This document shows, piece after piece, positions 1 to 64,000 of a stretch of DNA of 64,000 nt. A program made the position numbers and the translations under genes. The notes beneath the pieces were generated by a model. The model saw only the letters and a list, made by a program, of their open reading frames with translations, ran no database searches and was not told where the DNA came from. The stretch is taken from assembly GCA_043820105.1 (NCBI GenBank), contig JBDREC010000010.1, positions 1-64,000 on the forward strand, in the 5' to 3' direction. Source of the DNA: Pseudomonadota bacterium. Lineage in GTDB: Bacteria > Bdellovibrionota_F > JAHFAK01 > JBDREC01. Every line of letters starts with the position of its first letter. Position 1 is the first letter of the stretch.

Positions 1-866
1 TCAAAGAACAATGGAATTTCCAGTGTCACGGCTATTGCTTGATGAGCAATCACTATCATCTTTTGATACATACTCCTAATTCTGGTTTATCTGAAAGCAT
101 GCGACATTTATCTTCAATGTACACCATGAGATATAACAAAAAATACTTAAAAGACGGTCCTTTATTTCGTGGTCGATTTAAATCTATTTTATTAGATAGA
201 GAATCTTCTGTTTTGCCAATATTAAGGTGTATTCATCGAAATCCTGTTAAAGCTGGTTTAAGCAAAACAGTGCTAACATATCGGTGGTCAAGTCATAGAG
301 CTTATATGAATAAAAATGAAGAGCCGTCTTTTTTATATACTAATGAACTTTTACTCGATTTTGCAAAATCTTATTCCAAAGCTAGACGGAAAATGCATGA
401 TTTCGTTTTACTTGGTGAATCAAAAGATTTTCTTCATTCAATTGAGGGAAAACACCCAGTTTCAATGATGGGATCTGGTCATTTTAAAGATTGGGTCAAA
501 AATAACTTTTTAGAAAAAGTAGCAAAGGACAGATTAATTCCAGCAACAAGAAACAATAAAAGACCAAGGATCAACCCTAAGAACATGTTGCTTCAAGTTC
601 AATCAGAGTTCAATATTAGCAAGCAAGAAATACTTAAAAGCAGGGTTGGTTCTCAGCCTAACATTCCAAAACAAGCATATTTATATTTATTACATAAGAT
701 AGCAGGTTTAACTCATGCTGAAATCGCTGATATAGTAAAAACAGGTAATAAAGCTTCAGTAGCTCAATGTATTTATAGATTTGTCTTGAAAATGGAGAAA
801 GAAAAAGAATTAAAGGAAAGAATACTTTGCATAAAAGGGAATTTGTTGTCGAATGTCAAGGCCTGA
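1..866 (+). mobile_element. RAYT/Y1-type HUH tyrosine transposase with C-terminal DnaA_C-like HTH; 5' end lies outside the window
   Basis: Frame is open from base 3 (KEQWNFQCHGYCLMSNHYHLL, HUH motif); also GPLFRGRFKS, IHRNPVKAGL, YRWSSHRAY; C-terminal helical HTH-like segment (LTHAEIADIV). Confidence 0.85.
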
Positions 867-881
867 CCCTTATACTACACA

Positions 882-983
882 ATTTGTTATTTTAAAGAAA
901 AAGAAGGCATCACAGTGATTTTAAATAAGCAAAAGGCCGATGCAGAATTAATTCAGTATGATTTGCAATGCATGCCTTTTTGA
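882..983 (+). pseudogene. Fragment of an ACT-domain (DUF2241/ACT_3-like) gene
   Basis: Manual translation ICYFKEKEGITVILNKQKADAELIQYD; no start codon; begins just after the transposase stop. Confidence 0.5.
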
Positions 984-1045
984 ACAGTCAGCTCCCGATG
1001 CAGGGATTTAAGTTACATGAGGTGCCACGGAAACATTTTGTATCA

Positions 1046-1291
1046 TTATGAGGTAGCCCCTGTCCCAGTGGAGCACCCTGTGCTATAGAAATCTTGGCCT
1101 TCGGCGCAGTTATTGTAAGCAGCATGCCCACCGTCGCAGGCACCGCTAAATGCAGAACCGTCGGTGCAGGTGCCTGCAGCTACCTGTCCGCCGGTCGTGC
1201 AAGAGGGCGCGTCCGAGGCCCCTGACCCGTCTACGCAAGTAGCCAATGTGGCACACCCAAATCGTTGTATTTGAGGACGCGAGTAACGCAT
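1046..1291 (-). CDS. Putative RiPP precursor peptide (YxxP leader, six CxxG repeats), 81 aa
   Basis: Purine-rich RBS (AGGGGAAG) before ATG at 1291; MRYSRPQIQRF then CVDG, CTTG, CTDG, CDGG, CAEG, CSTG at 10-12 aa spacing. Confidence 0.75.
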   Translation of the reverse strand: MRYSRPQIQRFGCATLATCVDGSGASDAPSCTTGGQVAAGTCTDGSAFSGACDGGHAAYNNCAEGQDFYSTGCSTGTGATS

Positions 1292-1519
1292 TTTCTTCCC
1301 CTGTAATTGTTGATTAGGCAAAAATGGTATTCCCTGCATAAAGAGTGATAACTTTAATTCCATTTAAACCGCCGTTTACCCAAGTTAACCATCGCCGCAT
1401 GTATCCTGAGACAGAATAATAGATTTGTTGTGCAATGTTGTCAAGTGCAATCAAATCAATTTTCAAGACTCTTTGAAAATGTCCCTTTTATATTAATAAA
1501 TAACAAAAGATAGTAGCAG

Positions 1520-1576
1520 GTCCTGTGGAGCTTGTGGGTAACTGACTAATGTCAGTTATCCATAAATCCATAGGAC
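1520..1576. repeat. Long imperfect palindrome (REP/IS-associated hairpin)
   Basis: GTCCTGTGGAGCTTGTGGGTAACTGAC-TAAT-GTCAGTTATCCATAAATCCATAGGAC; mismatches are mostly G-U compatible. Confidence 0.7.
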
Positions 1577-1847
1577 TTATAATATTTAACTTATAAATCA
1601 TAGTACGGAGGTAAGATTTGATTTATTTAACAAACGAACATGCTGCATTTTTAAGAATTACTTTTAAGAAAAAATCAAATAAAGACTTAAAAAAAGAAAA
1701 TATTTCATGAGCTTCATATAGGACCTCCATAGTTGATTTAATATGCATTAAATTAAATTTGGCAGGATCTTGGCTTCAAATAACACTTAAAGCAAAAGAC
1801 ACAACATGTCAAGATTGCATTTTAAGGTAAAATCTATATTTACGACT

Positions 1848-3974
1848 TTAGAAAAACTGCAAACCTGCATAGAAGCCTGGCCAAACTCTGAAATTATTCT
1901 CATCATGAGTACCATCGATAAAATTATCCTCAATATGAGAACCATAGATAGAAGGGATTCCATTAATCACAAGACTAGCACCATTATTAGTTTTTGAGGA
2001 ATAATAATTCAAGCAAGGACCTGCAAAAAAAGCTAGCTTATTATTAAGCTGCCATGTTGGACCGAAGCGAAATTTGAACAAGAAATTTTCCTGCTTATCA
2101 TCGCCCATTCCAGTGTAGTAAATATAATTTGTTATCCACTCTAAATGCATGCCGATACGTTCTGATAAAGAATAAAATCCACCAATTCCAAATCCAGGTG
2201 AAATGCTTTTTGATACTCCAAAAGGATCACCACCAAATTTCAAAAGAGTGTAAAATTGTTTTGTCCCAAGCTTAGTTCCAATATTAAAAGGCTGAGTATC
2301 ATCCGCCCAAATGTCTAAATTATGCCTGCCCTTGCGAACAAGATTTAAAGCGCCAATAGTTGCGCCGTCTACCTTATCTGCAATGTTAACAAGTCCAATC
2401 ATGCATCCCTTTGTTTCTTTCGAAAAATTAACAAGACCAATTTGACAACCTTTAGTATCAAGACCAATATTTAATAATCCTATTTGAAGACCCCTTAAGG
2501 TTCCTGCATAATTTACAAAATAAGCAGTTTGAATACCATACATTTCTTCCCAAACCATATTCATTGCTCCAGCCATTTGCCAACCGCGAAGCCTTTTTTT
2601 GACAAAATTTAAACCCAAAGTTGCTTGAATACCATCAAGCTCACCATTATCTAAATTAAAGAAGGTTCCATATTGAAGACCTTTTACTTCTTCACCATTT
2701 ATATTTCCTCCAAAAAATCCTAGCTCTACACCATGCACTTTTGCATTAAAACCTGACAAAAGATTTAGAGAAAGATTTGTTTTAACATTTGAGCCAGTAA
2801 ACTTTCCAGAAGTACTAACAGAAGGCAAAAGTGAAAAAGTCACGGGCACATGTCTATATCCAGAGAAGCTTGGATCATAATTTTCAATTGGCTTATCACC
2901 TCTGGCAACAGCATCTTCAGAAGCATAGAAAACAAAATCACTTATTAGCAACTCTTTTTTTTCATCTTGAGAAAGAGTAATCTGAGACTGTCCATATCGC
3001 ACTGGTCTTTGCAGGGTTACATTATATTGTCCTGGCTCAAGACCTAGCAAAAGAGGTTTTCCGGGAATCTTTTCAAGCTCAACAACTAAATTCTTATACT
3101 GATCTCTAACAAAAATTCGCCCTTCTAAGTTTTCAGCAAGTAAAAGTTCAGCTGAGGTTAAGCGAAGATCAGTTAAAACAACTTCTCCTGAGCCTGTAAG
3201 CTTTATGTCATAAGATGGATGCTGAGCACCTGCTTTTGACTTTTCTGTTTTTTGTAGAGTTTCATTAAAAGCAAATTGATAGGCCTCGTTTAAGGTCACA
3301 ATCCCATCTCCTGACATATCAGCTCCACCTCTTAGGCCAGAGACAAGATAGTGGGTAAAATAAGAACCAGCTATTTTATCTGATTCTTGTGCTGCTTCAT
3401 TTTCAGAAGCTGAAGTTAAAATTGCATGTCCCTTTATTTTGTCATTTCCAACTTGAACTAAAAAAGGTGGTTTTTGTTTGCCACCTTTGAACCTTGTAAA
3501 AGATCCTGATGAGCATGAATCTAAAATAGCAATTAGCATATCAGGTGCAATCTTTTTGAAATGGTCTTTTAAATGCTGATAAGAATACAGCTTGTTTCCA
3601 AGCAATAAGCCATCTTCATTTGAGTGACCTGAATAATATACAATGAGTTCAGTTCTTTGACCTTTATTTTTTGAAGCTTTTATAAGCGCGTCTACTTTAT
3701 CAAAACCTTCATTTAATTGAAGTCTATCGGGATTTAAAATTAATATTTGATCATTCTTTGCAATACCACCCATTTTTTCTAAAAGTTTGGCGACCTGCGA
3801 AGCATCACTTGTTGCAAATTTTAACAGGTCTCTTTCATGGCCTCCATCATTTGCTCCAACAAATAGGCCGAATCTTTTTATTTCTTTTGTTTGGGAAAAA
3901 GCCGGGATGATTAGGATTAAAAGTAAGATTAGGATTAAGATTAACTTTGTAATAAATGTTTTATTTAATTTCAT
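1848..3974 (-). CDS. Secreted caspase-family (peptidase C14) protein with C-terminal G-x-Q-x-G surface repeats and beta-strand-rich tail
   Basis: Signal peptide; YYSGHS and LDSCSSG His/Cys dyad; GSYFTHYLVSGLRG; repeated GLQIGLLN/GCQIGLVN units; terminal Phe. Confidence 0.85.
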   Translation of the reverse strand: MKLNKTFITKLILILILLLILIIPAFSQTKEIKRFGLFVGANDGGHERDLLKFATSDASQVAKLLEKMGGIAKNDQILILNPDRLQLNEGFDKVDALIKASKNKGQRTELIVYYSGHSNEDGLLLGNKLYSYQHLKDHFKKIAPDMLIAILDSCSSGSFTRFKGGKQKPPFLVQVGNDKIKGHAILTSASENEAAQESDKIAGSYFTHYLVSGLRGGADMSGDGIVTLNEAYQFAFNETLQKTEKSKAGAQHPSYDIKLTGSGEVVLTDLRLTSAELLLAENLEGRIFVRDQYKNLVVELEKIPGKPLLLGLEPGQYNVTLQRPVRYGQSQITLSQDEKKELLISDFVFYASEDAVARGDKPIENYDPSFSGYRHVPVTFSLLPSVSTSGKFTGSNVKTNLSLNLLSGFNAKVHGVELGFFGGNINGEEVKGLQYGTFFNLDNGELDGIQATLGLNFVKKRLRGWQMAGAMNMVWEEMYGIQTAYFVNYAGTLRGLQIGLLNIGLDTKGCQIGLVNFSKETKGCMIGLVNIADKVDGATIGALNLVRKGRHNLDIWADDTQPFNIGTKLGTKQFYTLLKFGGDPFGVSKSISPGFGIGGFYSLSERIGMHLEWITNYIYYTGMGDDKQENFLFKFRFGPTWQLNNKLAFFAGPCLNYYSSKTNNGASLVINGIPSIYGSHIEDNFIDGTHDENNFRVWPGFYAGLQFF

Positions 3975-4774
3975 ATTTTCTCCCCTTTTCTTAGGGTTTG
4001 GGAAAATATCTTCATTGTCGTTGGCAGATCAATATTTAAAGACCCATCTTTTGAACTTGAAATAGAAGATGCGAGTTTTTGAAATAACCACCTAAGATCA
4101 ATTTCTTCATTTGATGTTACAAAATAAAATTTTTCAAAGCTTGGTGCATCATCAAGCTCAAAGGAAGACTCTAAAAGCACTTCGCCTTTTGAGTCAAGCT
4201 TTGTTGAGTGACTATAGGCAGATGGAAAATGAAGACTAATATTATTTCTTGAATCTATTGAAAAAATCACACCATATTTATATGAAGCTGCAATATATGA
4301 AAGTTGAATTGATTCGCCCTCTAAAGCTAAAGTGTCCTTTGCTAATTTAGAAAATCCGGTTTCTGTTTTTTTATAAATTATTAGTTTTGGTTCAAGACCC
4401 TTAATTCTAATTCCTAGCTCTGAAGTATTTTGGTGTTCGATGTTTTCTTGAACAAAGTAAAATTTAAAGGCAAAGGCAAACAGTATTAGAAGCGGAATCG
4501 CGGTATAAGCCAATCGTCTAACTCTAAACCCATAACCCTTAACCCTAAACGTAATTTGCGGCTGCTTTTTAATGATTTCGTCAGTCATTAGCTTGGCTGG
4601 ATATTTTTCAAAGATCTCTTTGTTGCTATTTTCTAGTTCTTGAAGTCTTGTTTGCAAACTTTTATCATTTGCAATGGCTTCTTTTAGTTCTTTCATTTTT
4701 TTACTTGGAAGTTCTTTAAGCAAATATCTTTCTAGCATTATGTCTGAAATATTATTCTTATCTAAAGAGTTCAT
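3971..4774 (-). CDS. Putative membrane anti-sigma factor with extracytoplasmic DUF4384-like domain
   Basis: N-terminal anti-sigma-like helix (LERYLLKEL), one TM segment, GIRIKG motif, SFELDDAPSFEKF; overlaps both neighbours. Confidence 0.65.
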   Translation of the reverse strand: MNSLDKNNISDIMLERYLLKELPSKKMKELKEAIANDKSLQTRLQELENSNKEIFEKYPAKLMTDEIIKKQPQITFRVKGYGFRVRRLAYTAIPLLILFAFAFKFYFVQENIEHQNTSELGIRIKGLEPKLIIYKKTETGFSKLAKDTLALEGESIQLSYIAASYKYGVIFSIDSRNNISLHFPSAYSHSTKLDSKGEVLLESSFELDDAPSFEKFYFVTSNEEIDLRWLFQKLASSISSSKDGSLNIDLPTTMKIFSQTLRKGEKI

Positions 4775-5285
4775 TAGCTTCCTCCAGCTTGCTTATTTTT
4801 TCCTTAAAAAGCCTAAGCCTTTTTCTAACTCCTGAAACTGACAATCCAATGGTTTCTGCTACTTCTTCATAGGTCATAGAATCAACAAAATGCATGACAG
4901 CCATTTCTTTTGTTGATGCCTGATTTTTAAAAATCTTGTTAATTACAGCTTTAAAACCCGTTATTTTTTCTGTTTCATCATGATTTGCTATATATGAAAG
5001 GATGTCATCTTTGACTTCTTTTTTGTTTGCCTTATTTCTTATCTTATTAAGACAAAGATTTGTTGCAATTGTATAAAGCATGCTAGACGGATACCTCTCA
5101 TCATATTGATCTTTTTTATTTATCAATTGCACAAAAGTGTCTTGCATAACATCTAAAGCTAGATCCTCATCCTTTAAAAGCGCAATTGTGCGCCTTAAGA
5201 CCATGGGACCATACTTTAAATACAGTTTTTCGACATCAATTGCCAATCTTTTTTCCTTTTCAATATATTTAACACCTGAATTCAA
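4758..5285 (-). CDS. ECF-family RNA polymerase sigma factor
   Basis: Region 2 (DVMQDTFV, LYTIATNLCLN) and region 4 (MTYEEVAETIGLSVSGVRKRL). Confidence 0.9.
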   Translation of the reverse strand: MNSGVKYIEKEKRLAIDVEKLYLKYGPMVLRRTIALLKDEDLALDVMQDTFVQLINKKDQYDERYPSSMLYTIATNLCLNKIRNKANKKEVKDDILSYIANHDETEKITGFKAVINKIFKNQASTKEMAVMHFVDSMTYEEVAETIGLSVSGVRKRLRLFKEKISKLEEANELFR

Positions 5286-5521
5286 AAAAAGTGTTACTAG
5301 TAAAATAAAAATTTGTAAAGATTGAAGATAAAATAAGATTATTCATTTGTACATATTACTAGTCATTTAATTTTTGTGGCAAGTCCGTCTTCCTCTTTTT
5401 TTATTTAAAATTATTGAAACTATCTGGAACACCTCCTTTTCACCCAAAAGGATCTTGACACACCGAGTCTTTAGTGCTATATAATTACCGAACCTTGAAG
5501 CTATGGGGCATTATCAATTAT

Positions 5522-6676
5522 ATGAAACTTTCAAATCTTTTATTACTATTAATTTTATTTTACATTAATATTGTTTTGCATAAATCATTTGCCTGTATTG
5601 ATTTATTTTCAATAGATCAAGCCAATATTTATTCAAAACAAACAGATTCTTTGGCCCTTGAACTAATTGACCTTAATTCAAAAATTAAGTCTTTAAAATC
5701 TGCTATTGATAAATCTAAAACTAGCAAAAACAATATCGTTTTATTATTTGAAGAAAGTGAAGGTCTGAGAAATTTAAGACTATTTGAAGAAAAACGAAGT
5801 TTGCATCTTGAAAACATCCTTCAAACATTGATTCAATCACAAAATAAAATCAGAATTAAACTCGAAAAACTTTTAACAAAAAGAAACTTAGAATTGTCAG
5901 AAGAAGAATTTGATACATGGCTCATGAAAGAGTATGGCTCAGAAACAGTTGTAAGTTTTTATTATGATGAGTTAACTTTACATGAAATTCATAATCCAGC
6001 TACATTGCCTGGATCCTGGGCTAACAATGGTTTGCCAATTGTTTATGAATATTTTGAAACTTTTGCGCTCCTAAAAGACATTAGCAGATTTTCAAAAGAC
6101 CCAGGAAGTCTTTCATCTGAAATTGCACACATAAGAATCACAGAACTCTCAGAATTTGATTTACAAAAGATTGAAGGAAATAAAATATTAAGAGCATATT
6201 TTGAAGCAAGTGGCAAATATGCATGGATTGATCCTGAAATCAAAGAAACCTATATTTACGAACTTGAAGAGTTTGACCCCGAATATCCAGATGCACACTT
6301 ATGGAAAATTGAGGAAGCAATATTCCCAGGATTTATCGGCCTTGACTTTAGATCAAAAGCTAAAGGAGAGCCTGGTGAAGAATTTAAACCAGATGATGAA
6401 AAAAGCACAGAAATAAAAATCCTTGAAGATTTGAAAGTAAAATTTAAAGCAGAAGATGATCCAAACAGATTACTTTTTATGATTGGCTATACAATCGCAG
6501 AATTATCAATGGACCTTGATAAGGATGAAGGTAGATATCGACTTTTTAGCTATAAATTCAGAGGATTAAATACGCGTAGAATTACAGACACACAAATTCC
6601 AATAAATGAGGGTTGCATAATTTTAGATATTAAAACAGGTCATGCAACAATATTATATCTTGAGGCATTGAAATAA
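5522..6676 (+). CDS. Hypothetical secreted protein
   Basis: Long ORF; likely start at ATG 5522 gives signal peptide MKLSNLLLLLILF...SFA. Confidence 0.7.
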   Translation: MKLSNLLLLLILFYINIVLHKSFACIDLFSIDQANIYSKQTDSLALELIDLNSKIKSLKSAIDKSKTSKNNIVLLFEESEGLRNLRLFEEKRSLHLENILQTLIQSQNKIRIKLEKLLTKRNLELSEEEFDTWLMKEYGSETVVSFYYDELTLHEIHNPATLPGSWANNGLPIVYEYFETFALLKDISRFSKDPGSLSSEIAHIRITELSEFDLQKIEGNKILRAYFEASGKYAWIDPEIKETYIYELEEFDPEYPDAHLWKIEEAIFPGFIGLDFRSKAKGEPGEEFKPDDEKSTEIKILEDLKVKFKAEDDPNRLLFMIGYTIAELSMDLDKDEGRYRLFSYKFRGLNTRRITDTQIPINEGCIILDIKTGHATILYLEALK

Positions 6677-6779
6677 TTACTTATTATTTATGACGAAATG
6701 ACACCAATAATTTCTAATTAAAAAATTTTGAGCCCCAAAAAAAACAATAAATACATAGAAATAAAGAAACAAGCTGCAA

Positions 6780-6795
6780 TGGTATGAATTTTGCA
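6780..6795 (+). promoter_or_regulatory. sigma54 promoter motif
   Basis: TGGTATGAATTTTGCA (GG-N10-GC) upstream of the 6874 gene. Confidence 0.6.
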
Positions 6796-6873
6796 ATATC
6801 AGAGAAATCTAGTTTAGGGATTACGCATATTATCAATTAAAAAATTTAAAAACTTAACCGACTGGAGAAGAAT

Positions 6874-7821
6874 ATGCGTATTTATTATTTATTAATCTTA
6901 TTGTTTTTCATGACAACTCAAGCTTTTACCCTTCAAATTGATGAAAAATATCCTGTTGATGTTGAACTTAAAACCAAGCTCTTAAAATATGGAAGCATGT
7001 TTGAAGAAAAAATAACTGAGCTTTTAGAAATTGAAGCAAGTGATGTAAATATTCGTGTTATTCCAAGAAACAGATGGTCGCGATATCATCCAATAATGCC
7101 TTATGGATGTACGCTCCCAACAAAAACTGGTGTTGATATTCCGCAAGCAGACCTTAGGTTTCTATATGAAGATTATTTTTATGATATTGCTGAAAAACTA
7201 TCACAAGATGAAATTCAAGAATTATCAGAATTATATAATGTGCCTGGAGCTTCTTCTTTTCCTGAAATACTTGACCAGGTTTCAGAGGCATACTTATACG
7301 ATGAAATGGTAATATTTTGGGCATATCCAGCTGAGATCGCTGGTTTTTATTTAAACAAGATAGGATTCGCGAATAAGGTAAATGAAAGTATCAGGTTACT
7401 TTTACTGCATACAATAATGTATTCCATTACTCCTGATGAACTAAAGACAAAAGAATGGGGAGTTCGAAAAATTCAGGATTTATATTATGATTATTATTAT
7501 AAAGATATTAATCCTGTCAAATCTTTTAAAAGGCTTTTAACTCCAATCCTTCCACTTAGTGAAGCGCAAAAATCATACTTTGTAGTTGAAGGAGCTTTTC
7601 ACAAACATTTTGCCAAGGTCTTTGAAAAAGATACTGCTTTTGTCAAAACGTTAGTCAAAGTATTGCTAAATAGTGATGCTAAAAAAACAGAGAATAATGA
7701 TTTTGTAGAAATTGTATCAAATATATTGGGCTATGAAAGCATCTTTGAAATGTTTGAATCAGAAACTCTTCCAAAAGGGACAAGCAACTTTTTGATGCTA
7801 TTATACTATAGTACTTTATAA
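6874..7821 (+). CDS. Hypothetical secreted protein
   Basis: GGAGAAG RBS, signal peptide ending AFT, 315 aa. Confidence 0.75.
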   Translation: MRIYYLLILLFFMTTQAFTLQIDEKYPVDVELKTKLLKYGSMFEEKITELLEIEASDVNIRVIPRNRWSRYHPIMPYGCTLPTKTGVDIPQADLRFLYEDYFYDIAEKLSQDEIQELSELYNVPGASSFPEILDQVSEAYLYDEMVIFWAYPAEIAGFYLNKIGFANKVNESIRLLLLHTIMYSITPDELKTKEWGVRKIQDLYYDYYYKDINPVKSFKRLLTPILPLSEAQKSYFVVEGAFHKHFAKVFEKDTAFVKTLVKVLLNSDAKKTENNDFVEIVSNILGYESIFEMFESETLPKGTSNFLMLLYYSTL

Positions 7822-7847
7822 TAATAACATTTCAACATAGTTTTACC

Positions 7848-7876
7848 TTGATTTTTTGTACATATTTTTGTACAAT
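7848..7876 (+). promoter_or_regulatory. sigma70-type promoter overlapped by an inverted-repeat operator
   Basis: TTGATT-N17-TACAAT; TTGTACA-N6-TGTACAA at 7856-7875; ATG 6 nt after the -10. Confidence 0.6.
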
Positions 7877-7882
7877 TATAAC

Positions 7883-8266
7883 ATGATTTCTGTATTTGAT
7901 ATTATAAGCTCAAGCGCAAAAATTAAAATACTCAGGACACTTTTTTATCAAAACATAGAAATCTCCTTAAGGCAATTGGCTGTGCTATCTGACTTGCAAG
8001 TCAATTCAGTACAACATGGGATTAAGCAATTACTAAAAGAAAATGTTATTACAGAAAAAAGAAAAAAGAATCTTAGACTTTTTAGAATAAATAAGACTAG
8101 CAGCTACTATACGCTATTTATAATCTTATTCACAAAAGAGATGGAAGAGAGGATCAGGTCAAATTCAAGCACCTACAACAACAAAGCAAGATCAATTTTA
8201 AATTTTTCAAATTCTTCTATCAAACTATTGAAAAAAGCAAAAAAGGATAAAAATGGATCTAATTAA
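7883..8266 (+). CDS. Winged-helix DNA-binding protein (putative antitoxin)
   Basis: KIKILRTLF...ISLRQLAVLSDLQVNSVQHGIKQL wHTH pattern; overlaps downstream gene. Confidence 0.7.
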   Translation: MISVFDIISSSAKIKILRTLFYQNIEISLRQLAVLSDLQVNSVQHGIKQLLKENVITEKRKKNLRLFRINKTSSYYTLFIILFTKEMEERIRSNSSTYNNKARSILNFSNSSIKLLKKAKKDKNGSN

Positions 8267-8906
8267 ATTTTTTAAATTAATTATTAAACAGCTTGATAAA
8301 GCCAATGTTAAATATGCTTTGGCAGGAGGATTAGTAGCTTCAATTTACAGAACAGACGAAAGACTAACCAAAGATTTAGACTTTCTTATTTATTCTGAAA
8401 AAAATTCAAGTGATATTGCAATTCAAATTATCAAAGAATTTAGATTAAAGCATTTCGTAATCAGGAAAGCTCAACTAGAAGGTGGCCCCATGTTTGCCAT
8501 TAAAAAGCAAAGTACCCCTCCTTATATTATCTCGGGTAAGCCTAAAAAGGATCAAAATCAAATAGGCCTTGACTTTATTTTGCCTCAAATGCCGTGGTTT
8601 GAGAGTGCTCTTTTACGAGCTCAAAGCAATATGATTGATTTTGGATTTGCGCTTGTCCCGTGTTTAACTGTTGAGGATATAATAATTTCAAAATTCTATT
8701 CATTGCAAAATGATTCAAAGCGATTTAAAGATTTAGACGATTTAAAATCCATATTTGAGGCCAATCATAACTTAGACTTGGCCTATATTTCAGGACAAAT
8801 GCAAAAGCATAGTTTTCTCGTACCTGAAATGATCAAAGATCTTGCTCCTCAGTCCCTAGTTAAAGTTTCGAAGCAAATTTTGAAAAATATGAAACATTTT
8901 AAATAA
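8253..8906 (+). CDS. Nucleotidyltransferase-fold protein (AbiEii/DUF6036-like, putative toxin)
   Basis: GGLVASIY..ERLTKDLDF and EDIIISK...RFKDLDD motifs. Confidence 0.75.
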   Translation: MDLIKFFKLIIKQLDKANVKYALAGGLVASIYRTDERLTKDLDFLIYSEKNSSDIAIQIIKEFRLKHFVIRKAQLEGGPMFAIKKQSTPPYIISGKPKKDQNQIGLDFILPQMPWFESALLRAQSNMIDFGFALVPCLTVEDIIISKFYSLQNDSKRFKDLDDLKSIFEANHNLDLAYISGQMQKHSFLVPEMIKDLAPQSLVKVSKQILKNMKHFK

Positions 8907-10491
8907 AAAGAGATGAGCATTTAATAGAATCTCTTTGAGAAAAGACTTCCTTTCTCACCTCAAAAATTCTTTCCCAGTGCTTTGCTGTAATATAAGCACT
9001 TAGAATGGGATCATAAATAATAGTATATCGGAATTGTTCAAAAGCTTCTTCAAAATTATCAGACTCTAAAAGAAGCTGCCTTTCATAATTTAAAATGGTT
9101 TTAAAATACAGTACCCTAAGCTCAAAGCGTTGCTCATCAGTAAACATTACATTTGAGGCTGCAATACATCTCCACATTGTTCTAAAGTGGTTATAAGCCA
9201 TTTTCGCTCGTTTTTCTTCGGACAAAACCAGGGCTTGCCTGTGAATTTTCAAAAAGAAATTCTGTTTATAAAATTCATATTGATCAGGATGAGCTATCCA
9301 ATAGTTTCTAAGACGTTGCCTTTCTTTAATCTCAAGCCTTGTAACATCATCTGCAAATTCTTTATAAATACTTACAGGAAATAAACCGATAATATTAGCT
9401 AGAACAGTATAATCAAAAATCCTTGATTCATTTAAAAACTGTTCTAAGATTTCAAATGGATTAATTCCAAGTCTCATCAAAAGTTCTGCTTCTTCTTTGC
9501 TTAGGCCATCAAGTTCTTTTAAAAAGTCTTCTTCTAAAGTTCTTGTGTCAATAAATGGCCTTGCCCAATCTTCAGTTAACAATCTCGCTATTTTCAACCT
9601 AACAAAGGATATTTTTGTGTGTTTCAAGGTTATCAGAAGCAGCATTTGTGCAATCAAACCTTTATCTGGAAAACTTGCAATTGCTTCTATAGCATAGTTT
9701 TTTCTATTAAAATATCTGCTTTGAAGACCAAAATCCACTTTATAGCCCAGCAATATCGTTTCAAGTAAAGCTCCTTTTTCCATTAAGTGGATTTCTAGGA
9801 TTTCAAGTGCCTCTGAAGATCCTTCTTTTTTATCATATCCTGGATTTTCATAGACATCACTAACATTGAACCTTTCTTGTAGGGCAAAAATATCTAAAGC
9901 ACTTAATGCAGCTCCTTTTGCTGCTTGGCAATCATTAAAACTTGCAATATAAACAAGCCGTCTGGCTATATTATCATCGCAGATATCCAAAGCTACAGTA
10001 ACATTTATTATTTCTTTTAATTTTTCAGGATCTTTTTGATCTTCAAGGTGAAAATTAATTTCCTTTTTAATACTTTCTAATAATTCTTGATTCTCCCCAC
10101 TTTTTATACCAGATACAAGATATTGATTTGAAGCAATGTTACTAACTAGGGCATGGTAATATTCATATGAGGTCTCATGATCAGCAGAAGAAAGAAAAAC
10201 TCTTAACAAAATCATAAGAGCCTCATTTTTCAAAGAATAAAGTTCCATATTATAAGGCATATCAGTTGCCTGGTTGTATTCCTTAAAATACCCTGACTGC
10301 CTAATAATATACCCTAAAGTCTCAGCCTCTCCAGCATCTTTCAGTTCAGGTTTTTTTCTGCACTGGTCTATTACTTTTATAAGAATGGCTGATTTTGGTT
10401 TTTGGGCTATTTCAGATTGTATTTTATTAATAAAAAAGATCTGTAAAAAAACAGCAAATAAGATATAAATTACAGTAGAACGATTTAACAT
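8899..10491 (-). CDS. Secreted helical hypothetical protein, paralog of 12787-14394
   Basis: GGGGAC RBS before ATG 10491; shares blocks EAxxLGYI, EDWxRPxIDxxTLEEDF, RIFDYTxLA, MAYxHFR, FKTILNYE, DPIL. Confidence 0.8.
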   Translation of the reverse strand: MLNRSTVIYILFAVFLQIFFINKIQSEIAQKPKSAILIKVIDQCRKKPELKDAGEAETLGYIIRQSGYFKEYNQATDMPYNMELYSLKNEALMILLRVFLSSADHETSYEYYHALVSNIASNQYLVSGIKSGENQELLESIKKEINFHLEDQKDPEKLKEIINVTVALDICDDNIARRLVYIASFNDCQAAKGAALSALDIFALQERFNVSDVYENPGYDKKEGSSEALEILEIHLMEKGALLETILLGYKVDFGLQSRYFNRKNYAIEAIASFPDKGLIAQMLLLITLKHTKISFVRLKIARLLTEDWARPFIDTRTLEEDFLKELDGLSKEEAELLMRLGINPFEILEQFLNESRIFDYTVLANIIGLFPVSIYKEFADDVTRLEIKERQRLRNYWIAHPDQYEFYKQNFFLKIHRQALVLSEEKRAKMAYNHFRTMWRCIAASNVMFTDEQRFELRVLYFKTILNYERQLLLESDNFEEAFEQFRYTIIYDPILSAYITAKHWERIFEVRKEVFSQRDSIKCSSLFI

Positions 10492-10546
10492 ATGGTCCCC
10501 AATTATACAAAAAAACACATTAATTTTGTTTTCACCTTGATTATTA

Positions 10547-10562
10547 TGCAAATTTTAAGCCA
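10547..10562 (-). promoter_or_regulatory. sigma54 promoter motif
   Basis: TGGCTTAAAATTTGCA on the minus strand. Confidence 0.65.
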
Positions 10563-10651
10563 CAAAGAAGTGCTGCATTATAACTAATTATTTTAAATGC
10601 TTAGAAAAAAAGAAGCCTGGGTTTGAGACAAGTTCTTCCCAATCTTTACCC

Positions 10652-11290
10652 TTAAAATAGCTTTTCTGGCCTATCAAAATACTCTTGAAGCCTATTAAAA
10701 AATATACCGGCATGGTAGCCGTCAACAAGGCCGTGATGAGCTTGAAGTGCAAAGGGCATTAAAAGTTTTTCATCTTGCTTGAAATACTTGCCAATACTAA
10801 TAACAGGAATGCTTGCCTTATTGCTTAAAATAATTGGATGCTGAATAGAAGTAAAAGAAATCCAGGGCACACAATTAACCCAAATGACATCATTTTCTTC
10901 TTTATCCTCAGAAAGCCTTTTAGGATTATTCTTCTTTGCCTCACCCCTTTGTTCCAAGTTCTCTAAAAAGATATTCAAATCTTTTTCAAAAGGCACAACA
11001 CAAAAATCATAAAGATTATTTTCAGCTGCAATTACAAAGGAAATATCAATTTTATCGTATTCAACAACATCTTCGTCTTTTATCCTTGTTCTTAATTCTG
11101 GAATCAAATTTACAGTTGATACAATGGAAAAATATATAGCATTAATAAGTTTTATTTTATTTTTTCTGGCAAATTTCTTTACTTGGCCAACTTCGAGATT
11201 TGTAGTTAAATTAAAAAACGGAAAATCAAAATTTTTATACATTTTATAAGAGTTTTTTCTAATCCACTTTTCCTGATCAATTATTTTCAT
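10652..11290 (-). CDS. cat: Chloramphenicol acetyltransferase (CatA-type) family protein
   Basis: VPWISFTS, IPVISIGKY and catalytic AHHGLVDGYH motif. Confidence 0.85.
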   Translation of the reverse strand: MKIIDQEKWIRKNSYKMYKNFDFPFFNLTTNLEVGQVKKFARKNKIKLINAIYFSIVSTVNLIPELRTRIKDEDVVEYDKIDISFVIAAENNLYDFCVVPFEKDLNIFLENLEQRGEAKKNNPKRLSEDKEENDVIWVNCVPWISFTSIQHPIILSNKASIPVISIGKYFKQDEKLLMPFALQAHHGLVDGYHAGIFFNRLQEYFDRPEKLF

Positions 11291-11379
11291 TAAACCTCAC
11301 TCAAAAAAATTACATCTTAATCGTCAATTTAATCATAGTCATTATTTTTTAGTCAATGCTATTTTAAAAAAAATCAGAT

Positions 11380-12639
11380 CTATTGATTTGGAAATTCATA
11401 ATTTCCAAGATCAATAACATATTTATGACTGCCTTTTGAATATCCATATCCATCACCATGGAAAAATACATCAACATTAAACTCATTTTCTGAAATTGGT
11501 GTAATTAAAAGTTCTCTATACTGGCTGTAATAAAAGTCGCTACCTGAAGGTCCAGCATAGCGAGGAAATGGCTTTGCACTTACTGCGTGCAAATGAAAGC
11601 TTGCTAATGCTTTTGGAAGGTCCTCTAAGAAATTATAGTCATAGATTGCATTATTATTACCATATGGAAGAGAATAGTTCACAATACTAAACTCATCTTT
11701 TTTAAAAAAAATCAAACCTCCATACTCTCTTGAATTGTCTCGGATATCTTGACTAATGATACTCCTTATTTTTTCAAGCACTTCAGGTTTTTCCATGTTT
11801 TTAAGAATTAAATAGATTGTTAAATAATCATATTCTGTAAGCCTGCCTTCATATGCCCCAAAAGATTCACTATATGTTTCACCAAATAAGCAAGTTCTTT
11901 TAGTATGTTTGTTTTCATTAATTGTTGATCTCACATAGTTTCTTATTTCTTCAATCTCTGGTTTTTGTGTTTTTTTATAATATTTATTTAAGAATTTATT
12001 ATAGACCCTTTGGCTTTCTGGAATATTCGGCTGTGTATTATTAAAGGTTTGAATATGTGTTTTATTAAATCCCTTTTCATATTTAGAAAGAATTAGGCTT
12101 GCAAGATCAGAAACTTCAGGATTTTCAAGGTTCAAATAAAGCTCTAAATCCCTTGGAAGATCAGTTGAATAATGTTTATATTGTTCAATAAAAGCATCAG
12201 GAATTCTATGATATTGAGCAAGCTCCATTGTAGTCGTCAAAGTAAGATATGGCTCATATTGAATAAGATTTGCATATCTATCCTCAAGCCCCAGTGAGTC
12301 TGGTGCAACATTTACTTTTGACAAAAGAATTAAGGCCTCAACTGCTTCTTTAGAATAGGTTCTCATAATTGCATCACAAATATATCTTTTCTCTTTAATG
12401 TCTTGCTCACCTAAAAACTTAATTTTTTCCATTAACTGAGAAATTATCGCAGCAGCACTTCCTGGTGAAATTTCAAAATAATCTAGAAGATAAATTAAAT
12501 CCAATTTTTGAATTTCTAATATTTCTTGTTTTGTAAGTTTAATTAGGTCATATTCTCGATCTTGGCAATAGAGATTCTGGGAAATATGGATTGTGATTAG
12601 GATTATGATCAGAATTAAGATTTTAAGATTTCCAAGCAT
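11380..12639 (-). CDS. Secreted protein with C-terminal JAB/MPN-like motif
   Basis: Signal peptide; REYGG...SFHLH...GPSGSD. Confidence 0.6.
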   Translation of the reverse strand: MLGNLKILILIIILITIHISQNLYCQDREYDLIKLTKQEILEIQKLDLIYLLDYFEISPGSAAAIISQLMEKIKFLGEQDIKEKRYICDAIMRTYSKEAVEALILLSKVNVAPDSLGLEDRYANLIQYEPYLTLTTTMELAQYHRIPDAFIEQYKHYSTDLPRDLELYLNLENPEVSDLASLILSKYEKGFNKTHIQTFNNTQPNIPESQRVYNKFLNKYYKKTQKPEIEEIRNYVRSTINENKHTKRTCLFGETYSESFGAYEGRLTEYDYLTIYLILKNMEKPEVLEKIRSIISQDIRDNSREYGGLIFFKKDEFSIVNYSLPYGNNNAIYDYNFLEDLPKALASFHLHAVSAKPFPRYAGPSGSDFYYSQYRELLITPISENEFNVDVFFHGDGYGYSKGSHKYVIDLGNYEFPNQ

Positions 12640-12679
12640 GTTAATTGCGCCTTTGATGTTTCCCATAAGTAATTAGATC

Positions 12680-12695
12680 TGCAACAGATATGCCA
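12680..12695 (-). promoter_or_regulatory. sigma54 promoter motif
   Basis: TGGCATATCTGTTGCA on the minus strand. Confidence 0.7.
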
Positions 12696-12786
12696 CAAAA
12701 GGCAGGATGCCTTTTCTCTATTTTTTCAACTGCTTAAGATCGACAGCTCAATGTTTTTATGTTTAATCTGATCAATAATTGAAACT

Positions 12787-14394
12787 TTATAAATCTGCCA
12801 TTGAAGATGCACATAAAGTGGCCTGTAAAGAACGAGTTTTTAATTCAATTACTTCCTCCTTAACCCGATGGATCATTCTCCAATGCTCTGCCCTTACAAA
12901 CCTTGCAAGAATTGGATCTCCTCCAATTTTTAACCTGAATTCTTCAAAAGCTTCCAAGGGATTATCAGAGTCTAAAAGAAACTCTTTTTCGTAATTTAAA
13001 ATAGTTTTAAAAAATAACGCTCTGAATTCAGTTCTCTGATCTTCTGTAAATCTTACATTAGAAGCAGAAACTGCTCGCCACAGATATCTAAAGTGTGCAT
13101 AAGCCATACTTGCTCTTGGTTCTGTTGCTAAATTAAGGGCTTGTCTATATACATTTTTATAAAAATTAGCTTCATATTCCTTTTTTCTGCCTGGATATTT
13201 TTCCCAATAAGCGTCCAATCTATCCCTGGCCTGACCTTCCAGACGAGCAAATTCCTTTTGTACATGTTCTGGAAAATTAAACCTCGGAAGCAAAATAATT
13301 TGTGCTAGAGTCGTATAATCAAAAATCCTTGGATCAGACTTAAATTCTTCTAAAATATTGTAAGGATCAACTCCAATCCCAATAAGTGTTCTTACTTCAG
13401 AAGGACTTAATCTTTTTAGTTCGGAATTAAAGTCTTCCTCCAGTGTTTTTGGATCAATATATGGTCTGGTCCAATCCTCACATAAAAGTCTGGCTGCATC
13501 AACTCTATAAAATGGAGAGGTGGCATGTTTTAAGCTTGAAGTAAGCATCATTTGCAGTATCAACCCCTTCCTTGGCAGGTTTCTTATTTCCTGTACTGCC
13601 AAATCTTTTCCTTCTGTATATCTGCTTTGAACACCAATATATAATTGATATCCTAAAAAAATTGTTTTGAACAAAGAGCTCTGACCATTGGAATGCAATT
13701 TTAATCTTTGAACCACTTTCAGGGGATCTTCTCTGATTTCAAAACCTGGATTTTCTAAGACTTCATCAAGGTCAAAATTCCCTTTCTGCAAAAGCAAATC
13801 AAGGCAGCTCAAAGCAGAACCTCTTATAAAATCGGTTTGACCCGTAAGGGCAATCTTTAAAACCTCTTTAGCCCAAGTATTTCCTTTTAAGTCAAATAAT
13901 ACAACTAAATCAATCCACCTAACCAGCTTATCAGAATCTTTTTCATCTCTTAAAGCTTTTACTAATTTCTCCTTAAAACGGGAAAAGTTTTCTTGATTTT
14001 GCCTGAATTTAAAACCTTTAATTAACTGAGGATTTTTATTGCTTCCAAGGCGAATTGCTCTGAAATATTCATAAGCAACATCTGCATCTGCTCCGTTTAA
14101 CATTCCTTCAAAAAGCAACATTACAACCTCATTTTTCAAAGCTAGTAACTCAATAGCATAGGGAACCCTGGCAGCTTGAGTGTATTCAATAAACATTCCT
14201 GATTTGGAGGCTATGTATCCCAGAACATTCGCTTCAGGCGCATCTTTAAATTCTGGATTTTTTCTGATTTCAGCTATGACCTTAATCAATAGATCTGACT
14301 TTGTAATTTCACTTTGACAGTGAGCTTGATGAAAAAAACTACCTATAATAATTATTAAAATAGGAAAAATAGTTTTTCGTAGGTGCGTTTTCAT
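12787..14394 (-). CDS. Secreted helical hypothetical protein, paralog of 8899-10491
   Basis: Signal peptide ending AHC; full-length collinear similarity to the 8899 gene. Confidence 0.8.
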   Translation of the reverse strand: MKTHLRKTIFPILIIIIGSFFHQAHCQSEITKSDLLIKVIAEIRKNPEFKDAPEANVLGYIASKSGMFIEYTQAARVPYAIELLALKNEVVMLLFEGMLNGADADVAYEYFRAIRLGSNKNPQLIKGFKFRQNQENFSRFKEKLVKALRDEKDSDKLVRWIDLVVLFDLKGNTWAKEVLKIALTGQTDFIRGSALSCLDLLLQKGNFDLDEVLENPGFEIREDPLKVVQRLKLHSNGQSSLFKTIFLGYQLYIGVQSRYTEGKDLAVQEIRNLPRKGLILQMMLTSSLKHATSPFYRVDAARLLCEDWTRPYIDPKTLEEDFNSELKRLSPSEVRTLIGIGVDPYNILEEFKSDPRIFDYTTLAQIILLPRFNFPEHVQKEFARLEGQARDRLDAYWEKYPGRKKEYEANFYKNVYRQALNLATEPRASMAYAHFRYLWRAVSASNVRFTEDQRTEFRALFFKTILNYEKEFLLDSDNPLEAFEEFRLKIGGDPILARFVRAEHWRMIHRVKEEVIELKTRSLQATLCASSMADL

Positions 14395-14455
14395 CTATAA
14401 TATCCCACTTTAAGCATTGTAATAATATTGGTTTATTCTTAACTAGCTAATTGTA

Positions 14456-14471
14456 TGCAAAAACCAGGCCA
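14456..14471 (-). promoter_or_regulatory. sigma54 promoter motif
   Basis: TGGCCTGGTTTTTGCA on the minus strand. Confidence 0.6.
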
Positions 14472-14521
14472 AACATGGCGCGTAGCGCAAAACAAATAAA
14501 ACATACAATATCAACTATTTA

Positions 14522-14875
14522 TCAGGAAAAAAATGACTTCTTATTATTCCCAATCAAGGAAATGAGACAAGCATTTCTCAAAAAGAGGTCAAAGCAAAAA
14601 AAAAGATGTTTTGTAAATAAATCTGCCAGTAAATTTGTGCATTGAAGAAGGGGCCTTAATTCTGACATTTCTTTTTTTGTTCTATAAATTGCTTCCCAAT
14701 GCCTGGATGTAACGTAACTAAGCAAAATAGGATCTCCAACAATTTGATTCTTGAATTTTTCAAAGCCTCTTTGACTAATTATATATCCTAAAATTTCTGC
14801 TTCATGTAAATTTTCCAATTCTGGATTTTGCCCTAGATTTTGCATAACTCTAAGCAAAAGATCAGATTTTGGCCC
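14522..14875 (-). pseudogene. Internally deleted third paralog of the 8899/12787 family
   Basis: N-terminal block KSDLLLRV..NPEL..EAEILGYIISQRG joined directly to C-terminal block FEKFK..GDPILLSYVTSRHW. Confidence 0.75.
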
Positions 14876-15111
14876 TTCATATTGAATTGAAATAAGTAGA
14901 GCTGAAAATATAAAAATTTAAATAAGTAATATTTTTGGCAGGTAGTATTGTTTTTGCTGAAAAAACTGTATCTAAACTAGTATAATTATGATATAATAAA
15001 TTTGTATTAAAAAGGAGTTGGGGATATCCGGTGAAAAAAAATAATCAAATAATAACAAGCATTTGCGGTTCTTGTTTGGGTTTTTTTATAATCACTTCTA
15101 AATTAGAGATA

Positions 15112-17380
15112 TTGTTTTTATTCAAATCTTTTACCACTTTTTTTTAAAATTATCACCCTTATTCCGATTTTTCTTATTTTTCTGGGTTGCTTAGACCCCA
15201 ATAACAAGGATTCTGATGGAGGAAGTCAACAAAATGCTCCAAATAGCACTGATGACATTTCTGAAACTGCTCCTGATTTAAATGAAGATAACATTGCAAG
15301 TGATGAAGATATTGAATCAGCAATTCAAGACGCCCTAGAAGAAATCACCTCGCCTGTTAATATTCCAATTCCAAATGATATTGAAGAAAATAATTATCTT
15401 ATGACCTTAGAAGGAACAATCCCGGCAACAGACATAATTCAAAGGTCTGACATATCTCAAATGAATATTATAACCAGATCTGATTTAATTACAAGAAATG
15501 ACCTTACTTCAGCTGATGTTGCTAGTTCTATCATGAAAAGCAGTATTGTAAATAGTTCGTTGTCAATATATGGTCTTATTCTTGTCTTAATTAGAATAGA
15601 TGATTCTGGTGCCTTGCATGTTGAGGCTGAATTCACTGAAGAAGATTATAGTTTCACTTTTGGTTTTGAGACATTCCCTGATGGCATCTTTCAATTATCC
15701 CTATATGTTAAATACGAAAATAATGAAGGTGACCCAGTACTTTATCATGTTGCTGACTTTTTTGATGAAGCTTCCAATTCTCTTTTTGCTTTTAATGATG
15801 CTTCAATAGACTTTGGAACACCAACACTTGATGATACAAAATTGATTACACCATCTGACACTTCTTCTTTAGCCCAAGACGATTCACTGGAAGCTCCAGC
15901 CTTAACAGCAGCGTCTCAAAACATTGAAAGAGTTACTTTTGTAATTGGCAGGGATGATAATGAAATTACCTTAACAGGTTATAGCCCCTCAGGCAATCCA
16001 ATTTCTGTCTATATAACAAATGCACCAGGTTTTTTAGAAATCAGCGCTACAGATGATTCAATTGACTCAAGTGAAGTCACTATTGATTTTGACTCTAGCG
16101 CAGCTGTTGAAGGAATTTATCCAGTCTCGCTTATTGTCAAAGATAACTCAACGGGAATCTATACAAGCCATACGCCGATTATTTATGTGATTGAAGAAAA
16201 CCAAATTTCGACCACTCCAGATAACTTTGTATTTGAATCAACACTAGAAAGCGATCTGAGTACCAAAGCCAATAGTTATCCCAAAATAACAGTATATGGC
16301 TCAAATTATAATAAAGCTTTTTTTGCTTATAATTCAGCGGAAGGAACTCCATATATTAGAGAAACTCGCTATGGGGCTTTTTCAAGTAGTGCTGTACAGG
16401 TTTCAGACGATACCTACCGTGATTCTGAATATGATGTTGGCTGGAGTTTAGAAGAAGTTACCAGTACTGACTCTGATGGCACAAATTTTGTTACAGCAAG
16501 TTGCAGTAATAGTGTGATAATCATAATAAGGCTTATTGATTCATCCTTTGAAGTTGCAACTAGGAAAGTATTTAATAGAGATGACTTTGAAGGCATAACC
16601 GCTTTTACAGGACCAGAGATCTCAATCAATAAAAATGGAATAGGAATTGTAGCCTGGATAGCAAATGATGGCGAGCAGATTTATTATGCTTATATAAATA
16701 CAAATACCATGGAAGTTTCAGATGCATATATCCTTGATTCAGATTCTTTAAACCACACTGTTCAGGATAAGCTCAGACTTATTTTTACCAACAACAATCT
16801 ATTGATTATTAGAAACGGTGAAATAACAGGGGGCAAAGCTTTTATTTTAGCAAACTATGAAAATGGAGCCTTGACTAACTGGAGAACTCAAACAACTGAC
16901 ACTGTTAATGGTGAAGGCGGTTATTACTATGAACTTTTTGGAGACCTATTCACCGTTTACGGAGATTTAGCTAAAGATATCGCAGGCTATGTATATCCAT
17001 CTTCAGGAGGCTACAGGATATTGTTATTTACCTCTGACGGAGATAAAATATCAGCTGGAGGAAATTTAATCGAAAAAGCAGATGAATCAGAGATAAGCGT
17101 AGGGTGGCTTGTTGGACGAAATGGTCCAATCTCTGTGAAAGCAGATATGTATGGCAGAATTGTTGTTGCCTGGGGAACTTCTTCATATGGAGATTATATA
17201 AATTACGGCTTACTTACTTTGCCAGATGGTAGAATTTTTAGTGATGACAAATTTATAGTTGGTCAGGGAACCCTGAACAATGATAATCTGGATGCCTGCA
17301 TGCTAAATGATGGACGCTTTGCCATTACATATAGCACAGATGATGTGACCAAAATAAATATATATAACAATTCACAATAA
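15112..17380 (+). CDS. Large acidic surface lipoprotein, frameshifted at T8 in its signal peptide
   Basis: Frame of the 15401 ORF is open back to about 15107 and has lipobox IFLGC but no start; TTG 15112 (or GTG 15031) lies in another frame that joins at T8 15138-15145. Confidence 0.65.
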
Positions 17381-17414
17381 CATTAAATAAATTGCTAAAA
17401 TCCAATTATTATTT

Positions 17415-19883
17415 TTATTTAAAAATAAGGTTAATTAACTTTTCTTTGACATAAATGTGTTTAGCTAAAGTTTTTCCCTCTGAATGCTTTATTACTTTGT
17501 CTTGTTCTAAAGCAGTTTCTTTTATCGCATCTTCAGATGCACTTCTATCAATTTGAAGTTCACCTCTTAATTTGCCATTAACCATTACAGCCAATTTCAT
17601 TGTATCAAGGTGCAAATATTTTTCGTCCCATTTTGGCCAAGCTTCTTTAAAAACTGACTGGCTATTCCCAAGCTTTTCCCAAAGTTCTTCAGATAGGTGA
17701 GGAGCAAAGGGAGCCAAAATCACAACAAAGGTTTTTAAAATATTCTGAAGCAGAAATTTATTTTGCTTATCAACTGGAATGATTCTTAAATATTCTGTTA
17801 ATCCATTATAAAGCTCCATAAAGCGAGCAACAGAAGTATTAAACATAAATCTATCAGTATCAATAGTAGACATCTTAATAGTGTTATGAAAAATTAAAAG
17901 CAGTTTTTTGTCTTCTTCACTAAATTCTTGTTCAACTAAATCTTTAGCAAGCATTGTGTTTTCATTTTCTTCAAAAAGCCTGACTAACCTTTCTGAAAAT
18001 CTTACCATTGCCTTGAACCCAGTGTCATCCCATGGGCCACCATCAATATAATTAAAACCAAAACTCAAGTATAACCTCAATACATCAGAACCATAATCTT
18101 CAACATATTGATCAGGGGAAACAGAGTTACCTTTTGATTTTGACATCTTTTGACCATCAGGACCCAAAACCAAACCTTGATGAGTCAGGCTCGGGAAAGG
18201 TTCTTCAAAATCAATGAAACCAGCATCTTTTAAAGCCATTGTAATAAAACGAGCGTATAATAGATGCATGCAAGCATGCTCTGCGCCACCACAGTATTTG
18301 TCAACTGGAAGCATTTTTTTTGTTATTTCTTTATCAAAAGCGACATCATTAAAAGATGTGCTTGGATACCTTAAAAAATACCATGAAGAACAAACAAAGG
18401 TATCAAGAGTGTCAGGTTCACGAGTTGCTGCTTTTCCGCATTTTGGACAAGTTGTATGCATAAAAGTTTTGCTTGTAGCAAGAGGTGATTCGCCAGTTGG
18501 TTTGAATTCAGCGTCTTCAGGCAAACATACTGGAAGATCTTTTTCAGGGATTGGAACTTCTCCGCAATCTTCACAGTAAACAATTGGTATAGGCGATCCC
18601 CAGTAACGCTGTCTTGAAACTAACCAATCATGAAGTCGGAAATTTATTTTGCCCCGACCGATATCTGAGCCTTCCATGTCCTTTATAATAGCAGGAATCA
18701 TGTCAGTTGACAGCATATCATTATATTTATCTGAATTAATAACTTTTCCAGCCTCTACAAAAGCCTCAGTTAACTCATCTTCAGCTTTTTTACCTTCTTC
18801 TAAAATAACTTTCTTAATTTCTAAATTATATTTTTTGGCAAAGGCAAAATCTCTTTCATCATGAGCAGGAACTGCCATTACAACACCCGTACCATAAGAG
18901 TAAAGAACATAATCACCAACCCAAATTGGAACCTTTTCATTATTCAATGGATTAATTGCATAGGCACCTGTGAAAACTCCAGTCTTTTCATCAGTTGTAG
19001 AAAGTCTATCTATTTCTGATTTTGCTTTTGATTTTTCAATATAAGCCTTAACAGCTTCTTTGTTTTCTTCTTTTGTAATTTTATCAAGCATAGGGTGTTC
19101 TGGAGCAAACGTATTATAAGTTACACCATAAACAGTGTCTGGTCTGGTTGTAAAAACTGTAAATTTTTCACCGGAAGACTCAATTGTAAAATCAATTTCA
19201 GATCCTTCGCTTCTTCCAATCCAGTTTGATTGCATGCTCTTTGTTTTATGTGGCCAATCAAGACCGTCAATTCCATCAAGAAGCCTTTGAGCATAATCAG
19301 TAATTTTAAAAAACCACTGTCTCAAATTTTTCTTTGTAACTAAAGTGTCACAACGTTCACAAGCACCATCATGAACTTGTTCATTTGCTAAAACTGTTTG
19401 GCAATTTGGACACCAATTAACAGGTGCTTCTTTTCTATAAGCAAGTCCTTTTGCATAAAGCTTCAAAAACACCCATTGCGTCCATTTATAATAATCAGGT
19501 TTAGAAGTATCTAGGATATGCTTCCATGTATATGCAGTTCCCATCTTTTTGAACTGCTCAATCATATATTTTACATTTGTTGTGGTTGAATCATTTGGAT
19601 GAACACCCATTTTCACAGCATAATTTTCAGCAGGAAGCCCAAAAGCATCAAAACCCATTGGGAAAAACAATTTTTTGCCAGTCATTAATTGATATCTTGC
19701 CCAAGTATCCATTAATCCATATTGATACCAATGACCCATATGAAGTTTAGCAGCCGAAGGGTAAGGAAACATAACCAAAACATAAAATTTATCATCCGCA
19801 GAATTCACATCAAAATCAAAAACCCCATCTTTTTCCCATTTATCCTGCCATTTTGCTTCAATTTTTTTAAAGTCATGAGCCAT
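17415..19883 (-). CDS. leuS: Leucine--tRNA ligase
   Basis: MFPYPS, HMGH, GFDAFGLPAEN, SRQRYWG, KMSKS; AGGAG RBS before ATG 19883. Confidence 0.97.
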   Translation of the reverse strand: MAHDFKKIEAKWQDKWEKDGVFDFDVNSADDKFYVLVMFPYPSAAKLHMGHWYQYGLMDTWARYQLMTGKKLFFPMGFDAFGLPAENYAVKMGVHPNDSTTTNVKYMIEQFKKMGTAYTWKHILDTSKPDYYKWTQWVFLKLYAKGLAYRKEAPVNWCPNCQTVLANEQVHDGACERCDTLVTKKNLRQWFFKITDYAQRLLDGIDGLDWPHKTKSMQSNWIGRSEGSEIDFTIESSGEKFTVFTTRPDTVYGVTYNTFAPEHPMLDKITKEENKEAVKAYIEKSKAKSEIDRLSTTDEKTGVFTGAYAINPLNNEKVPIWVGDYVLYSYGTGVVMAVPAHDERDFAFAKKYNLEIKKVILEEGKKAEDELTEAFVEAGKVINSDKYNDMLSTDMIPAIIKDMEGSDIGRGKINFRLHDWLVSRQRYWGSPIPIVYCEDCGEVPIPEKDLPVCLPEDAEFKPTGESPLATSKTFMHTTCPKCGKAATREPDTLDTFVCSSWYFLRYPSTSFNDVAFDKEITKKMLPVDKYCGGAEHACMHLLYARFITMALKDAGFIDFEEPFPSLTHQGLVLGPDGQKMSKSKGNSVSPDQYVEDYGSDVLRLYLSFGFNYIDGGPWDDTGFKAMVRFSERLVRLFEENENTMLAKDLVEQEFSEEDKKLLLIFHNTIKMSTIDTDRFMFNTSVARFMELYNGLTEYLRIIPVDKQNKFLLQNILKTFVVILAPFAPHLSEELWEKLGNSQSVFKEAWPKWDEKYLHLDTMKLAVMVNGKLRGELQIDRSASEDAIKETALEQDKVIKHSEGKTLAKHIYVKEKLINLIFK

Positions 19884-19930
19884 GAAATATCTCCTATAAA
19901 ACAGATGTGTTAATAAAAAGAACAATGAGA

Positions 19931-19988
19931 GGTGTTTGGTATTTGGTATTCGGTATTCGGTATTCGGTATTCGGTATTCAGTGTTCAG
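19931..19988. repeat. Heptamer tandem repeat (GGTATTC)n
   Basis: Visible directly, with degenerate flanking units. Confidence 0.9.
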
Positions 19989-19997
19989 GTAAATCCA

Positions 19998-20045
19998 TTG
20001 TTCTCTTGTTCTCTTGTTCTCTTGTTCCCTTGTTCCCTTGTTCCC
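19998..20045. repeat. Octamer tandem repeat (TTGTTCYC)x6
   Basis: Visible directly; a related array is at 31621-31647. Confidence 0.9.
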
Positions 20046-20215
20046 TTTCTTAACTCCAAAATCATCGTTTGTAAATAAAAAGAAAACAACTTTTTTCTTA
20101 TTTCCAGAAACGATTTTAATAATTAAACGAGCTTTCGACAAATGAAATATAAAGAGGCCTCTTAAGCTCTTTAAATAATAGCCTCTTAACAAAAACCTTT
20201 AAACCGTATTCAATG

Positions 20216-20231
20216 TGGCCTTAAATTTGCA
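20216..20231 (+). promoter_or_regulatory. sigma54 promoter motif
   Basis: TGGCCTTAAATTTGCA upstream of the 20277 gene. Confidence 0.65.
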
Positions 20232-20276
20232 AAGAAAAACTTTTTACAAAAAACAAACCATGGAGGATATTAAAAA

Positions 20277-20840
20277 ATGAAAAAAGTAAAAATAGTTTTA
20301 GCTAGCATCTTAATTTTATTTCTAGTTACATGGTCAATTTGCAAGGCAGAACAAATCGAAAGCTTAAACTTGCAGAATGCTAAGCTACCAGTTGAGATCA
20401 GTCAATGTGTCGAAAACCTAGCCATGGATTATTTAAATGATCTGGCAAGCTGGACAAGATCTTCACTAACTTTCTTGGAAGTTGATGAAGGTTTTAAAAC
20501 ACCAATGAAAGCATCTAAATTAAAAAAAAGAAAAAGCAATTTCGATGCTATTTTAAATTTTGAATCTGATGGAAGGTTTGTTTTATTTGATGATTACGCA
20601 GGAAGAATCAGGGAAGTCTCAATAATTGCCAGTTTAAATAACGTGGGAGTGATAAAAAAGGAAAATGAAATTAAAGGATTAATTTTTGATAAAAAACTAG
20701 GATTAAGCCTGGATATTTTCAGGCAATATAAACCTGAAGAAAAATCAAGATGTATCGTCGGAGAAAACACATCAATTGCTATTACAGGAAAAGAACTTAT
20801 CGAAGGCTGTGGTTTGAGTTATGTTGAGTTGATAGAATAG
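20277..20840 (+). CDS. Hypothetical secreted protein
   Basis: GGAGG RBS; signal peptide ending CKA. Confidence 0.75.
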   Translation: MKKVKIVLASILILFLVTWSICKAEQIESLNLQNAKLPVEISQCVENLAMDYLNDLASWTRSSLTFLEVDEGFKTPMKASKLKKRKSNFDAILNFESDGRFVLFDDYAGRIREVSIIASLNNVGVIKKENEIKGLIFDKKLGLSLDIFRQYKPEEKSRCIVGENTSIAITGKELIEGCGLSYVELIE

Positions 20841-20877
20841 ATAAGAATAATGACGTAGCATGTGCACGCTAATCTTA

Positions 20878-21207
20878 TTATAATAATATAACTTGAATAT
20901 GATTGAAAAAAACAAAAACATACATAAAAACTGAGAAATATGAAATAGCGTGAATAAATTTATGCTTTGAGTTTATATAGAGCAAAAAACAACCTAACAT
21001 TGGAATTAAGTTTTTAATATAAATGAATAAAAATAGATCTAAATCTAGCAAAGTTTTCATTAAAGGATTAAGCTCAATTCCAAAACCAGATTTGAGAATA
21101 AAAATAGTGAGAATAATATCAAGAAAGTTAAGGAAAAGAATGATTCTTAATGTTTTTTTAATACTTGTTCTCAATTTAATAACCTCAAAATTAAATTCAA
21201 TATACAT
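20878..21207 (-). CDS. Small membrane protein (DUF5658-like)
   Basis: LNFLDIILT...GIELNPLM...K motif with about 3 TM segments; start uncertain. Confidence 0.6.
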   Translation of the reverse strand: MYIEFNFEVIKLRTSIKKTLRIILFLNFLDIILTIFILKSGFGIELNPLMKTLLDLDLFLFIYIKNLIPMLGCFLLYINSKHKFIHAISYFSVFMYVFVFFNHIQVILL

Positions 21208-21362
21208 ATTTACAAGTTTCGTGCCACAGGGACCCCAAGGCTAAGCGATTGTTATGTTTAGATTAATCTAACTATGAATAACTTATGGAACAGGAAAAAT
21301 GGCGAGACTTTGCTCGTTTTTTTCGTGAATTTGCTCATATGAGAAGTTTTGATTTAGAGACT

Positions 21363-21390
21363 AAAAAAGCCGGCTAACCCTAGCCGGCTT
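21363..21390 (-). terminator. Intrinsic terminator
   Basis: AAGCCGGCTA-GGGT-TAGCCGGCTTTTTT on the minus strand. Confidence 0.85.
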
Positions 21391-21431
21391 ATATATTTCT
21401 TTTTCAAGGAGGAGGAATATGAAAAAGCTAT
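21363..21431 (-). ncRNA. Candidate sigma54-dependent small RNA with anti-SD seed
   Basis: Lies between a TGGCAC-N5-CTGCA promoter and a GC hairpin plus U6; contains CUUUUUCAUAUUCCUCCUCCUU. Confidence 0.6.
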
Positions 21432-21442
21432 TAAGATGCTAT

Positions 21443-21458
21443 TGCAGGAGGCGTGCCA
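21443..21458 (-). promoter_or_regulatory. sigma54 promoter motif
   Basis: TGGCACGCCTCCTGCA on the minus strand. Confidence 0.75.
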
Positions 21459-21707
21459 AAACAACGCATCCCAAATAAACACTTAATTTTAAGACATTAC
21501 AAAACAACGCACAAAAACAGTCTTTGTAGTCGAGACAATATTATCTCTATTAAACAAGGATTATTACTAATCTGTGACATGACTGTCCCAGAAAAAAAAT
21601 GATTAAGATTGGGATGTTTAAAAAAGCTAATATATTGACTAAAATAGTATTAAATGGGACATGAGCGAAACAGTTTGAACTCAGTGTTTAATATTTAGTT
21701 TTTTCCT

Positions 21708-21738
21708 CACTGAATACCAAATACTGAATACCGAATAC
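21708..21738. repeat. Heptamer repeat (GAATACY)n, reverse complement of the 19931 array unit
   Basis: CACTGAATACCAAATACTGAATACCGAATAC. Confidence 0.75.
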
Positions 21739-21768
21739 AATAATAATCGCATAGAAAAGGAGCACCAG

Positions 21769-22965
21769 TTGGAATTTATAGCTGATTTTCATATACATTC
21801 GCATTATTCAATTGCAACTAGCAAAAACCTAGTGCCAGAGGAACTAAATAGGTGGGGAAAAATTAAAGGAATAGATGTAATTGGTACTGGAGACTGCATT
21901 CATCCAGGCTGGCAAGCGGAATTAAAAGAAAAGCTTAAACCAAGTGAAAATGGATTGTTTCAACTAAAGAAAAATCATCAAAGCTACTTTATGCTAACAG
22001 GTGAAATTTCCAGTATCTATAAAAAAAATGGAAAATGCAGAAAAAATCATAATATATGCGTTTTTCCAGATTTCAAATCTGCCAAAAAAGTATCAAAGAA
22101 ACTAGATAAAATTGGAAATATTAATTCAGATGGTCGGCCGATTTTAGGTCTTGATTCAAAAAATCTTTTGGAAATTGTCCTTGAATCATCTGAAAAAGCG
22201 TTTTTGATTCCAGCCCACATTTGGACTCCATGGTTTTCATTATTTGGATCAAAATCAGGCTTTGATACTATTGAAGAATGCTTTGAAGATTTAACTGCTG
22301 AAATATTTGCTCTTGAAACAGGGCTTTCAAGCGATCCTGAAATGAACCGATATTTATCAAGCCTTGATCGCTATACGCTTGTTTCAAATTCAGATGCTCA
22401 TTCTTGTGAAAAACTTGGAAGAGAAGCAAATCTTTTTGATACTGATCTTAGCTATGATGGAATCTATAATTCTTTAAAAACTAAGACCGGTTTTAAGGGA
22501 ACAATTGAATTTTTCCCAGAAGAAGGAAAATATCACCTTGATGGCCACAGAAAATGTGGAATAGCATGGACTCCAGAAGAAACCAAAAAACACAAAGGGA
22601 TTTGTCCAGTATGTAATAAAGAAGTTACAAAGGGTGTTTTATACAGAGTCATGGAATTAGCTGACAGAAAGAAATCCGAAAAGCTTGAAGAATTTAAATC
22701 AATAACATCCCTTGCATCACTACTTGCACAAACCCTAAACAAAAAAAATCCTTCTTGCAAAACCGTGCAAAATAAATATTTTGAATTAATAGAAAAACTA
22801 GGTTCAGAGTTTCATATTCTATTAAATGAAGATATTGAAAACATAAAAGAAGCTGGTGAAGAAAAGCTAGCTTTAGGAATTTATAATTTAAGAAACAAGA
22901 AAGTAATAATTAAGCCGGGCTTTGATGGTGAATTTGGTAAAGTAAGTGTATTCGAAAACAATTAG
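21769..22965 (+). CDS. Endonuclease Q family protein (PHP domain plus Zn finger)
   Basis: DFHIHSHYS, PAHIWTPWFS, ETGLSSD, SNSDAHS, GKYHLDGHRKC, CPVC, PGFDGEFG. Confidence 0.9.
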   Translation: MEFIADFHIHSHYSIATSKNLVPEELNRWGKIKGIDVIGTGDCIHPGWQAELKEKLKPSENGLFQLKKNHQSYFMLTGEISSIYKKNGKCRKNHNICVFPDFKSAKKVSKKLDKIGNINSDGRPILGLDSKNLLEIVLESSEKAFLIPAHIWTPWFSLFGSKSGFDTIEECFEDLTAEIFALETGLSSDPEMNRYLSSLDRYTLVSNSDAHSCEKLGREANLFDTDLSYDGIYNSLKTKTGFKGTIEFFPEEGKYHLDGHRKCGIAWTPEETKKHKGICPVCNKEVTKGVLYRVMELADRKKSEKLEEFKSITSLASLLAQTLNKKNPSCKTVQNKYFELIEKLGSEFHILLNEDIENIKEAGEEKLALGIYNLRNKKVIIKPGFDGEFGKVSVFENN

Positions 22966-23002
22966 ATAATTTTAACTTACCACTTATAACAAGGAGACCA
23001 AA

Positions 23003-23971
23003 ATGTACTACCCAACTCATAGATCCAGAAGACTAAGACAAAATGAAACAATTAGACGTTTTGTAAGAGAAACAAAACTTACAGTTGACGACCTGGTAAT
23101 GCCTATTTTTATGGTTCACGGCAAAGATAAAATAGAGCCAATTTCATCAATGCCAGGAATTAATCGCTTCAGCATTGATAAAGTTGACGATGAGATTAAA
23201 AAAATAAGCTCACTAGAAATCCCAGCTGTAATTCTATTTGGAATCCCAGAAACTAAAGATGAGTGTGGCTCAGGAGCATATGCTGAAAATGGTATAATCC
23301 AAGAAAGCATCAAGAAAATTAAGGATCTTGCCCCAGATCTTTTAGTAATCGCTGATTTATGCTTATGCGAATACACAAGCCATGGTCACTGTGGTCTAAT
23401 TAAAGATGGTAAAATTCTTAATGATGAAAGCTTAGAAATCCTAGCTAGAACTGCGATAAGCCAGGCGAAAGCGGGAGCTGATATCATAGCACCTTCAGAC
23501 ATGATGGATGGAAGAATAGCTGCCTGCAGAGAAGCCCTTGATGGAGAAGGTTTTTCAGACAAGCTGATTTTATCCTATGCAGCAAAATATGCTTCCTCTT
23601 TCTATGGACCATTTAGAGAGGCAGCTGAAGGAGCTCCACAATTTGGTGATAGAAAAAGCTATCAAATGGATTTTTGCAATAGCCATGAAGCAATTAAAGA
23701 AATCCATCAGGACATTGAAGAAGGTGCTGACATGCTAATGATCAAACCTGCCCTTCCTTACCTAGATATTATAGCAAAAGCAAAAGCTGAGACAGTCTTG
23801 CCACTAGGCGCCTATAATGTAAGCGGTGAATATTCAATGATAATGGCGGCAGCTGAAAAAGGCTGGCTAGACCTTGAAAAAGCAAGCTTTGAAGCGGTTA
23901 CATCCATAAAAAGAGCTGGAGCTGATTTTATTATCACTTACTTTTCAAAATATTTAGCTGAAAAGATATAA
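23003..23971 (+). CDS. hemB: Porphobilinogen synthase
   Basis: [43 protein letters not shown]. Confidence 0.97.
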
Positions 23972-23978
23972 ACCTTAA

Positions 23979-24530
23979 TTAAATATTTTCCTGCAAGTAC
24001 AAGTCCCCAACAACAATACCTTCTACAATAAAGAAATGATCTTTACTTTCAACTGTAAAATTATAAACGACTCCATTATAAGCAAAAGAATTAATCTGCT
24101 TGATTCTCACAACACGGCCATCATATCCAAATAATTCATCTGATAAATTTAAATCTTCAACTAAAACAATATCTCCATTAAATAAAAGTAAAGGATGCTT
24201 TTTTGTTAGCATAATTTTTTTTCCATTATCAAGTTCGATATTTACAATGCTTTTAACTGTAAAAGCCTGACTTTGATATTTTTCAAGTATAGCACTTTCC
24301 TTAAGTGAAAATTCATCAGTGCCAAACACAGGAACAAAAATCGAAAAAGAAGCCATTTCATCAAATAAATCCCCTGCCTTTAAAAATCTTATTTGATCAT
24401 TTTCATTATTCCTTACCATAATTTTGCTGTCTGGGTGAAAACAGCTTGTGTTAATCACAAGCGAATATGCATTTACAAAGATTAAAACTGTAGCCAATAC
24501 AATAGCAAAAAAAACATTTTTAAAATTCAT
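23979..24530 (-). CDS. Secreted stand-alone Hint-domain protein
   Basis: Signal peptide then SCFHPDSKI (block A), LTKKHPLL (block B), VYNFTV...HFFIVEGIVVGD. Confidence 0.8.
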   Translation of the reverse strand: MNFKNVFFAIVLATVLIFVNAYSLVINTSCFHPDSKIMVRNNENDQIRFLKAGDLFDEMASFSIFVPVFGTDEFSLKESAILEKYQSQAFTVKSIVNIELDNGKKIMLTKKHPLLLFNGDIVLVEDLNLSDELFGYDGRVVRIKQINSFAYNGVVYNFTVESKDHFFIVEGIVVGDLYLQENI

Positions 24531-24585
24531 CTTTTTCTCCTTTTTAAATTATTTAATACTATGGAAAACGTAAGACTTTTGATAT

Positions 24586-24601
24586 AGCAAGCTCCATGCC
24601 A
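24586..24601 (-). promoter_or_regulatory. sigma54 promoter motif
   Basis: TGGCATGGAGCTTGCT on the minus strand, upstream of the Hint gene. Confidence 0.7.
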
Positions 24602-24803
24602 AAGTGCCAAAACATCTAATTCGTTTAATTTCAGCTAGTAATAAAATCGAATTTTTTGTTAAAAATAATTTTATCAAAATAGCAACATTCTACATTTCAA
24701 AATTGCAAATTTAGTTTTTTTCCAAAATGATAAACAGTTTTTCGATAATGATAACTTCTAACAACACCATATCGTAACCATTTGTTTTTATTGGTTTTGA
24801 GTT

Positions 24804-24819
24804 TGGCACAAAAAATGCA
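24804..24819 (+). promoter_or_regulatory. sigma54 promoter motif
   Basis: TGGCACAAAAAATGCA. Confidence 0.65.
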
Positions 24820-24832
24820 TATATTTTTAAAT

Positions 24833-25103
24833 GAGGCTGTTGAGAAATTGATAAGTCATTGATCTTTGGCAAGAAAATAAGATTGAAAAAGCCCTAGTTT
24901 TTAATATAGTTGATATTACTAATTATTAACTACAGACCAGGGCTTAAGTATGAATATATCTAAAAGTCATAAGAAACTGGATATATCGGAAGATGAGAGA
25001 TGTTCCCAATTGGTTAAGGAAAATACGTTCCGGCATAGAGCGCAAGTTTGGAGAAGGGAAGTTGAAGCACGGAATGAGAAGAACGAGATACAGAGGACAT
25101 TAA
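24833..25103 (+). mobile_element. IS5/IS1182-like remnant (left end plus transposase C-terminal fragment)
   Basis: End-like GAGGCTGTTGAGAAA; 25011-25103 translates WLRKIRSGIERKFGEGKLKHGMRRTRYRGH. Confidence 0.7.
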
Positions 25104-25145
25104 AATAAACCAACTCGTATGAGAGGTTTATAAAAATAATATTTT

Positions 25146-25270
25146 GAGATTGTTGATAAATTAGTGGATAGCAAGGCGGTCGATGAAAATTTACTTGAGG
25201 CGTACTACTGTACGTCGAAAGTTAATTTTTAGCGGCCAACGCAGCTAGCCGCTAATTTTGCAACAATCTC
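25146..25270. mobile_element. MITE-like element with about 27-bp terminal inverted repeats
   Basis: GAGATTGTTGATAAATTAGTGGATAGC ... GCTAGCCGCTAATTTTGCAACAATCTC, with internal dyad CGTAC..GTACG. Confidence 0.75.
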
Positions 25271-25363
25271 GCAAAAGATTCTGGGGCAACAGCTTGTTTT
25301 GCTCCAAGCATCTCGATAGATGAACTAAAGACAAGGATCGAGGCTGATATAAAGTTAAACTAA
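25271..25363 (+). pseudogene. 3' remnant of a receiver-domain-like gene
   Basis: AKDSGATACFAPSISIDELKTRIEADIKLN*, starting exactly at the MITE end. Confidence 0.45.
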
Positions 25364-25377
25364 AAAGGAGTTAATTT

Positions 25378-25791
25378 TTGCATAAAAATGATTTTAAAAA
25401 AATCACCAAAAAACTTTTTCATGATATTAATAAACCAATTATTAATGCCTATATGGTCATTAGTACTTGTTATAAATTAATGAACAAGTTAAGTTCCAAT
25501 GGACTAAATGATCTTTTGTCAGAACAATTTACCGAACTTAGAAGAATTACTCAAAAACAATCCTTAAAACTTGAAAATATCTATGATGTTTTAAATCAGC
25601 AAGAAACAAAATATTTAGAAAGCACATATAAAAGATATACGTCTCAATTTTCTTTTTTAAATGATTTAATAACAAATAATAATTTTGATAATCTCCTTTC
25701 TGAAGAGCTTATTAATAAGCTCTCTTCAATAGACAAAGAAAACACCAAATTCGCTTTAAATATTATTAAATCTATCAACGATGATGTTTAA
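25378..25791 (+). CDS. Small helical protein with a histidine-kinase H-box-like motif
   Basis: AAGGAG RBS; LFHDINKPI; no ATPase domain. Confidence 0.55.
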   Translation: MHKNDFKKITKKLFHDINKPIINAYMVISTCYKLMNKLSSNGLNDLLSEQFTELRRITQKQSLKLENIYDVLNQQETKYLESTYKRYTSQFSFLNDLITNNNFDNLLSEELINKLSSIDKENTKFALNIIKSINDDV

Positions 25792-25814
25792 TTTCTTTTT
25801 GGGAGTAAATAAAA

Positions 25815-27203
25815 ATGGACAAAAAGAAAACAATTTTAGTAATTGATGATGACAATGCTCTTAGAAGATCTATATGCCTAATCTTAGGTGAGCTTTATCA
25901 AACAATAGAAGCTATTGATTATGAATCATCTCTTTCTAAAATTAATAGCTATGAAATTGATTTAGTTATTTTAGACTTAAATTTTGATGAAGAAAAAAAT
26001 GGAATAGATGTCCTGAAATATATTAAATCAAAAGACAAAACTACTCCTATTATAATATTATCATCAATTACAGAAACCGAAAAAGTTGTTGAATGCATTT
26101 CCCTGGGTGCTTTTGATTACATAACAAAATCAGTTGAAACCCTTGAGCATGATCTTTTACTTAGAATTGAAAAAGCACTAAAAACAGCCAAAACCCTTCG
26201 CAGTTTTGAAAGCATGAGAATTGAGTTTAAGGATAAATATGAAATAATTTCTCAAAACAAGATAATCTTAGAGATAATGAAAGAAATACAATACATTGAT
26301 GATATGAATCTTTTAATTGAAGGTGAAACAGGCGTTGGAAAAACCCCCATTGCACGCTATACAAACTCCTGCCTTTCAAATGGTGTAAAACGACCTTTTG
26401 TGAGAGTGAATTGCGCAGGCTTATCAAGAGAAAGACTTCAAGACATATTATTTGGGCACAAGAAAGGTGCGTACACAGGAGCTGAATCTGACCTGCAAGG
26501 CCTTGTAGAACTAGCAAAAGATGGCGACTTATTTCTAGACGAAATTGGTGATTTGAATTTCGAATGCCAGGCCGAACTTTTAATGTTTCTAGATTGTGGT
26601 GAATACCGTCGCTTAGGAGATCCAATTGTTAGACATTCTAATTGCAGAATTATTTCAGCCACAAACTATTCATTAAAAAGAAGGGTTATTGAAGGCAAAT
26701 TTAGACAAGATCTTTATTCAAGGCTTTCGCCATGCAAGGTACGGATTCCCGCCTTAAGAGAAAGAAAAGAAGATATCATTCCAATTATGGAATACTATAT
26801 CATGCAGTTCTGTGGTTTTTTAAAACCCGTGACTACTTCTGTTAAAGATCTTTTTCTAAAAAATGATTGGCTTGAAGGAAATGTTAGAGAACTAAAAGAC
26901 GCGGTTCAATATATGTGTCAAAAATCAAAACAAGCTGAACAAATAAATATAGAACATCTAAGCCCAATTTATTTTTTAGAAAACAAAAATATCGCCAAGC
27001 TAAACTCTCAAGATTTTAACATGCATTCTGTTAAGGAAGACGTTATGATAAAAGGCTTAGACACATATCTTGATGCAATTGAAAGACAGGTGCTTGAAGA
27101 AATATCGCAAGGTGAAAGAAGTATAAGATCCTTAGCAATGAAATTAAATGCAGTTGAAGTTACTTTGTATCGGAAGTTTAAAAAACATGGCCTGACAATT
27201 TAA
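25815..27203 (+). CDS. sigma54-dependent response regulator (NtrC family)
   Basis: Receiver (VIDDD, ILDL), GETGVGKT, LFGHKKGAYTGA, LFLDEIGD, FRQDLYSRL, GNVREL, C-terminal HTH. Confidence 0.93.
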   Translation: MDKKKTILVIDDDNALRRSICLILGELYQTIEAIDYESSLSKINSYEIDLVILDLNFDEEKNGIDVLKYIKSKDKTTPIIILSSITETEKVVECISLGAFDYITKSVETLEHDLLLRIEKALKTAKTLRSFESMRIEFKDKYEIISQNKIILEIMKEIQYIDDMNLLIEGETGVGKTPIARYTNSCLSNGVKRPFVRVNCAGLSRERLQDILFGHKKGAYTGAESDLQGLVELAKDGDLFLDEIGDLNFECQAELLMFLDCGEYRRLGDPIVRHSNCRIISATNYSLKRRVIEGKFRQDLYSRLSPCKVRIPALRERKEDIIPIMEYYIMQFCGFLKPVTTSVKDLFLKNDWLEGNVRELKDAVQYMCQKSKQAEQINIEHLSPIYFLENKNIAKLNSQDFNMHSVKEDVMIKGLDTYLDAIERQVLEEISQGERSIRSLAMKLNAVEVTLYRKFKKHGLTI

Positions 27204-27233
27204 AATACAGGGCTCAGGACTCAGAAATCAGGA

Positions 27234-29006
27234 TTATTTTATTACTGGAAGTTGTTTGTGATATTCTGGTTTTATATAATATTCAATCCAAGGTTTAATA
27301 GAAAATTTAGACCCTGTTTTTACTTCAACGTATTCTTTCCAGGGAAAGAGATTTTCGTCTGTTAAAAATTCTTTGTTTAGAACTGGACCAAGCTTTTTCT
27401 GACCATAATAATCATTTTCTTTAATATCTATTCCTAGCTTATTAGCGATGGCAGTACCTAAAGAAACATTTATTATGTAACCTAAAGCATATTCAGAATA
27501 TTCAAGTGCGACCTTATTATAAGTAACTGTATGATATTTTGCTAAGGCATCAGGATTTGTCCAGCCTTTGGGTTTATCTAGAAGTTGATATTTCTTTTTA
27601 AGCTGCCACCAAAGATTATTTATGTTTTGATTTGGATTTTCATAAAGCAGTCTTTCAAAGTAATACATTACACTGCACCATCTTAAAAAAACAAGCTGAT
27701 CAATATAATCACTTAGCTTACTTGTTTCTTGTATTTTAGCAATTTCTTCATCTGTTGCCCCAATGCGCTTTAACCAAGACTTGGTAACTGTTTGTTTTTC
27801 AAAAAGCATCGCAAAAGCTTCAGCAATTTGCCCCTTTCCTTCCTTCATGTTTAATGGAACTTCATCTGAGGCAAGAGATGCATCATAATCAAAGTCATGA
27901 ACAAGCTCATGGACCAGAGTCAAAGCATCCTCTGCACTTGGATATTTAGGAGCCTTTGGTAAATTCATATATAAAACTGATGATGGCTTTCTTGGATCTA
28001 GATACCAAGCAGCTGCATGTGGAGATTTTCCTTCTGCTGGATACAAAGAACTTCTTTCTAAAGAGGGTTCAGCATCAAGGCCGATTGAAGCATAAAAATC
28101 AACAACAAGCTTTATGACATCTTCACTTGTTTTATCTTTATAATACTCATCTAAATCAACACCTTGAAAAACACTAGAAGGAACCGCTTGAAAATAAGGG
28201 TTTTTATAATGCCAGGGCCTAAGTTCTGATTTCGTTATTCCATAGTGTTTTGCTAAGTTTACATCAATGAATTCTTCTTTAACATATTTAAATTGTTCTT
28301 TAGTTGCCTCATAAATATCCTCATAAAATCGATCAAGTTCTTTTATACTTATTCCCAATATATCAGCAGATAAATAAGCATAGTTTTTATAGCCAAGTGA
28401 TTTAGCAATTTCATTTCTAATTTTAATTAATTCAATATAATCTTTTTCAATATCTTTTCCTCTAATCTTTGACGCCTTCCATGCATTTTCAAGTTCAGCA
28501 GAATCCATGCTTTCTGATAAAATTTTTGACAGGTCAGAGTTTGTAACTTTTTTTCCATCTAAAACAGGTGAGTAATCATTAAAGGTTTTAATACATTTTT
28601 TTTCTAAGGCAGTAAATTTTTTCAAGAGATCTTTCGGAACTTGATTTACTAGATGATCAAAATACAAAACCTCGACATTTCTCTTGATAGCGCGATCTTT
28701 GATAAGACTAATGTTATTATAATAATTTTTTAAGGCTAAAAAATTTTCTATATTATTATTTAAAAGTCTTAATCCAAGCTCTGCTTCTTCATATTTTTTT
28801 GAATATTCTTCTTTGCCTTCTGTTGCAGATTTAAACCAATAATTGAGTTGATCCATATGAAGTGGCACATATTCTTTTAGATAATTATCGATAAAAGCCT
28901 TTGCTTGTCTTTCTATTTCTGGTTTTTCTTGAACCTTTTTGGCAGCACATGATGTAAAAATTATCATTGATGTAATAACTAAAAAATATACTCCTAATTT
29001 CTCCAT
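27234..29006 (-). CDS. M2/M3-like zinc metallopeptidase lipoprotein
   Basis: Lipobox FTSC; HELVH plus EAFAMLF; LRPWHY; WW..KKKYQ. Confidence 0.8.
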   Translation of the reverse strand: MEKLGVYFLVITSMIIFTSCAAKKVQEKPEIERQAKAFIDNYLKEYVPLHMDQLNYWFKSATEGKEEYSKKYEEAELGLRLLNNNIENFLALKNYYNNISLIKDRAIKRNVEVLYFDHLVNQVPKDLLKKFTALEKKCIKTFNDYSPVLDGKKVTNSDLSKILSESMDSAELENAWKASKIRGKDIEKDYIELIKIRNEIAKSLGYKNYAYLSADILGISIKELDRFYEDIYEATKEQFKYVKEEFIDVNLAKHYGITKSELRPWHYKNPYFQAVPSSVFQGVDLDEYYKDKTSEDVIKLVVDFYASIGLDAEPSLERSSLYPAEGKSPHAAAWYLDPRKPSSVLYMNLPKAPKYPSAEDALTLVHELVHDFDYDASLASDEVPLNMKEGKGQIAEAFAMLFEKQTVTKSWLKRIGATDEEIAKIQETSKLSDYIDQLVFLRWCSVMYYFERLLYENPNQNINNLWWQLKKKYQLLDKPKGWTNPDALAKYHTVTYNKVALEYSEYALGYIINVSLGTAIANKLGIDIKENDYYGQKKLGPVLNKEFLTDENLFPWKEYVEVKTGSKFSIKPWIEYYIKPEYHKQLPVIK

Positions 29007-29102
29007 GATACTCTTTCCTTATAATAAAATTACAAATATTATTTTTAATATCTATCAATTCATTTAAAAGTCAAGAATCCTAAAAAATTAGATCCAATAT
29101 TA

Positions 29103-29687
29103 TTAGTTTTCAAGTTCACCATTGGTGTAGTGGCGAGAACAAAGGGCGATATAAGATTCATTCCCGCCGATTTGAATTTGCTCACCTTCTGAAGTAACTT
29201 TACCATCAACAATTCTTGCATTCATTGTGGCTTTTTTTCCGCACCAACAAATTGTTTTGAGCTCTTCAATGGCATCAGCCCAGGCAAAAAGCCAGCGACT
29301 ACCTTCAAATAAATTGGCTTGAAAATCAGTTCTTAAACCATAGCAAATAACAGGGGTTTCATATTTATTTACGATAAGTCTTAGCTGCCTTACTTGCTCT
29401 TTTCTTAGAAATTGACTTTCATCAACTAAAACACAACCAACTTTTTTATCTTTAGCAAAGTAATTATCTGTAAAATCAGAAAAAAAATCAGTTTCAGCAT
29501 TAAAAGTTGAAGATTTCATTGAAATGCCTGTTCTAGATGTGATTTGTGCTTCTCCATATCGAGTATCAAGACTAGAATTGTACAGCACAACAGGCATTCC
29601 TCGTTCTTCATAATTATAAGCTACTTTAATTAAATCAAGAGACTTTCCAGCACCCATGGCTGAATAGCGGAAGTAAAGTTTAGACAT
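29103..29687 (-). CDS. tdk: Thymidine kinase
   Basis: YSAMGAGKS, VDESQFL, YGLRTDF, KTICWCG, IGGNESY. Confidence 0.96.
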   Translation of the reverse strand: MSKLYFRYSAMGAGKSLDLIKVAYNYEERGMPVVLYNSSLDTRYGEAQITSRTGISMKSSTFNAETDFFSDFTDNYFAKDKKVGCVLVDESQFLRKEQVRQLRLIVNKYETPVICYGLRTDFQANLFEGSRWLFAWADAIEELKTICWCGKKATMNARIVDGKVTSEGEQIQIGGNESYIALCSRHYTNGELEN

Positions 29688-29702
29688 TTTGATTCTCCAT
29701 GT

Positions 29703-29740
29703 TGCGTACAGTGTACAGCTAGCTGCGTACAGCGTACAGC
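29703..29740. repeat. Heptamer repeat (GCGTACA)n
   Basis: TGCGTACAGTGTACAGCTAGCTGCGTACAGCGTACAGCG. Confidence 0.7.
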
Positions 29741-29758
29741 GAAAAAAATGGTTATGAT

Positions 29759-29783
29759 GTCATCCTGAATTTATATCAGGATC
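29759..29783. repeat. Short REP-like palindrome
   Basis: GTCATCCTGA-ATTTATA-TCAGGATC. Confidence 0.55.
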
Positions 29784-29796
29784 CATTTAATTCAAA

Positions 29797-30198
29797 TTAG
29801 AAATTCAACTTTATCAATTTTCCATAAGCATCAACACAGAATCTAGAAGCAACTACATAGCTTGTTAATTCAATTTTTCTAGCGAGCGGTAAAATAAAAT
29901 CACCCTGATCTAGATTTTTTTCCATTTCTGTAACCATAGCTTTTGAAGCAACCATGTTATCAAATGTTCCATATCCTTGCATCCATGCTGACAATGAGCC
30001 TAGTCCAAGAATGTTCCATTCGCATGAATTAACCTTAACATTTTTAGCAACCTTAAAATCTTTTCCAGCTTTTAAAGGTTCAAAGGTAATTGGAGAATAT
30101 CCAACCTGTGGCATTGAAACAAATTTGTGCGTACAAGCTGTGATAGCCAGCATTGCAATTACTATAGCAAAAATCGATAAAATCTTAAAAATTTTCAT
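29797..30198 (-). CDS. Hypothetical lipoprotein
   Basis: GGAG RBS before ATG 30198; lipobox ITAC. Confidence 0.75.
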   Translation of the reverse strand: MKIFKILSIFAIVIAMLAITACTHKFVSMPQVGYSPITFEPLKAGKDFKVAKNVKVNSCEWNILGLGSLSAWMQGYGTFDNMVASKAMVTEMEKNLDQGDFILPLARKIELTSYVVASRFCVDAYGKLIKLNF

Positions 30199-30274
30199 GA
30201 GGACTCCATAATAAGTGTTAAGTGATATGAGGTAAGTGGTAAGTTGAAGATAAAAAAAAATCAAGAAGAAATAT

Positions 30275-30796
30275 TTATGAAAGCCATTTCTTTATTTCTG
30301 GGATAGTTTTTGAAGTCCAATTAGTAGAAGTTCGAAGCTTCAAAAAGTTCTCAAAAAGCTGATTGGTTAAATTCACTATTCTTTCATAAAGATAGATTTT
30401 ATCTAAAGTAGCTGCTTCAAACTCACCTTTTTCATAAACTTGTCCTGTTTTTGGAGCCTTTAAAGATGAAATATTAAGGCTCTCGCCCTTTAAATTAAAT
30501 TGCCATTTCAAATCATCTTCCTTATAAATAAGGTTTAGTTCTGTAACATATGAACCTTTTTGAAGTGAAAAAAGCCCCTCTTCAAGATTTGGATCATCAC
30601 CTTTTATGCTTATAACCTCATTTTTATTTTCTGAAATTTTCTTTAATGTAGCCTTATCACCAATTTCTAGAATAAAGGGTTTATCAAGCAGGCTATCCAT
30701 AGAAATCTGATTATTATCAACAGCATACCAAAGCCATGTTAAAAACTCATATCCTACAAATTTATAATTTTCATATGCAATAGCTATATCAAGCAT
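30275..30796 (-). CDS. RdgC-associated protein (downstream partner)
   Basis: FVGYEFLTWLW motif; 3 nt from the upstream RdgC-like gene. Confidence 0.6.
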   Translation of the reverse strand: MLDIAIAYENYKFVGYEFLTWLWYAVDNNQISMDSLLDKPFILEIGDKATLKKISENKNEVISIKGDDPNLEEGLFSLQKGSYVTELNLIYKEDDLKWQFNLKGESLNISSLKAPKTGQVYEKGEFEAATLDKIYLYERIVNLTNQLFENFLKLRTSTNWTSKTIPEIKKWLS

Positions 30797-30799
30797 CTT

Positions 30800-31411
30800 T
30801 TACTCCATAAAATTTGTTATTGTTAGTTTGCTGAATTTATCTTTTTGAGCAGCAGTTAATTTCGAATTTTCCAAGGCTACATTATAAGGAATCATGCGTG
30901 TTAATTTTATTCCAAATGATCTATAAAATAGTTTCACAAACTCATCATTTGCTTCTTTTAAATTAGAAAGAAACCAAAGTTTTTCATTCTCCATATCCCA
31001 AACAGCATCAAAAACACTTGGAATTGAAGGAACTCTCAAAATCATAGTATCTTTAACATGAGTTTGAATTTCTTTTCTTTCTTTTCTTGATACAAACTGC
31101 TGGCCTGATTCTTTTAAACGTTTTGATTCCTCAATGGCTGAATATTTTTTAATAACCTTTGAAGAAACTACTTTTTTATCAATTCGTAGTGAGAAAACGT
31201 AATAAGGACCAACTTGAAAACTTGCTTCATCAAATTTTGGCAAATAAGGGCTGGTAAAAGAAGTCCATCCAAGATTTATCTCAAGATTTTCACCTTCTTC
31301 TTTTATAGAATGCTTGTTCAGAGCATTGTATATGGCATCAGTTGGATTATTTGTAAGCTGACCATCAACCTTATATTGGGTTATGGATACACTTGAAGAT
31401 AAAATGTTCAT
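30800..31411 (-). CDS. rdgC: Recombination-associated RdgC-like protein (short form)
   Basis: LGWTS, FSLRIDKKVVSSKVIK, SRKERKEI, PSIPSVFDAVWD. Confidence 0.65.
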   Translation of the reverse strand: MNILSSSVSITQYKVDGQLTNNPTDAIYNALNKHSIKEEGENLEINLGWTSFTSPYLPKFDEASFQVGPYYVFSLRIDKKVVSSKVIKKYSAIEESKRLKESGQQFVSRKERKEIQTHVKDTMILRVPSIPSVFDAVWDMENEKLWFLSNLKEANDEFVKLFYRSFGIKLTRMIPYNVALENSKLTAAQKDKFSKLTITNFME

Positions 31412-31425
31412 TCACACTCCTAAAA

Positions 31426-31463
31426 TAAGTCGTAAGTCGTAAGTGGTAAGTGGTAAGTAGTAA
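31426..31463. repeat. Heptamer repeat (TAAGTNG)n
   Basis: TAAGTCGTAAGTCGTAAGTGGTAAGTGGTAAGTAGTAAG. Confidence 0.85.
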
Positions 31464-31548
31464 GATAAAATACAAAAGTAAAATAAAAAGTGCTTTTTAT
31501 TGGATTTTTTCTAAAACTTTATATTTTTATGGAAGGTAAACTTCGATG

Positions 31549-31570
31549 CTAGATACTAGATACTAGATAC
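31549..31570. repeat. Heptamer repeat (CTAGATA)x3
   Basis: Visible directly. Confidence 0.85.
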
Positions 31571-31647
31571 TCTACACTTGATGCACTATGAAGCAAGCAA
31601 ATCCCTTGGATATCCTTGCGCTCTTGTTCCCTTGTTCTCATGTTCCC

Positions 31648-32409
31648 TTATTCAATTTCAAGCATAATGGGGCAATGATCGGAACCCATATATTTGTTAA
31701 GGCAATCAGCATCTTTTAATTTTGATTTTAGAGTTGAACTTGCCAGAAAATAGTCAATCCTCCAGCCAACATTATTGGCACGAGCTCCAGCCCTGTAGCT
31801 CCACCAACTATATTTAACTTTGTCAGGATGAATATGCCTGAAAGTATCTATAAACCCAGAATTCACATAATTATCCATTCCATCAATTTCTGTTTGAGTA
31901 TAGCCTGCATTTTTATTATAATTTGCTTTTGAATGTGTTAAATCAATGTCCTGATGAGCTACATTAAAATCACCGCCAACAATCACTGGCTTTTTCGTTT
32001 CTAGTTTTTTTAAATATTTTAAAAAAGCCTTATCCCATGTTTTTCTGTAATCAAGACGTAAAAGTTCATTTCCTGAATTCGGAACATATACGTTCACTAA
32101 AAAAAAGTTCTTATATTCAGCCAATAACACACGACCCTCTTGATCGTGTTTAGAAATTCCAATATCAGAACTAACATTAATGGGCTTTTCCTTGCTTAAA
32201 ATAGCAGTTCCAGAATAACCTTTTCTTTGGGCTGAATTACTATAGATATGATAACTATCAATATTCGCGAGAGCTGCTAAAACTTGATCATCTTGAGCTT
32301 TAGTTTCTTGAATAATTATAATGTCAGCTTTAAATTGATTGACTTGATCTTCAAAATCTTTTTTTACTATGGCCCGAACACCATTAACATTCCAGGAAAT
32401 GAGTTTCAT
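31648..32409 (-). CDS. xth: Exodeoxyribonuclease III
   Basis: SWNVNG, QETK, GYSGTA, NVYVPN, GDFNVAH, GWRIDY, GSDHCP. Confidence 0.95.
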   Translation of the reverse strand: MKLISWNVNGVRAIVKKDFEDQVNQFKADIIIIQETKAQDDQVLAALANIDSYHIYSNSAQRKGYSGTAILSKEKPINVSSDIGISKHDQEGRVLLAEYKNFFLVNVYVPNSGNELLRLDYRKTWDKAFLKYLKKLETKKPVIVGGDFNVAHQDIDLTHSKANYNKNAGYTQTEIDGMDNYVNSGFIDTFRHIHPDKVKYSWWSYRAGARANNVGWRIDYFLASSTLKSKLKDADCLNKYMGSDHCPIMLEIE

Positions 32410-32416
32410 ATTATGT

Positions 32417-32626
32417 TTAATCTTTTACGCAACCACTTCCATCCCAATGTCTGCCTTTAGAACATTCTGCGCCCATTTGACGAACTGTTGATGCATCACG
32501 AACACATTGTGTTCCATTCCAATGATATCCATTTTGGCATTTGCCTGCTGGGAATTTCAATAAAGAACATGCCGTAAACAATGTTATTAGAAATGAAAAA
32601 AGTAGTATGCTTGTAATTTTCTTCAT
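32417..32626 (-). CDS. Small Cys-rich lipoprotein with two C-x2-G-x-HW-x-G-x2-CV repeats
   Basis: Lipobox FTAC; CQNGYHWNGTQCV and CSKGRHWDGSGCV. Confidence 0.75.
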   Translation of the reverse strand: MKKITSILLFSFLITLFTACSLLKFPAGKCQNGYHWNGTQCVRDASTVRQMGAECSKGRHWDGSGCVKD

Positions 32627-32830
32627 AATTAAGCCTTTTTTTATAAAATAAGGTAATAAAATCGGAGAATACCTATCCTATTAAAAATGAAAAATCAATT
32701 ATTATTTATTTTCCTTGCTAAGTTCGTTTATTTAACGTATGTGGCGATTTGACTTGCCTTGAATCATACATCATTTTCAGGATCATTATTCGAGCTCAAG
32801 CAAAATTATTATTATTTTAAGGAAAAAATT

Positions 32831-34468
32831 ATGACTTTTGAAGATTTAGGCTTATCAAAAAAGCTATTACAAGGCATAACTGAAATGGGTTTTGAAACCC
32901 CTATGCCAATACAGGAAAAGGTAATCCCTTTTATTTTAAATAATAAGCAAGACCTAGTTGGCCTTGCTCAAACAGGCACAGGAAAGACAGCTGCTTATGG
33001 CCTGCCTTTAATCCAAGAAATAAAAACTAAAAGTGAAACAACACAGGTTTTGATTTTATGCCCAACACGTGAACTATGCATGCAGATAGCAAAAGACCTT
33101 GAAGATTTTTCTCAATACATTGATAATTTAAGAATTCTTCCAATTTTTGGTGGAGCTAGTATTGATAAGCAAATCATGAAACTCAGAAAAGGCGTTCACA
33201 TTATAGTGGCAACCCCAGGTAGATTAATTGATTTGATAAACAGAAAGAAAGTAAATATCTCAAAGATAAAAGCTGTAGTTCTTGATGAAGCTGATGAAAT
33301 GCTTAACATGGGTTTTAGAGAACCTATAAATGAAATTTTAGAAAAAACTCCTGATAAAAAACTAACTTATTTATTTTCAGCAACAATGCCAGCAGATGTT
33401 GCTAAAATTGCCTCCAAATATATGGAAAATCCAGAAGAGATTAAAGTTGGCAAAAAAAATGTCGGCGCCCAAAATGTTCACCATGTATGCTACACAGTCC
33501 AAGCAAAAGACAGATATTTAGCTTTGAAAAGAATCGCTGACTTTAACCCAGATATTTATGGAATCATTTTTTGCAGAACCAGAAGAGAAACTCAGGAAAT
33601 TGCTGATCAACTTATGCAAGATGGATATAATGCAGATTCATTACATGGTGATCTCTCTCAAGGGCAGCGTGATCATGTTATGAATAAATTTAGAACTAAA
33701 ACAATTCAAATGCTTGTAGCTACAGATGTAGCCGCCAGAGGACTAGATGTTGATAATTTAACTCATATAATAAATTATAATCTACCAGAAGATAATGATG
33801 TCTACACACACAGAAGCGGAAGAACAGGCAGAGCCGGAAAAGATGGAATTTCAATTGTAATAGCTCATTTAAAAGAAAAATATAAATTAAACCAAATTGA
33901 AAAAAAGCTCGATAAACAGTTTGAGTTTAAAAGTGTTCCAGGTGGAAAAGAAATATGCTCTAAACAGTTATTTCACTTCATTGATAAAATGCAAAAAGTA
34001 AAAATTGATGATGAGCAAATTGATAAAATATTACCTGAAATATATAAAAAACTAGAATGGCTCAATCGGGAAGATCTAATCAAACGCTTTGTAGCACTGG
34101 AATTCAACAGATTTCTTGATTATTATAAAAATGCACCTGATTTAAATCCTCCAAAGGACAGGGAAAGAGGTGATAGAAATTCAAACCAAAGCCTTTATAC
34201 AAGATTTTTTATTAATGTAGGAAAAAAAGACAGAATCAGCCCAAGAGATATTATTGGACTAATTAATGATGCAACAGGTATTAGAGATATTAGAATTGGA
34301 GATATTAAACTACTTGAAACCTTTTCATTTTTTGAAGCAGATAAAAAATATACTGACATTGTATTAGTAGCTTTTAAAGATATGGTTTTAAATAAACGTA
34401 AAATTTCAGTAGAAATAGCAGACAATAAAAACTCACATCAAAAAAATCCAAAACGAAGACGAAATTAA
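32831..34468 (+). CDS. deaD: DEAD-box RNA helicase with C-terminal DbpA-type RNA-binding domain (DeaD/CsdA-like)
   Basis: AQTGTGKT, PTREL, DEAD, SAT, HRSGRTGRAG, RFFINVGKKD. Confidence 0.85.
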   Translation: MTFEDLGLSKKLLQGITEMGFETPMPIQEKVIPFILNNKQDLVGLAQTGTGKTAAYGLPLIQEIKTKSETTQVLILCPTRELCMQIAKDLEDFSQYIDNLRILPIFGGASIDKQIMKLRKGVHIIVATPGRLIDLINRKKVNISKIKAVVLDEADEMLNMGFREPINEILEKTPDKKLTYLFSATMPADVAKIASKYMENPEEIKVGKKNVGAQNVHHVCYTVQAKDRYLALKRIADFNPDIYGIIFCRTRRETQEIADQLMQDGYNADSLHGDLSQGQRDHVMNKFRTKTIQMLVATDVAARGLDVDNLTHIINYNLPEDNDVYTHRSGRTGRAGKDGISIVIAHLKEKYKLNQIEKKLDKQFEFKSVPGGKEICSKQLFHFIDKMQKVKIDDEQIDKILPEIYKKLEWLNREDLIKRFVALEFNRFLDYYKNAPDLNPPKDRERGDRNSNQSLYTRFFINVGKKDRISPRDIIGLINDATGIRDIRIGDIKLLETFSFFEADKKYTDIVLVAFKDMVLNKRKISVEIADNKNSHQKNPKRRRN

Positions 34469-34544
34469 AATATTTTAAAATTACAAGCTCAAATCAACAC
34501 CAGAAAAAGCAATTGCGTTTATTCCAATGAAATAAAATCAATTT

Positions 34545-35957
34545 TTATCTTGGTTTTGATATAAGTTGATCCATTATCCTTAACTTTTCAATCACTAACT
34601 GCCCTAAAAGCATTTCATGAGAAATTAAATTAAACCTGTTGCTATCAAGCTTATTAACAGCATCAATATAGTCATTTAAGGTTACTTTTCCATAAGTATA
34701 GTTTTCTTTTTCAGCCTTTAAGATTTTTTGGGCCAGTTTGATTTTTTCTTGTGTTAGGGAAATCAAGGCTTTTTGCCTGTTAATGTTAATATATAATTCA
34801 TTTATCTTTTTATTTAATTCATAATAAATATTGTTTGCTGTTAACTTAATTTTTTTAGCTGCAATTTTGGAATTTTCCAGTGTAGCCTTTTTCACTTGAT
34901 TAGGCAGAGGCAGATTTAAGCTAAGACCGAAATAGAGCATTTGATTATTATCATCAAAGGTAAGCTTATCTCCAGAGAGCTCATAGGCAAACAAAAAATC
35001 AAGAGATGGAAGCAATTCATTGGCGTATTTTGAAACTTCCAAAGAGCTCTTATCTTCTAAAAGTTTTAATATTTTAAAGGTTCTGCTTTTTTGCTTAAAA
35101 CCTCTAATATCTTCATTAAAATCAGTGCTTTCGAATTTGTAAATATCTGGTTTTTGAGGTATTAAAATATCCTGATCAGCTGATCTCAGTGCAGTTTTCA
35201 CAATATAAAAGGCATTTTCATATTGTTTTTCATACTTTATCAAGGATTCCTTTTTACTTAAAAGCTGAACCTTTATTTTATTAACATCAATTTCATAGGC
35301 GATTTTGCTTTTTTGCCTGGCTTTAATATTTTCAAGCAGTTTTTCATTTGATGCATAAGATGATTTGGCAATTTCCAAATATTCATAGGCTTCATACCAA
35401 TTATAATAGGCAATGATAGTTGTACACAAATAATCTTCATAAGCCTCTGAAATTTGAAATCTAGCCACATCTGTTTCAAGGCCAATAATTTTATCATACA
35501 AGCGAGTTGCTTTTCCAAAAGCATTTTGTACAATTGGTTGAGCAATGGAAAATTCTACCTTTGAACTATTATCAGTAGATGAAAAGCTTGGAGAATAAGT
35601 ATGGCTAAGTGAAAAAGTGGTTGCTGTATTGGGAAATAATTTACTTAAAGAAACTTCTGTTTCAGGTGTATTTCTGTCCTGACTGAAAATGAAATCATAG
35701 GTCGTTTTTACCTCCAAAACAAGATCTTTCGCTGGAAGCAGTAGATCTTTTTTATATTTAAGGCTTAGTTCATCAATTAATATCTGTTCAAAATATGTAT
35801 CATTTTGGGAAGCCTTTTTAATAAAAGCAGAAATATCCAATAATATTTCATTTTCATTTTTTAAACTGTCATTTGCTTCTTGAGCATTTAAAAAACCAGA
35901 AAAACAAAATAAAAAACCAAAAATAAACAAGCTACTTTTTTTATATTTAATTAACAT
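34545..35957 (-). CDS. TolC-family outer membrane efflux protein
   Basis: Signal peptide; duplicated OEP-like helical repeats; LLPSLDF; downstream of the RND gene. Confidence 0.8.
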   Translation of the reverse strand: MLIKYKKSSLFIFGFLFCFSGFLNAQEANDSLKNENEILLDISAFIKKASQNDTYFEQILIDELSLKYKKDLLLPAKDLVLEVKTTYDFIFSQDRNTPETEVSLSKLFPNTATTFSLSHTYSPSFSSTDNSSKVEFSIAQPIVQNAFGKATRLYDKIIGLETDVARFQISEAYEDYLCTTIIAYYNWYEAYEYLEIAKSSYASNEKLLENIKARQKSKIAYEIDVNKIKVQLLSKKESLIKYEKQYENAFYIVKTALRSADQDILIPQKPDIYKFESTDFNEDIRGFKQKSRTFKILKLLEDKSSLEVSKYANELLPSLDFLFAYELSGDKLTFDDNNQMLYFGLSLNLPLPNQVKKATLENSKIAAKKIKLTANNIYYELNKKINELYININRQKALISLTQEKIKLAQKILKAEKENYTYGKVTLNDYIDAVNKLDSNRFNLISHEMLLGQLVIEKLRIMDQLISKPR

Positions 35958-35989
35958 TTAAACCTTTAACCTTTTGTTATATAAAACAA

Positions 35990-38900
35990 TCAAGTTTTGG
36001 CAAATATCTGTTTTATTTGCATTTCCAAAGTATAAATACATGGAACCAAAACCAAAGTAATTACTGTACCAAAAGCAAGTCCCCAGGCAAGAGCCAGCAT
36101 CATCTCAGAAAGCATAGCATCATATCCAGCTAAACCATAGGCAGTAGGCAAAACACCCACAACAGTTGTTATAGTTGTCAAGACAACAGCCCTTAGCCTT
36201 GTTTTTGAAATATCTGCAATTTGCTTAATCATCTCTATTTTTGACCCAGTTGGAATAAATTCTTTATCGAGCTTTACAAGCATGATGATTGAATCATTTA
36301 TTACAACCCCAGCCAGACCCAAAGCTCCAATGGCTGCAAAAAAACCAAAAAGAAATTTCGCATGCAGGTAAAAAGCAAAAATTATTCCAATTACTCCAAA
36401 TGGAATCGTTAACATTATTATAAGTGGCTTTGTGAAGGATGAAAATAAAATAGCTAAAATCATATAAATTAAAATGCAGCTAAAAATAATCGCGTTAGTT
36501 AGATCAGATCGTGATTCAAGTGTATCCTGGATTTCGCCCGAAAATGAAAAAGTTGTTGTAGGATATTTGCTAAGGATTTTAGGGAAAACTTTTGCTTCCA
36601 GAATTTTAGAAACATCAATTGGAGTTAAGCCTGTTTCTTTGTTAACATCTGCGTAAATTATTGTTGTGCGTTTTAAATCCTGGCGAAAGATAGAATTTGA
36701 TGATTCTACCTTTTTAACCTCCACTAAATCACCAATTGGAACTAAGTAGTTGCTTCTGTTCTCAACAGGAATTTTCAATATTTTATTTAAATTATCTTTT
36801 GCAGCATCCTCAAGAGTAAATCTTACATAAACATCTTCATCATCCCGTGAAAACTCATAAAGAACAGTTCCGTCAAGAGCAGCCCTTAAGGTTGCAGCAA
36901 GATCTTGTGCACTAATTGAAAGCCGCTTAAGTTTTTCCTGTTTTAATAATATTCTATATTCTGGTATTTTAAAGCCTTCATCTATTTCAGCGTTAATAAT
37001 CGCTGGATCATTTTCCAAATATTCAAATACCTGCCTAACAATACTATCTCTTTGGGCGTCATTGTTTTGTTTGACTAATAGCTCAATTTGGCTACCTGAA
37101 GACTGCCCCCATCTGCTTTTATTAAAGCTTATCTTTTCAAAACCTTCTATTTTTTCACTCAGTTTTTTAAATTCTTCCACAAGCTCATCAGATGATTTTT
37201 CACGATCTTCCTTTGGAACAATTTCAACATTCATTCTGAAGCTGTTTTCTTCTACAGCAGCACCTCTTCTGCTTTGAGCAATACTTGTGCGAAAGCCGAT
37301 TACTTCTTTGCCCACATATGGCACAATTAAATTTTCAAGTTGTTTTGACAACTTTGCTGTTTCTAGTCTTTGTGTCCCTTTTGGAGCAAAACCAGTTATG
37401 GAAATTTCCCTTGTTTCCTCATTGGGAAACATAACAAATTTCATTTTCTCTTTAACTAGAAATACTGCAGAAACAAGCAAAACCCCAAATATTATAAAAA
37501 CAATAAATTTGAATGCGATTATTTTTTCTAAAACCTTGCCATATATTTTTTCAAATTTATAAAACCAATGGACCTTGCTCGCCTTAGCTCTTTCTTTATT
37601 TTTAGTTAAAAATGGAATATTAAAAATCATATGCCCGGGTAATATTAAAATTGATTCAAATAAACTGGCCCCTAACATAAGAAAAATTATTGGAGGCAGA
37701 TAATGAACAAAGGCCCCAAATCTTCCAGAAAAAAACAAAAGAGGAATAAAGGCGATGCACGTTGTTACAATACTTGCAATTACTGGCAATAAAATATTGT
37801 TAGTACCTAAAATCGCTGCTTTTTTCTTTTCCATGCCTTGTTGAATATATCTGGAAATGTTTTCTGCCACAACAATGGCATCATCCACAACAATACCCAT
37901 AACAATAATCACTGCAGCCAAAGTAATTCCATTTATTGTATAGCCTAAATAGGAACTAATAATCATAGTGCTTCCCATGGAAAATGGAATCCCCATAGCC
38001 ACCCAAAAACCTGACCGCTTATTTAAAAAGAAAAATAGAAATATCAAAATCAAAATAAAACCAATAGCTCCATTATAGGCTATTATATTCAAACGATTTC
38101 GCAAATCCGTGGATTCATCATCCAGCAAAACCACTTTTATTGAGCTGCCTTCCAGATTATGTTTTTTGAAATTATCAATTACTGCATTAACCGCCTTTAA
38201 AGAGTCGAGAATTCCAAAGGCACTACTTTTTACAACACTAAGCATGACGGCTTCATGTCCATTTACTTTTATAATGCTGTTGGTTTTCTCAAAAGCTTCA
38301 TTAACAGAGGCAATATCTTTTAGTTTTATAACTCCACCCTCAAAGCCTCCTTGAACTATAAGATTTTCAAGTTTTTCTTTAGTGTTTAGTTCTGAAATTA
38401 AGGTTACTTTTGGTTCTTTGTCTGTTTCTATTGATCCCGCTGGTTTTCTGACATGGTTAGTTTTTATTTCCTGCATAACCGTATTAAATGGGATTTCGTA
38501 ATTAATAAGTTTTTTGGGGGATGCTTTTATTTGAATTTCAGGCTGTAGATAGTGGCTACGATTTACCGAATTAACCTCAACCCTGTTAATAAGTTGGTTT
38601 TCAAGGGCAAGGCTATATTTTTGTAAATTTTTTCTGCTCTCATAATCAAGTAGATGTGTCGTGCTATCTATAAGTGCAATATCAAGTATGGCTTTTTTAG
38701 AGGTCTTAAAAACCCGAATCCTTGGATCATCAATAACCTCAGATGGAAGATTAACATTTAAAACTTCATTTCGTATTTCAGTTACAACTTCATCAATATT
38801 CGAAATATCATTTTCAAGCTCAACTGTAATGTTACAATTTCCCGAACTTGAGTTACTGGTGATGCGATATACACCATCAATACCTCTAACAGCCTCTTCT

Positions 38901-39103
38901 ATGGGTTTAGTAATAAAATATTCAACATCTTCAGCTGGAGCTCCTGAATAATTAACAGATATTCCCAGCCTATTAAAGGTTACATCAGGTAGTTCTTCTT
39001 TTTTTGTATATTGCCAGGCAAAGACTCCACCAAGAATAACTGCGATCAAAATAAAGTTTGTTAAAAAATGTCTGCATGCAAAATAATTAATCAGTTTTTC
39101 CAA
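35990..39103 (-). CDS. RND efflux transporter (AcrB/AcrD/AcrF family)
   Basis: 1037 aa; GIVVDDAIVVAENI, GVVINDSII, RLRAVVLTTITT. Confidence 0.93.
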   Translation of the reverse strand: MEKLINYFACRHFLTNFILIAVILGGVFAWQYTKKEELPDVTFNRLGISVNYSGAPAEDVEYFITKPIEEAVRGIDGVYRITSNSSSGNCNITVELENDISNIDEVVTEIRNEVLNVNLPSEVIDDPRIRVFKTSKKAILDIALIDSTTHLLDYESRKNLQKYSLALENQLINRVEVNSVNRSHYLQPEIQIKASPKKLINYEIPFNTVMQEIKTNHVRKPAGSIETDKEPKVTLISELNTKEKLENLIVQGGFEGGVIKLKDIASVNEAFEKTNSIIKVNGHEAVMLSVVKSSAFGILDSLKAVNAVIDNFKKHNLEGSSIKVVLLDDESTDLRNRLNIIAYNGAIGFILILIFLFFFLNKRSGFWVAMGIPFSMGSTMIISSYLGYTINGITLAAVIIVMGIVVDDAIVVAENISRYIQQGMEKKKAAILGTNNILLPVIASIVTTCIAFIPLLFFSGRFGAFVHYLPPIIFLMLGASLFESILILPGHMIFNIPFLTKNKERAKASKVHWFYKFEKIYGKVLEKIIAFKFIVFIIFGVLLVSAVFLVKEKMKFVMFPNEETREISITGFAPKGTQRLETAKLSKQLENLIVPYVGKEVIGFRTSIAQSRRGAAVEENSFRMNVEIVPKEDREKSSDELVEEFKKLSEKIEGFEKISFNKSRWGQSSGSQIELLVKQNNDAQRDSIVRQVFEYLENDPAIINAEIDEGFKIPEYRILLKQEKLKRLSISAQDLAATLRAALDGTVLYEFSRDDEDVYVRFTLEDAAKDNLNKILKIPVENRSNYLVPIGDLVEVKKVESSNSIFRQDLKRTTIIYADVNKETGLTPIDVSKILEAKVFPKILSKYPTTTFSFSGEIQDTLESRSDLTNAIIFSCILIYMILAILFSSFTKPLIIMLTIPFGVIGIIFAFYLHAKFLFGFFAAIGALGLAGVVINDSIIMLVKLDKEFIPTGSKIEMIKQIADISKTRLRAVVLTTITTVVGVLPTAYGLAGYDAMLSEMMLALAWGLAFGTVITLVLVPCIYTLEMQIKQIFAKT

Positions 39104-39501
39104 ATAACACCCAATAACTATTATCTAATAATAGAATATATAATTTATAATTTGCATTACTATCTGCTTTTTCAATCTTTTTGTCTATAATTTATTGACG
39201 ATATTTAAACCAAAACCCTCAAGCATTATATTGAGATATTAACAAAATGTAATAGAATATTTAACCTAAACAAAAAATAAATCGCCTTGTTTAGGTAAAA
39301 ACCAAAAATTGTGAACTTAGTTTCTCTTGAATTGTATTATCAATTCATCCAACCTTACCTGAACCAAATCCCAACCCTGCAGTTACACCCAAAAACGAGG
39401 AATCCTGTTTCCCCGCAAAATGAAATCGATAACCTACACAGGTTTCACCATAGTCTGAATAAAAAAAGCAACAAGACAGTCGTGTCGATTTTTTCTTAAT
39501 T

Positions 39502-40740
39502 TCATAGATTTGCAATTCTCTTTAAATGCCTATCAATGATAGAAATAATATTGCTTACAATTTCACTTTTTGGATTTCCTTTGAAAATTTCCTGTTTCAA
39601 TATTGGAATGGCAATTTGTATTTTTTCAGAAACATTTTTTAATCTTTCTAAAATAAATGTTTTCTTAACTTCTATTTCATCAGCAAATCTTTCCCAATGC
39701 CTTTTTTGAATAAAATCAAAGCGATTTTCTCCTCCTATTTTCATTGCTAGTTTTTTCATTAATTCAGGATAAACCAGAGTTGAATTCAAATCATAAAAAG
39801 GAGCAAGGCATGGTTTATGCAATTCATAAAGAATTGAAATGTTTTTTGCATGAGCATCAGCATTACCTATTATATAATTAAAGATTACCCAATTAATCAG
39901 ATTATTCTTGTCTAAAAGAGGCTGAAAACTATATTTTTTAATAAGATTGAAGCAGTCAATAAGCTTTGGCCCTCCTTCATTTTCATATTTGTAGCTAGAA
40001 AGGTATCCTAGTGCCTGACAAAAATCCTCCTGATGAATCCTATACAATTTATCTAAATCGTTTTGTTTTCTATCATATCTTTTTATTAATAATCCTGCTT
40101 TATCTTCTGTTCTAATAATTTGCACATCTGAGACTGGAAGCTTTAAAAATTTTGCTAAGCTCATACAAAAATATTCATTTATAACAAGGTTTGGGAAATA
40201 TTTATTATCAGGTTTTAAAATATGAGAACTAGGCGAATTGTTTTTTGTTAAATATACACTTTCACCATCAAAGTAAACCGGAATTTTATCCTGGGCACCA
40301 GCCAGAGAAAGCCTAAGATCAGTGTTATGAGCTAAAAGCGGAATTTTTTTATCTGTTTTCAACATTTCTTTTAACCTGGATTCATCTAACTTTTTATATG
40401 AAAACTTACCATTATATTTATAATTTTTATTTACTATAGAAATAGCCCCAGCACATTCACCTCCAATTGCATCTAACAACAGCATATCATTTCTTTCAGA
40501 AATTTGAAGCATTCGTGCAAGATATGTCCTTATATCACCTTCTGGCAAAAGATTTGAAAAAAAGGATCTTGAAAAATCATCCAAATAAACTTCTTCCCTC
40601 AAAGGTAGCTGAATAGAAAGAGGAAAAGCTTTATCTAGTTTAAGATAATCTTTATCATACTTAAAACAAAACCTGCTTTTTTCATCCAGCCAAACTTCAC
40701 CTAGAAGAATATTTTCAAAATAAACATAAAGCTTGTTCAT
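39502..40740 (-). CDS. hipA: HipA-family kinase toxin
   Basis: SLAGAQDK, HILKP, IHQEDFCQALG, GNADAHAKN, LAPFYD. Confidence 0.93.
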   Translation of the reverse strand: MNKLYVYFENILLGEVWLDEKSRFCFKYDKDYLKLDKAFPLSIQLPLREEVYLDDFSRSFFSNLLPEGDIRTYLARMLQISERNDMLLLDAIGGECAGAISIVNKNYKYNGKFSYKKLDESRLKEMLKTDKKIPLLAHNTDLRLSLAGAQDKIPVYFDGESVYLTKNNSPSSHILKPDNKYFPNLVINEYFCMSLAKFLKLPVSDVQIIRTEDKAGLLIKRYDRKQNDLDKLYRIHQEDFCQALGYLSSYKYENEGGPKLIDCFNLIKKYSFQPLLDKNNLINWVIFNYIIGNADAHAKNISILYELHKPCLAPFYDLNSTLVYPELMKKLAMKIGGENRFDFIQKRHWERFADEIEVKKTFILERLKNVSEKIQIAIPILKQEIFKGNPKSEIVSNIISIIDRHLKRIANL

Positions 40741-40982
40741 TTTTCATGCCTTTCCACAATATCTAAAACAAATCCAAAATCCTGAAGCACCTTTAAAACC
40801 AAGCCAATTTGCAAAGTCTTTTTTCCTCTTTCTAGCTCAGAAAAAAATCTTGTTCCAATATTGCACATTGAAGCCGCATCTTTTTGCGTTATTCCAAGCT
40901 CTTTCCTTTTGTTTTTAATTAGTTGGCCTATCTGCAGCACATTCACAATATTCCCGCTAGGTAATATTTCATCTCTAATCAT
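40737..40982 (-). CDS. hipB: HipB-like XRE HTH antitoxin
   Basis: RKELGITQKDAASMCNIGTRFFSELERGK; ATGA overlap with hipA. Confidence 0.88.
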   Translation of the reverse strand: MIRDEILPSGNIVNVLQIGQLIKNKRKELGITQKDAASMCNIGTRFFSELERGKKTLQIGLVLKVLQDFGFVLDIVERHEK

Positions 40983-41064
40983 ATTTTTCTCTCACTTTAT
41001 TACCGATAAGTAATATTGGCTGATTATTTATGTTTTGTCAAGTTTTTATTCCCTTTCGGGACAA
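40949..41064. promoter_or_regulatory. Three palindromic operator-like sites for hipBA
   Basis: TATTCCCGCTAGGTAATA (40949), TATTACCGATAAGTAATA (40998), TATTCCCTTTCGGGACAA (41047). Confidence 0.65.
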
Positions 41065-41451
41065 TATTAATTTGGGATACCCAAAGGAACCTAGCTAAAA
41101 TTTTATCAAAACAAAAAATGAAATCTCCGGTGTGAATTTGGTGCGCGCTCAAAGAGAAACAGATGGCAATCATTTAGTATCTTCTTTCTTGAAAGGCGTT
41201 GAGCAAAAGTTTTGAGGGTTCGACTGCAGAATAAATACTGCCACATTCCTTGCAATAGCAACAAGCCTTTCTTTTGGGGGGAATATTCTTTGTACAAATT
41301 AAATAACTTACTAGCGCTTAAATATATAAAGTGATTATCCTTTCTCTGTCATCAGAATCTCATTAATGACTTATTCTGTTTAAATCATTGCAAAAAGACT
41401 TTATTAAGATATATAATTAAAAACATTATTAAAAAAGATTCTAATCAAATT

Positions 41452-42420
41452 ATGTTAATAAAAATAATATTATTTATAGTTGGCTTAACAATCATTACAA
41501 AGGGTGCTGATTTATTAGTAGATGGGGCACAAGCATTAGCAAAAAAATTCAAAATATCTGATTTGATAATTGGTTTGACAGTAATAGCTTTCGGCACAAG
41601 TTTGCCTGAATTTTTTGTAAGTTTTAATGCAACTATTAAAGAATCTTCAGAAATCGCAATCGGAAATGTTGTGGGAAGCAATATAGCTAATATTTTTCTT
41701 GTTTTAGGAGTTTGTGCAATAATAACTCCCTTAATTGTCAGAGAAAAAACTGTTTCAAGAGAAATCCCATTTTGTTTATTATCTGCAATAATACTGGCAT
41801 TACTTGGTAATGATTATTTTTTGGATAATGCTTCACATTCATATCTTGGAAAAATAGATGGTTTAATTTTATTGGTATTTTTTGGAATATTTTTTTATAA
41901 CATTGTTTCAGATTCGATAAAGTCAAGAAACATTAAAATTACTCTCCCATTAAAACCAATGAGCTTTAATAAAATTATTCTTTTTTTAGTAATTGGATTT
42001 TTTTGCTTATTTGCTGGATCAAAATTAATTGTAGATAATGCAATTTATATTGCCAGAAGCTTGAAAATATCTCAGTCATTAATTGCATTGACTATTATTG
42101 CTGTTGGTACAAGCCTACCCGAACTTGTTACTTCAATTGTAGCCACCATGAAGAAAAATACAGATATTGCGGTTGGAAATATTATCGGCTCAAACATTTT
42201 CAATACATTTTTTATCTTAGGCTTCTGCGCCAACATTAACCCGTTGACAATAGATCATACAAAAGACAATTTAGATATTATTGTGTCTATTTTTGCAAGT
42301 CTTTTGCTATTTATTTTTATGTTTACCGGGAAAAAAAAGTATTTACTTGAAAGATGGGAGGGAATGCTTTTTATTATTTTTTACATTTGTTATATAATTA
42401 CTATAATTTATAGAAATTAA
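41452..42420 (+). CDS. Calcium/sodium antiporter (YrbG/CaCA family)
   Basis: Two GTSLPE...GN(V/I)(V/I)GSNI alpha repeats. Confidence 0.93.
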   Translation: MLIKIILFIVGLTIITKGADLLVDGAQALAKKFKISDLIIGLTVIAFGTSLPEFFVSFNATIKESSEIAIGNVVGSNIANIFLVLGVCAIITPLIVREKTVSREIPFCLLSAIILALLGNDYFLDNASHSYLGKIDGLILLVFFGIFFYNIVSDSIKSRNIKITLPLKPMSFNKIILFLVIGFFCLFAGSKLIVDNAIYIARSLKISQSLIALTIIAVGTSLPELVTSIVATMKKNTDIAVGNIIGSNIFNTFFILGFCANINPLTIDHTKDNLDIIVSIFASLLLFIFMFTGKKKYLLERWEGMLFIIFYICYIITIIYRN

Positions 42421-42554
42421 TTTAGATGAAAAAAATAATATTTTTATTTTTTCTATCATTATAATATTATGCATTTTATGCATTCAAGGTTTTGTTTTAT
42501 AAACCTTAGAGCTAATTAAATTGAAAATAGGTTTGCAAAATCCAGGAGTAAAAT

Positions 42555-43511
42555 ATGAATAAAATACTTAAAAAAATCATATCACATGTTATTATCAAAT
42601 ATGGAAATAGTAAAAAACCATCTAAAAAGAAAATTGAACATGCTTATTTTGATACAAAAGTAGCTGTGAAAAATTGTATATTCATCACCTTAGGTATTTT
42701 TATGGCGGCTTTTGGTTTAAAAGGTTTTTTACTTCCCAATATGTTTGTAGATGGTGGAATAATGGGAGTTTCTTTGCTTGTTTCATTTATGACAGAAGTA
42801 CGACTTTCAATTTTAGTTGTGATATTCAATATCCCTTTTTTGATTTTTGGTTATAAAGTTGTAAATAAAATGTATGCAATAAGAAGCGTTGTAGCAATTT
42901 CAGCTCTTGCTTTGTGTATATATTTTATAAAATTTCCTATTATTACAAATGATAAATTGTTAATTGCTGTATTTGGTGGATTTTTTTTAGGAGCTGGGAT
43001 TGGACTTACAATCAGAGGAAACGCTGTAATTGACGGCACAGAACTGCTCGCGATATATTTAAGTAGAAAGTTTGGTTTCACAATTGGTGATATTATTTGG
43101 ATAATTAATGTAATAATATTTTCCTTTGCTGCTTTTTTATTGTCCACTGAAACTGCATTATATTCAATTTTAACGTATATGGCTGCTTCAAAAACGGTCG
43201 ATTTTATCATCGACGGGATTGAAGAATATATGGCAGTGACTGTTGTTTCAAAGTATTCAGAAAACATAAGATTAAAAATCACAAGAGACTTGGGCAGAAG
43301 TGTAACAATGTTTAGTGGAAAAGGAGGATATGGAGAAAACAGGGAAGACTTAAAAAACTGTGACATTTTATATTCTGTTGTTACAAGACTTGAAATTAAT
43401 AAATTAACTTCAGAAATTTTAAAAATTGATCCAAATGCTTTTGTTACAATAAAGAGGGTAAAAGAGATAAAAGGCGGCATGATAAAGAAAAGAACAATAA
43501 AGGACTTTTGA
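42555..43511 (+). CDS. YitT family membrane protein
   Basis: FLLPNMFVDGGIMGVS, DGTELLA, IDPNAFV C-terminal domain. Confidence 0.88.
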   Translation: MNKILKKIISHVIIKYGNSKKPSKKKIEHAYFDTKVAVKNCIFITLGIFMAAFGLKGFLLPNMFVDGGIMGVSLLVSFMTEVRLSILVVIFNIPFLIFGYKVVNKMYAIRSVVAISALALCIYFIKFPIITNDKLLIAVFGGFFLGAGIGLTIRGNAVIDGTELLAIYLSRKFGFTIGDIIWIINVIIFSFAAFLLSTETALYSILTYMAASKTVDFIIDGIEEYMAVTVVSKYSENIRLKITRDLGRSVTMFSGKGGYGENREDLKNCDILYSVVTRLEINKLTSEILKIDPNAFVTIKRVKEIKGGMIKKRTIKDF

Positions 43512-43771
43512 GTATAGGTGCCAGTTGACAATAAAACATTACAAGATCGACTGATTCTTTCGTCTGCTTAAAACAAAGAGGTTGGATTTATTACCTCTAA
43601 GCAAAAAAAAGATCTTAAGGATCGTTATTGCTTCATTACAAGTGTTCTTTATTTTCTTCCTTATTACCTTTAAAATTAAATTATTAGCAATATAGTTTGT
43701 TTTTACGAACAGAGCCAAGGCCCAAACACATCACTACAAAATTTTAAGTAAAAATATTTAATTTCATAAGC

Positions 43772-44089
43772 TCAAGTAACGGTACCACCTGTTCGGCAAG
43801 CACTACTGGAAAAATAATCTCCATTATAACAACCCATAGAAAAGTTATCAGTATCTGTTGATCCATTAGCCACACACCCAGAAGAAGTAGTAGAGCCTCC
43901 ATAACAGGTTGCACTTGCATGTGCTCCTGCATAACAAGTGTCTTGTTTCCCATCAGCTGGGGCACCACCAGTACCACAAGCATTCCATGAAGGTCCCTCT
44001 CGAACACCACTAGCCGATGAGCCGTTAGAACACTCTCATTTAACAGGCTGTGTTTGAAAATGATTTAAACCTGGTTTTTTGTATTTCAA
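43772..44089 (-). pseudogene. Second CxxG-repeat RiPP-like precursor, with in-frame TGA at codon 18
   Basis: GGAGG RBS, TTG start; MKYKKPGLNHFQTQPVK*ECSNGSSAS...CGTG..CYAG..CYGG..CVANG..CYNG..CRTGGTVT*; not in the ORF track. Confidence 0.75.
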
Positions 44090-44275
44090 TTTATCCTCCA
44101 TAATCTATAACTTTTAAAGAAAAATAATAACAGATAAAAAAAACTCTGTCTAGTTAATATCTTTAGCTTTCAATGTAAGTCAGTTTAACATTTTCACTAC
44201 CATAATTTGACAATATGTAAACATTTTGTATAGTTACAATTGTATTTTAAAAATATTTGTGTTGGAGATTTGTTG

Positions 44276-44410
44276 ATGTTAAAATACCATAAACCGAGAC
44301 TCACTTTATTAAATAAAAATTCAAGAGGTAATCTAAATTGTACAACAGGAACTAATGCATCAGTAGATGAAACTTGTGAACAAGGAACACATCTTGAAAG
44401 TCATGCATAG
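44276..44410 (+). CDS. Third, short CxxG-repeat precursor-like peptide (44 aa)
   Basis: GGAG RBS; MLKYHKPRLTLLNKNSRGNLNCTTGTNASVDETCEQGTHLESHA. Confidence 0.65.
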   Translation: MLKYHKPRLTLLNKNSRGNLNCTTGTNASVDETCEQGTHLESHA

Positions 44411-44715
44411 CTCCTTGGATTCAACATTCTATATAAGCTAAATTATAGTCTAAATTCAGTTTTTGCAGTTTTTCTTAACTGTCAAACTCTTAATATCATT
44501 TTTTTGATTGAAAATATTGCTTAACCTAAAGTTATAGTCAATAAGTTTCTAGACCTTGCCTTACCCCACTTTTTTTAGATCCTGAATTTAGCTAACATTT
44601 GCACTGTCATAAGCAAGGTTTAGTAATGGCAGGTGTTCAGTTTATAATATCCCTATTTGCAGCTTATATGATAAGCAGTCTCAGTCAAAATAATCTTTTC
44701 AGATGGTGGATTTAA

Positions 44716-44940
44716 TTATGCAAGCCAAATGGGAAGATTATATTTTTCAGAAAGTTTAGAATAATTATTAAGCATCAAATCATCACCAAAACGATCAAAT
44801 GCAATCTTTGGTAAAACAAGAAGATCAATTTTAACATTTTGCTCTGCGTATGTTTCCAATATTTTTTCAAGTGCCAGATCAAAGTCCTTAACCATTAAAA
44901 GTCCAGCTGCATTTATGTTTCCACCATAAGTAAGATGCTT
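44716..44940 (-). pseudogene. 3' remnant of a DUF512-like (radical SAM-associated) gene
   Basis: KHLTYGGNINAAGLLMVKDF...DLLVLPKIAFDRFGDDL...LSEKYNLPIWLA*; in-frame stop immediately upstream. Confidence 0.55.
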
Positions 44941-44970
44941 TTAAAGCCATCTTTTTATTTTATTATTTCT

Positions 44971-45632
44971 TTAAAAAGCATAGCAAATGCCTAGCAAAAT
45001 GTTATGGAGGTAAGTTTTTTCGAGGGACACATCACTAATGGGCGAAAAATCTTGCTGATGCTCACGATCATATACAAAAACAAAACGATACATTATATCA
45101 AGGGACCAATCTTGATAAATTTCCCATTTCACGCCTGTCATCAATTGCCCTCCAAAAGTCAAATCATGGTCATCTGATTCCACAGCTGAACTACCTGAAA
45201 CAGGAGTAAATATTATATCATGATTAGCATAGACTGCTCCAACACCAATCCCAGCGAATGGAGTGAATACAGTAGTATTATTATAGTCTGCTAAGCCATT
45301 GACCATAAAAGTATAAAACCTTTCTTGCCCTGATGCGTTCGTTTCTTGATCAAAATGCCCTTGGATATTACCAACATCAGTATTTAAAAAACCAATTTCT
45401 GCTTCCACTCGCAGCCAAGTCATAATCTCATTGCCATATAAAACACTACCACCATAGGTTGAATTAAAATCTATACTGGCAGTACGTTCACCAACTGTTC
45501 GGTTAACATCATGTGCTAAACCAAACGCTCCACGCACTCCAATATACCCAGCATCTTGTGCATATATCAAAGTTGACAGCATCATTATAGAGAAACAGAG
45601 CCCTGCTAAAACAGTGATTTTTTTTCTTTCAT
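44971..45632 (-). CDS. Outer-membrane beta-barrel (opacity/OmpA-like), frameshifted at A8 near the start
   Basis: LRVEAE, FTPFAGIGVG, LDIMYR, terminal YAF; ATG 45632 is out of frame by one base at an A8 run. Confidence 0.75.
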
Positions 45633-45917
45633 AAGGTCAAAATCCTTCCTTTTAAAAAAAAATTGCAATTAAACTTTTTTTATTACTAATTTTAAGATTA
45701 GTAGACCGGCTTTTTTAATATTTATATAATTTTTAAAAAAAGGTAAACTGTCAATAATATTCTATCTTCTACTTCTCTAACTGATAAACTATAGATAACC
45801 CCTAATGAGTGACCCAGGGACATGGTTTACTATTTTTTTGTAATAAAATAACTTCCAAGATTGCAAAAGAAGTGAATTAGTTTTCATCCCAAAATTCGAT
45901 TTTTGTCGTGACATCAA

Positions 45918-46363
45918 TCAATTGAATGATAATATCAATGCCTCGTTGATTTCTAGTGCAGCATTGTCAATTGGAGATTCTAGATTACCTTTATTATTCA
46001 TGTAATAAACCGTAATAGTGCTATTTTTTGTTAATATTACAGATGACCCGGATATTTCAATATTTCTAATAAATGCTTGTAAATAATATGATTCATCAAC
46101 AAATTCTCCGCTAACTTTTGCAGAAAAAGTTATATATTTAGTTCCATTGTGATCTATAAGGTCACACAAATCAACATTAGCAATTTTCAGATCCTCAACA
46201 TCCCCTAACCTTTCCAATACTAACATTTTAATTTGTTGACTTGATTTATCTGTAGCTTGCGAGATTTTATTGCCAGGTAAAATAACGGCTGTTGCAAATA
46301 GATTTGAGCCTATTACTAAGATTAGAAATAGTAAAACACCAATTGGTAGTAATTTTTTTTCAT
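45918..46363 (-). CDS. Hypothetical secreted protein, frameshifted at A8 directly after the ATG
   Basis: Frame continues upstream of 46226 as LLPIGVLLFLILVIGSNLFA; ATG 46363 would need A9 to join it. Confidence 0.65.
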
Positions 46364-46399
46364 GACATGCCCCTTTATTTTTGGTTTATTTTTGAATAA

Positions 46400-46415
46400 A
46401 GCAATATCTGTGCCA
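46400..46415 (-). promoter_or_regulatory. sigma54 promoter motif
   Basis: TGGCACAGATATTGCT on the minus strand. Confidence 0.75.
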
Positions 46416-46586
46416 TGTTTCTCAGCTAGAAACTACTAATATTTTCTTACAGTTAATCCTGGGGAAGAATTTAAAAAAGAGACATCCCTTCCCCAATTTA
46501 ACGCGAAGCGCCCTATCACCTCTACATTAAAACCAAAACGCCCCGACATAACTCTTTAATAATATTACAAATTAATTTTCTTTTTT

Positions 46587-46602
46587 TGGCACTAAATTTG
46601 CA
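46587..46602 (+). promoter_or_regulatory. sigma54 promoter motif
   Basis: TGGCACTAAATTTGCA. Confidence 0.75.
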
Positions 46603-46617
46603 TTTATTTTTTGTATT

Positions 46618-48738
46618 ATGAAACTAACCTTATTAATAAGAACACTATATATTAACCTTTTAGTCTGTTTTTTATTAACATCCCTTTTCTACTCAACCCA
46701 AATTTTTGCCAACATGTTTAGTCCAAATACTATCAAAATTGAAAGCTCAGAATCTTGTACAGCCCAATACTTTGGTCCAAAAGAAAATTATTATTATGGT
46801 GATTGCAAATTTAAAAATGATGAATTTGATAAACATTTCAAAATTGAAATTGAGTTAAAAGCAGATAATAGGCTAGAGGTGATTTTTAAACCAAAAGAAA
46901 ATTCAAGGGAAACTAGAACCGAAACCATAAAGGCATATCCAATTCCAAATGAAAACAGTTTTATAGAATATTGGTATGAAAATACTGAAAATCACATTGC
47001 TTGTCTAATTAAGATCGCAAATAAAACAAATGAAGATGGCACTTTCATTGCTGTTAAGGTTACCAAACATATGAAAGAAGTTTCTTATGAAAAATTGCGC
47101 TATACACAAGGAGATGAAATTGATATTTCACAATATCCCGCTAATACTCTTTTTCTTGTCACCAAACTAGAAGGTTTTGGAGTATTAAAAACTATAAATA
47201 TTCAAGTTCTTGATGAAACCATTGAGCATTTAGTTATAATTGACATGTTTGAATCGAATTTATTTCTCATGAATTTCAAACCGGTTATTAAAGCTTATGA
47301 CAAATTATTTGATGTTGAAGAAGATATTTTAAGAGCATATTTTTTTGAATTCGGTGCAGGCATTTTTATGGGAAAAAATAAGAGCTTAAAGGTTTTTAGT
47401 TATTATTATGGATCTGACACATATATGTATCTGGTTAATTATGGCAAAGATGCCTATCAAGCTCGAACTCGCTATTCAAATGTATTGGTTTCTAGATTAA
47501 GTGAAAATGCAACAAAGTTAAGAATATCAACCTCTGGAAAGCAAAATCATTGTTTATTTGAAACAATTGATATCTGGTTTGGAAATGGAGCAGATTATCA
47601 AGTCGGAGATCTCATCAGAGTGACCGACTATAACGGTGAAGTCTTAGAAGGAACAATTATTATAGATGATGAAACAATTAAAGATGCTGAAAAAATTCTT
47701 TATAAAACAAAAGGAAATTCTTCACTTTATGAAATCCCAGCAAAAGCAAGTGGGTTTGCTGATAACTATTACGGCCCTCCAATAGATCAAGAATATTATA
47801 ACCTTTGTGAACATGGACTTAAGCAAAAGGTGTTTTTAGTAAAAACAGAGAATGGAGAATATTTTAGAATTGATATACATGATTCAGATGTTTTTATTGA
47901 AAAAATTACACACGATGATTCATTGGTTTCAGTTAATAAAAATGAAATGCTGGATGAATTATATCCAAATGGAATTGGCAATCTAGGTGATATGCCAAAA
48001 CAAGGCCAAACTGGTGATTGCTATTTAGTCGCGGGCTTGATTGCATTGAGACACAATGAAGGACTTGCGAAATCAACAGTAAAAGAAACCTTCCAAAAAA
48101 TTGGAGATAAAACTTGGTATGTTTCATTTTTAGGTCGTCCTGAAATTGGAATGATTATAGATGAATCAGAGCTTGGAGTTCAATTCGCGCAAGACCCTCA
48201 ATCAGCCCAAATTAGCCCCTTTTCCCCACTTACTGGTCCCTTGGGTGATATATTAATAGAATTTGCTTATGGAAGGTTAAGAAGAGCTGCCTATGGGAAA
48301 AAAACAAGATATGATTTGTGGGAGCAAAAAGAATTAGTTGCTGTTGGAGGTGGATCAGCAAACAGATTCCTTAAAGATATAATTGATCCAAATAAGTTTG
48401 TTACAAGTCATAAATTTTCACTATTAAACAATCGTAGCAGAGAGCGAGTTACAGATTTATTAATAAATAAGGCTAATAATCCTGAGAACTTTTTGCTTAC
48501 AGTAAGCACAAATGATAATGTTGAAGCCTATAATTATTCAAAGACATTCACCAGATATGGAAATCATTCACTTACATTAACAGAAGTATTAACTGATTCC
48601 CAGAACAGACCTTATATCATTAAAAATCCTCATAACCCAAACATAAAATACAGATTTAGTTTTTCTGAATTACCAAGTGCTTTCACAGATATTTTATTTG
48701 TAGAAGTAAATTTAAACGACGACTATTTTGATTTTTAA
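46618..48738 (+). CDS. Secreted protein with C-terminal calpain-like (peptidase C2) domain
   Basis: Signal peptide; QGQTGDCYLVAGL (Cys), GNHSLTL (His), IKNPHN (Asn). Confidence 0.75.
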   Translation: MKLTLLIRTLYINLLVCFLLTSLFYSTQIFANMFSPNTIKIESSESCTAQYFGPKENYYYGDCKFKNDEFDKHFKIEIELKADNRLEVIFKPKENSRETRTETIKAYPIPNENSFIEYWYENTENHIACLIKIANKTNEDGTFIAVKVTKHMKEVSYEKLRYTQGDEIDISQYPANTLFLVTKLEGFGVLKTINIQVLDETIEHLVIIDMFESNLFLMNFKPVIKAYDKLFDVEEDILRAYFFEFGAGIFMGKNKSLKVFSYYYGSDTYMYLVNYGKDAYQARTRYSNVLVSRLSENATKLRISTSGKQNHCLFETIDIWFGNGADYQVGDLIRVTDYNGEVLEGTIIIDDETIKDAEKILYKTKGNSSLYEIPAKASGFADNYYGPPIDQEYYNLCEHGLKQKVFLVKTENGEYFRIDIHDSDVFIEKITHDDSLVSVNKNEMLDELYPNGIGNLGDMPKQGQTGDCYLVAGLIALRHNEGLAKSTVKETFQKIGDKTWYVSFLGRPEIGMIIDESELGVQFAQDPQSAQISPFSPLTGPLGDILIEFAYGRLRRAAYGKKTRYDLWEQKELVAVGGGSANRFLKDIIDPNKFVTSHKFSLLNNRSRERVTDLLINKANNPENFLLTVSTNDNVEAYNYSKTFTRYGNHSLTLTEVLTDSQNRPYIIKNPHNPNIKYRFSFSELPSAFTDILFVEVNLNDDYFDF

Positions 48739-48770
48739 GTTTGCTACAAAAAGAGTTTTTATAAATCCCC

Positions 48771-48872
48771 CAACCTAGCATAGCCAGAACCATAAAGGGA
48801 ATCAACACATCATCTTAATTCAAAATTAATTGCGAGTATCAAGTGGTTTCAGCTTTTGTGCAGAAATTTATG
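48771..48872. mobile_element. Miniature (empty) copy of an element whose ends recur at 50629 and 51390
   Basis: AACCTAGCATAGCCAGAACC...AGTATCAAGTGGTTTCAG-CTTTTGTGCAGAAATTTATG. Confidence 0.7.
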
Positions 48873-48881
48873 ATTTAATAA

Positions 48882-49184
48882 CTAATTAACTTTTAATTCA
48901 AGCAATCCATCTGAAATGCTTTGAAGAAATTTTTCATCCACTCTATTGTAATCCAAAATATCTACCTTAAATTTAAGATTACTTTCTTCAAATGCTTCTT
49001 TTAATTTTTCAATTAATGCCGGATCAATGACAGCTGCGGATTTTAATAAAAGATCAAGATCAGAGGCTTTATTATTTGAATTATTGGATCTGGATCCAAA
49101 AACAAATACTTGCATTTTTAGTTCTGCAAATAATTTGCTCAAAATGTGTCTGATAATAGCAAGCTCACTTTGGCTCAAATTCAT
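48882..49184 (-). CDS. Minimal nucleotidyltransferase (MNT) antitoxin-like protein
   Basis: VFVFGSRS...ASDLDL, FKVDILD. Confidence 0.88.
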   Translation of the reverse strand: MNLSQSELAIIRHILSKLFAELKMQVFVFGSRSNNSNNKASDLDLLLKSAAVIDPALIEKLKEAFEESNLKFKVDILDYNRVDEKFLQSISDGLLELKVN

Positions 49185-49576
49185 AGCTGTCCTTTTTCCT
49201 TTAACTTTGAAAGTAGTTTTTCAGCATATTCAGGAAAATCTTTTATTATAGAAAAAACGAAGTCAGAATCTTTTTTGCTATAAAGATGTGTTGTTGAATT
49301 TCTAGCGTCAAGATAGCGGAACCATGTGTCCAGGTCATCTAAAAAGCCTTCCTGTAAAGCATCTCTAAAAAGAGGTTTGGGACTTGCACTTACATCCACT
49401 TTACCTAGAGAAATCAAAACTCTCCTAATCATCTTCCAACATTGTTCAAATGTATATTCAAATCTTTGAATAACCCCATCTCTTTCCAGGTCATTTTTAG
49501 GTTCATTTAAAAGCCCTTCTTTTAGGCTTAATAAGGCATTTTCAAAGAAAGTAAAATCAATTTTTTTAATATCCAT
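49181..49576 (-). CDS. HEPN / nucleotidyltransferase substrate-binding protein (HI0074-like)
   Basis: RDGVIQRFEYTFE, SPKPLFR, RNSTTHLY (R-x4-H-x-Y). Confidence 0.9.
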   Translation of the reverse strand: MDIKKIDFTFFENALLSLKEGLLNEPKNDLERDGVIQRFEYTFEQCWKMIRRVLISLGKVDVSASPKPLFRDALQEGFLDDLDTWFRYLDARNSTTHLYSKKDSDFVFSIIKDFPEYAEKLLSKLKEKGQL

Positions 49577-50095
49577 TTTTCACCAAAAAAATATTATTAA
49601 ATTATAATACCAGTTGGATCATCTTTTTGATCTGCTATGTCCTTATAGTTTGCTGGATTTTAGTTGTCAAGCAAGTGGGAAATACTCTTATTCTTTTCTA
49701 CAAGTCTCCTTAAATCCTTGTCTATTCTCAAGGCCTGATAATCATGCTTAAGACCCCATTCATGCTTCCTACGTCATGAAATGTCCACTTTACCCAGGTT
49801 TGTGTCTGTTTTAAAAGCGAAATGGCCGGTTCGGACCCCTGATCAGCCTTAAATGTTACTTTTTTGACCAATTTTAGTTTATTAATAAGCTGTAATATCC
49901 TTTAACTGTTTGAAAATATAAAACATTAAAAAAAAGACAGTTTTGGTATAATTTTTGTAACATATTTCTTGGGGGCTGTTAAGTAATTCATAAGCCATGA
50001 GGATATAAAAATAAACCAACTTGTATGAGAGGCTTATAAAAATAATCTCAGCCTATAATTTGATGTTTTTGTTCAAAGCATCGGAAGGAACAGCC

Positions 50096-50614
50096 ATGAA
50101 TCTCTTGGGATTAAAAAAGAAGCTATTTAAAACAATTTTGATAATTATTATTTTTCTTTTTAATTTTCATTCAATTTTCAGCTTATCTCAAAAAGATAGC
50201 AAAAGGGCTAGTTTTCTTCAAATAGTTCTTGAAACTGAAGATTTTTCAAAGCTAAATAAAATGACTGCTAACAATGCAATTCATGCATTTGTTGGTAGAA
50301 TAAATCTTGAGAATGAAAGTTTTTTAGATTCAATAATTCAATCAGGAGCTCTTTCTTTTATACCTCTTTCTTTTTTTCAGCATATTAATTTAACAAAAAG
50401 ATATTATAAAAACCCATCCCAAGAAGAAATTAACACTCTAATACAGGTTCTGTTTGCTCTTTCTGATTCTTTGCTTCCAGATCCTACTAAATATCAGATT
50501 CAAAAATTAACAAATTCACAAAAGAAAATTCAGATTGAATCATGTATCATAAATTCAAAAATTGTAAGAGATGCTAATATGCATAAATTCTTTGGAAAAC
50601 TTGAGACTATCTAA
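50096..50614 (+). CDS. Hypothetical secreted protein, possibly truncated
   Basis: GGAAGG RBS, signal-peptide-like N-terminus; stops about 15 nt before the element end. Confidence 0.55.
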   Translation: MNLLGLKKKLFKTILIIIIFLFNFHSIFSLSQKDSKRASFLQIVLETEDFSKLNKMTANNAIHAFVGRINLENESFLDSIIQSGALSFIPLSFFQHINLTKRYYKNPSQEEINTLIQVLFALSDSLLPDPTKYQIQKLTNSQKKIQIESCIINSKIVRDANMHKFFGKLETI

Positions 50615-50748
50615 TCATTGGGTCTACCTAACCTGGCATAGCCAGAACCAAAAAGGAATCAAAGCATCATTTTAGCTCATAATTTTTTGATAGTATCAAG
50701 TGGCTTCAGCTATCAGGCTTCTGACTACAAGGCTGTTAGTAGATAGTT

Positions 50749-50910
50749 TCAGAGATCCTTGGATAAAACAGAAATTAATTTCTGTAATGCTCTAATCAAT
50801 TCATCATATTGAGATTTTAAATAATTATTGGTTGTTTTTGTTAAATATCCAAGTCGAAAGGATAAGCTTAGAAGATAGCGTACTTCAGAAGCAGAGGATA
50901 TAGCAACCTT
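50749..50910 (-). pseudogene. C-terminal half of a four-helix-bundle (23S rRNA IVP-like) protein
   Basis: VAISSASEVRYLLSLSFRLGYL...YDELIRALQKLISVL*. Confidence 0.7.
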
Positions 50911-51303
50911 TCTAGGGAAAAAACTTCATTCAAATTATCAAGGTGAAATGGGCAATTCTTTTAGTACAAGAATCGAAGGCACAAAAATCAAGCATTGCAT
51001 GGGCTCTTCATCAATCAAGATGTATGATAAATTGGGATTTATTTTAAGAATCGAAACAACTGCAAATGACATTACATTTTTTAAACACTATCGAACGATA
51101 GAACACAAGGACGGTACAAGTAGCAAAAAAATAGCCAAAAAGTATCAAGAATCCTTAAAAGACTTCATGTTCACGGATTAATTAAAAAAGTTCGTAATAG
51201 CTATAAATATTATCTGACAAAATTGGGAAAGAATGTAATAATCGCTGGATTTTCACTTGTTGAATTTCTTGTTAAACCGGAGTTGTCTCGTAATCTTTCC
51301 TGA
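50897..51303 (+). pseudogene. Deleted/frameshifted remnant of a mobile-element protein with C-terminal wHTH
   Basis: IATFLGKKL...SIKMYDKLGFILRIETTANDITFFKHYR, then in another frame RILKRLHVHGLIKKVRNSYKYYLTKLG. Confidence 0.65.
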
Positions 51304-51396
51304 AGCCGGAAGCCTGGAGCCTGTAGCCACTTTCAATGGTTCCAGAAACTCCTCACAACTTTTTCTCTCACTTTTGTGCAGAAAATTATGGATTAG

Positions 51397-51630
51397 TTCC
51401 TAATAAATAGATACGCAGCAGAAGATTTTTGGGTAAAATGGAATGAATATTTCAAAAGTGTTGTTTTAGAAGTCTTTTTTTCTAATCCAGAAGAAGCATA
51501 CAACAACCTGGGACTGACAGATAAAGAAAAAGACAGAATCATTTATCTAAAAGAAGTAGAGAATGATAAAATTAATAATAACGATTTATTTTTCCTAATT
51601 AGTATATTAAAAATATATTATTCTATCTAA
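51397..51630 (+). pseudogene. Start-less 3' gene fragment beginning at the element's right end
   Basis: Open frame NRYAAEDFWVKWNEYF...KIYYSI* with no start codon. Confidence 0.4.
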
Positions 51631-52168
51631 TATTAACTTCATTATCAAAATTTTCCCGATAAATTACTTCATCATTTCCTTTTGCATGTAGGAACTTTCT
51701 GGGATAGTATTCAAGTATAAAGGTTCAATTGGTGCAAAAGATATAAAAAATAAAACATAAACCACACTAGATCATTCTATTTTCCAGATACTGGAATATG
51801 CATATAAGAATTTTTACAACAAGAGAAAAGCATTGACGATGTTGGCGAAAAGTCAGATGATAGTTTTCTCGATGAAGTAATTAAGTATTTCTTTGGTGAA
51901 TCAGAAACTGAAAATTAGAATAAAGTGGATATGGAGTTTTTTAATGCTTTTTTTTGGTTTAGAAAAATAAATAGTGCGGAGGTGGTAGGCAGACCTTTCC
52001 CCCTACACAAAAGAAGTAAATTCCTCATAAGATTTGAAAAAACTAAATTTCTATGAAAGTAATTTCAAAGAATATTAATAATAGTTTTAGATTCTATTTT
52101 AATAATCAATATCCATCTATTAGCAGTCTCTCCTACAAAATCACAATGATCGATTGATCCAATGAATT

Positions 52169-53653
52169 TTATCTTATAAATGGTTTTTTCATCTTTTTAA
52201 AGATTTCTGAAGTATCATCTTTTGAACATTCAGTATCACTATATTGAATATCAGGATCTAATAAATACTGTTCATACATTTCATTAACACAAGTGCTTGA
52301 CCCAAGTGCAACATGCTGTTCTCCATTAAATGTTAGTAGAAATGATCCATCAATTTCACCTGTTAGTGTTTGAGCCCACTCATAAGGAGTTGCTGGATCT
52401 CCTGTTGTTCCAACAATCATAATCTGTGGGGCTTTCTGAACATCAATTATTTTTGGCTCCATGCTTGGTTCAACAGGCCAATATGTGCAAAAAAGCATTC
52501 CATAAATCATTAGTGGACCGAAAAAAGGATATAGCTCAGCTGACTTCTCAGCTTCTAATCTAACTTCGTCAGCACTTAAAGAAGAACTATCAAGACAGTT
52601 AATTGCATTGAAAACATCCATAAAATTACCATATGTTCCATCTTCTTGTCGTTCAAAGTAATAATCAGTCCATTCAAGTAGCAATGATCCATCACCTAGT
52701 AATGCTTGATCTAAAGCTTCTTCCAGATATGGCCAATATGCTTCTGAATAAAGAGTCATTAATATTGCAATTTCAGCATCAGACCTACTTAAGGTTCTAT
52801 CTTGGTCTGTTGGCAATGGGTTCAATTCAATATCATCAAGAAGATTATTTAATGCAGGTTGAGGATCCCCTTCATTAAAAACATTAGTTGCTGTTTCTGC
52901 ATATGAAGTTAGAAATTCTTGCAAAGATTTTTCAAAGCTTTTTGCCTGGCCTAATGAAATTTCAAGAGGTGTAAGAGATGGTGATAAAGCACCATCAAGA
53001 ACCATAGCTCTTATATTTTCAGGATATGTTTCAGCATATAATGCACCTATTTTTGTGCCATAGGATAGTCCTATATAATTTAATTTTCCTTCACCAAGCT
53101 CTTCTCTAAGCGTTTCTAAGTCACGCACAACCTCAACCGTGCCTACATGTTCAAGCAAATTACCATTTTCTTCTTCGCATTTGGAAGTATATTCTTGAAT
53201 CAATTCAGTTACTTCATTAAATTCAGAATCGTTTTCTGGAATTGGCCATGCAAAATATGGAACCGGATCATCAACACAAGTAATATTTACAGATTGACCA
53301 ACACCCCTTGGATCAAAGCCTATAAGATCGAAATGCTCTCTTAAGATAATTCCAAAGTCAGTAAATGCAAAAAATTCAACATACTCAGTTGCAGATCCTC
53401 CAGGTCCTCCTGGATTCATAAAAATACTTCCTTGTTTTTCTCCAGTTGCAGAAAATCGTATTAAAGCAAGTTCAATCTCTGTTCCATCATTATTTTCATA
53501 ATCAAGTGGCACCATAAATTTGGCACATTCTCCACCATCTTCACCACATGAGCTCCATTCAAATGATGTTGTAGCAAGCTCAGATTCTAAACAGCCAATG
53601 CATAATAAACAAACCCCTAATATAAATAATGTGAAAATTGTTTTTTTATCCAT
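52169..53653 (-). CDS. Alpha/beta hydrolase lipoprotein (TAP/peptidase S33-like)
   Basis: NPGGPGGS, GFDPRGVG, GLSYGT nucleophile, GDPATP, GEQH. Confidence 0.9.
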   Translation of the reverse strand: MDKKTIFTLFILGVCLLCIGCLESELATTSFEWSSCGEDGGECAKFMVPLDYENNDGTEIELALIRFSATGEKQGSIFMNPGGPGGSATEYVEFFAFTDFGIILREHFDLIGFDPRGVGQSVNITCVDDPVPYFAWPIPENDSEFNEVTELIQEYTSKCEEENGNLLEHVGTVEVVRDLETLREELGEGKLNYIGLSYGTKIGALYAETYPENIRAMVLDGALSPSLTPLEISLGQAKSFEKSLQEFLTSYAETATNVFNEGDPQPALNNLLDDIELNPLPTDQDRTLSRSDAEIAILMTLYSEAYWPYLEEALDQALLGDGSLLLEWTDYYFERQEDGTYGNFMDVFNAINCLDSSSLSADEVRLEAEKSAELYPFFGPLMIYGMLFCTYWPVEPSMEPKIIDVQKAPQIMIVGTTGDPATPYEWAQTLTGEIDGSFLLTFNGEQHVALGSSTCVNEMYEQYLLDPDIQYSDTECSKDDTSEIFKKMKKPFIR

Positions 53654-53758
53654 TTAAAAGTATCCTTCATTTTTTTGGGAGTCAAAAGTTGCAAGGCAAG
53701 AACAGATTTATTTTTGTACACCTCATTTTTTATTTTTCAATTCTTATATTATAGAATC

Positions 53759-54448
53759 TTATATATATTTATTCAATATATTTATTTCTTTAAGATAACG
53801 ATCTGAATATGACAAATAAAAAGTTAAGGGTTTCTCAAAATGTTTTCCAACAAGACCACCTAATATCATTTCAGTAATAATTCTTTTTTCTTTTAAGACC
53901 TGTTGTGATTTTAAGAAAAAAGTTTTTTCATCTTTAGACATTGTTAGAAATCTTCTTATCAATTCTGTTTTAGATCTTGCTTGATACATCCAAAAAACCA
54001 TCAAATCTAAAGAATTAATAATCATATAATTTAATAGCTTTTTTTTATTTTCTTTAAGCTTGGTAATAAACTCATCAAAGTCTTTAAATAATGCTAATAC
54101 GTCTTGTTCGGGATACTCTGTTGCAAGCTTACCATAAACATCATAAACTTGAGCAAGTTTTTCTTCATAATCTATCGACCTATGAGCTAGATTATGATGT
54201 CGATCAAAATAACCTTCAATTATAGCACCAACAAGGTCCGATGCAAATTTAGAGATAATTGCTGCCCAAAGCTGCATGCCTGCCAAAGCGATTTCGCTTG
54301 AAACTCCGGAGGCTATAACGATCTTTATAATTAGAAAGTTGAATGCAACAGCAACTGGAATAGATAAAATAGTTCTAAAAAAATTGCCTATAATAGCCCC
54401 AAAAGGTAAACCTCTAAAAGTATTATGACTTGAAATATATATTCCTGT
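53759..54448 (-). pseudogene. 3' fragment of a larger membrane-associated hypothetical gene
   Basis: Frame is open upstream of 54286 (GIYISSHNTFRGLPFGAIIGNFFRTILSIP) to a TGA at 54449-54451, with no good start or RBS. Confidence 0.6.
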
Positions 54449-54658
54449 TCAGACGGTGGCAATACAAATTAATTTTTGATCTTTTCTATTTTTCAACACA
54501 CCCATATTTCATAATTATTATCATGACCTTTTCTGGCCTCTGTTATTAGCTTGCTTATAAAGAAAATACGTTCTATAAGATGTTTTCACGCAAAGGAACA
54601 GCAATAACAAAATGCGAATCCCCACCTTAAAAAATGCCATAACAAAAAAGGTTGAAAA

Positions 54659-56068
54659 ATGGAAATAAAATTAACTTTTCTAGGAGCTGCTCAAAATGTA
54701 ACAGGTTCTTGTTACTTACTTGAAGCAGATGATTATAAAATATTAATAGACTGTGGTCTTTATCAGGAAAGAGAATTTAAGGATAGAAACTTTGAACCAT
54801 TTTTTATTCTGCCAAAAGAAATTGATGCAATTATCTTAACACATGCTCATTTAGATCACTGCGGAAGAATTCCTTTGCTTGTTCAAAAAGGATTTAAAGG
54901 TAAAATTTATTCAACTTCAGCAACTTTAGATATTGCAAAAATAGTCCTAGTTGATTCTGCTAAAATTCAAAAAGAAGATGCTAGATATAAAAGAAAAAGG
55001 CATGAAAAAGAAGGCAGGAAGTCTCCCTTTCCAATAGTACCATTATATACAAAAGAAGATGTAGAAAAGACTTTGCCACTATTTAATTCAGTAAAATATG
55101 GGCTTGATAATAAAATATCAGAGAACCTTACAATTAAATATCATGAGGCAGGTCATATCCTTGGATCTGCTTCTGTTGAAATTGCTATTAATCAAAATGG
55201 GGATATTAAAAAAATATTATTCTCAGGAGATATGGGAAGATGGGATAAACCAATTTTAGAAGACCCAGAATTTGCCTGCAATGCAGATTATATTGTATGT
55301 GAGTCAACTTATGGCAACAGAATTCACGACAAGGTTGATGATATAAAAGAAAAACTTCTAGAAGTAATTACAAAAACATATGAAAAAAACGGCAATATCA
55401 TCATACCAAGTTTTGCCATAGAAAGATCTCAAGAACTTTTATATTTTTTAGGTGAACTAAAAAACGAGAAAAAAATCCCCAATTTAAGTATTTTCTTAGA
55501 TAGTCCAATGGCTGTTTCTGTTACAGAAGTTTTCAAGAAACATCCTGAAATGTTTGATGAGCAAATGCTTGAAAAAATTAAACAAGGCAAATCACCCTTG
55601 GATGCTCATGGTCTTTTTATGGCAAAAACTACCAAACAATCAAAAGCATTAAACACATTAAAAGGAACTTCAATAATAATAGCTGGTTCTGGCATGTGCA
55701 CAGGTGGTAGAATAAAGCATCATTTGCTAAATAATATTAGCAATCCAAATAATTCTATTCTTTTTGTAGGATATCAAGCATCAGGTACTCTTGGAAGAAT
55801 AATTTTAGATAAACCTGACGAAGTAAGAATATTGGGACAAATAAAAAAGATAAGATCAAGTATTTATAAAATAAGTGGATTTTCAGCTCATGCTGATCAA
55901 AATGAATTGCTAAAATGGTTATCTAATATTAGTGAAAAACCAAAAAAACTGTTCATTACTCACGGCGAACCAGAATCATCAAAAGCCTTTGAAAAAGCAG
56001 TTCGCAAAAACCTTTCGTGGGATACTTATATTCCGAATTATAAAGACACTTTTGATCTTACATATTAA
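54659..56068 (+). CDS. MBL-fold beta-CASP ribonuclease
   Basis: THAHLDHCG, AGHILGS, SGDMG, ESTYG, FAIERSQE, FSAHAD, HGE. Confidence 0.93.
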   Translation: MEIKLTFLGAAQNVTGSCYLLEADDYKILIDCGLYQEREFKDRNFEPFFILPKEIDAIILTHAHLDHCGRIPLLVQKGFKGKIYSTSATLDIAKIVLVDSAKIQKEDARYKRKRHEKEGRKSPFPIVPLYTKEDVEKTLPLFNSVKYGLDNKISENLTIKYHEAGHILGSASVEIAINQNGDIKKILFSGDMGRWDKPILEDPEFACNADYIVCESTYGNRIHDKVDDIKEKLLEVITKTYEKNGNIIIPSFAIERSQELLYFLGELKNEKKIPNLSIFLDSPMAVSVTEVFKKHPEMFDEQMLEKIKQGKSPLDAHGLFMAKTTKQSKALNTLKGTSIIIAGSGMCTGGRIKHHLLNNISNPNNSILFVGYQASGTLGRIILDKPDEVRILGQIKKIRSSIYKISGFSAHADQNELLKWLSNISEKPKKLFITHGEPESSKAFEKAVRKNLSWDTYIPNYKDTFDLTY

Positions 56069-56100
56069 AAAATTATTGGGACTAAAATGAGAAAAATAAA

Positions 56101-57126
56101 TTGAAAATTGCAATGCTATCGCCGATAGCCTGGAGAACGCCACCTGTGCATTATGGTCCCTGGGAAAGATATGTTTCCTTACTTACAAATGCTCTATTAA
56201 AAAATAATATAGATGTTACATTGTTTGCTACAAAAGAATCTCAAACTGCAGGGAAACTGCATGCTATAGCCCAAAAAGGCTATGAAGAAGATTCCACAAT
56301 CGATCCAAAAGTGTGGGAATGTTTGCATATTTCTGAAGTTTTTGAAAAGGCAAAGGAATTTGACCTTATACATAATAGTTTTGATTTTCTGCCTCTTAGC
56401 TACAGTAGCTTGGTTGCAACCCCTGTTGTTACAACAATTCACGGTTTTTCTTCAGAAAAGATTTTGCCTGTTTATAAAAAATATAATAAAAACACTTATT
56501 ACATCGCAATCAGCAATTCAGATCGCAGTCCTCAATTAGATTATATTGATACTATTTATCATGGAATTGATATTGAGAATTTTACCTTTAATGAAAATCA
56601 TCAAAAAGATTATTTGTTATTTTTTGGCAGAATTCATCCAGATAAAGGCACAAAAGAAGCTATCGAAATTGCAAATAAAGTGAATATGAAACTAATAATT
56701 GCAGGAATAATTCAAGATGAAAATTATTTTAAAAATTATATAAAACCACATTTTACTAATTCTAGTGTTGAATATATTGGAAGCGTTGGAAATGAAAAAC
56801 GAAATGCAATTTTAAAAAATGCTTATGCCCTTTTACATCCTATAAATTTCAATGAACCCTTTGGCTTTTCAATTGTTGAAGCAATGGCATGTGGAACTCC
56901 AACAATAGCATTTAACAAAGGATCTATGCCAGAACTAATTACAGATGGCCATGATGGCTTTTTAGTAAACACTGTTTCAGAGGCTTGTGAAGCTGTAAAT
57001 AAAATTGAAACTATAGACCGAATAAATTGCAGAAAAACTGTAGAGAATAGATTCACTACAGATATTATGGTAAATAAATATATAAATGTTTATGAAAAAA
57101 TTATTAAAAATCACAAAAAACAATGA
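56101..57126 (+). CDS. Glycosyltransferase family 4
   Basis: PPVHYGPWE, GRIHPDKG, EPFGFSIVEAMACGTP. Confidence 0.92.
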   Translation: MKIAMLSPIAWRTPPVHYGPWERYVSLLTNALLKNNIDVTLFATKESQTAGKLHAIAQKGYEEDSTIDPKVWECLHISEVFEKAKEFDLIHNSFDFLPLSYSSLVATPVVTTIHGFSSEKILPVYKKYNKNTYYIAISNSDRSPQLDYIDTIYHGIDIENFTFNENHQKDYLLFFGRIHPDKGTKEAIEIANKVNMKLIIAGIIQDENYFKNYIKPHFTNSSVEYIGSVGNEKRNAILKNAYALLHPINFNEPFGFSIVEAMACGTPTIAFNKGSMPELITDGHDGFLVNTVSEACEAVNKIETIDRINCRKTVENRFTTDIMVNKYINVYEKIIKNHKKQ

Positions 57127-57138
57127 GAGAGGATTTTT

Positions 57139-58071
57139 ATGTCTATAGTTAAAAGATACTCAAAAAATCCAATATTAACTAAAAATGATATCCCTTATGA
57201 AGTAGCAACTGTTCACAATGCTGGAGTTACAAAATATAGGGATAAATATATAATGTTATTTAGATCCCATAAACTAAATGGCAGATCTATTATTGGAATT
57301 GCAAAAAGTGATAATGGTTTTGATTTTAAGGCTGAAAAAGAACCCTTCTTGATACCGGCTACGGACGGAATTTTTGCTGAATATGAAGAATATGGTGTTG
57401 AAGATCTTCGAATTTGCGATATGAAAGAAGAGGGATTTTTATTAACCTACAGCGCTTATTCCAAACATGGGGTCAGAATAATGCTTGCTAAAACCTATGA
57501 TTTTGAGACAGTTGATAAAATAGCTCCAATAAGCCAGGCTGATATGCGAAATACTGTTATATTTCCTGAAAAATTTAATGGCTTGTATGCAAGACTCGAC
57601 AGGCCACACTCTGAAATTTCCCCCTGGTCTATTTGGATTTCCTATTCAAAAGATTTAATATACTGGGGAAACTCAAAAGTTATTATGAAACCCGTCAAGT
57701 ACCACTGGGATGAAATGAAAATTGGCCCAGGTGCTACTCCTATAAAAACTGATAAAGGATGGTTGCATATTTATCATGGTGTTTTTAATACAATGGATGG
57801 AGCGGTATACAGGTTAGGAGTAGCTCTGCATGATATAAAAGATCCTTCAAAGATCATAGGAGTATCAGACAAATGGATTCTTTCACCAGAAGATCCCTGG
57901 GAATTAACAGGCTATGTGCACAATGTTGTTTTCACTTGCGGGGCAGTTTGTGAAGACGATGGTACAGTTAAGATTTATTGGGGAGCTGCTGATTCTGTAA
58001 TGTGTGTAGGAGTTGTAAAATTGGATGATTTAATAAAACTTTGTTTGAATGCACCCAGAAACCCAGTTTAA
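57139..58071 (+). CDS. GH130-family glycoside hydrolase/phosphorylase
   Basis: YSKNPIL, HNAGV, YGVEDLR, KIGPGATP, GYVHNVVFTCG, YWGAAD. Confidence 0.9.
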   Translation: MSIVKRYSKNPILTKNDIPYEVATVHNAGVTKYRDKYIMLFRSHKLNGRSIIGIAKSDNGFDFKAEKEPFLIPATDGIFAEYEEYGVEDLRICDMKEEGFLLTYSAYSKHGVRIMLAKTYDFETVDKIAPISQADMRNTVIFPEKFNGLYARLDRPHSEISPWSIWISYSKDLIYWGNSKVIMKPVKYHWDEMKIGPGATPIKTDKGWLHIYHGVFNTMDGAVYRLGVALHDIKDPSKIIGVSDKWILSPEDPWELTGYVHNVVFTCGAVCEDDGTVKIYWGAADSVMCVGVVKLDDLIKLCLNAPRNPV

Positions 58072-58092
58072 CATTAAAAAAAGGAGCCCAAT

Positions 58093-60369
58093 ATGGATTC
58101 TACATTGAATTTAAATTATCCACAAAACATTGCTATGATTGGCAACTATCTTCCCAGAAGATGTGGTATTGCAACTTTTACAACTGACTTAACTAATGCC
58201 ATAGCAAAGGAAATTGAAAATGAAGATAGCCTTATGGTAATTGCTATGAATGATAATAATGAAGGATACAATTATCCTGAGAAAGTAAAATTTGAATTAA
58301 GGCAAAATAATCCTTCTGATTATCTAAGAGCTGCTGAATTTCTTAATGTTAAGAATATTGATGTTACAATTTTACAACACGAATATGGAATCTTTGGGGG
58401 ACAAAGTGGAGCAACCTTATTTCGACTTTTAGAAAATTTAAAAACTCCTATCATTACAAATTTGCACACAGTTCTTTTTAAACCAACTGCTGAACAAAAA
58501 ACTATTATAATGAGATTGTCTGAAATATCAGACCGTTTACTGGTTATGTGCCATAAAGCTGAAGAAATTTTGCATGATGTTTATAAAATACCAAAAGAGA
58601 AAATTACATACATACCTCATGGAATACACGATGTGCCTTTTGTTGATTCCTGTTTTTACAAAGATAAATTTGGACTTGAAGATAAAAAAGTTATTTTAAC
58701 CTTTGGATTACTAGGTCCAAGTAAAGGTCTTGAATCGATGATTGATGCAATGCCATTAATTGTTAAAAATCATCCTGATGCTGCATATGTTATACTTGGT
58801 GAAACCCATCCGCACGTTATTAAACACAGCGGAGAACAGTACAGGCATAGCTTGCAGCAAAAAATACATAGATTAGGAATGAATCATCATGTGTTATTTT
58901 TCAATCAATTTGTAGATATAAAATCGTTAACTCAATTTTTATCAGTAGCAGATGTTTTTGTAACTCCATACCCAGAAAAAGATCAAATTACTTCAGGTAC
59001 TCTAAGTTACGCTTTTGGTGCAGGAAAGGCTATCGTTTCAACGCCATATATTTTTGCAGAAGAACTTTTAGCTGATGAAAGAGGGGTTTTAGTGCCTTTT
59101 AATGATTCAAAAGTAATGGGAGAAGCTATTTCCGACTTGCTGTCTAATGAATCAAAAAGAAATCAATTGAGGATAATGGCATATCAAAGTGGTCGCTCAA
59201 TGGTTTGGAAAGAAGTTGCCCGTAACTACCTGAAAGTGGCACAAGAGGTCTTGAATAAAAATATCGCCAGTCCAAAAACATTTTTTCAGGATATAAAATT
59301 AAGAAAACTAGATAGCCTTCCACAAATTAGTCTCGACCATTTAAAAATTATGACAGATGACACAGGAATAATCCAACATGCCTATTTTTCAATTCCAAAA
59401 AGAGCATTCGGTTATTGCACTGACGATAATGCAAGAGCATTGGTTGCAACATGCATGTATTACTCATTAACAAAGGACGAACAAATTATTCCTTTAATAA
59501 AAACTTATATCTCCTTTGTTTTAGATGCATACAATAATGATAAAAAACGGTTCCGAAATTTCATGTCATATAATAGAAGTTGGGTAGAAAAAGAGGATGA
59601 TGATGCACATGGCAGAGCCCTATGGGGTTTGGGAACTGCGATCGCTACTTTGAATGATCAAGTAATAATTAACGGGATTAGTAAAATTTTCATGCAAAGC
59701 GCAGAAAAAATAGAAGAATTTGAATCTCCACGAGCCTGGGCTTTTGCTTTAGTTGGCATAAATAACTATCTTAAAATATTTGAAGGAGATTCAACAGTAA
59801 GGAAAATAAGAACAAATTTAGCCAGCAAATTGTTCGAAAAATTCAAAAATAATATATCTAAGGACTGGATATGGTATGATGATATTGTGACATATGCAAA
59901 TGCAAAATTACCTCAGGCATTACTTTTATCCGGAAATGCCACAGGGGACAAGGAAATGGTGGAACTATCCTTAGAAATTCTTCAATGGTTATTAAAAATT
60001 CAGACTAGTGATAGTGGACATTTATCAATAATTGGAAATGATGGATGGTATAAAAAGGGAAGTTTCCCTTCTCATTTTGATCAACAGCCTGTTGATGTGA
60101 GTGCTCTTGTTGAGGCCTGTGTTGATGCTTACAGAATTACACATGATAAATTCTGGCAATCAGAATCTCAAAAATGCTTTGACTGGTTTTTAGGCAGAAA
60201 TGACATAAACACACCTGTTTGTGATTTTAAATCAGGCGGCTGTTATGATGGCCTCCAGGTTAATGGTTTAAATCAGAACATGGGGGCTGAATCCACTCTT
60301 GCCTGGCTCATATCACTTCTGACTATGCACAGCATATTCAGTCAAGAAGTTCTTCCAGTAAAAGATTAA
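58093..60369 (+). CDS. GT4 glycosyltransferase fused to an (alpha/alpha)6-like domain
   Basis: PRRCGIATF, QHEYGIFGG, QITSGTL; then GYCTDDNARAL, FDQQP, GGCYDGL, NMGAESTL. Confidence 0.88.
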   Translation: MDSTLNLNYPQNIAMIGNYLPRRCGIATFTTDLTNAIAKEIENEDSLMVIAMNDNNEGYNYPEKVKFELRQNNPSDYLRAAEFLNVKNIDVTILQHEYGIFGGQSGATLFRLLENLKTPIITNLHTVLFKPTAEQKTIIMRLSEISDRLLVMCHKAEEILHDVYKIPKEKITYIPHGIHDVPFVDSCFYKDKFGLEDKKVILTFGLLGPSKGLESMIDAMPLIVKNHPDAAYVILGETHPHVIKHSGEQYRHSLQQKIHRLGMNHHVLFFNQFVDIKSLTQFLSVADVFVTPYPEKDQITSGTLSYAFGAGKAIVSTPYIFAEELLADERGVLVPFNDSKVMGEAISDLLSNESKRNQLRIMAYQSGRSMVWKEVARNYLKVAQEVLNKNIASPKTFFQDIKLRKLDSLPQISLDHLKIMTDDTGIIQHAYFSIPKRAFGYCTDDNARALVATCMYYSLTKDEQIIPLIKTYISFVLDAYNNDKKRFRNFMSYNRSWVEKEDDDAHGRALWGLGTAIATLNDQVIINGISKIFMQSAEKIEEFESPRAWAFALVGINNYLKIFEGDSTVRKIRTNLASKLFEKFKNNISKDWIWYDDIVTYANAKLPQALLLSGNATGDKEMVELSLEILQWLLKIQTSDSGHLSIIGNDGWYKKGSFPSHFDQQPVDVSALVEACVDAYRITHDKFWQSESQKCFDWFLGRNDINTPVCDFKSGGCYDGLQVNGLNQNMGAESTLAWLISLLTMHSIFSQEVLPVKD

Positions 60370-60387
60370 AAAAAGGAGTAAATTTAT

Positions 60388-61839
60388 ATGGACATGATTA
60401 AAGTTAAAAGAAAAGGTGATATTTTTAAAGGTGATTCGTCAAGGGTTATTGCAAAATTCTTTTCTTGCGGAGGAAGAAAAAGGAAAAAAAGAATTATTGG
60501 TCAAATTCTGAAACTTAGTGACGGAGACAGTAAAAAATTATTAAAATCCGTTCTTGAAGATTTTTCAGATAGGCACCATAATATTGAAGATATTTTATTG
60601 GATCATTATTTACGAGTTGAAAAACATCTTTCTGAAGACATTAAATTATCAAAATATCGCAAACTTTTAATTGGGTCTTATTTCACACACGAATATTCCA
60701 TAGAATCTGCTGCTCTTTTTAATCCATCAATCGTTCCACATCCAAATCAAAAAAATCTTAATGAAAATTCATTGAGAATTATTTTGAGTTTTCGTGGTGT
60801 AGGTGAAGGTCACGTTTCTTCTGTTGTTTTTAGAAGTGGTGTTTTAGATAAAAATAATAATATTATTATAGATACGGTAAGTCCCTATGTAGAAACTCCA
60901 ACAGTTAGTTTAAATCCTTCTTTTAGTAAACATACCTTTTTATTAAAATTAGAAGAATTGGGAGCAAAAAATTACATCTCAGATGAAATATTCAAAAAAT
61001 TACCAACACAATTTAGTTTTGGTCAGTTGAATGATGCTATAATAAAATTAAAAATAGAATTTAGAGGATCTGTTATTTTTTTAAAAACGAAGGATGTAAT
61101 TGATTTTATATCTCAATCAAACTATGAGGAAACTTTTAGAAAGGAATCTGACATATCAGAAAGAGTTATTTTTCCAGTTATAGAAGATGAAAGCAATGGC
61201 ATAGAAGACGCGCGCTTCGTTTTATTTACAGACGATAATGGTAAAAAGAAATATTATGCAACATATACTGCTTATGACGGGCGAACAATTTTCCCAATGC
61301 TACTTGAAACAAACGATTTTCTAACTTTCAAAATATGTACCTTAAATGGAGAAGCATCGAAAGACAAGGGAATGGCCTTGTTTCCCAGAAAAATAAATAA
61401 ACAATACACAATGATTTCAAGAATAGATAAAGAGAACATTTATATCATGCAATCGAATAATATTCACTTCTGGAATGAAGCCAAACTATTACAAACCCCA
61501 AAATATGACTGGCAGTTTATTCAGATCGGAAATTGCGGATCTCCGATTGAAACAAAAGAAGGCTGGCTGCTTTTGACTCACGGGGTTGGCCCCTTAAGAA
61601 AATATTGTATAGGTGCCATGTTATTAGATCTTGAAAATCCAGCAAAAGTCATTGGACAGCTTGAAAAACCTCTTATATCGCCCAATGAATATGAAAGAGA
61701 AGGATATGTGCCAAATGTTGTTTATACTTGTGGTGCTTTATTACATAATGAAACATTGGTCATACCTTATGCTGTGTCTGATACAGCTTCAGGGATCGTT
61801 ACAATTCAACTGGAAGATTTACTAAATAAACTTAAATAA
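60388..61839 (+). CDS. Long-form GH130-related glycosidase
   Basis: EYSIESAALFNPS, GEGHVSS, GIEDARF, YYATYTAYDG, GNCGSP, REGYVPNVVYTCG. Confidence 0.88.
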   Translation: MDMIKVKRKGDIFKGDSSRVIAKFFSCGGRKRKKRIIGQILKLSDGDSKKLLKSVLEDFSDRHHNIEDILLDHYLRVEKHLSEDIKLSKYRKLLIGSYFTHEYSIESAALFNPSIVPHPNQKNLNENSLRIILSFRGVGEGHVSSVVFRSGVLDKNNNIIIDTVSPYVETPTVSLNPSFSKHTFLLKLEELGAKNYISDEIFKKLPTQFSFGQLNDAIIKLKIEFRGSVIFLKTKDVIDFISQSNYEETFRKESDISERVIFPVIEDESNGIEDARFVLFTDDNGKKKYYATYTAYDGRTIFPMLLETNDFLTFKICTLNGEASKDKGMALFPRKINKQYTMISRIDKENIYIMQSNNIHFWNEAKLLQTPKYDWQFIQIGNCGSPIETKEGWLLLTHGVGPLRKYCIGAMLLDLENPAKVIGQLEKPLISPNEYEREGYVPNVVYTCGALLHNETLVIPYAVSDTASGIVTIQLEDLLNKLK

Positions 61840-61953
61840 TGATAAAAATAAAATTTGTTGAAAATTAAATAAAAATCTATAATAATTTAATAAATTATTT
61901 GTAGATTAATATTTCTAAATAATAACATGCTTAATAAAAACAAGGAGAACAAT

Positions 61954-62076
61954 ATGGCAAAGGGAAAAGACAAAGGTAGCGATAAAGACAAAGAAAAAAA
62001 TAAGCCTAAATCAAAGAATAGTATCAAAGAAAAAAGAAAATTAAAACAAGAAAAGCTTAAAAATAAAAACTCTTAA
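61954..62076 (+). CDS. Small Lys-rich protein (40 aa)
   Basis: AAGGAG RBS; MAKGKDKGSDKDKEKNKPKSKNSIKEKRKLKQEKLKNKNS. Confidence 0.65.
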   Translation: MAKGKDKGSDKDKEKNKPKSKNSIKEKRKLKQEKLKNKNS

Positions 62077-62174
62077 TGCACATATATCAGAGGCCTTACT
62101 GCACTTTATCATAATTTTTTCTATTATTTTAAAAACATTAATATTTTAATATGCTCTTATTATGCTGATTTTAC

Positions 62175-62203
62175 TTGTAATTAAGAAAGATCTCGGCTAT
62201 AAG
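62175..62203 (+). promoter_or_regulatory. Candidate sigma70 promoter for the helicase gene
   Basis: TTGTAA-N17-TATAAG. Confidence 0.4.
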
Positions 62204-62490
62204 CACTTATCTTGAATCTTTTACAAGCTTCGGGATATATCCAAAACCTCACTAGTCCTTCCTATAAAATGCGAACTGGGCTCGTTTGAGTTGAGTTTGT
62301 TGCCTTTAAATTCTGCCAAGGCTTAAACCAAACAATATTTTTCACAGCAATTTTTGTGTGAAATGTTTTGTAAACTTTTGGAATTTTTGTGCAGTTTATA
62401 AAACTTTAATTATATATCAGGTGGATTATATCCATTTGGGATAAAGATTTAATAAAATCCCCCAAAAACCTGATCAGGAGAAATGTATTT

Positions 62491-63861
62491 ATGTCATTTA
62501 ACAAATTAGGTCTATCGAGTGAGCTTATGCAGTCAGTAAAGGAACAAGGCTACACAACTCCCACTCCGATACAAATGAAAACTATCCCAGCTATTTTAAA
62601 CAAACAAGATGTCATGGGAAGATCACAAACAGGAACCGGTAAAACAGCTGGTTTTGCATTACCCTTACTACAGCGCTTAATATCAGAAAAAAAAGAAACA
62701 GGTAGCAAACGAAACATCAGAGCTCTTATCGTAACGCCTACCCGAGAACTTGCAGCACAAGTCTGTAAAAGCATCAAAACTTATGGAAGGCATTTACCTT
62801 TACGCTGCAGTGTAGTCTTTGGAGGTATTAGTATCAATCCTCAGATTCATGAACTTCGCAGGGGAGTCGATATCCTGGTCGCAACACCTGGTCGTTTGCT
62901 TGATCACGTGGGTCAGGGAACTGTCGATCTTTCAAAAATCGATATATTAATTCTTGATGAAGCAGATCGCATGCTTGATATGGGTTTTATCCCTGATATC
63001 AAAAGAATTATTGCCTTAATGCCTTTAAAGCGACAAAATCTTTTATTTTCAGCAACTTTTTCAAAAGAAATCAAAAAGCTCGCAATGGGCTTTTTGAAAA
63101 ACCCAGTTATAATAGAAGTTGATCCTGAAAACGCTGCCGCAGAACTAGTAACTCAAGTTGTACATCATGTTGATAAAAGACGTAAAAAAGATTTATTATC
63201 ACACCTCATTGATTCAAAAAAATGGGAAAGAGTTCTTGTTTTTACTAGAACCAAACATGGAGCTAATCGTTTAGCAAAACAGCTCGACCAGGATGGAATA
63301 AGTTCTATTGCGATTCATGGTAACAAATCACAAGGTGCCAGAACAAGAGCTTTAGATTTGTTTAAAAAAGAAGCTGTCAAAGTATTAGTAGCTACAGACA
63401 TTGCTGCTCGCGGACTTGATATTCAACAACTGCCACATGTGGTAAATTATGATCTGCCCAATATTCCTGAAGATTATGTTCATCGAATTGGACGCACAGG
63501 AAGAGCTGGTCATGAAGGTGAAGCTTTGTCCTTAGTAAGTGTTGATGAAATGTCCTTTTTAAGAAACATTGAAAAAATGCTTAAAATAAGCATCCCAAAA
63601 ATAAAACTTAAAGGCTATGAACCAGATCCTTCTATAAAAGCAGAACTGCTTTCAAGAAGAGGAAGTGGAACAAGCAATAGACCATTCAATGCTTCAAGAA
63701 TAAATCCCAGACCAGGAAGCACAGAAAGAAAAGAAAGCAGAGACTCAAGATTTCCTGAAACCGGACAATCAAAAGCTTACTGGGGAAATAGAAACAAGAC
63801 ACAAAACTCAAGACGTAGATTTGGCAAAGGCACTGCAAATTCCCGCTCTCAGGTTGCTTGA
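62491..63861 (+). CDS. rhlE: DEAD-box RNA helicase, RhlE-like
   Basis: [54 protein letters not shown], basic tail. Confidence 0.88.
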
Positions 63862-63876
63862 AAATAGAAACAACCT

Positions 63877-64000
63877 TTAAGGCTCTTTTTTCACAATAAA
63901 TCGATTAAGTGCATTTGCAAAATCAGCTTTGTTTTTAGCGCTATATGGCGCTGGTCCAGAACTTTGTATACCATCAGTTCTTAGTTCTTCCAAAAGATTT
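63877..64000 (-). CDS. 3' end of a YaiI/YqxD (DUF188) family gene; continues beyond the window
   Basis: NLLEELRTDGIQSSGPAPYSAKNKADFANALNRFIVKKEP*. Confidence 0.7.
   Translation of the reverse strand, partial: NLLEELRTDGIQSSGPAPYSAKNKADFANALNRFIVKKEP

Follow-up and report, generated by a model that had tools for sequence, protein, structure and literature searches.

The window analysed here, the first 64,000 nucleotides of contig C10 (C10:1-64000), belongs to a genome of 3.81 Mb (G000; 113 contigs, 32% G+C). The interval described below very probably is a stand-alone gene, on the minus strand, for a regulatory RNA of about 70 nt (Table 1). All the elements noted at this site by a first-pass annotation, a −24/−12 motif, a transcript of about 70 nt, a hairpin, and T6, are present base for base on that strand. 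The body of the predicted transcript, UAAUAGCUUUUUCAUAUUCCUCCUCCUUGAAAAAGAAAUAUAUA, begins about 12 nt past the promoter element TGGCACGCCTCCTGCA and is followed by the hairpin AAGCCGGCUAGGGUUAGCCGGCUU and the U6 that ends at 21363. The terminator hairpin, AAGCCGGCTAGGGTTAGCCGGCTT (21390-21367), has 10 pairs, 6 of them G-C, and runs into the T6. The start of the transcript at about 21431-21433 is inferred from the usual spacing to the −12 element. On the plus strand, positions 21406-21427 read AAGGAGGAGGAATATGAAAAAG. The locus has the layout of a trans-encoded sRNA gene, with a promoter, a short noncoding body, and an intrinsic terminator, and it is kept in relatives. The call of a stand-alone gene is well supported by paralogs, by orthologs, by terminators that vary among copies, and by the lack of a conserved open reading frame (ORF). 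Comparative evidence thus backs the proposal that the minus strand encodes an sRNA here, with a promoter of the sigma-54 type and an intrinsic terminator of its own.

Table 1. Coordinates of the predicted sRNA gene, of its neighborhood, of its siblings in the genome, and of the best predicted target genes (positions without a contig name are those of the window)
Feature	Position	Strand	Basis or remark
Sigma-54-type −24/−12 promoter element TGGCACGCCTCCTGCA (GG-N10-GC)	21443..21458	-	Exact pattern match and paralog/ortholog conservation
Predicted sRNA transcript, ~69-71 nt	21363..21433	-	Covariance-model match (87.6 bits) and fold energy
Hairpin 1, 8-bp stem and 13-nt loop	21399..21427	-	Predicted fold
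Seed: CAU (anti-AUG, 21421-21419), AUU, anti-SD CCUCCUCC (21415-21408)	21408..21421	-	Sequence
Rho-independent terminator: 10-bp stem (6 G-C), 4-nt loop, U6	21363..21390	-	Sequence/fold
Opposite-strand 19-aa ORF MKKLLRCYCRRRAKTTHPK, judged to be no gene	21419..21478	+	No conserved frame
DUF5658 gene	20878-21207	-	Downstream of the window copy
Sigma-54-like motif of the DUF5658 gene	21226-21211	-	
136-nt palindromic repeat	25135-25270		Also at the promoter position of the C90 family A copy
NtrC-type activator gene	25815-27203		4.4 kb from the window copy
Family A copy	C10:21363-21433	-	Window copy
Family A copy	C80:20913-20986	+	Paralog
Family A copy	C24:8206-8275	+	Paralog
Family A copy	C90:207241-207306	+	Paralog
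Family A copy	C30:52559-52633	-	Paralog
Family B copy	C98:6182		
Family B copy	C105:229		
Family B copy	C105:542		
Family B copy	C10:114454		
Family B copy	C1:16575		
Family B copy	C90:46304		
Predicted target gene (MORN repeats)	C39:63569-64951		Among the top three by loop-duplex energy
Predicted target gene	C88:2540-3379		Among the top three by loop-duplex energy
Predicted target gene	C88:315-1052		Among the top three by loop-duplex energy

Sigma-54 is the sigma factor that requires signal-activated ATPases, and its promoters carry GG at −24 and GC at −12 with a fixed spacing (consensus TGGCAC-N5-TTGC). The element of the window copy is one of four exact matches to TGGCACNNNNNYTGCW in the window, and the first T of TTGC is a C here. 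When up to one mismatch was accepted, the window held 15 motif matches, compared with a mean of 2.84 and a largest value of 9 in 100 shuffles. Genome-wide, the pattern TGG[CT]A[CT]-N5-NTGC[AT] occurred 290 times versus 7 times for the reversed pattern used as a control. According to crude gene calls, 219 of the 290 occurrences were intergenic, and 178 of these had a co-oriented gene start within 300 nt. The genome encodes one copy of rpoN (Sigma54_DBD match, 211 bits). Of its 33 matches to the Sigma54_activat domain, 31 score at least 98 bits. Judged from its sequence, this genome has sigma-54 in use.

The RNA belongs to a family, named A here, with five copies in the genome. All five share AGCTTTTTCA(T/A)ATTCCTCCTCCTTGAAAA, and three of them (C10, C80, and C24) additionally share TGGCAC-N5-NTGCAATAGCAT(C/A)TTAAT. 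The likeness of these three starts exactly at the TGGCAC of the −24 element and stops before the terminator. Such a sharply bordered recurrence, with five paralogs in this genome and one copy apiece in two related ones, indicates more than a chance motif. Four distinct hairpin sequences stand downstream of the five copies, those of C10 and C90 being almost alike, and a T-run on the same strand comes after every one of them. Three pairs of the terminator are changed on both sides. A covariance model built from the family recovered only these five copies from the genome, plus one each from G001 and G002; it matches its own training sequences by construction, so that what the search adds is the absence of further copies.

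Both G001 and G002 are of the same order as G000, and family A was found in three of the four genomes examined for the phylum (G000 to G003, all multicontig assemblies, at least two of them metagenome assembled). The covariance model found no copy in G003, a genome of the same class that is 86% complete. The 30-nt core is 100% identical in G000, G001, and G002, across two families of one order; RsmH is only 43% identical between G001/G002 and G000. The 3′ part in G001 and G002 has an additional small hairpin and a different terminator. A scan for the exact core in 185,579 species genomes gave four matches, two of them the G001 and G002 contigs. The other two, in Roseibacillus and in a Clostridiaceae MAG, are flanked by neither a promoter nor a terminator and were not retained as relatives. 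Among metagenome contigs there were five matches, two G002-like and three unrelated. Four unrelated genomes gave weak matches at the DNA level (E values of 0.001 to 0.009), which were also set aside: three lack CCTCCTCC, and the fourth, in G005, is the start of a gene.

A second set of siblings, family B, was found by searching for a −24/−12 motif with a terminator at most 170 nt further on and no gene start, complemented by blastn and a pattern search. Most of its six copies read TGGCAC-N5-NTG(C/A)-AATAGTAT(C/A)TTAATAGTTTCATAATATG(C/T)(T/C)CCCC(T/C)AA, each followed by its own terminator. The C1 copy has the variant ending in ATATACGCCCCCC, and the leader has diverged in the C105:542 and C90:46304 copies. 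The 20 nt nearest the promoter can be aligned with those of family A. The family B seed consists of CAU and a C-rich run (CUCCCC), unlike the anti-Shine-Dalgarno (anti-SD) sequence of family A. Five of the six copies fold better than shuffled sequences (z = −3.1 to −7.5), and the 5′ end of about 25 nt forms no hairpin, being unpaired in four of six minimum-free-energy folds and in five of six centroids. Family B was not found in G001 to G003. Because CAU and a C-rich run persist in family B, spaced as SD and AUG are and free of any hairpin, the anti-start-codon element is conserved in its own right. The design read from the window copy in the first pass, a complement of SD plus AUG, thereby gains independent backing from family B, despite the different anti-SD and the missing hairpin.

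The promoters of the siblings were compared along with their bodies. When 11 genes were aligned, TGG and TG proved to be the same in all of them, with spacers that vary. The C80 and C24 copies have their −24/−12 element at the same distance from the core as the C10 copy, and so do G001 and G002, with TGGTAT-N5-TTGCA (TGGTATGGAAATTGCA and TGGTATAGGAATTGCA). In two family B copies, the −12 element is TTGA, not TTGC. Two family A copies have no −24/−12 motif. In the C90 copy, the promoter position is taken by a 136-nt palindromic repeat, also present in the window, and the C30 copy has only weak sigma-70-like matches. For the latter, a sigma-70 promoter of the form TTGACA-15 nt-TATACT was discarded; it was left unscored by the promoter scan, which gives only TTGATT-18-CATAAT (9/12). 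The three sigma-54-bearing family A copies share no 10-mer that could serve as a common upstream activator site, and TTTAACATAAAA or TTTGAAAAAAAGAATTT stands upstream of subsets of family B copies. An NtrC-type activator is encoded 4.4 kb from the window copy; the C80 copy lies 1.5 kb downstream of a hybrid histidine kinase and an NtrC-type activator, with an ORF of 420 aa of unknown function also preceding it. The T-run is found on the RNA strand in 10 of 11 copies (5 of family A, 4 of family B, and that of G002); the G001 copy ends in ...CCCTTT, a weak U-run, and the C1 copy of family B was not scored as well folded.

The 71-nt RNA is predicted to fold into two hairpins, hairpin 1 and the terminator, at −23 kcal/mol (ViennaRNA; z = −3.8, with none of 200 shuffles as good). 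The predicted hairpin 1 has an A-U-rich stem of 8 bp, CUUUUUCA/UGAAAAAG, with an energy of −5.9 kcal/mol and a 13-nt loop, UAUUCCUCCUCCU; that of G001 is weaker (−2.8 kcal/mol). Its arms are CUUUUUCA, the complement of UGAAAAAG, and UUGAAAAAG, and AUAUUCCUCCUCC lies in the loop. The body had been described as the complement of an SD plus ATG-Lys-Lys. This complement is indeed there, with one correction: because CUUUUUCA and UUGAAAAAG are hairpin arms, part of it doubles as a stem arm of hairpin 1. Six of the eight pairs never vary among eight sequences, and this invariance leaves no covariation for or against the stem. The CCUCCUU of the loop is also the 3′ tail of the 16S rRNA of this genome (GGATCACCTCCTTTCT, contig C90). 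As in the anti-translation-initiation-region element of csRNAs, anti-SD and anti-AUG occur together: in family A, the loop holds the anti-SD and CAU lies where stem and loop meet, and in family B, both are in the unpaired 5′ end.

Targets were predicted by computing duplexes for 3,047 of 3,058 ORFs, which were called crudely and with starts chosen partly by their SD. The sequence of hairpin 1 was paired with positions −35 to +25 of each gene, ignoring the structure of both target and sRNA, and 32 control sequences were made by keeping CCUCCUCC and shuffling its flanks. The native hairpin 1 pairs with 21 starts at −25 kcal/mol or below (0 to 10 in the controls) and with 69 at −22 kcal/mol or below (9 to 32 in the controls), and none of the 32 controls reaches the native count at either threshold. 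The best single duplex of the native sequence, −29.5 kcal/mol, is unexceptional, with a lower minimum in 5 of the 32 controls. Native counts above all controls together with an ordinary best energy suggest that the flanks are tuned to starts in general (spacer, AUG, and AAA) and to no single target. A search with the Hfq model gave one match in the genome, at 25.6 bits, below the cut-off of 27 bits.

Signal-peptide-like N termini, identified by a heuristic, were found in 26.7% of all 3,047 genes and in 48 to 59.5% of the top 25 to 200 predicted targets of family A. The corresponding share was 16 to 33% for the top 25 to 200 targets of the generic 16S tail and 76 to 84% for the top 25 of the family B seeds. 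This enrichment is partly circular, since such proteins begin with AUG-AAA, and complementarity to AUG-AAA largely accounts for it. The suggestion that the RNA represses many mRNAs of secreted proteins has in silico support (48 to 59.5% versus 26.7%), to be read with that circularity in mind. The example that had been offered fared worse: GGAGGATATTAAAAAATGAAAAAAG does stand before and over the ATG at 20277, and this gene ranks only 495th of 3,047 among the predicted targets. The top three genes by loop-duplex energy, one on contig C39 and two on C88, share a sigma-54 motif and a 5′ untranslated region (UTR) of about 60 nt. Their predicted duplexes consist of 10 bp, a 3-nt bulge, and 12 to 13 bp, extend from the SD to codon 3, and reach about −30 kcal/mol. 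The tested pattern revealed no equivalents of these target genes in G001 or G002.

We propose that the RNA of about 70 nt represses translation by pairing to the SD plus AUG of other mRNAs. Upon a signal, sigma-54 RNA polymerase, switched on by one or more of about 31 NtrC-type activators, would make the RNA. Its pyrimidine loop UUCCUCCUCCUU, a match to the 16S rRNA 3′ tail, would contact the SD of target mRNAs, and the pairing could extend into the weak A-U stem arm UUUUUCAU and cover the AUG and the first Lys codons. A start covered in this way would block the 30S subunit and lower translation. The RNA would favor mRNAs in which a short spacer separates a strong SD from AUG-AAA; exported proteins are frequent in this class, and the best single candidates would be the three secreted-protein genes of C39 and C88, sigma-54 driven and with one common 5′ UTR. 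Because the gene call is well supported and the predicted mechanism is plausible, we consider this explanation, taken as a whole, more probable than not.

One alternative accepts a genuine sigma-54-dependent sRNA that does something other than mask starts: its pyrimidine-rich loop might titrate an RNA-binding protein, or the RNA might act as an SD decoy or sponge, or pair within coding regions and lead to decay, as could be the case for the two sites in rsmH. We regard this as unlikely, while giving it some weight, since the entire 30-nt core, both stem arms included, is invariant across divergent genomes, which is beyond what pairing with varied SDs needs. In rsmH, TTTTCAAGGAGGAGG and TTCAAGGAGGAGG lie 32 nt apart in two reading frames, and two copies of TTCAAGGAGGAGG are found near the start in different frames. 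The predicted pairing of these sites involves the loop of hairpin 1 plus its 3′ arm, and AGGAGGAGG occurs only 16 times in the genome outside the sRNA genes. The sites are nevertheless absent from the orthologs in G001, G002, and G003, and rsmH was dismissed as a conserved target. The tested pattern gave no strong target in G001 and G002, which have a single copy of the RNA each, again in favor of another role; against it, family B, which has no hairpin, still places CAU at the proper spacing from its anti-SD, as suits pairing to start sites, and no candidate binding protein was identified.

The remaining alternatives deny a separate RNA gene or a function of its own. As a cis-acting leader or attenuator, the element would serve the downstream gene on the same strand, here that of the DUF5658 protein. 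Three of the five family A copies do have a co-oriented downstream gene (C10, DUF5658; C24, an ORF of 559 aa; C30, a MORN_2 protein), and two of the four DUF5658 genes of the genome adjoin family A copies. Yet the C80 and C90 copies cannot be leaders, since the next gene points toward them, the DUF5658 gene at C30 is divergent rather than downstream, the downstream genes are mutually unrelated, and the DUF5658 gene of the window has a sigma-54-like motif of its own. Moreover, on a contig of the G002 type (L023), the element is followed by a tRNA-Ala, and one partial tRNA match lies at the end of the G002 contig. Altogether, a leader seems quite improbable. Still harder to sustain is the idea that the product is the plus-strand small protein (MKKLL...) and that the −24/−12 motif is merely codons, even with a strong SD (AAGGAGGAGG) well spaced before the ATG, a frame open in all seven family A genes, and MKKLL(R/I)CYC common to three paralogs. 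The family A frames measure 19, 32, 77, 21, 34, 25, and 31 codons, with no common stop and only MKKL shared; that of C30 starts with TTG, not ATG. Two family B frames end after 3 codons (MKH*, MKR*), with promoter, seed, and terminator intact. Differences between paralogs are nonsynonymous (R/I, C/Y, and RRR/TRC/IRC), the hairpin and T-run are oriented for the minus strand, and there is no evident plus-strand promoter. With only MKKL in common among the family A frames and 3-codon frames in two family B copies, we reject coding. A selfish or decaying MITE-like repeat without its own function would account for several dispersed copies, in a genome that carries short mobile-looking repeats. It would be a very surprising one, with no terminal inverted repeats or conserved ends, with 3′ parts that differ among copies and always form a terminator, and with a core that is conserved at 100% across two families of the order.

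The preferred reading, an sRNA that masks translation starts, can be extended to its siblings in a way that we consider speculative and rather doubtful. The eleven genes (five of family A and six of family B) might form a switch with many inputs and one output, in which different enhancer-binding proteins each fire their own copy and the RNAs act together as a secretome-wide translational brake, all copies carrying the ribosomal anti-SD mimic joined to an anti-AUG. If so, any of several signals could globally throttle the translation of exported proteins; for secreted proteins that are themselves sigma-54 driven, this would make a feed-forward loop. The brake would be built on the sequence of the 16S tail, in a phylum sampled by four genomes. 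With about 290 motifs and about 31 activators, posttranscriptional branches would matter for the control of many secreted proteins. The family would supply the first predicted riboregulators for a nearly unstudied phylum and a new family for Rfam. It would also mean that sibling sRNAs with anti-SD plus anti-AUG have arisen again outside Firmicutes and Alphaproteobacteria, now wired to sigma-54. The three genes with a common sigma-54 promoter and 5′ UTR offer concrete target pairs.

Comparison with Rfam, a check suggested along with the original proposal, revealed no family at its gathering score in the whole window. At E values up to 10, the seven loci searched gave only subthreshold matches (ar14, MicF, sau-63, anti-hemB, and others), and the Qrr model gave none even at that level. 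The best of these matches, ar14, scored 32.9 bits against a gathering cut-off of 58.8 bits and was rejected as an identity; its alignment places one CCUCCUCC loop and the terminator on the transcript, and the first hairpin of the model falls on the promoter. A search of open-access text for a published sigma-54-driven CCUCCUCC RNA yielded NfeR1 alone, whose promoter is of the sigma-70 type (PMC10746234).

The csRNAs of Streptococcus are sibling sRNAs under one signal transduction system, complementary to SD plus AUG and followed by a terminator, and CAU is the anti-AUG in 53 of 61 of them (PMC3091779). The RNAs described here resemble them in having several similar siblings per genome, an anti-SD plus anti-AUG, and a terminator. 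They differ in their promoters, which are of the −24/−12 type in an unrelated phylum, whereas csRNAs have CiaR-dependent sigma-70-type promoters in Firmicutes. In csRNAs, the anti-translation-initiation-region element is unpaired between two stem-loops, while family A has its anti-SD in the loop of a hairpin. The two groups are also unlike in sequence (no Rfam match). The cuckoo RNAs of Alphaproteobacteria (ar14/NfeR1 and RSs0680/CcsR) consist of 2 to 4 adjacent hairpins, each with CCUCCUCCC, and are multicopy with variable stems (PMC4615179). They share with family A the CCUCCUCC-type anti-SD displayed in a hairpin loop and the multiple copies with variable stems. Here, in contrast, there is one hairpin (loop UAUUCCUCCUCCU, UUCCUCCUCCUU) and a terminator, with an adjoining anti-AUG and a sigma-54 motif.

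Two other systems involve sigma-54. The Qrr1-5 RNAs of Vibrio are controlled by a response regulator of the NtrC type that receives its signal through a phosphorelay. They are 4 or 5 homologous sRNAs per genome with sigma-54 promoters (PMC2632942, PMC8043402, and PMC10162802). Sibling sRNAs from sigma-54 promoters are common to both systems, and the C80 and window copies lie near NtrC-type activators; sequence and structure are dissimilar, and Qrr RNAs do not use a generic anti-SD/anti-AUG as their seed. CJnc230 of Campylobacter jejuni is an RpoN-dependent sRNA with a single-stranded anti-SD CCUU, single copy, 98 nt long, located downstream of flgE, and reliant on RpoN-driven flgE expression (PMC11187230). 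The link to RpoN and the anti-SD are shared; here, the genes are stand-alone, have their own −24/−12 motif, and form a family of 11 members. By sequence or defining architecture, the RNAs of this genome belong to none of the csRNA, cuckoo, Qrr, and CJnc230 groups: the kind of regulator is known and the family is new.

Small RNA genes with a sigma-54 (-24/-12) promoter motif are predicted in the source genome (G000) beyond those of family A, the family represented in the window. A sibling family, family B, has six copies in this genome and none in the two same-order genomes (G001 and G002) or the same-class genome (G003). Its members have a sigma-54 motif, a 5' leader shared with family A, and the seed GUUUCAUAAUAUG(C/U)(U/C)CCCC, and the 5' end bearing this seed is mostly unpaired in 4 of the 6 predicted folds. 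Terminators are individual to each copy, and the upstream motifs TTTAACATAAAA or TTTGAAAAAAAGAATTT are common to subsets of copies. Besides both families, the genome holds six further units in which a terminator lies no more than 170 nt downstream of a sigma-54 motif and no ORF reaches 80 aa; each is a candidate gene for either a sigma-54-dependent small RNA or a small protein, and those on C12 and C68 have 'tgtatttttagccataa.caaag' in common.

The motif is also part of a cassette found upstream of three secreted-protein genes, composed of an upstream ATAAATG box, the sigma-54 motif, and a 5' UTR of about 60 nt ending in TTAAGGAGGAAATGGGATATG. The N-termini of the three proteins appear to differ; one protein matched the MORN family in Pfam and the other two matched no family. 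At the start of rsmH, TTTTCAAGGAGGAGG and TTCAAGGAGGAGG occupy two different reading frames at a distance of 32 nt and use G-rich codons; the genome has a G+C content of 32%. Both sites are absent from the rsmH orthologs of G001 to G003.

Copies of family A adjoin two of the four genes for DUF5658 membrane proteins in the genome. For the gene in the window, a TTG start 11 codons past the first ATG looks more likely, since a sigma-54-like motif overlaps that ATG. Four copies of a palindromic, MITE-like repeat (about 136 nt, with roughly 25-nt terminal inverted repeats) were found, and the expected promoter position of the family-A copy on C90 coincides with the exact end of one of them. Upstream of the sRNA promoter in G001:C99 and G002:C26, by about 100 to 190 nt and between the sRNA gene and the preceding gene, lies a conserved block (TTGACAT...TATGGA...GATGGGGGC.TAA.TGTCTC...GACAAAG.CTACTCAC), which has no match in Rfam and may be another small RNA. 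Separately, many genes of the source genome show short tandem repeats of 7 to 8 nt directly 5' of the ribosome-binding site (units GAATACC/GAATACT, GAACAAG, CTTACCA, and CTTACGA), both in the window and in many other 5' UTRs (e.g., on C75, C103, C68, C46, and C12).

Locations of features in the window and on other contigs (C) of the source genome
Feature	Location	Strand	Remark
Family-B copy	C98:6182	+	
Family-B copy	C105:229	-	
Family-B copy	C105:542	-	
Family-B copy	C10:114454	-	window's contig, beyond window
Family-B copy	C1:16575	-	
Family-B copy	C90:46304	+	
Sigma-54 motif + terminator	C12:77969	-	
Sigma-54 motif + terminator	C28:31804	-	
Sigma-54 motif + terminator	C54:21406	+	
Sigma-54 motif + terminator	C68:26574	+	
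Sigma-54 motif + terminator	C77:7678	-	
Sigma-54 motif + terminator	C102:16508	-	
Shared cassette	C39:64946-65060	-	
Shared cassette	C88:3374-3490	-	
Shared cassette	C88:1047-1160	-	
rsmH start	C95:82665-82711	-	downstream of mraZ
DUF5658 gene	window 20878-21207	-	tandem with family-A copy
Sigma-54-like motif TGGCACGAAACTTGTA	window 21211-21226	-	overlaps first ATG of DUF5658 gene
DUF5658 gene	C30:52755-53306	+	divergent from family-A copy
DUF5658 gene	C46:13751-13993		perfect TGGCACAGCTCTTGCT
MITE-like repeat	window 25135-25270		
MITE-like repeat	C90:207103-207238		
MITE-like repeat	C19:22636-22760		
MITE-like repeat	C84:9432-9561		
7-8 nt tandem repeats	window 21700-21740 and 19930-20060		
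Hint/intein-like domain protein	window 23979-24530	-	secreted, 183 aa; below Pfam cut-offs
Sigma-54-like motif TGGCATGGAGCTTGCT	window 24586-24601	-	precedes Hint/intein-like gene
137-aa protein	window 25378-25791	+	contains LFHDINKP; no Pfam match
NtrC-type activator	window 25815-27203	+	directly after 137-aa protein
Kinase and activator region	C80:15943-19348		
Sigma-54 activator domain (example)	C10:100023-100526		within long open frame

Ten sigma-54 activator domains of the source genome are held in long open frames of 1,156 to 1,993 aa, which is unusually long for this family of activators. On C80, the gene order is kinase, activator, unknown ORF, and sRNA, and the hybrid kinase has HHDINKP in its C-terminus. 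The motif of the 137-aa protein in the window resembles this C-terminus, and this protein and the NtrC-type activator are arranged like an Hpt-plus-activator pair.

Follow-up and report, generated by a model that had tools for sequence, protein, structure and literature searches.

Two divergent CxxG-repeat genes, one interrupted and one shortened, belong to a widespread family of putative precursor peptides with relatives beside SynChlorMet genes

Two small divergent genes with CxxG repeats, at 43772-44410 of the 64-kb stretch of DNA analysed here (referred to below, at its full length, as the window), raise the question of which peptide family they belong to and whether they are working RiPP precursors. 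The first-pass annotation had described both as precursors related to a third peptide encoded 43 kb away. Here we refer to the distant peptide as P1, to the longer minus-strand gene (43775-44089) as P2 and to the short plus-strand gene as P3.

Most of what had been described is present in the sequence. Six CxxG motifs and one CxxxG were found in the minus-strand translation of P2 and two CxxG in the plus-strand translation of P3. Each gene is preceded by a ribosome-binding site, GGAGGA for P2 (44094..44099, minus strand, 4 nt ahead of its TTG start) and GGAGA for P3 (44264..44268, plus strand, 7 nt ahead of its ATG), and the genes are indeed divergent, with starts about 186 bp apart. The matches of leader, first core motif and tail to the peptide at 1049-1291 are also in the sequence as quoted. 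The reading of the longer gene as a precursor, however, stands only in part: its family sequence is real, but it is not one ORF, being cut by a TGA at 44036-44038 that had been overlooked.

With table 11, minus-strand positions 44101 to 43772 translate as MEDKLKYKKPGLNHFQTQPVK, a stop, ECSNGSSASGVREGPSWNACGTGGAPADGKQDTCYAGAHASATCYGGSTTSSGCVANGSTDTDNFSMGCYNGDYFSSSACRTGGTVT and a second stop. From 44089 to 43775, the minus strand reads M(TTG)KYKKPGLNHFQTQPVK-[TGA]-ECSNGSSAS...CRTGGTVT. The leader part (44039..44089, minus strand), with the TTG start at 44087-44089 followed by KYKKPGLNHFQTQPVK, begins with M-KYKKPGL, identical to the N-terminus of the family. It is separated by the in-frame TGA, which is codon 18 (44036..44038, minus strand), from a core of 87 codons (43775..44035, minus strand) that holds the six CxxG and the CxxxG, and the terminal stop (43772-43774, minus strand) is also a TGA. 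An alternative ATG start at 44099-44101 has no Shine-Dalgarno sequence. What is translatable under table 11 is only a leader piece of 17-21 aa; the ORF list holds in this frame just a 21-aa leader ORF and a far-downstream 33-aa GTG ORF, and no in-frame start was found in the core ahead of its last 33 codons (table 11). Since TGA is a normal stop in the window, P2 is not an intact ORF, and its six CxxG, cut by the TGA, do not make up five or more units within one uninterrupted frame.

That TGA is a normal stop follows from the rest of the window, which has about 31% G+C and whose ORFs tile under table 11. Under this code, full-length LeuRS, ALAD and AcrB can be read without a break, as can many further domains, and the 49 window ORFs end in TAA (34), TGA (11) or TAG (4). 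Reading TGA as Gly (table 25) would join the two parts of P2; it was rejected because of the clean table 11 tiling, the full-length LeuRS, ALAD and AcrB, and the 11 of 49 ORFs that end in TGA.

The plus-strand gene P3 (44276..44407, stop TAG at 44408-44410) encodes a short family member of 44 aa, MLKYHKPRLTLLNKNSRGNLNCTTGTNASVDETCEQGTHLESHA, made of a leader and two CxxG units against the usual 5-8, and it too falls short of five units. Putative sigma-70-like sites were detected for both genes, at 44124..44152 on the minus strand for P2 (TAGACA-17-TATTAT with a TG extension, 10/12) and at 44207..44234 on the plus strand for P3 (TTGACA-16-TATAGT, 11/12); they are matches to the consensus only, of a kind that is not uncommon in AT-rich DNA such as this region (11 observed vs 7.3 expected). 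The divergent pair lies between a gene for a YitT-family membrane protein on one side and a gene for an outer-membrane beta-barrel protein on the other.

The third peptide, P1 (1049..1291, minus strand, stop at 1046-1048), is an intact member of 81 aa. Its core holds seven Cys, six of them in CxxG, while an eighth Cys sits in the leader; with six CxxG in an unbroken ORF, it shows the five or more units that P2 and P3 do not. A sigma-70-like site lies 5' of it (1416..1444, minus strand, TTGACA-17-TATTAT, 11/12). AlphaFold2, run with 28 sequences, gave no confident fold for P1 (mean pLDDT 48), and the lack of an autonomous fold agrees better with a precursor than with a folded protein. A word-based search with P1 alone returned no candidates, and the ESM Atlas returned only unnamed hypothetical clusters (scores 0.90-0.91).

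Do the three peptides belong together? In six frames of the window, Y.[KR]P.[LI] occurs five times and C..G.{1,3}AS four times, and P1, P2 and P3 account for three occurrences of each, with identical order and spacing. All three have the N-terminus M-[KR]-Y-x-[KR]-P-x-[LI] and, 10-13 residues past the leader motif, C-x-x-G-[ST]-x-A-[ST], represented by the set of first core motifs CVDGSGAS, CSNGSSAS and CTTGTNAS. When written as a DNA pattern, the motif was matched in the window by P2 and P3 only, with no matches in 100 shuffles. BLASTP aligned P1 with P2 at E=6e-6 (33% identity over 90 columns), and the alignment spans the TGA. An HMM built from 24 members, none of them from the window, was then run on the 2,441-2,447 six-frame segments of the window. 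It recovered P1 at E=4.4e-13, P2 at E=1.3e-9 with the TGA read as X (profile positions 1-78; the P2 core alone, E=1.6e-3) and P3 at E=1.8e-7 over profile positions 1-39 only, the next-best segment having E>=1.2, so that exactly three members were found. Judged by their sequences, P1, P2 and P3 are members of one widespread, unnamed family of putative precursor peptides.

To get the extent of this family, a degenerate DNA scan for K-Y-x-[KR]-P-x-[LI]...C-x-x-G-[ST]-x-A-[ST]...C-x-x-G was carried out on one genome per species for 185,579 species. The pattern is narrow, as it starts with AAA-TAY and makes [ST]xA[ST] obligatory, and 2 kb were taken on each flank. The scan yielded 22 loci, against roughly 20 matches expected by chance according to our own rough estimate, which is not an output of the tool. 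An HMM without any sequence from these loci identified 12 ORFs (E<=6e-6), which are spread over 10 loci, whereas in the other 12 loci it found nothing under E=0.2. According to the titles of the records, the true family members come from a Pseudomonadota MAG (L004), a Woesearchaeota-labelled MAG (L006), Victivallaceae with three copies (L008), Omnitrophota (L009), a 'delta proteobacterium' (L011), bacterium BMS3Abin06 (L012), Kapabacteria (L016), Desulfatiglandales (L019), Aminicenantes (L020) and Lentisphaerota (L021). The Aminicenantes copy is frameshifted, with its remaining core in another frame (E=0.0077). The genome of the window itself is absent among the 22 loci and so does not belong to the genomes scanned.

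When 5.8 billion proteins were searched with the profile, 27 members were identified at E<=1e-3, including P0033, which is P3, the window's own protein. Most of the 27 are nameless, the named ones are called 'hypothetical protein', and none has a Pfam domain. The consensus of the family is MKYxKPxL, about 11 residues, CxxGSxA[ST] and then about five further CxxG at a spacing of 10-12. In 26 aligned sequences, Y3, P6, C20, G23, A26, C32 and G35 are invariant, and 150 of 163 core Cys lie in CxxG, with a modal spacing of 10-12 residues. Cores usually hold about 5-8 CxxG units in 50-85 residues, the peptides are 44-105 aa long, many end in Ser or Thr, and no signal peptide was seen by eye. Pfam and NCBIfam models gave nothing on P1, P2 and P3 at E<=10 except one noise match, and a PDB profile search found no solved structure (one noise match, E=0.93). 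A phmmer search with P2 against 1.84 billion representatives gave 9 matches, all of them to proteins of 340-960 aa, which were judged spurious; the five that were examined contain NPGPSWKAIGTGDFNGDG-type repeats that can be aligned to a local stretch of P2 only. With a leader and a core, a fixed Cys/Gly scaffold, variable loops and dispersed multiple copies, the family appears from its sequences to bear the hallmarks of RiPP precursors. The family profile makes it possible to find small genes that are otherwise labelled hypothetical protein at most.

The first-pass annotation had asked where a cognate rSAM/RRE cluster might lie, and such a cluster is not in the window; genes of the SynChlorMet (Scm) cassette, on the other hand, adjoin the peptides in 3 of the 10 related loci (L008, L011 and L012), which belong to different lineages. 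In L008, a precursor is followed on the minus strand by ScmD and ScmE, while 137 bp from this first precursor, and divergent from it, the plus strand carries a precursor, ScmC and another precursor. The ScmE of this locus scored 464 bits with TIGR04250 (cut-off 400) and ScmC 170 bits with TIGR04249 (cut-off 125), while ScmD scored 97.4 bits with TIGR04248, just under its cut-off of 100, and matched Pfam PqqD at 8.8e-13. P2 and P3 are arranged like the divergent pair of precursors in L008. The order in L012 is ScmE (partial, 391 bits), ScmF (TIGR04251, 615 bits), a precursor, an inserted TumE toxin-antitoxin pair and ScmC (286 bits). L011 encodes part of an MsbA-like ABC exporter (its C-terminal half), ScmC (240 bits), a precursor and an IS701 transposase. 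L009 has, besides its precursor, a methyltransferase and a gene with remote likeness to ScmC/HprK (32.8 bits, below the cut-off), and is suggestive of a fourth Scm-linked locus, so that the link is based on three loci above and one below the cut-off. Within 2 kb on either side, no Scm-like gene was found in the remaining 6 of the 10 loci, which have unrelated genes only, and ScmC had no match among 72,556 plasmids.

If the closeness to Scm genes were incidental, the peptides could be unmodified Cys-rich peptides that bind metals or form disulfides, rather than RiPP precursors. A maturase is absent nearby in 6 of 10 related loci and in the window, as would be expected in that case. Nevertheless, the three L008 precursors are interleaved with ScmC, ScmD and ScmE, the adjacency recurs in L011 and L012 in different lineages, the conserved Y-x-K-P-x-L resembles a known RRE-binding leader motif, and the peptides have neither a signal peptide by eye nor a predicted fold; we consider unmodified peptides quite improbable. 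The preferred reading, that of RiPP-type precursors, was also followed at the level of the leader. A complex prediction for the L008 ScmD with precursor residues 1-36 scored 0.55, against 0.01 for the best control, with a partner pLDDT of at least 54 and a run-to-run contact agreement of at least 94%. The verdict was weak support: the mark is passed by 116 of the 157 solved complexes and by 2 of the 215 mismatches, and scores of 0.60 or less include only 18 of the 157 solved complexes, together with both passing mismatches. Solved structures exist for RRE-leader complexes, so the pass of ScmD with the leader may reflect likeness to them rather than binding.

To our knowledge, the text of the SynChlorMet model does not identify the precursor of the cassette. 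Literature outside most subscription journals was searched, and no paper was found there on the SynChlorMet cassette (TIGR04248-04251), on RiPPs with a radical SAM enzyme, an HPr kinase and PqqD, or on CxxG SPASM precursors; for a YxKPxL-type leader, the same literature gave work on lasso peptides and an unrelated copper-RiPP only. In the sources searched, SynChlorMet is so far an annotation label without substrate or chemistry. The claim of an undescribed system therefore has to be divided, as the peptides form a family without a Pfam or NCBIfam model whereas the enzymes are catalogued as SynChlorMet, TIGR04248-04251. It is the peptide family and its link to the cassette that appear undescribed, the enzymes being already in NCBIfam.

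How does the window itself fit with these relatives? No radical SAM, SPASM or PqqD domain was found by Pfam in 49 ORFs of the 64-kb window, and no Scm gene by NCBIfam models in 31 ORFs or by tblastn with 7 Scm proteins. A weak tblastn match to ScmD at 53114-53350 (E=1e-3), inside an alpha/beta hydrolase, was treated as chance because there is no PqqD Pfam match there at E<=0.1. As no Scm gene is present in the window, the best reading of the locus is that of orphan precursor copies in partial decay.

The part of the decay that concerns P2 depends on what its TGA means. The most likely reading, and the one that we prefer, is a nonsense mutation that inactivated P2, and the frameshift that broke the L020 relative indicates that decay of orphan copies does occur. 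If the TGA encoded selenocysteine instead, P2 would be an intact Sec-containing precursor. In keeping with this, 87 family-like codons stay open past the TGA, leader and core align across it, the P2 core has a host-like GC3, and 2 of 26 relatives (L008:3408-3626 and P0028) have Cys in the TGA column, two residues before the first core Cys; one base change suffices to turn a Cys codon into TGA, however, so that this column is just as compatible with a nonsense mutation. Folding of the RNA 3' of the UGA is not more stable than that of shuffled sequences (z=-0.24 for 86 nt, +0.02 to +1.52 for 40-70 nt), and it has no stable SECIS-type hairpin. At E<=5, Rfam gave at the P2/P3 locus three eukaryotic miRNA/snoRNA noise matches, and over the whole window it gave nothing at gathering scores; a tRNA scan of the window found none, and neither tRNA-Sec nor sel genes were found in the 64 kb. 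As TGA moreover ends 11 of the 49 window ORFs and P2 itself, selenocysteine seems very unlikely.

The TGA might also have arisen in sequencing or assembly, or be a polymorphism among strains, with the real gene intact. This would account for the presence of just one disabling change in a gene that is otherwise typical of the family and whose codon use is like that of the host. The nearest relatives of the LeuRS (59-66% identical) are metagenome proteins and MAGs, the named ones (59%) being MAGs labelled Cloacimonadota or Oligoflexia, and they suggest, without showing it, that the window was assembled from a metagenome; these low identities point to a lineage that has been poorly sampled. Yet the window has no sign of poor assembly, with clean ORF tiling under table 11, and the L020 relative is likewise broken, by a frameshift, so that an error or a polymorphism is in our view unlikely. 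On the preferred reading of a nonsense mutation, with P2 interrupted and P3 short of most repeats, there is no sign of a product from the P2/P3 locus, which, rather than a working cluster, is best taken as a pair of orphan copies, one of them broken and the other shortened. The proposal of a dispersed multi-precursor RiPP family accordingly survives for the family, which is multi-copy, has leader, core, fixed scaffold and variable loops, and has rSAM/SPASM and PqqD genes beside relatives; it does not carry over to the window as a working system, where P2 is broken, P3 has two repeats and no maturase lies within 64 kb. Overall, P1-P3 are probably RiPP-type precursors of an Scm-linked family, of which the copies in the window are orphans, with P2 inactivated and P3 shortened.

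By analogy with known systems, a pathway can be proposed for the family. The PqqD-like ScmD would bind the Y-x-K-P-x-L leader, as RREs do with the lasso YxxPxL leader, and the rSAM/SPASM enzymes ScmE and ScmF would modify the CxxG units, most likely by forming a single thioether cross-link at the Cys of each unit. Phosphorylation of a Ser or Thr may be the task of the HPr-kinase-like ScmC, and the product would be exported by an ABC transporter. If the cassette lay elsewhere in the genome of the window, only P1 and P3 could be its substrates in trans.

SynChlorMet has the parts expected of a RiPP pathway, namely an RRE of the PqqD type, an HprK-like protein and a pair of rSAM/SPASM enzymes. 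The window differs in being without ScmC-ScmF (TIGR04248-04251), and no NCBIfam model covers the peptides. According to PMC10739248 and PMC9413430, PapB forms thioethers from Cys to Asp or Glu in repeated Cys/Asp motifs. The PapA/PapB system (freyrasin), like ranthipeptides and sactipeptides in general, combines a core of repeated Cys with an rSAM/SPASM enzyme. Unlike PapA, the family has a CxxG unit at 10-12 residues with no conserved Asp/Glu acceptor, and unlike PapB, Scm comprises two rSAM enzymes along with an HprK-like protein and a PqqD protein of its own; the PapB model scored 89 bits with ScmE, far under its cut-off of 340. CrpC of Methanococcus voltae is a radical SAM enzyme of the SPASM type and introduces ranthionine links into the C-X-X-Q/D repeats of CrpA (PMC13692751). 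CrpA resembles the family in its leader-like N-terminus and in the array of repeated Cys motifs towards its C-terminus; it is, however, large, with a 17-residue repeat, and CrpC (TIGR04463) has a fused RRE, whereas the peptides here are CxxG peptides of 44-105 aa and the enzymes are ScmE and ScmF. By analogy, the family would sit among the Cys-rich RiPPs modified by rSAM/SPASM enzymes, and it is from these systems that we infer the cross-link chemistry.

The leader also brings lasso peptides into consideration. In the lasso peptides of actinobacteria, whose leader partners are PqqD-like RREs, YxxPxL is the motif conserved in the leader (PMC6784204); the family shares with them Y-x-x-P-x-L near the N-terminus and a stand-alone PqqD-like partner. 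PqqD-like and HPr-kinase-like proteins occur in some lasso clusters, and an HPr-kinase homologue of paeninodin-type clusters phosphorylates the C-terminal Ser of the precursor, both according to PMC8498205; the HPr-kinase homologue is a further likeness, and many members of our family end in Ser or Thr. On the other hand, lasso cyclase (Asn-synthetase-like) and B2 protease are absent in the window and in the scanned neighbours of the 10 loci, the neighbours of the family are radical SAM/SPASM enzymes, and the cores, 50-85 residues of Cys/Gly repeats, are entirely different from lasso cores. That the family consists of lasso precursors is therefore hardly conceivable.

The wider proposal is that CxxG-repeat peptides are unrecognised SynChlorMet substrates and constitute a new RiPP class, in which about six CxxG units would be cross-linked by two rSAM/SPASM enzymes; we hold it tentatively, at somewhat below an even chance. 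If true, the class would span Lentisphaerota to Omnitrophota and beyond, and its precursors would often be scattered in the genome and served in trans, the three copies of the window included. The link between peptide and cassette makes the SynChlorMet substrate directly testable by co-expression and mass change.

The three copies in the window seem to differ in their history. The GC3 of P2 (0.20; core 0.21) and P3 (0.09) resembles that of the host genes (window gene mean 0.23, sd 0.03), which suggests that both are native and long-resident. P1, in contrast, has a GC3 of 0.52, more than nine sd over the same mean, and adjoins a fragment of a REP-associated tyrosine transposase gene; from these two features, it looks foreign and recently acquired.

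The intact 81-aa CxxG-repeat precursor peptide P1 (window 1046–1291, minus strand, stop codon included) stands out by its GC3, which is 0.52 where the genes average 0.23 (sd 0.03), and is adjoined by an ORF (window 3–863) with an N-terminus resembling a REP-associated tyrosine transposase. The corresponding model matches the N-terminal 96 residues of this ORF with 52.7 bits, which is below the cut-off of 80. Since the GC3 deviates and a transposase-like ORF lies next to it, P1 looks, at the sequence level, like a recent horizontal arrival. Immediately upstream of P1, there is a run of three genes on the minus strand (window 1851–5285), which code for a sigma factor of the ECF type, a protein of 267 aa that matches DUF4384 weakly and a 708-aa caspase-domain protein with surface repeats of the LA_2272 type.

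Outside this genome, 14 of the 27 database matches to the precursor family fall in a tight subfamily of 73–74 aa with the pattern MKYQxPxL...AYxxCxSG...GDSEW, to which we assigned the member at 3408–3626 of the Victivallaceae locus L008 and the proteins P0013, P0015 and P0017–P0029. It possibly represents the core type of substrate for the cassettes of Victivallales. The family member in the Aminicenantes locus L020 (1786–2143) has a frameshift after the second CxxG, and the remainder of its core was found in a different frame (E=0.0077); this copy is a decaying orphan, much as P2, the window's precursor cut by an in-frame TGA, probably is. Within the SynChlorMet cassette of bacterium BMS3Abin06 (L012), a TumE toxin-antitoxin pair has inserted between the precursor and ScmC (L012 891–1862), flanked by a duplicated piece of the 5′ end of ScmC (L012 1563–1862).

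Three toxin-antitoxin-like pairs are carried by the window itself: an AbiEii-family nucleotidyltransferase with a 136-aa ORF upstream (7856–8903), HipA with an HTH partner (39505–40982), and a nucleotidyltransferase with a substrate-binding (HEPN-like) partner (48885–49576). A CatA-like O-acetyltransferase is encoded at 10655–11290 on the minus strand. As its product reached 130 bits with the type A chloramphenicol acetyltransferase model, far below the cut-off of 270, we rank it by this score as a relative, not as a confirmed resistance gene.

The region 50614–52169 is probably a decayed insertion sequence; its 1.5 kb hold short broken ORFs and none of at least 80 aa, and one 77-aa ORF looks, by eye, like a transposase remnant. 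A 183-aa ORF (23982–24530, minus strand) shows only the N-terminal splicing region of an intein/Hint domain, scoring below gathering in Pfam and 32 bits with NCBIfam intein_Nterm, and no obvious host protein was found for it.

The closest named relatives of the LeuRS (17418–20192, minus strand), from MAGs labelled Cloacimonadota or Oligoflexia, are just 59% identical, and the genome was therefore placed in a sparsely sampled lineage. Because this LeuRS is recorded in the protein collection with 822 aa, its true start lies downstream of the TTG taken for these coordinates. Two GT4 glycosyltransferase and two GH130 (mannoside phosphorylase-type) genes form a cluster at 56101–61839.
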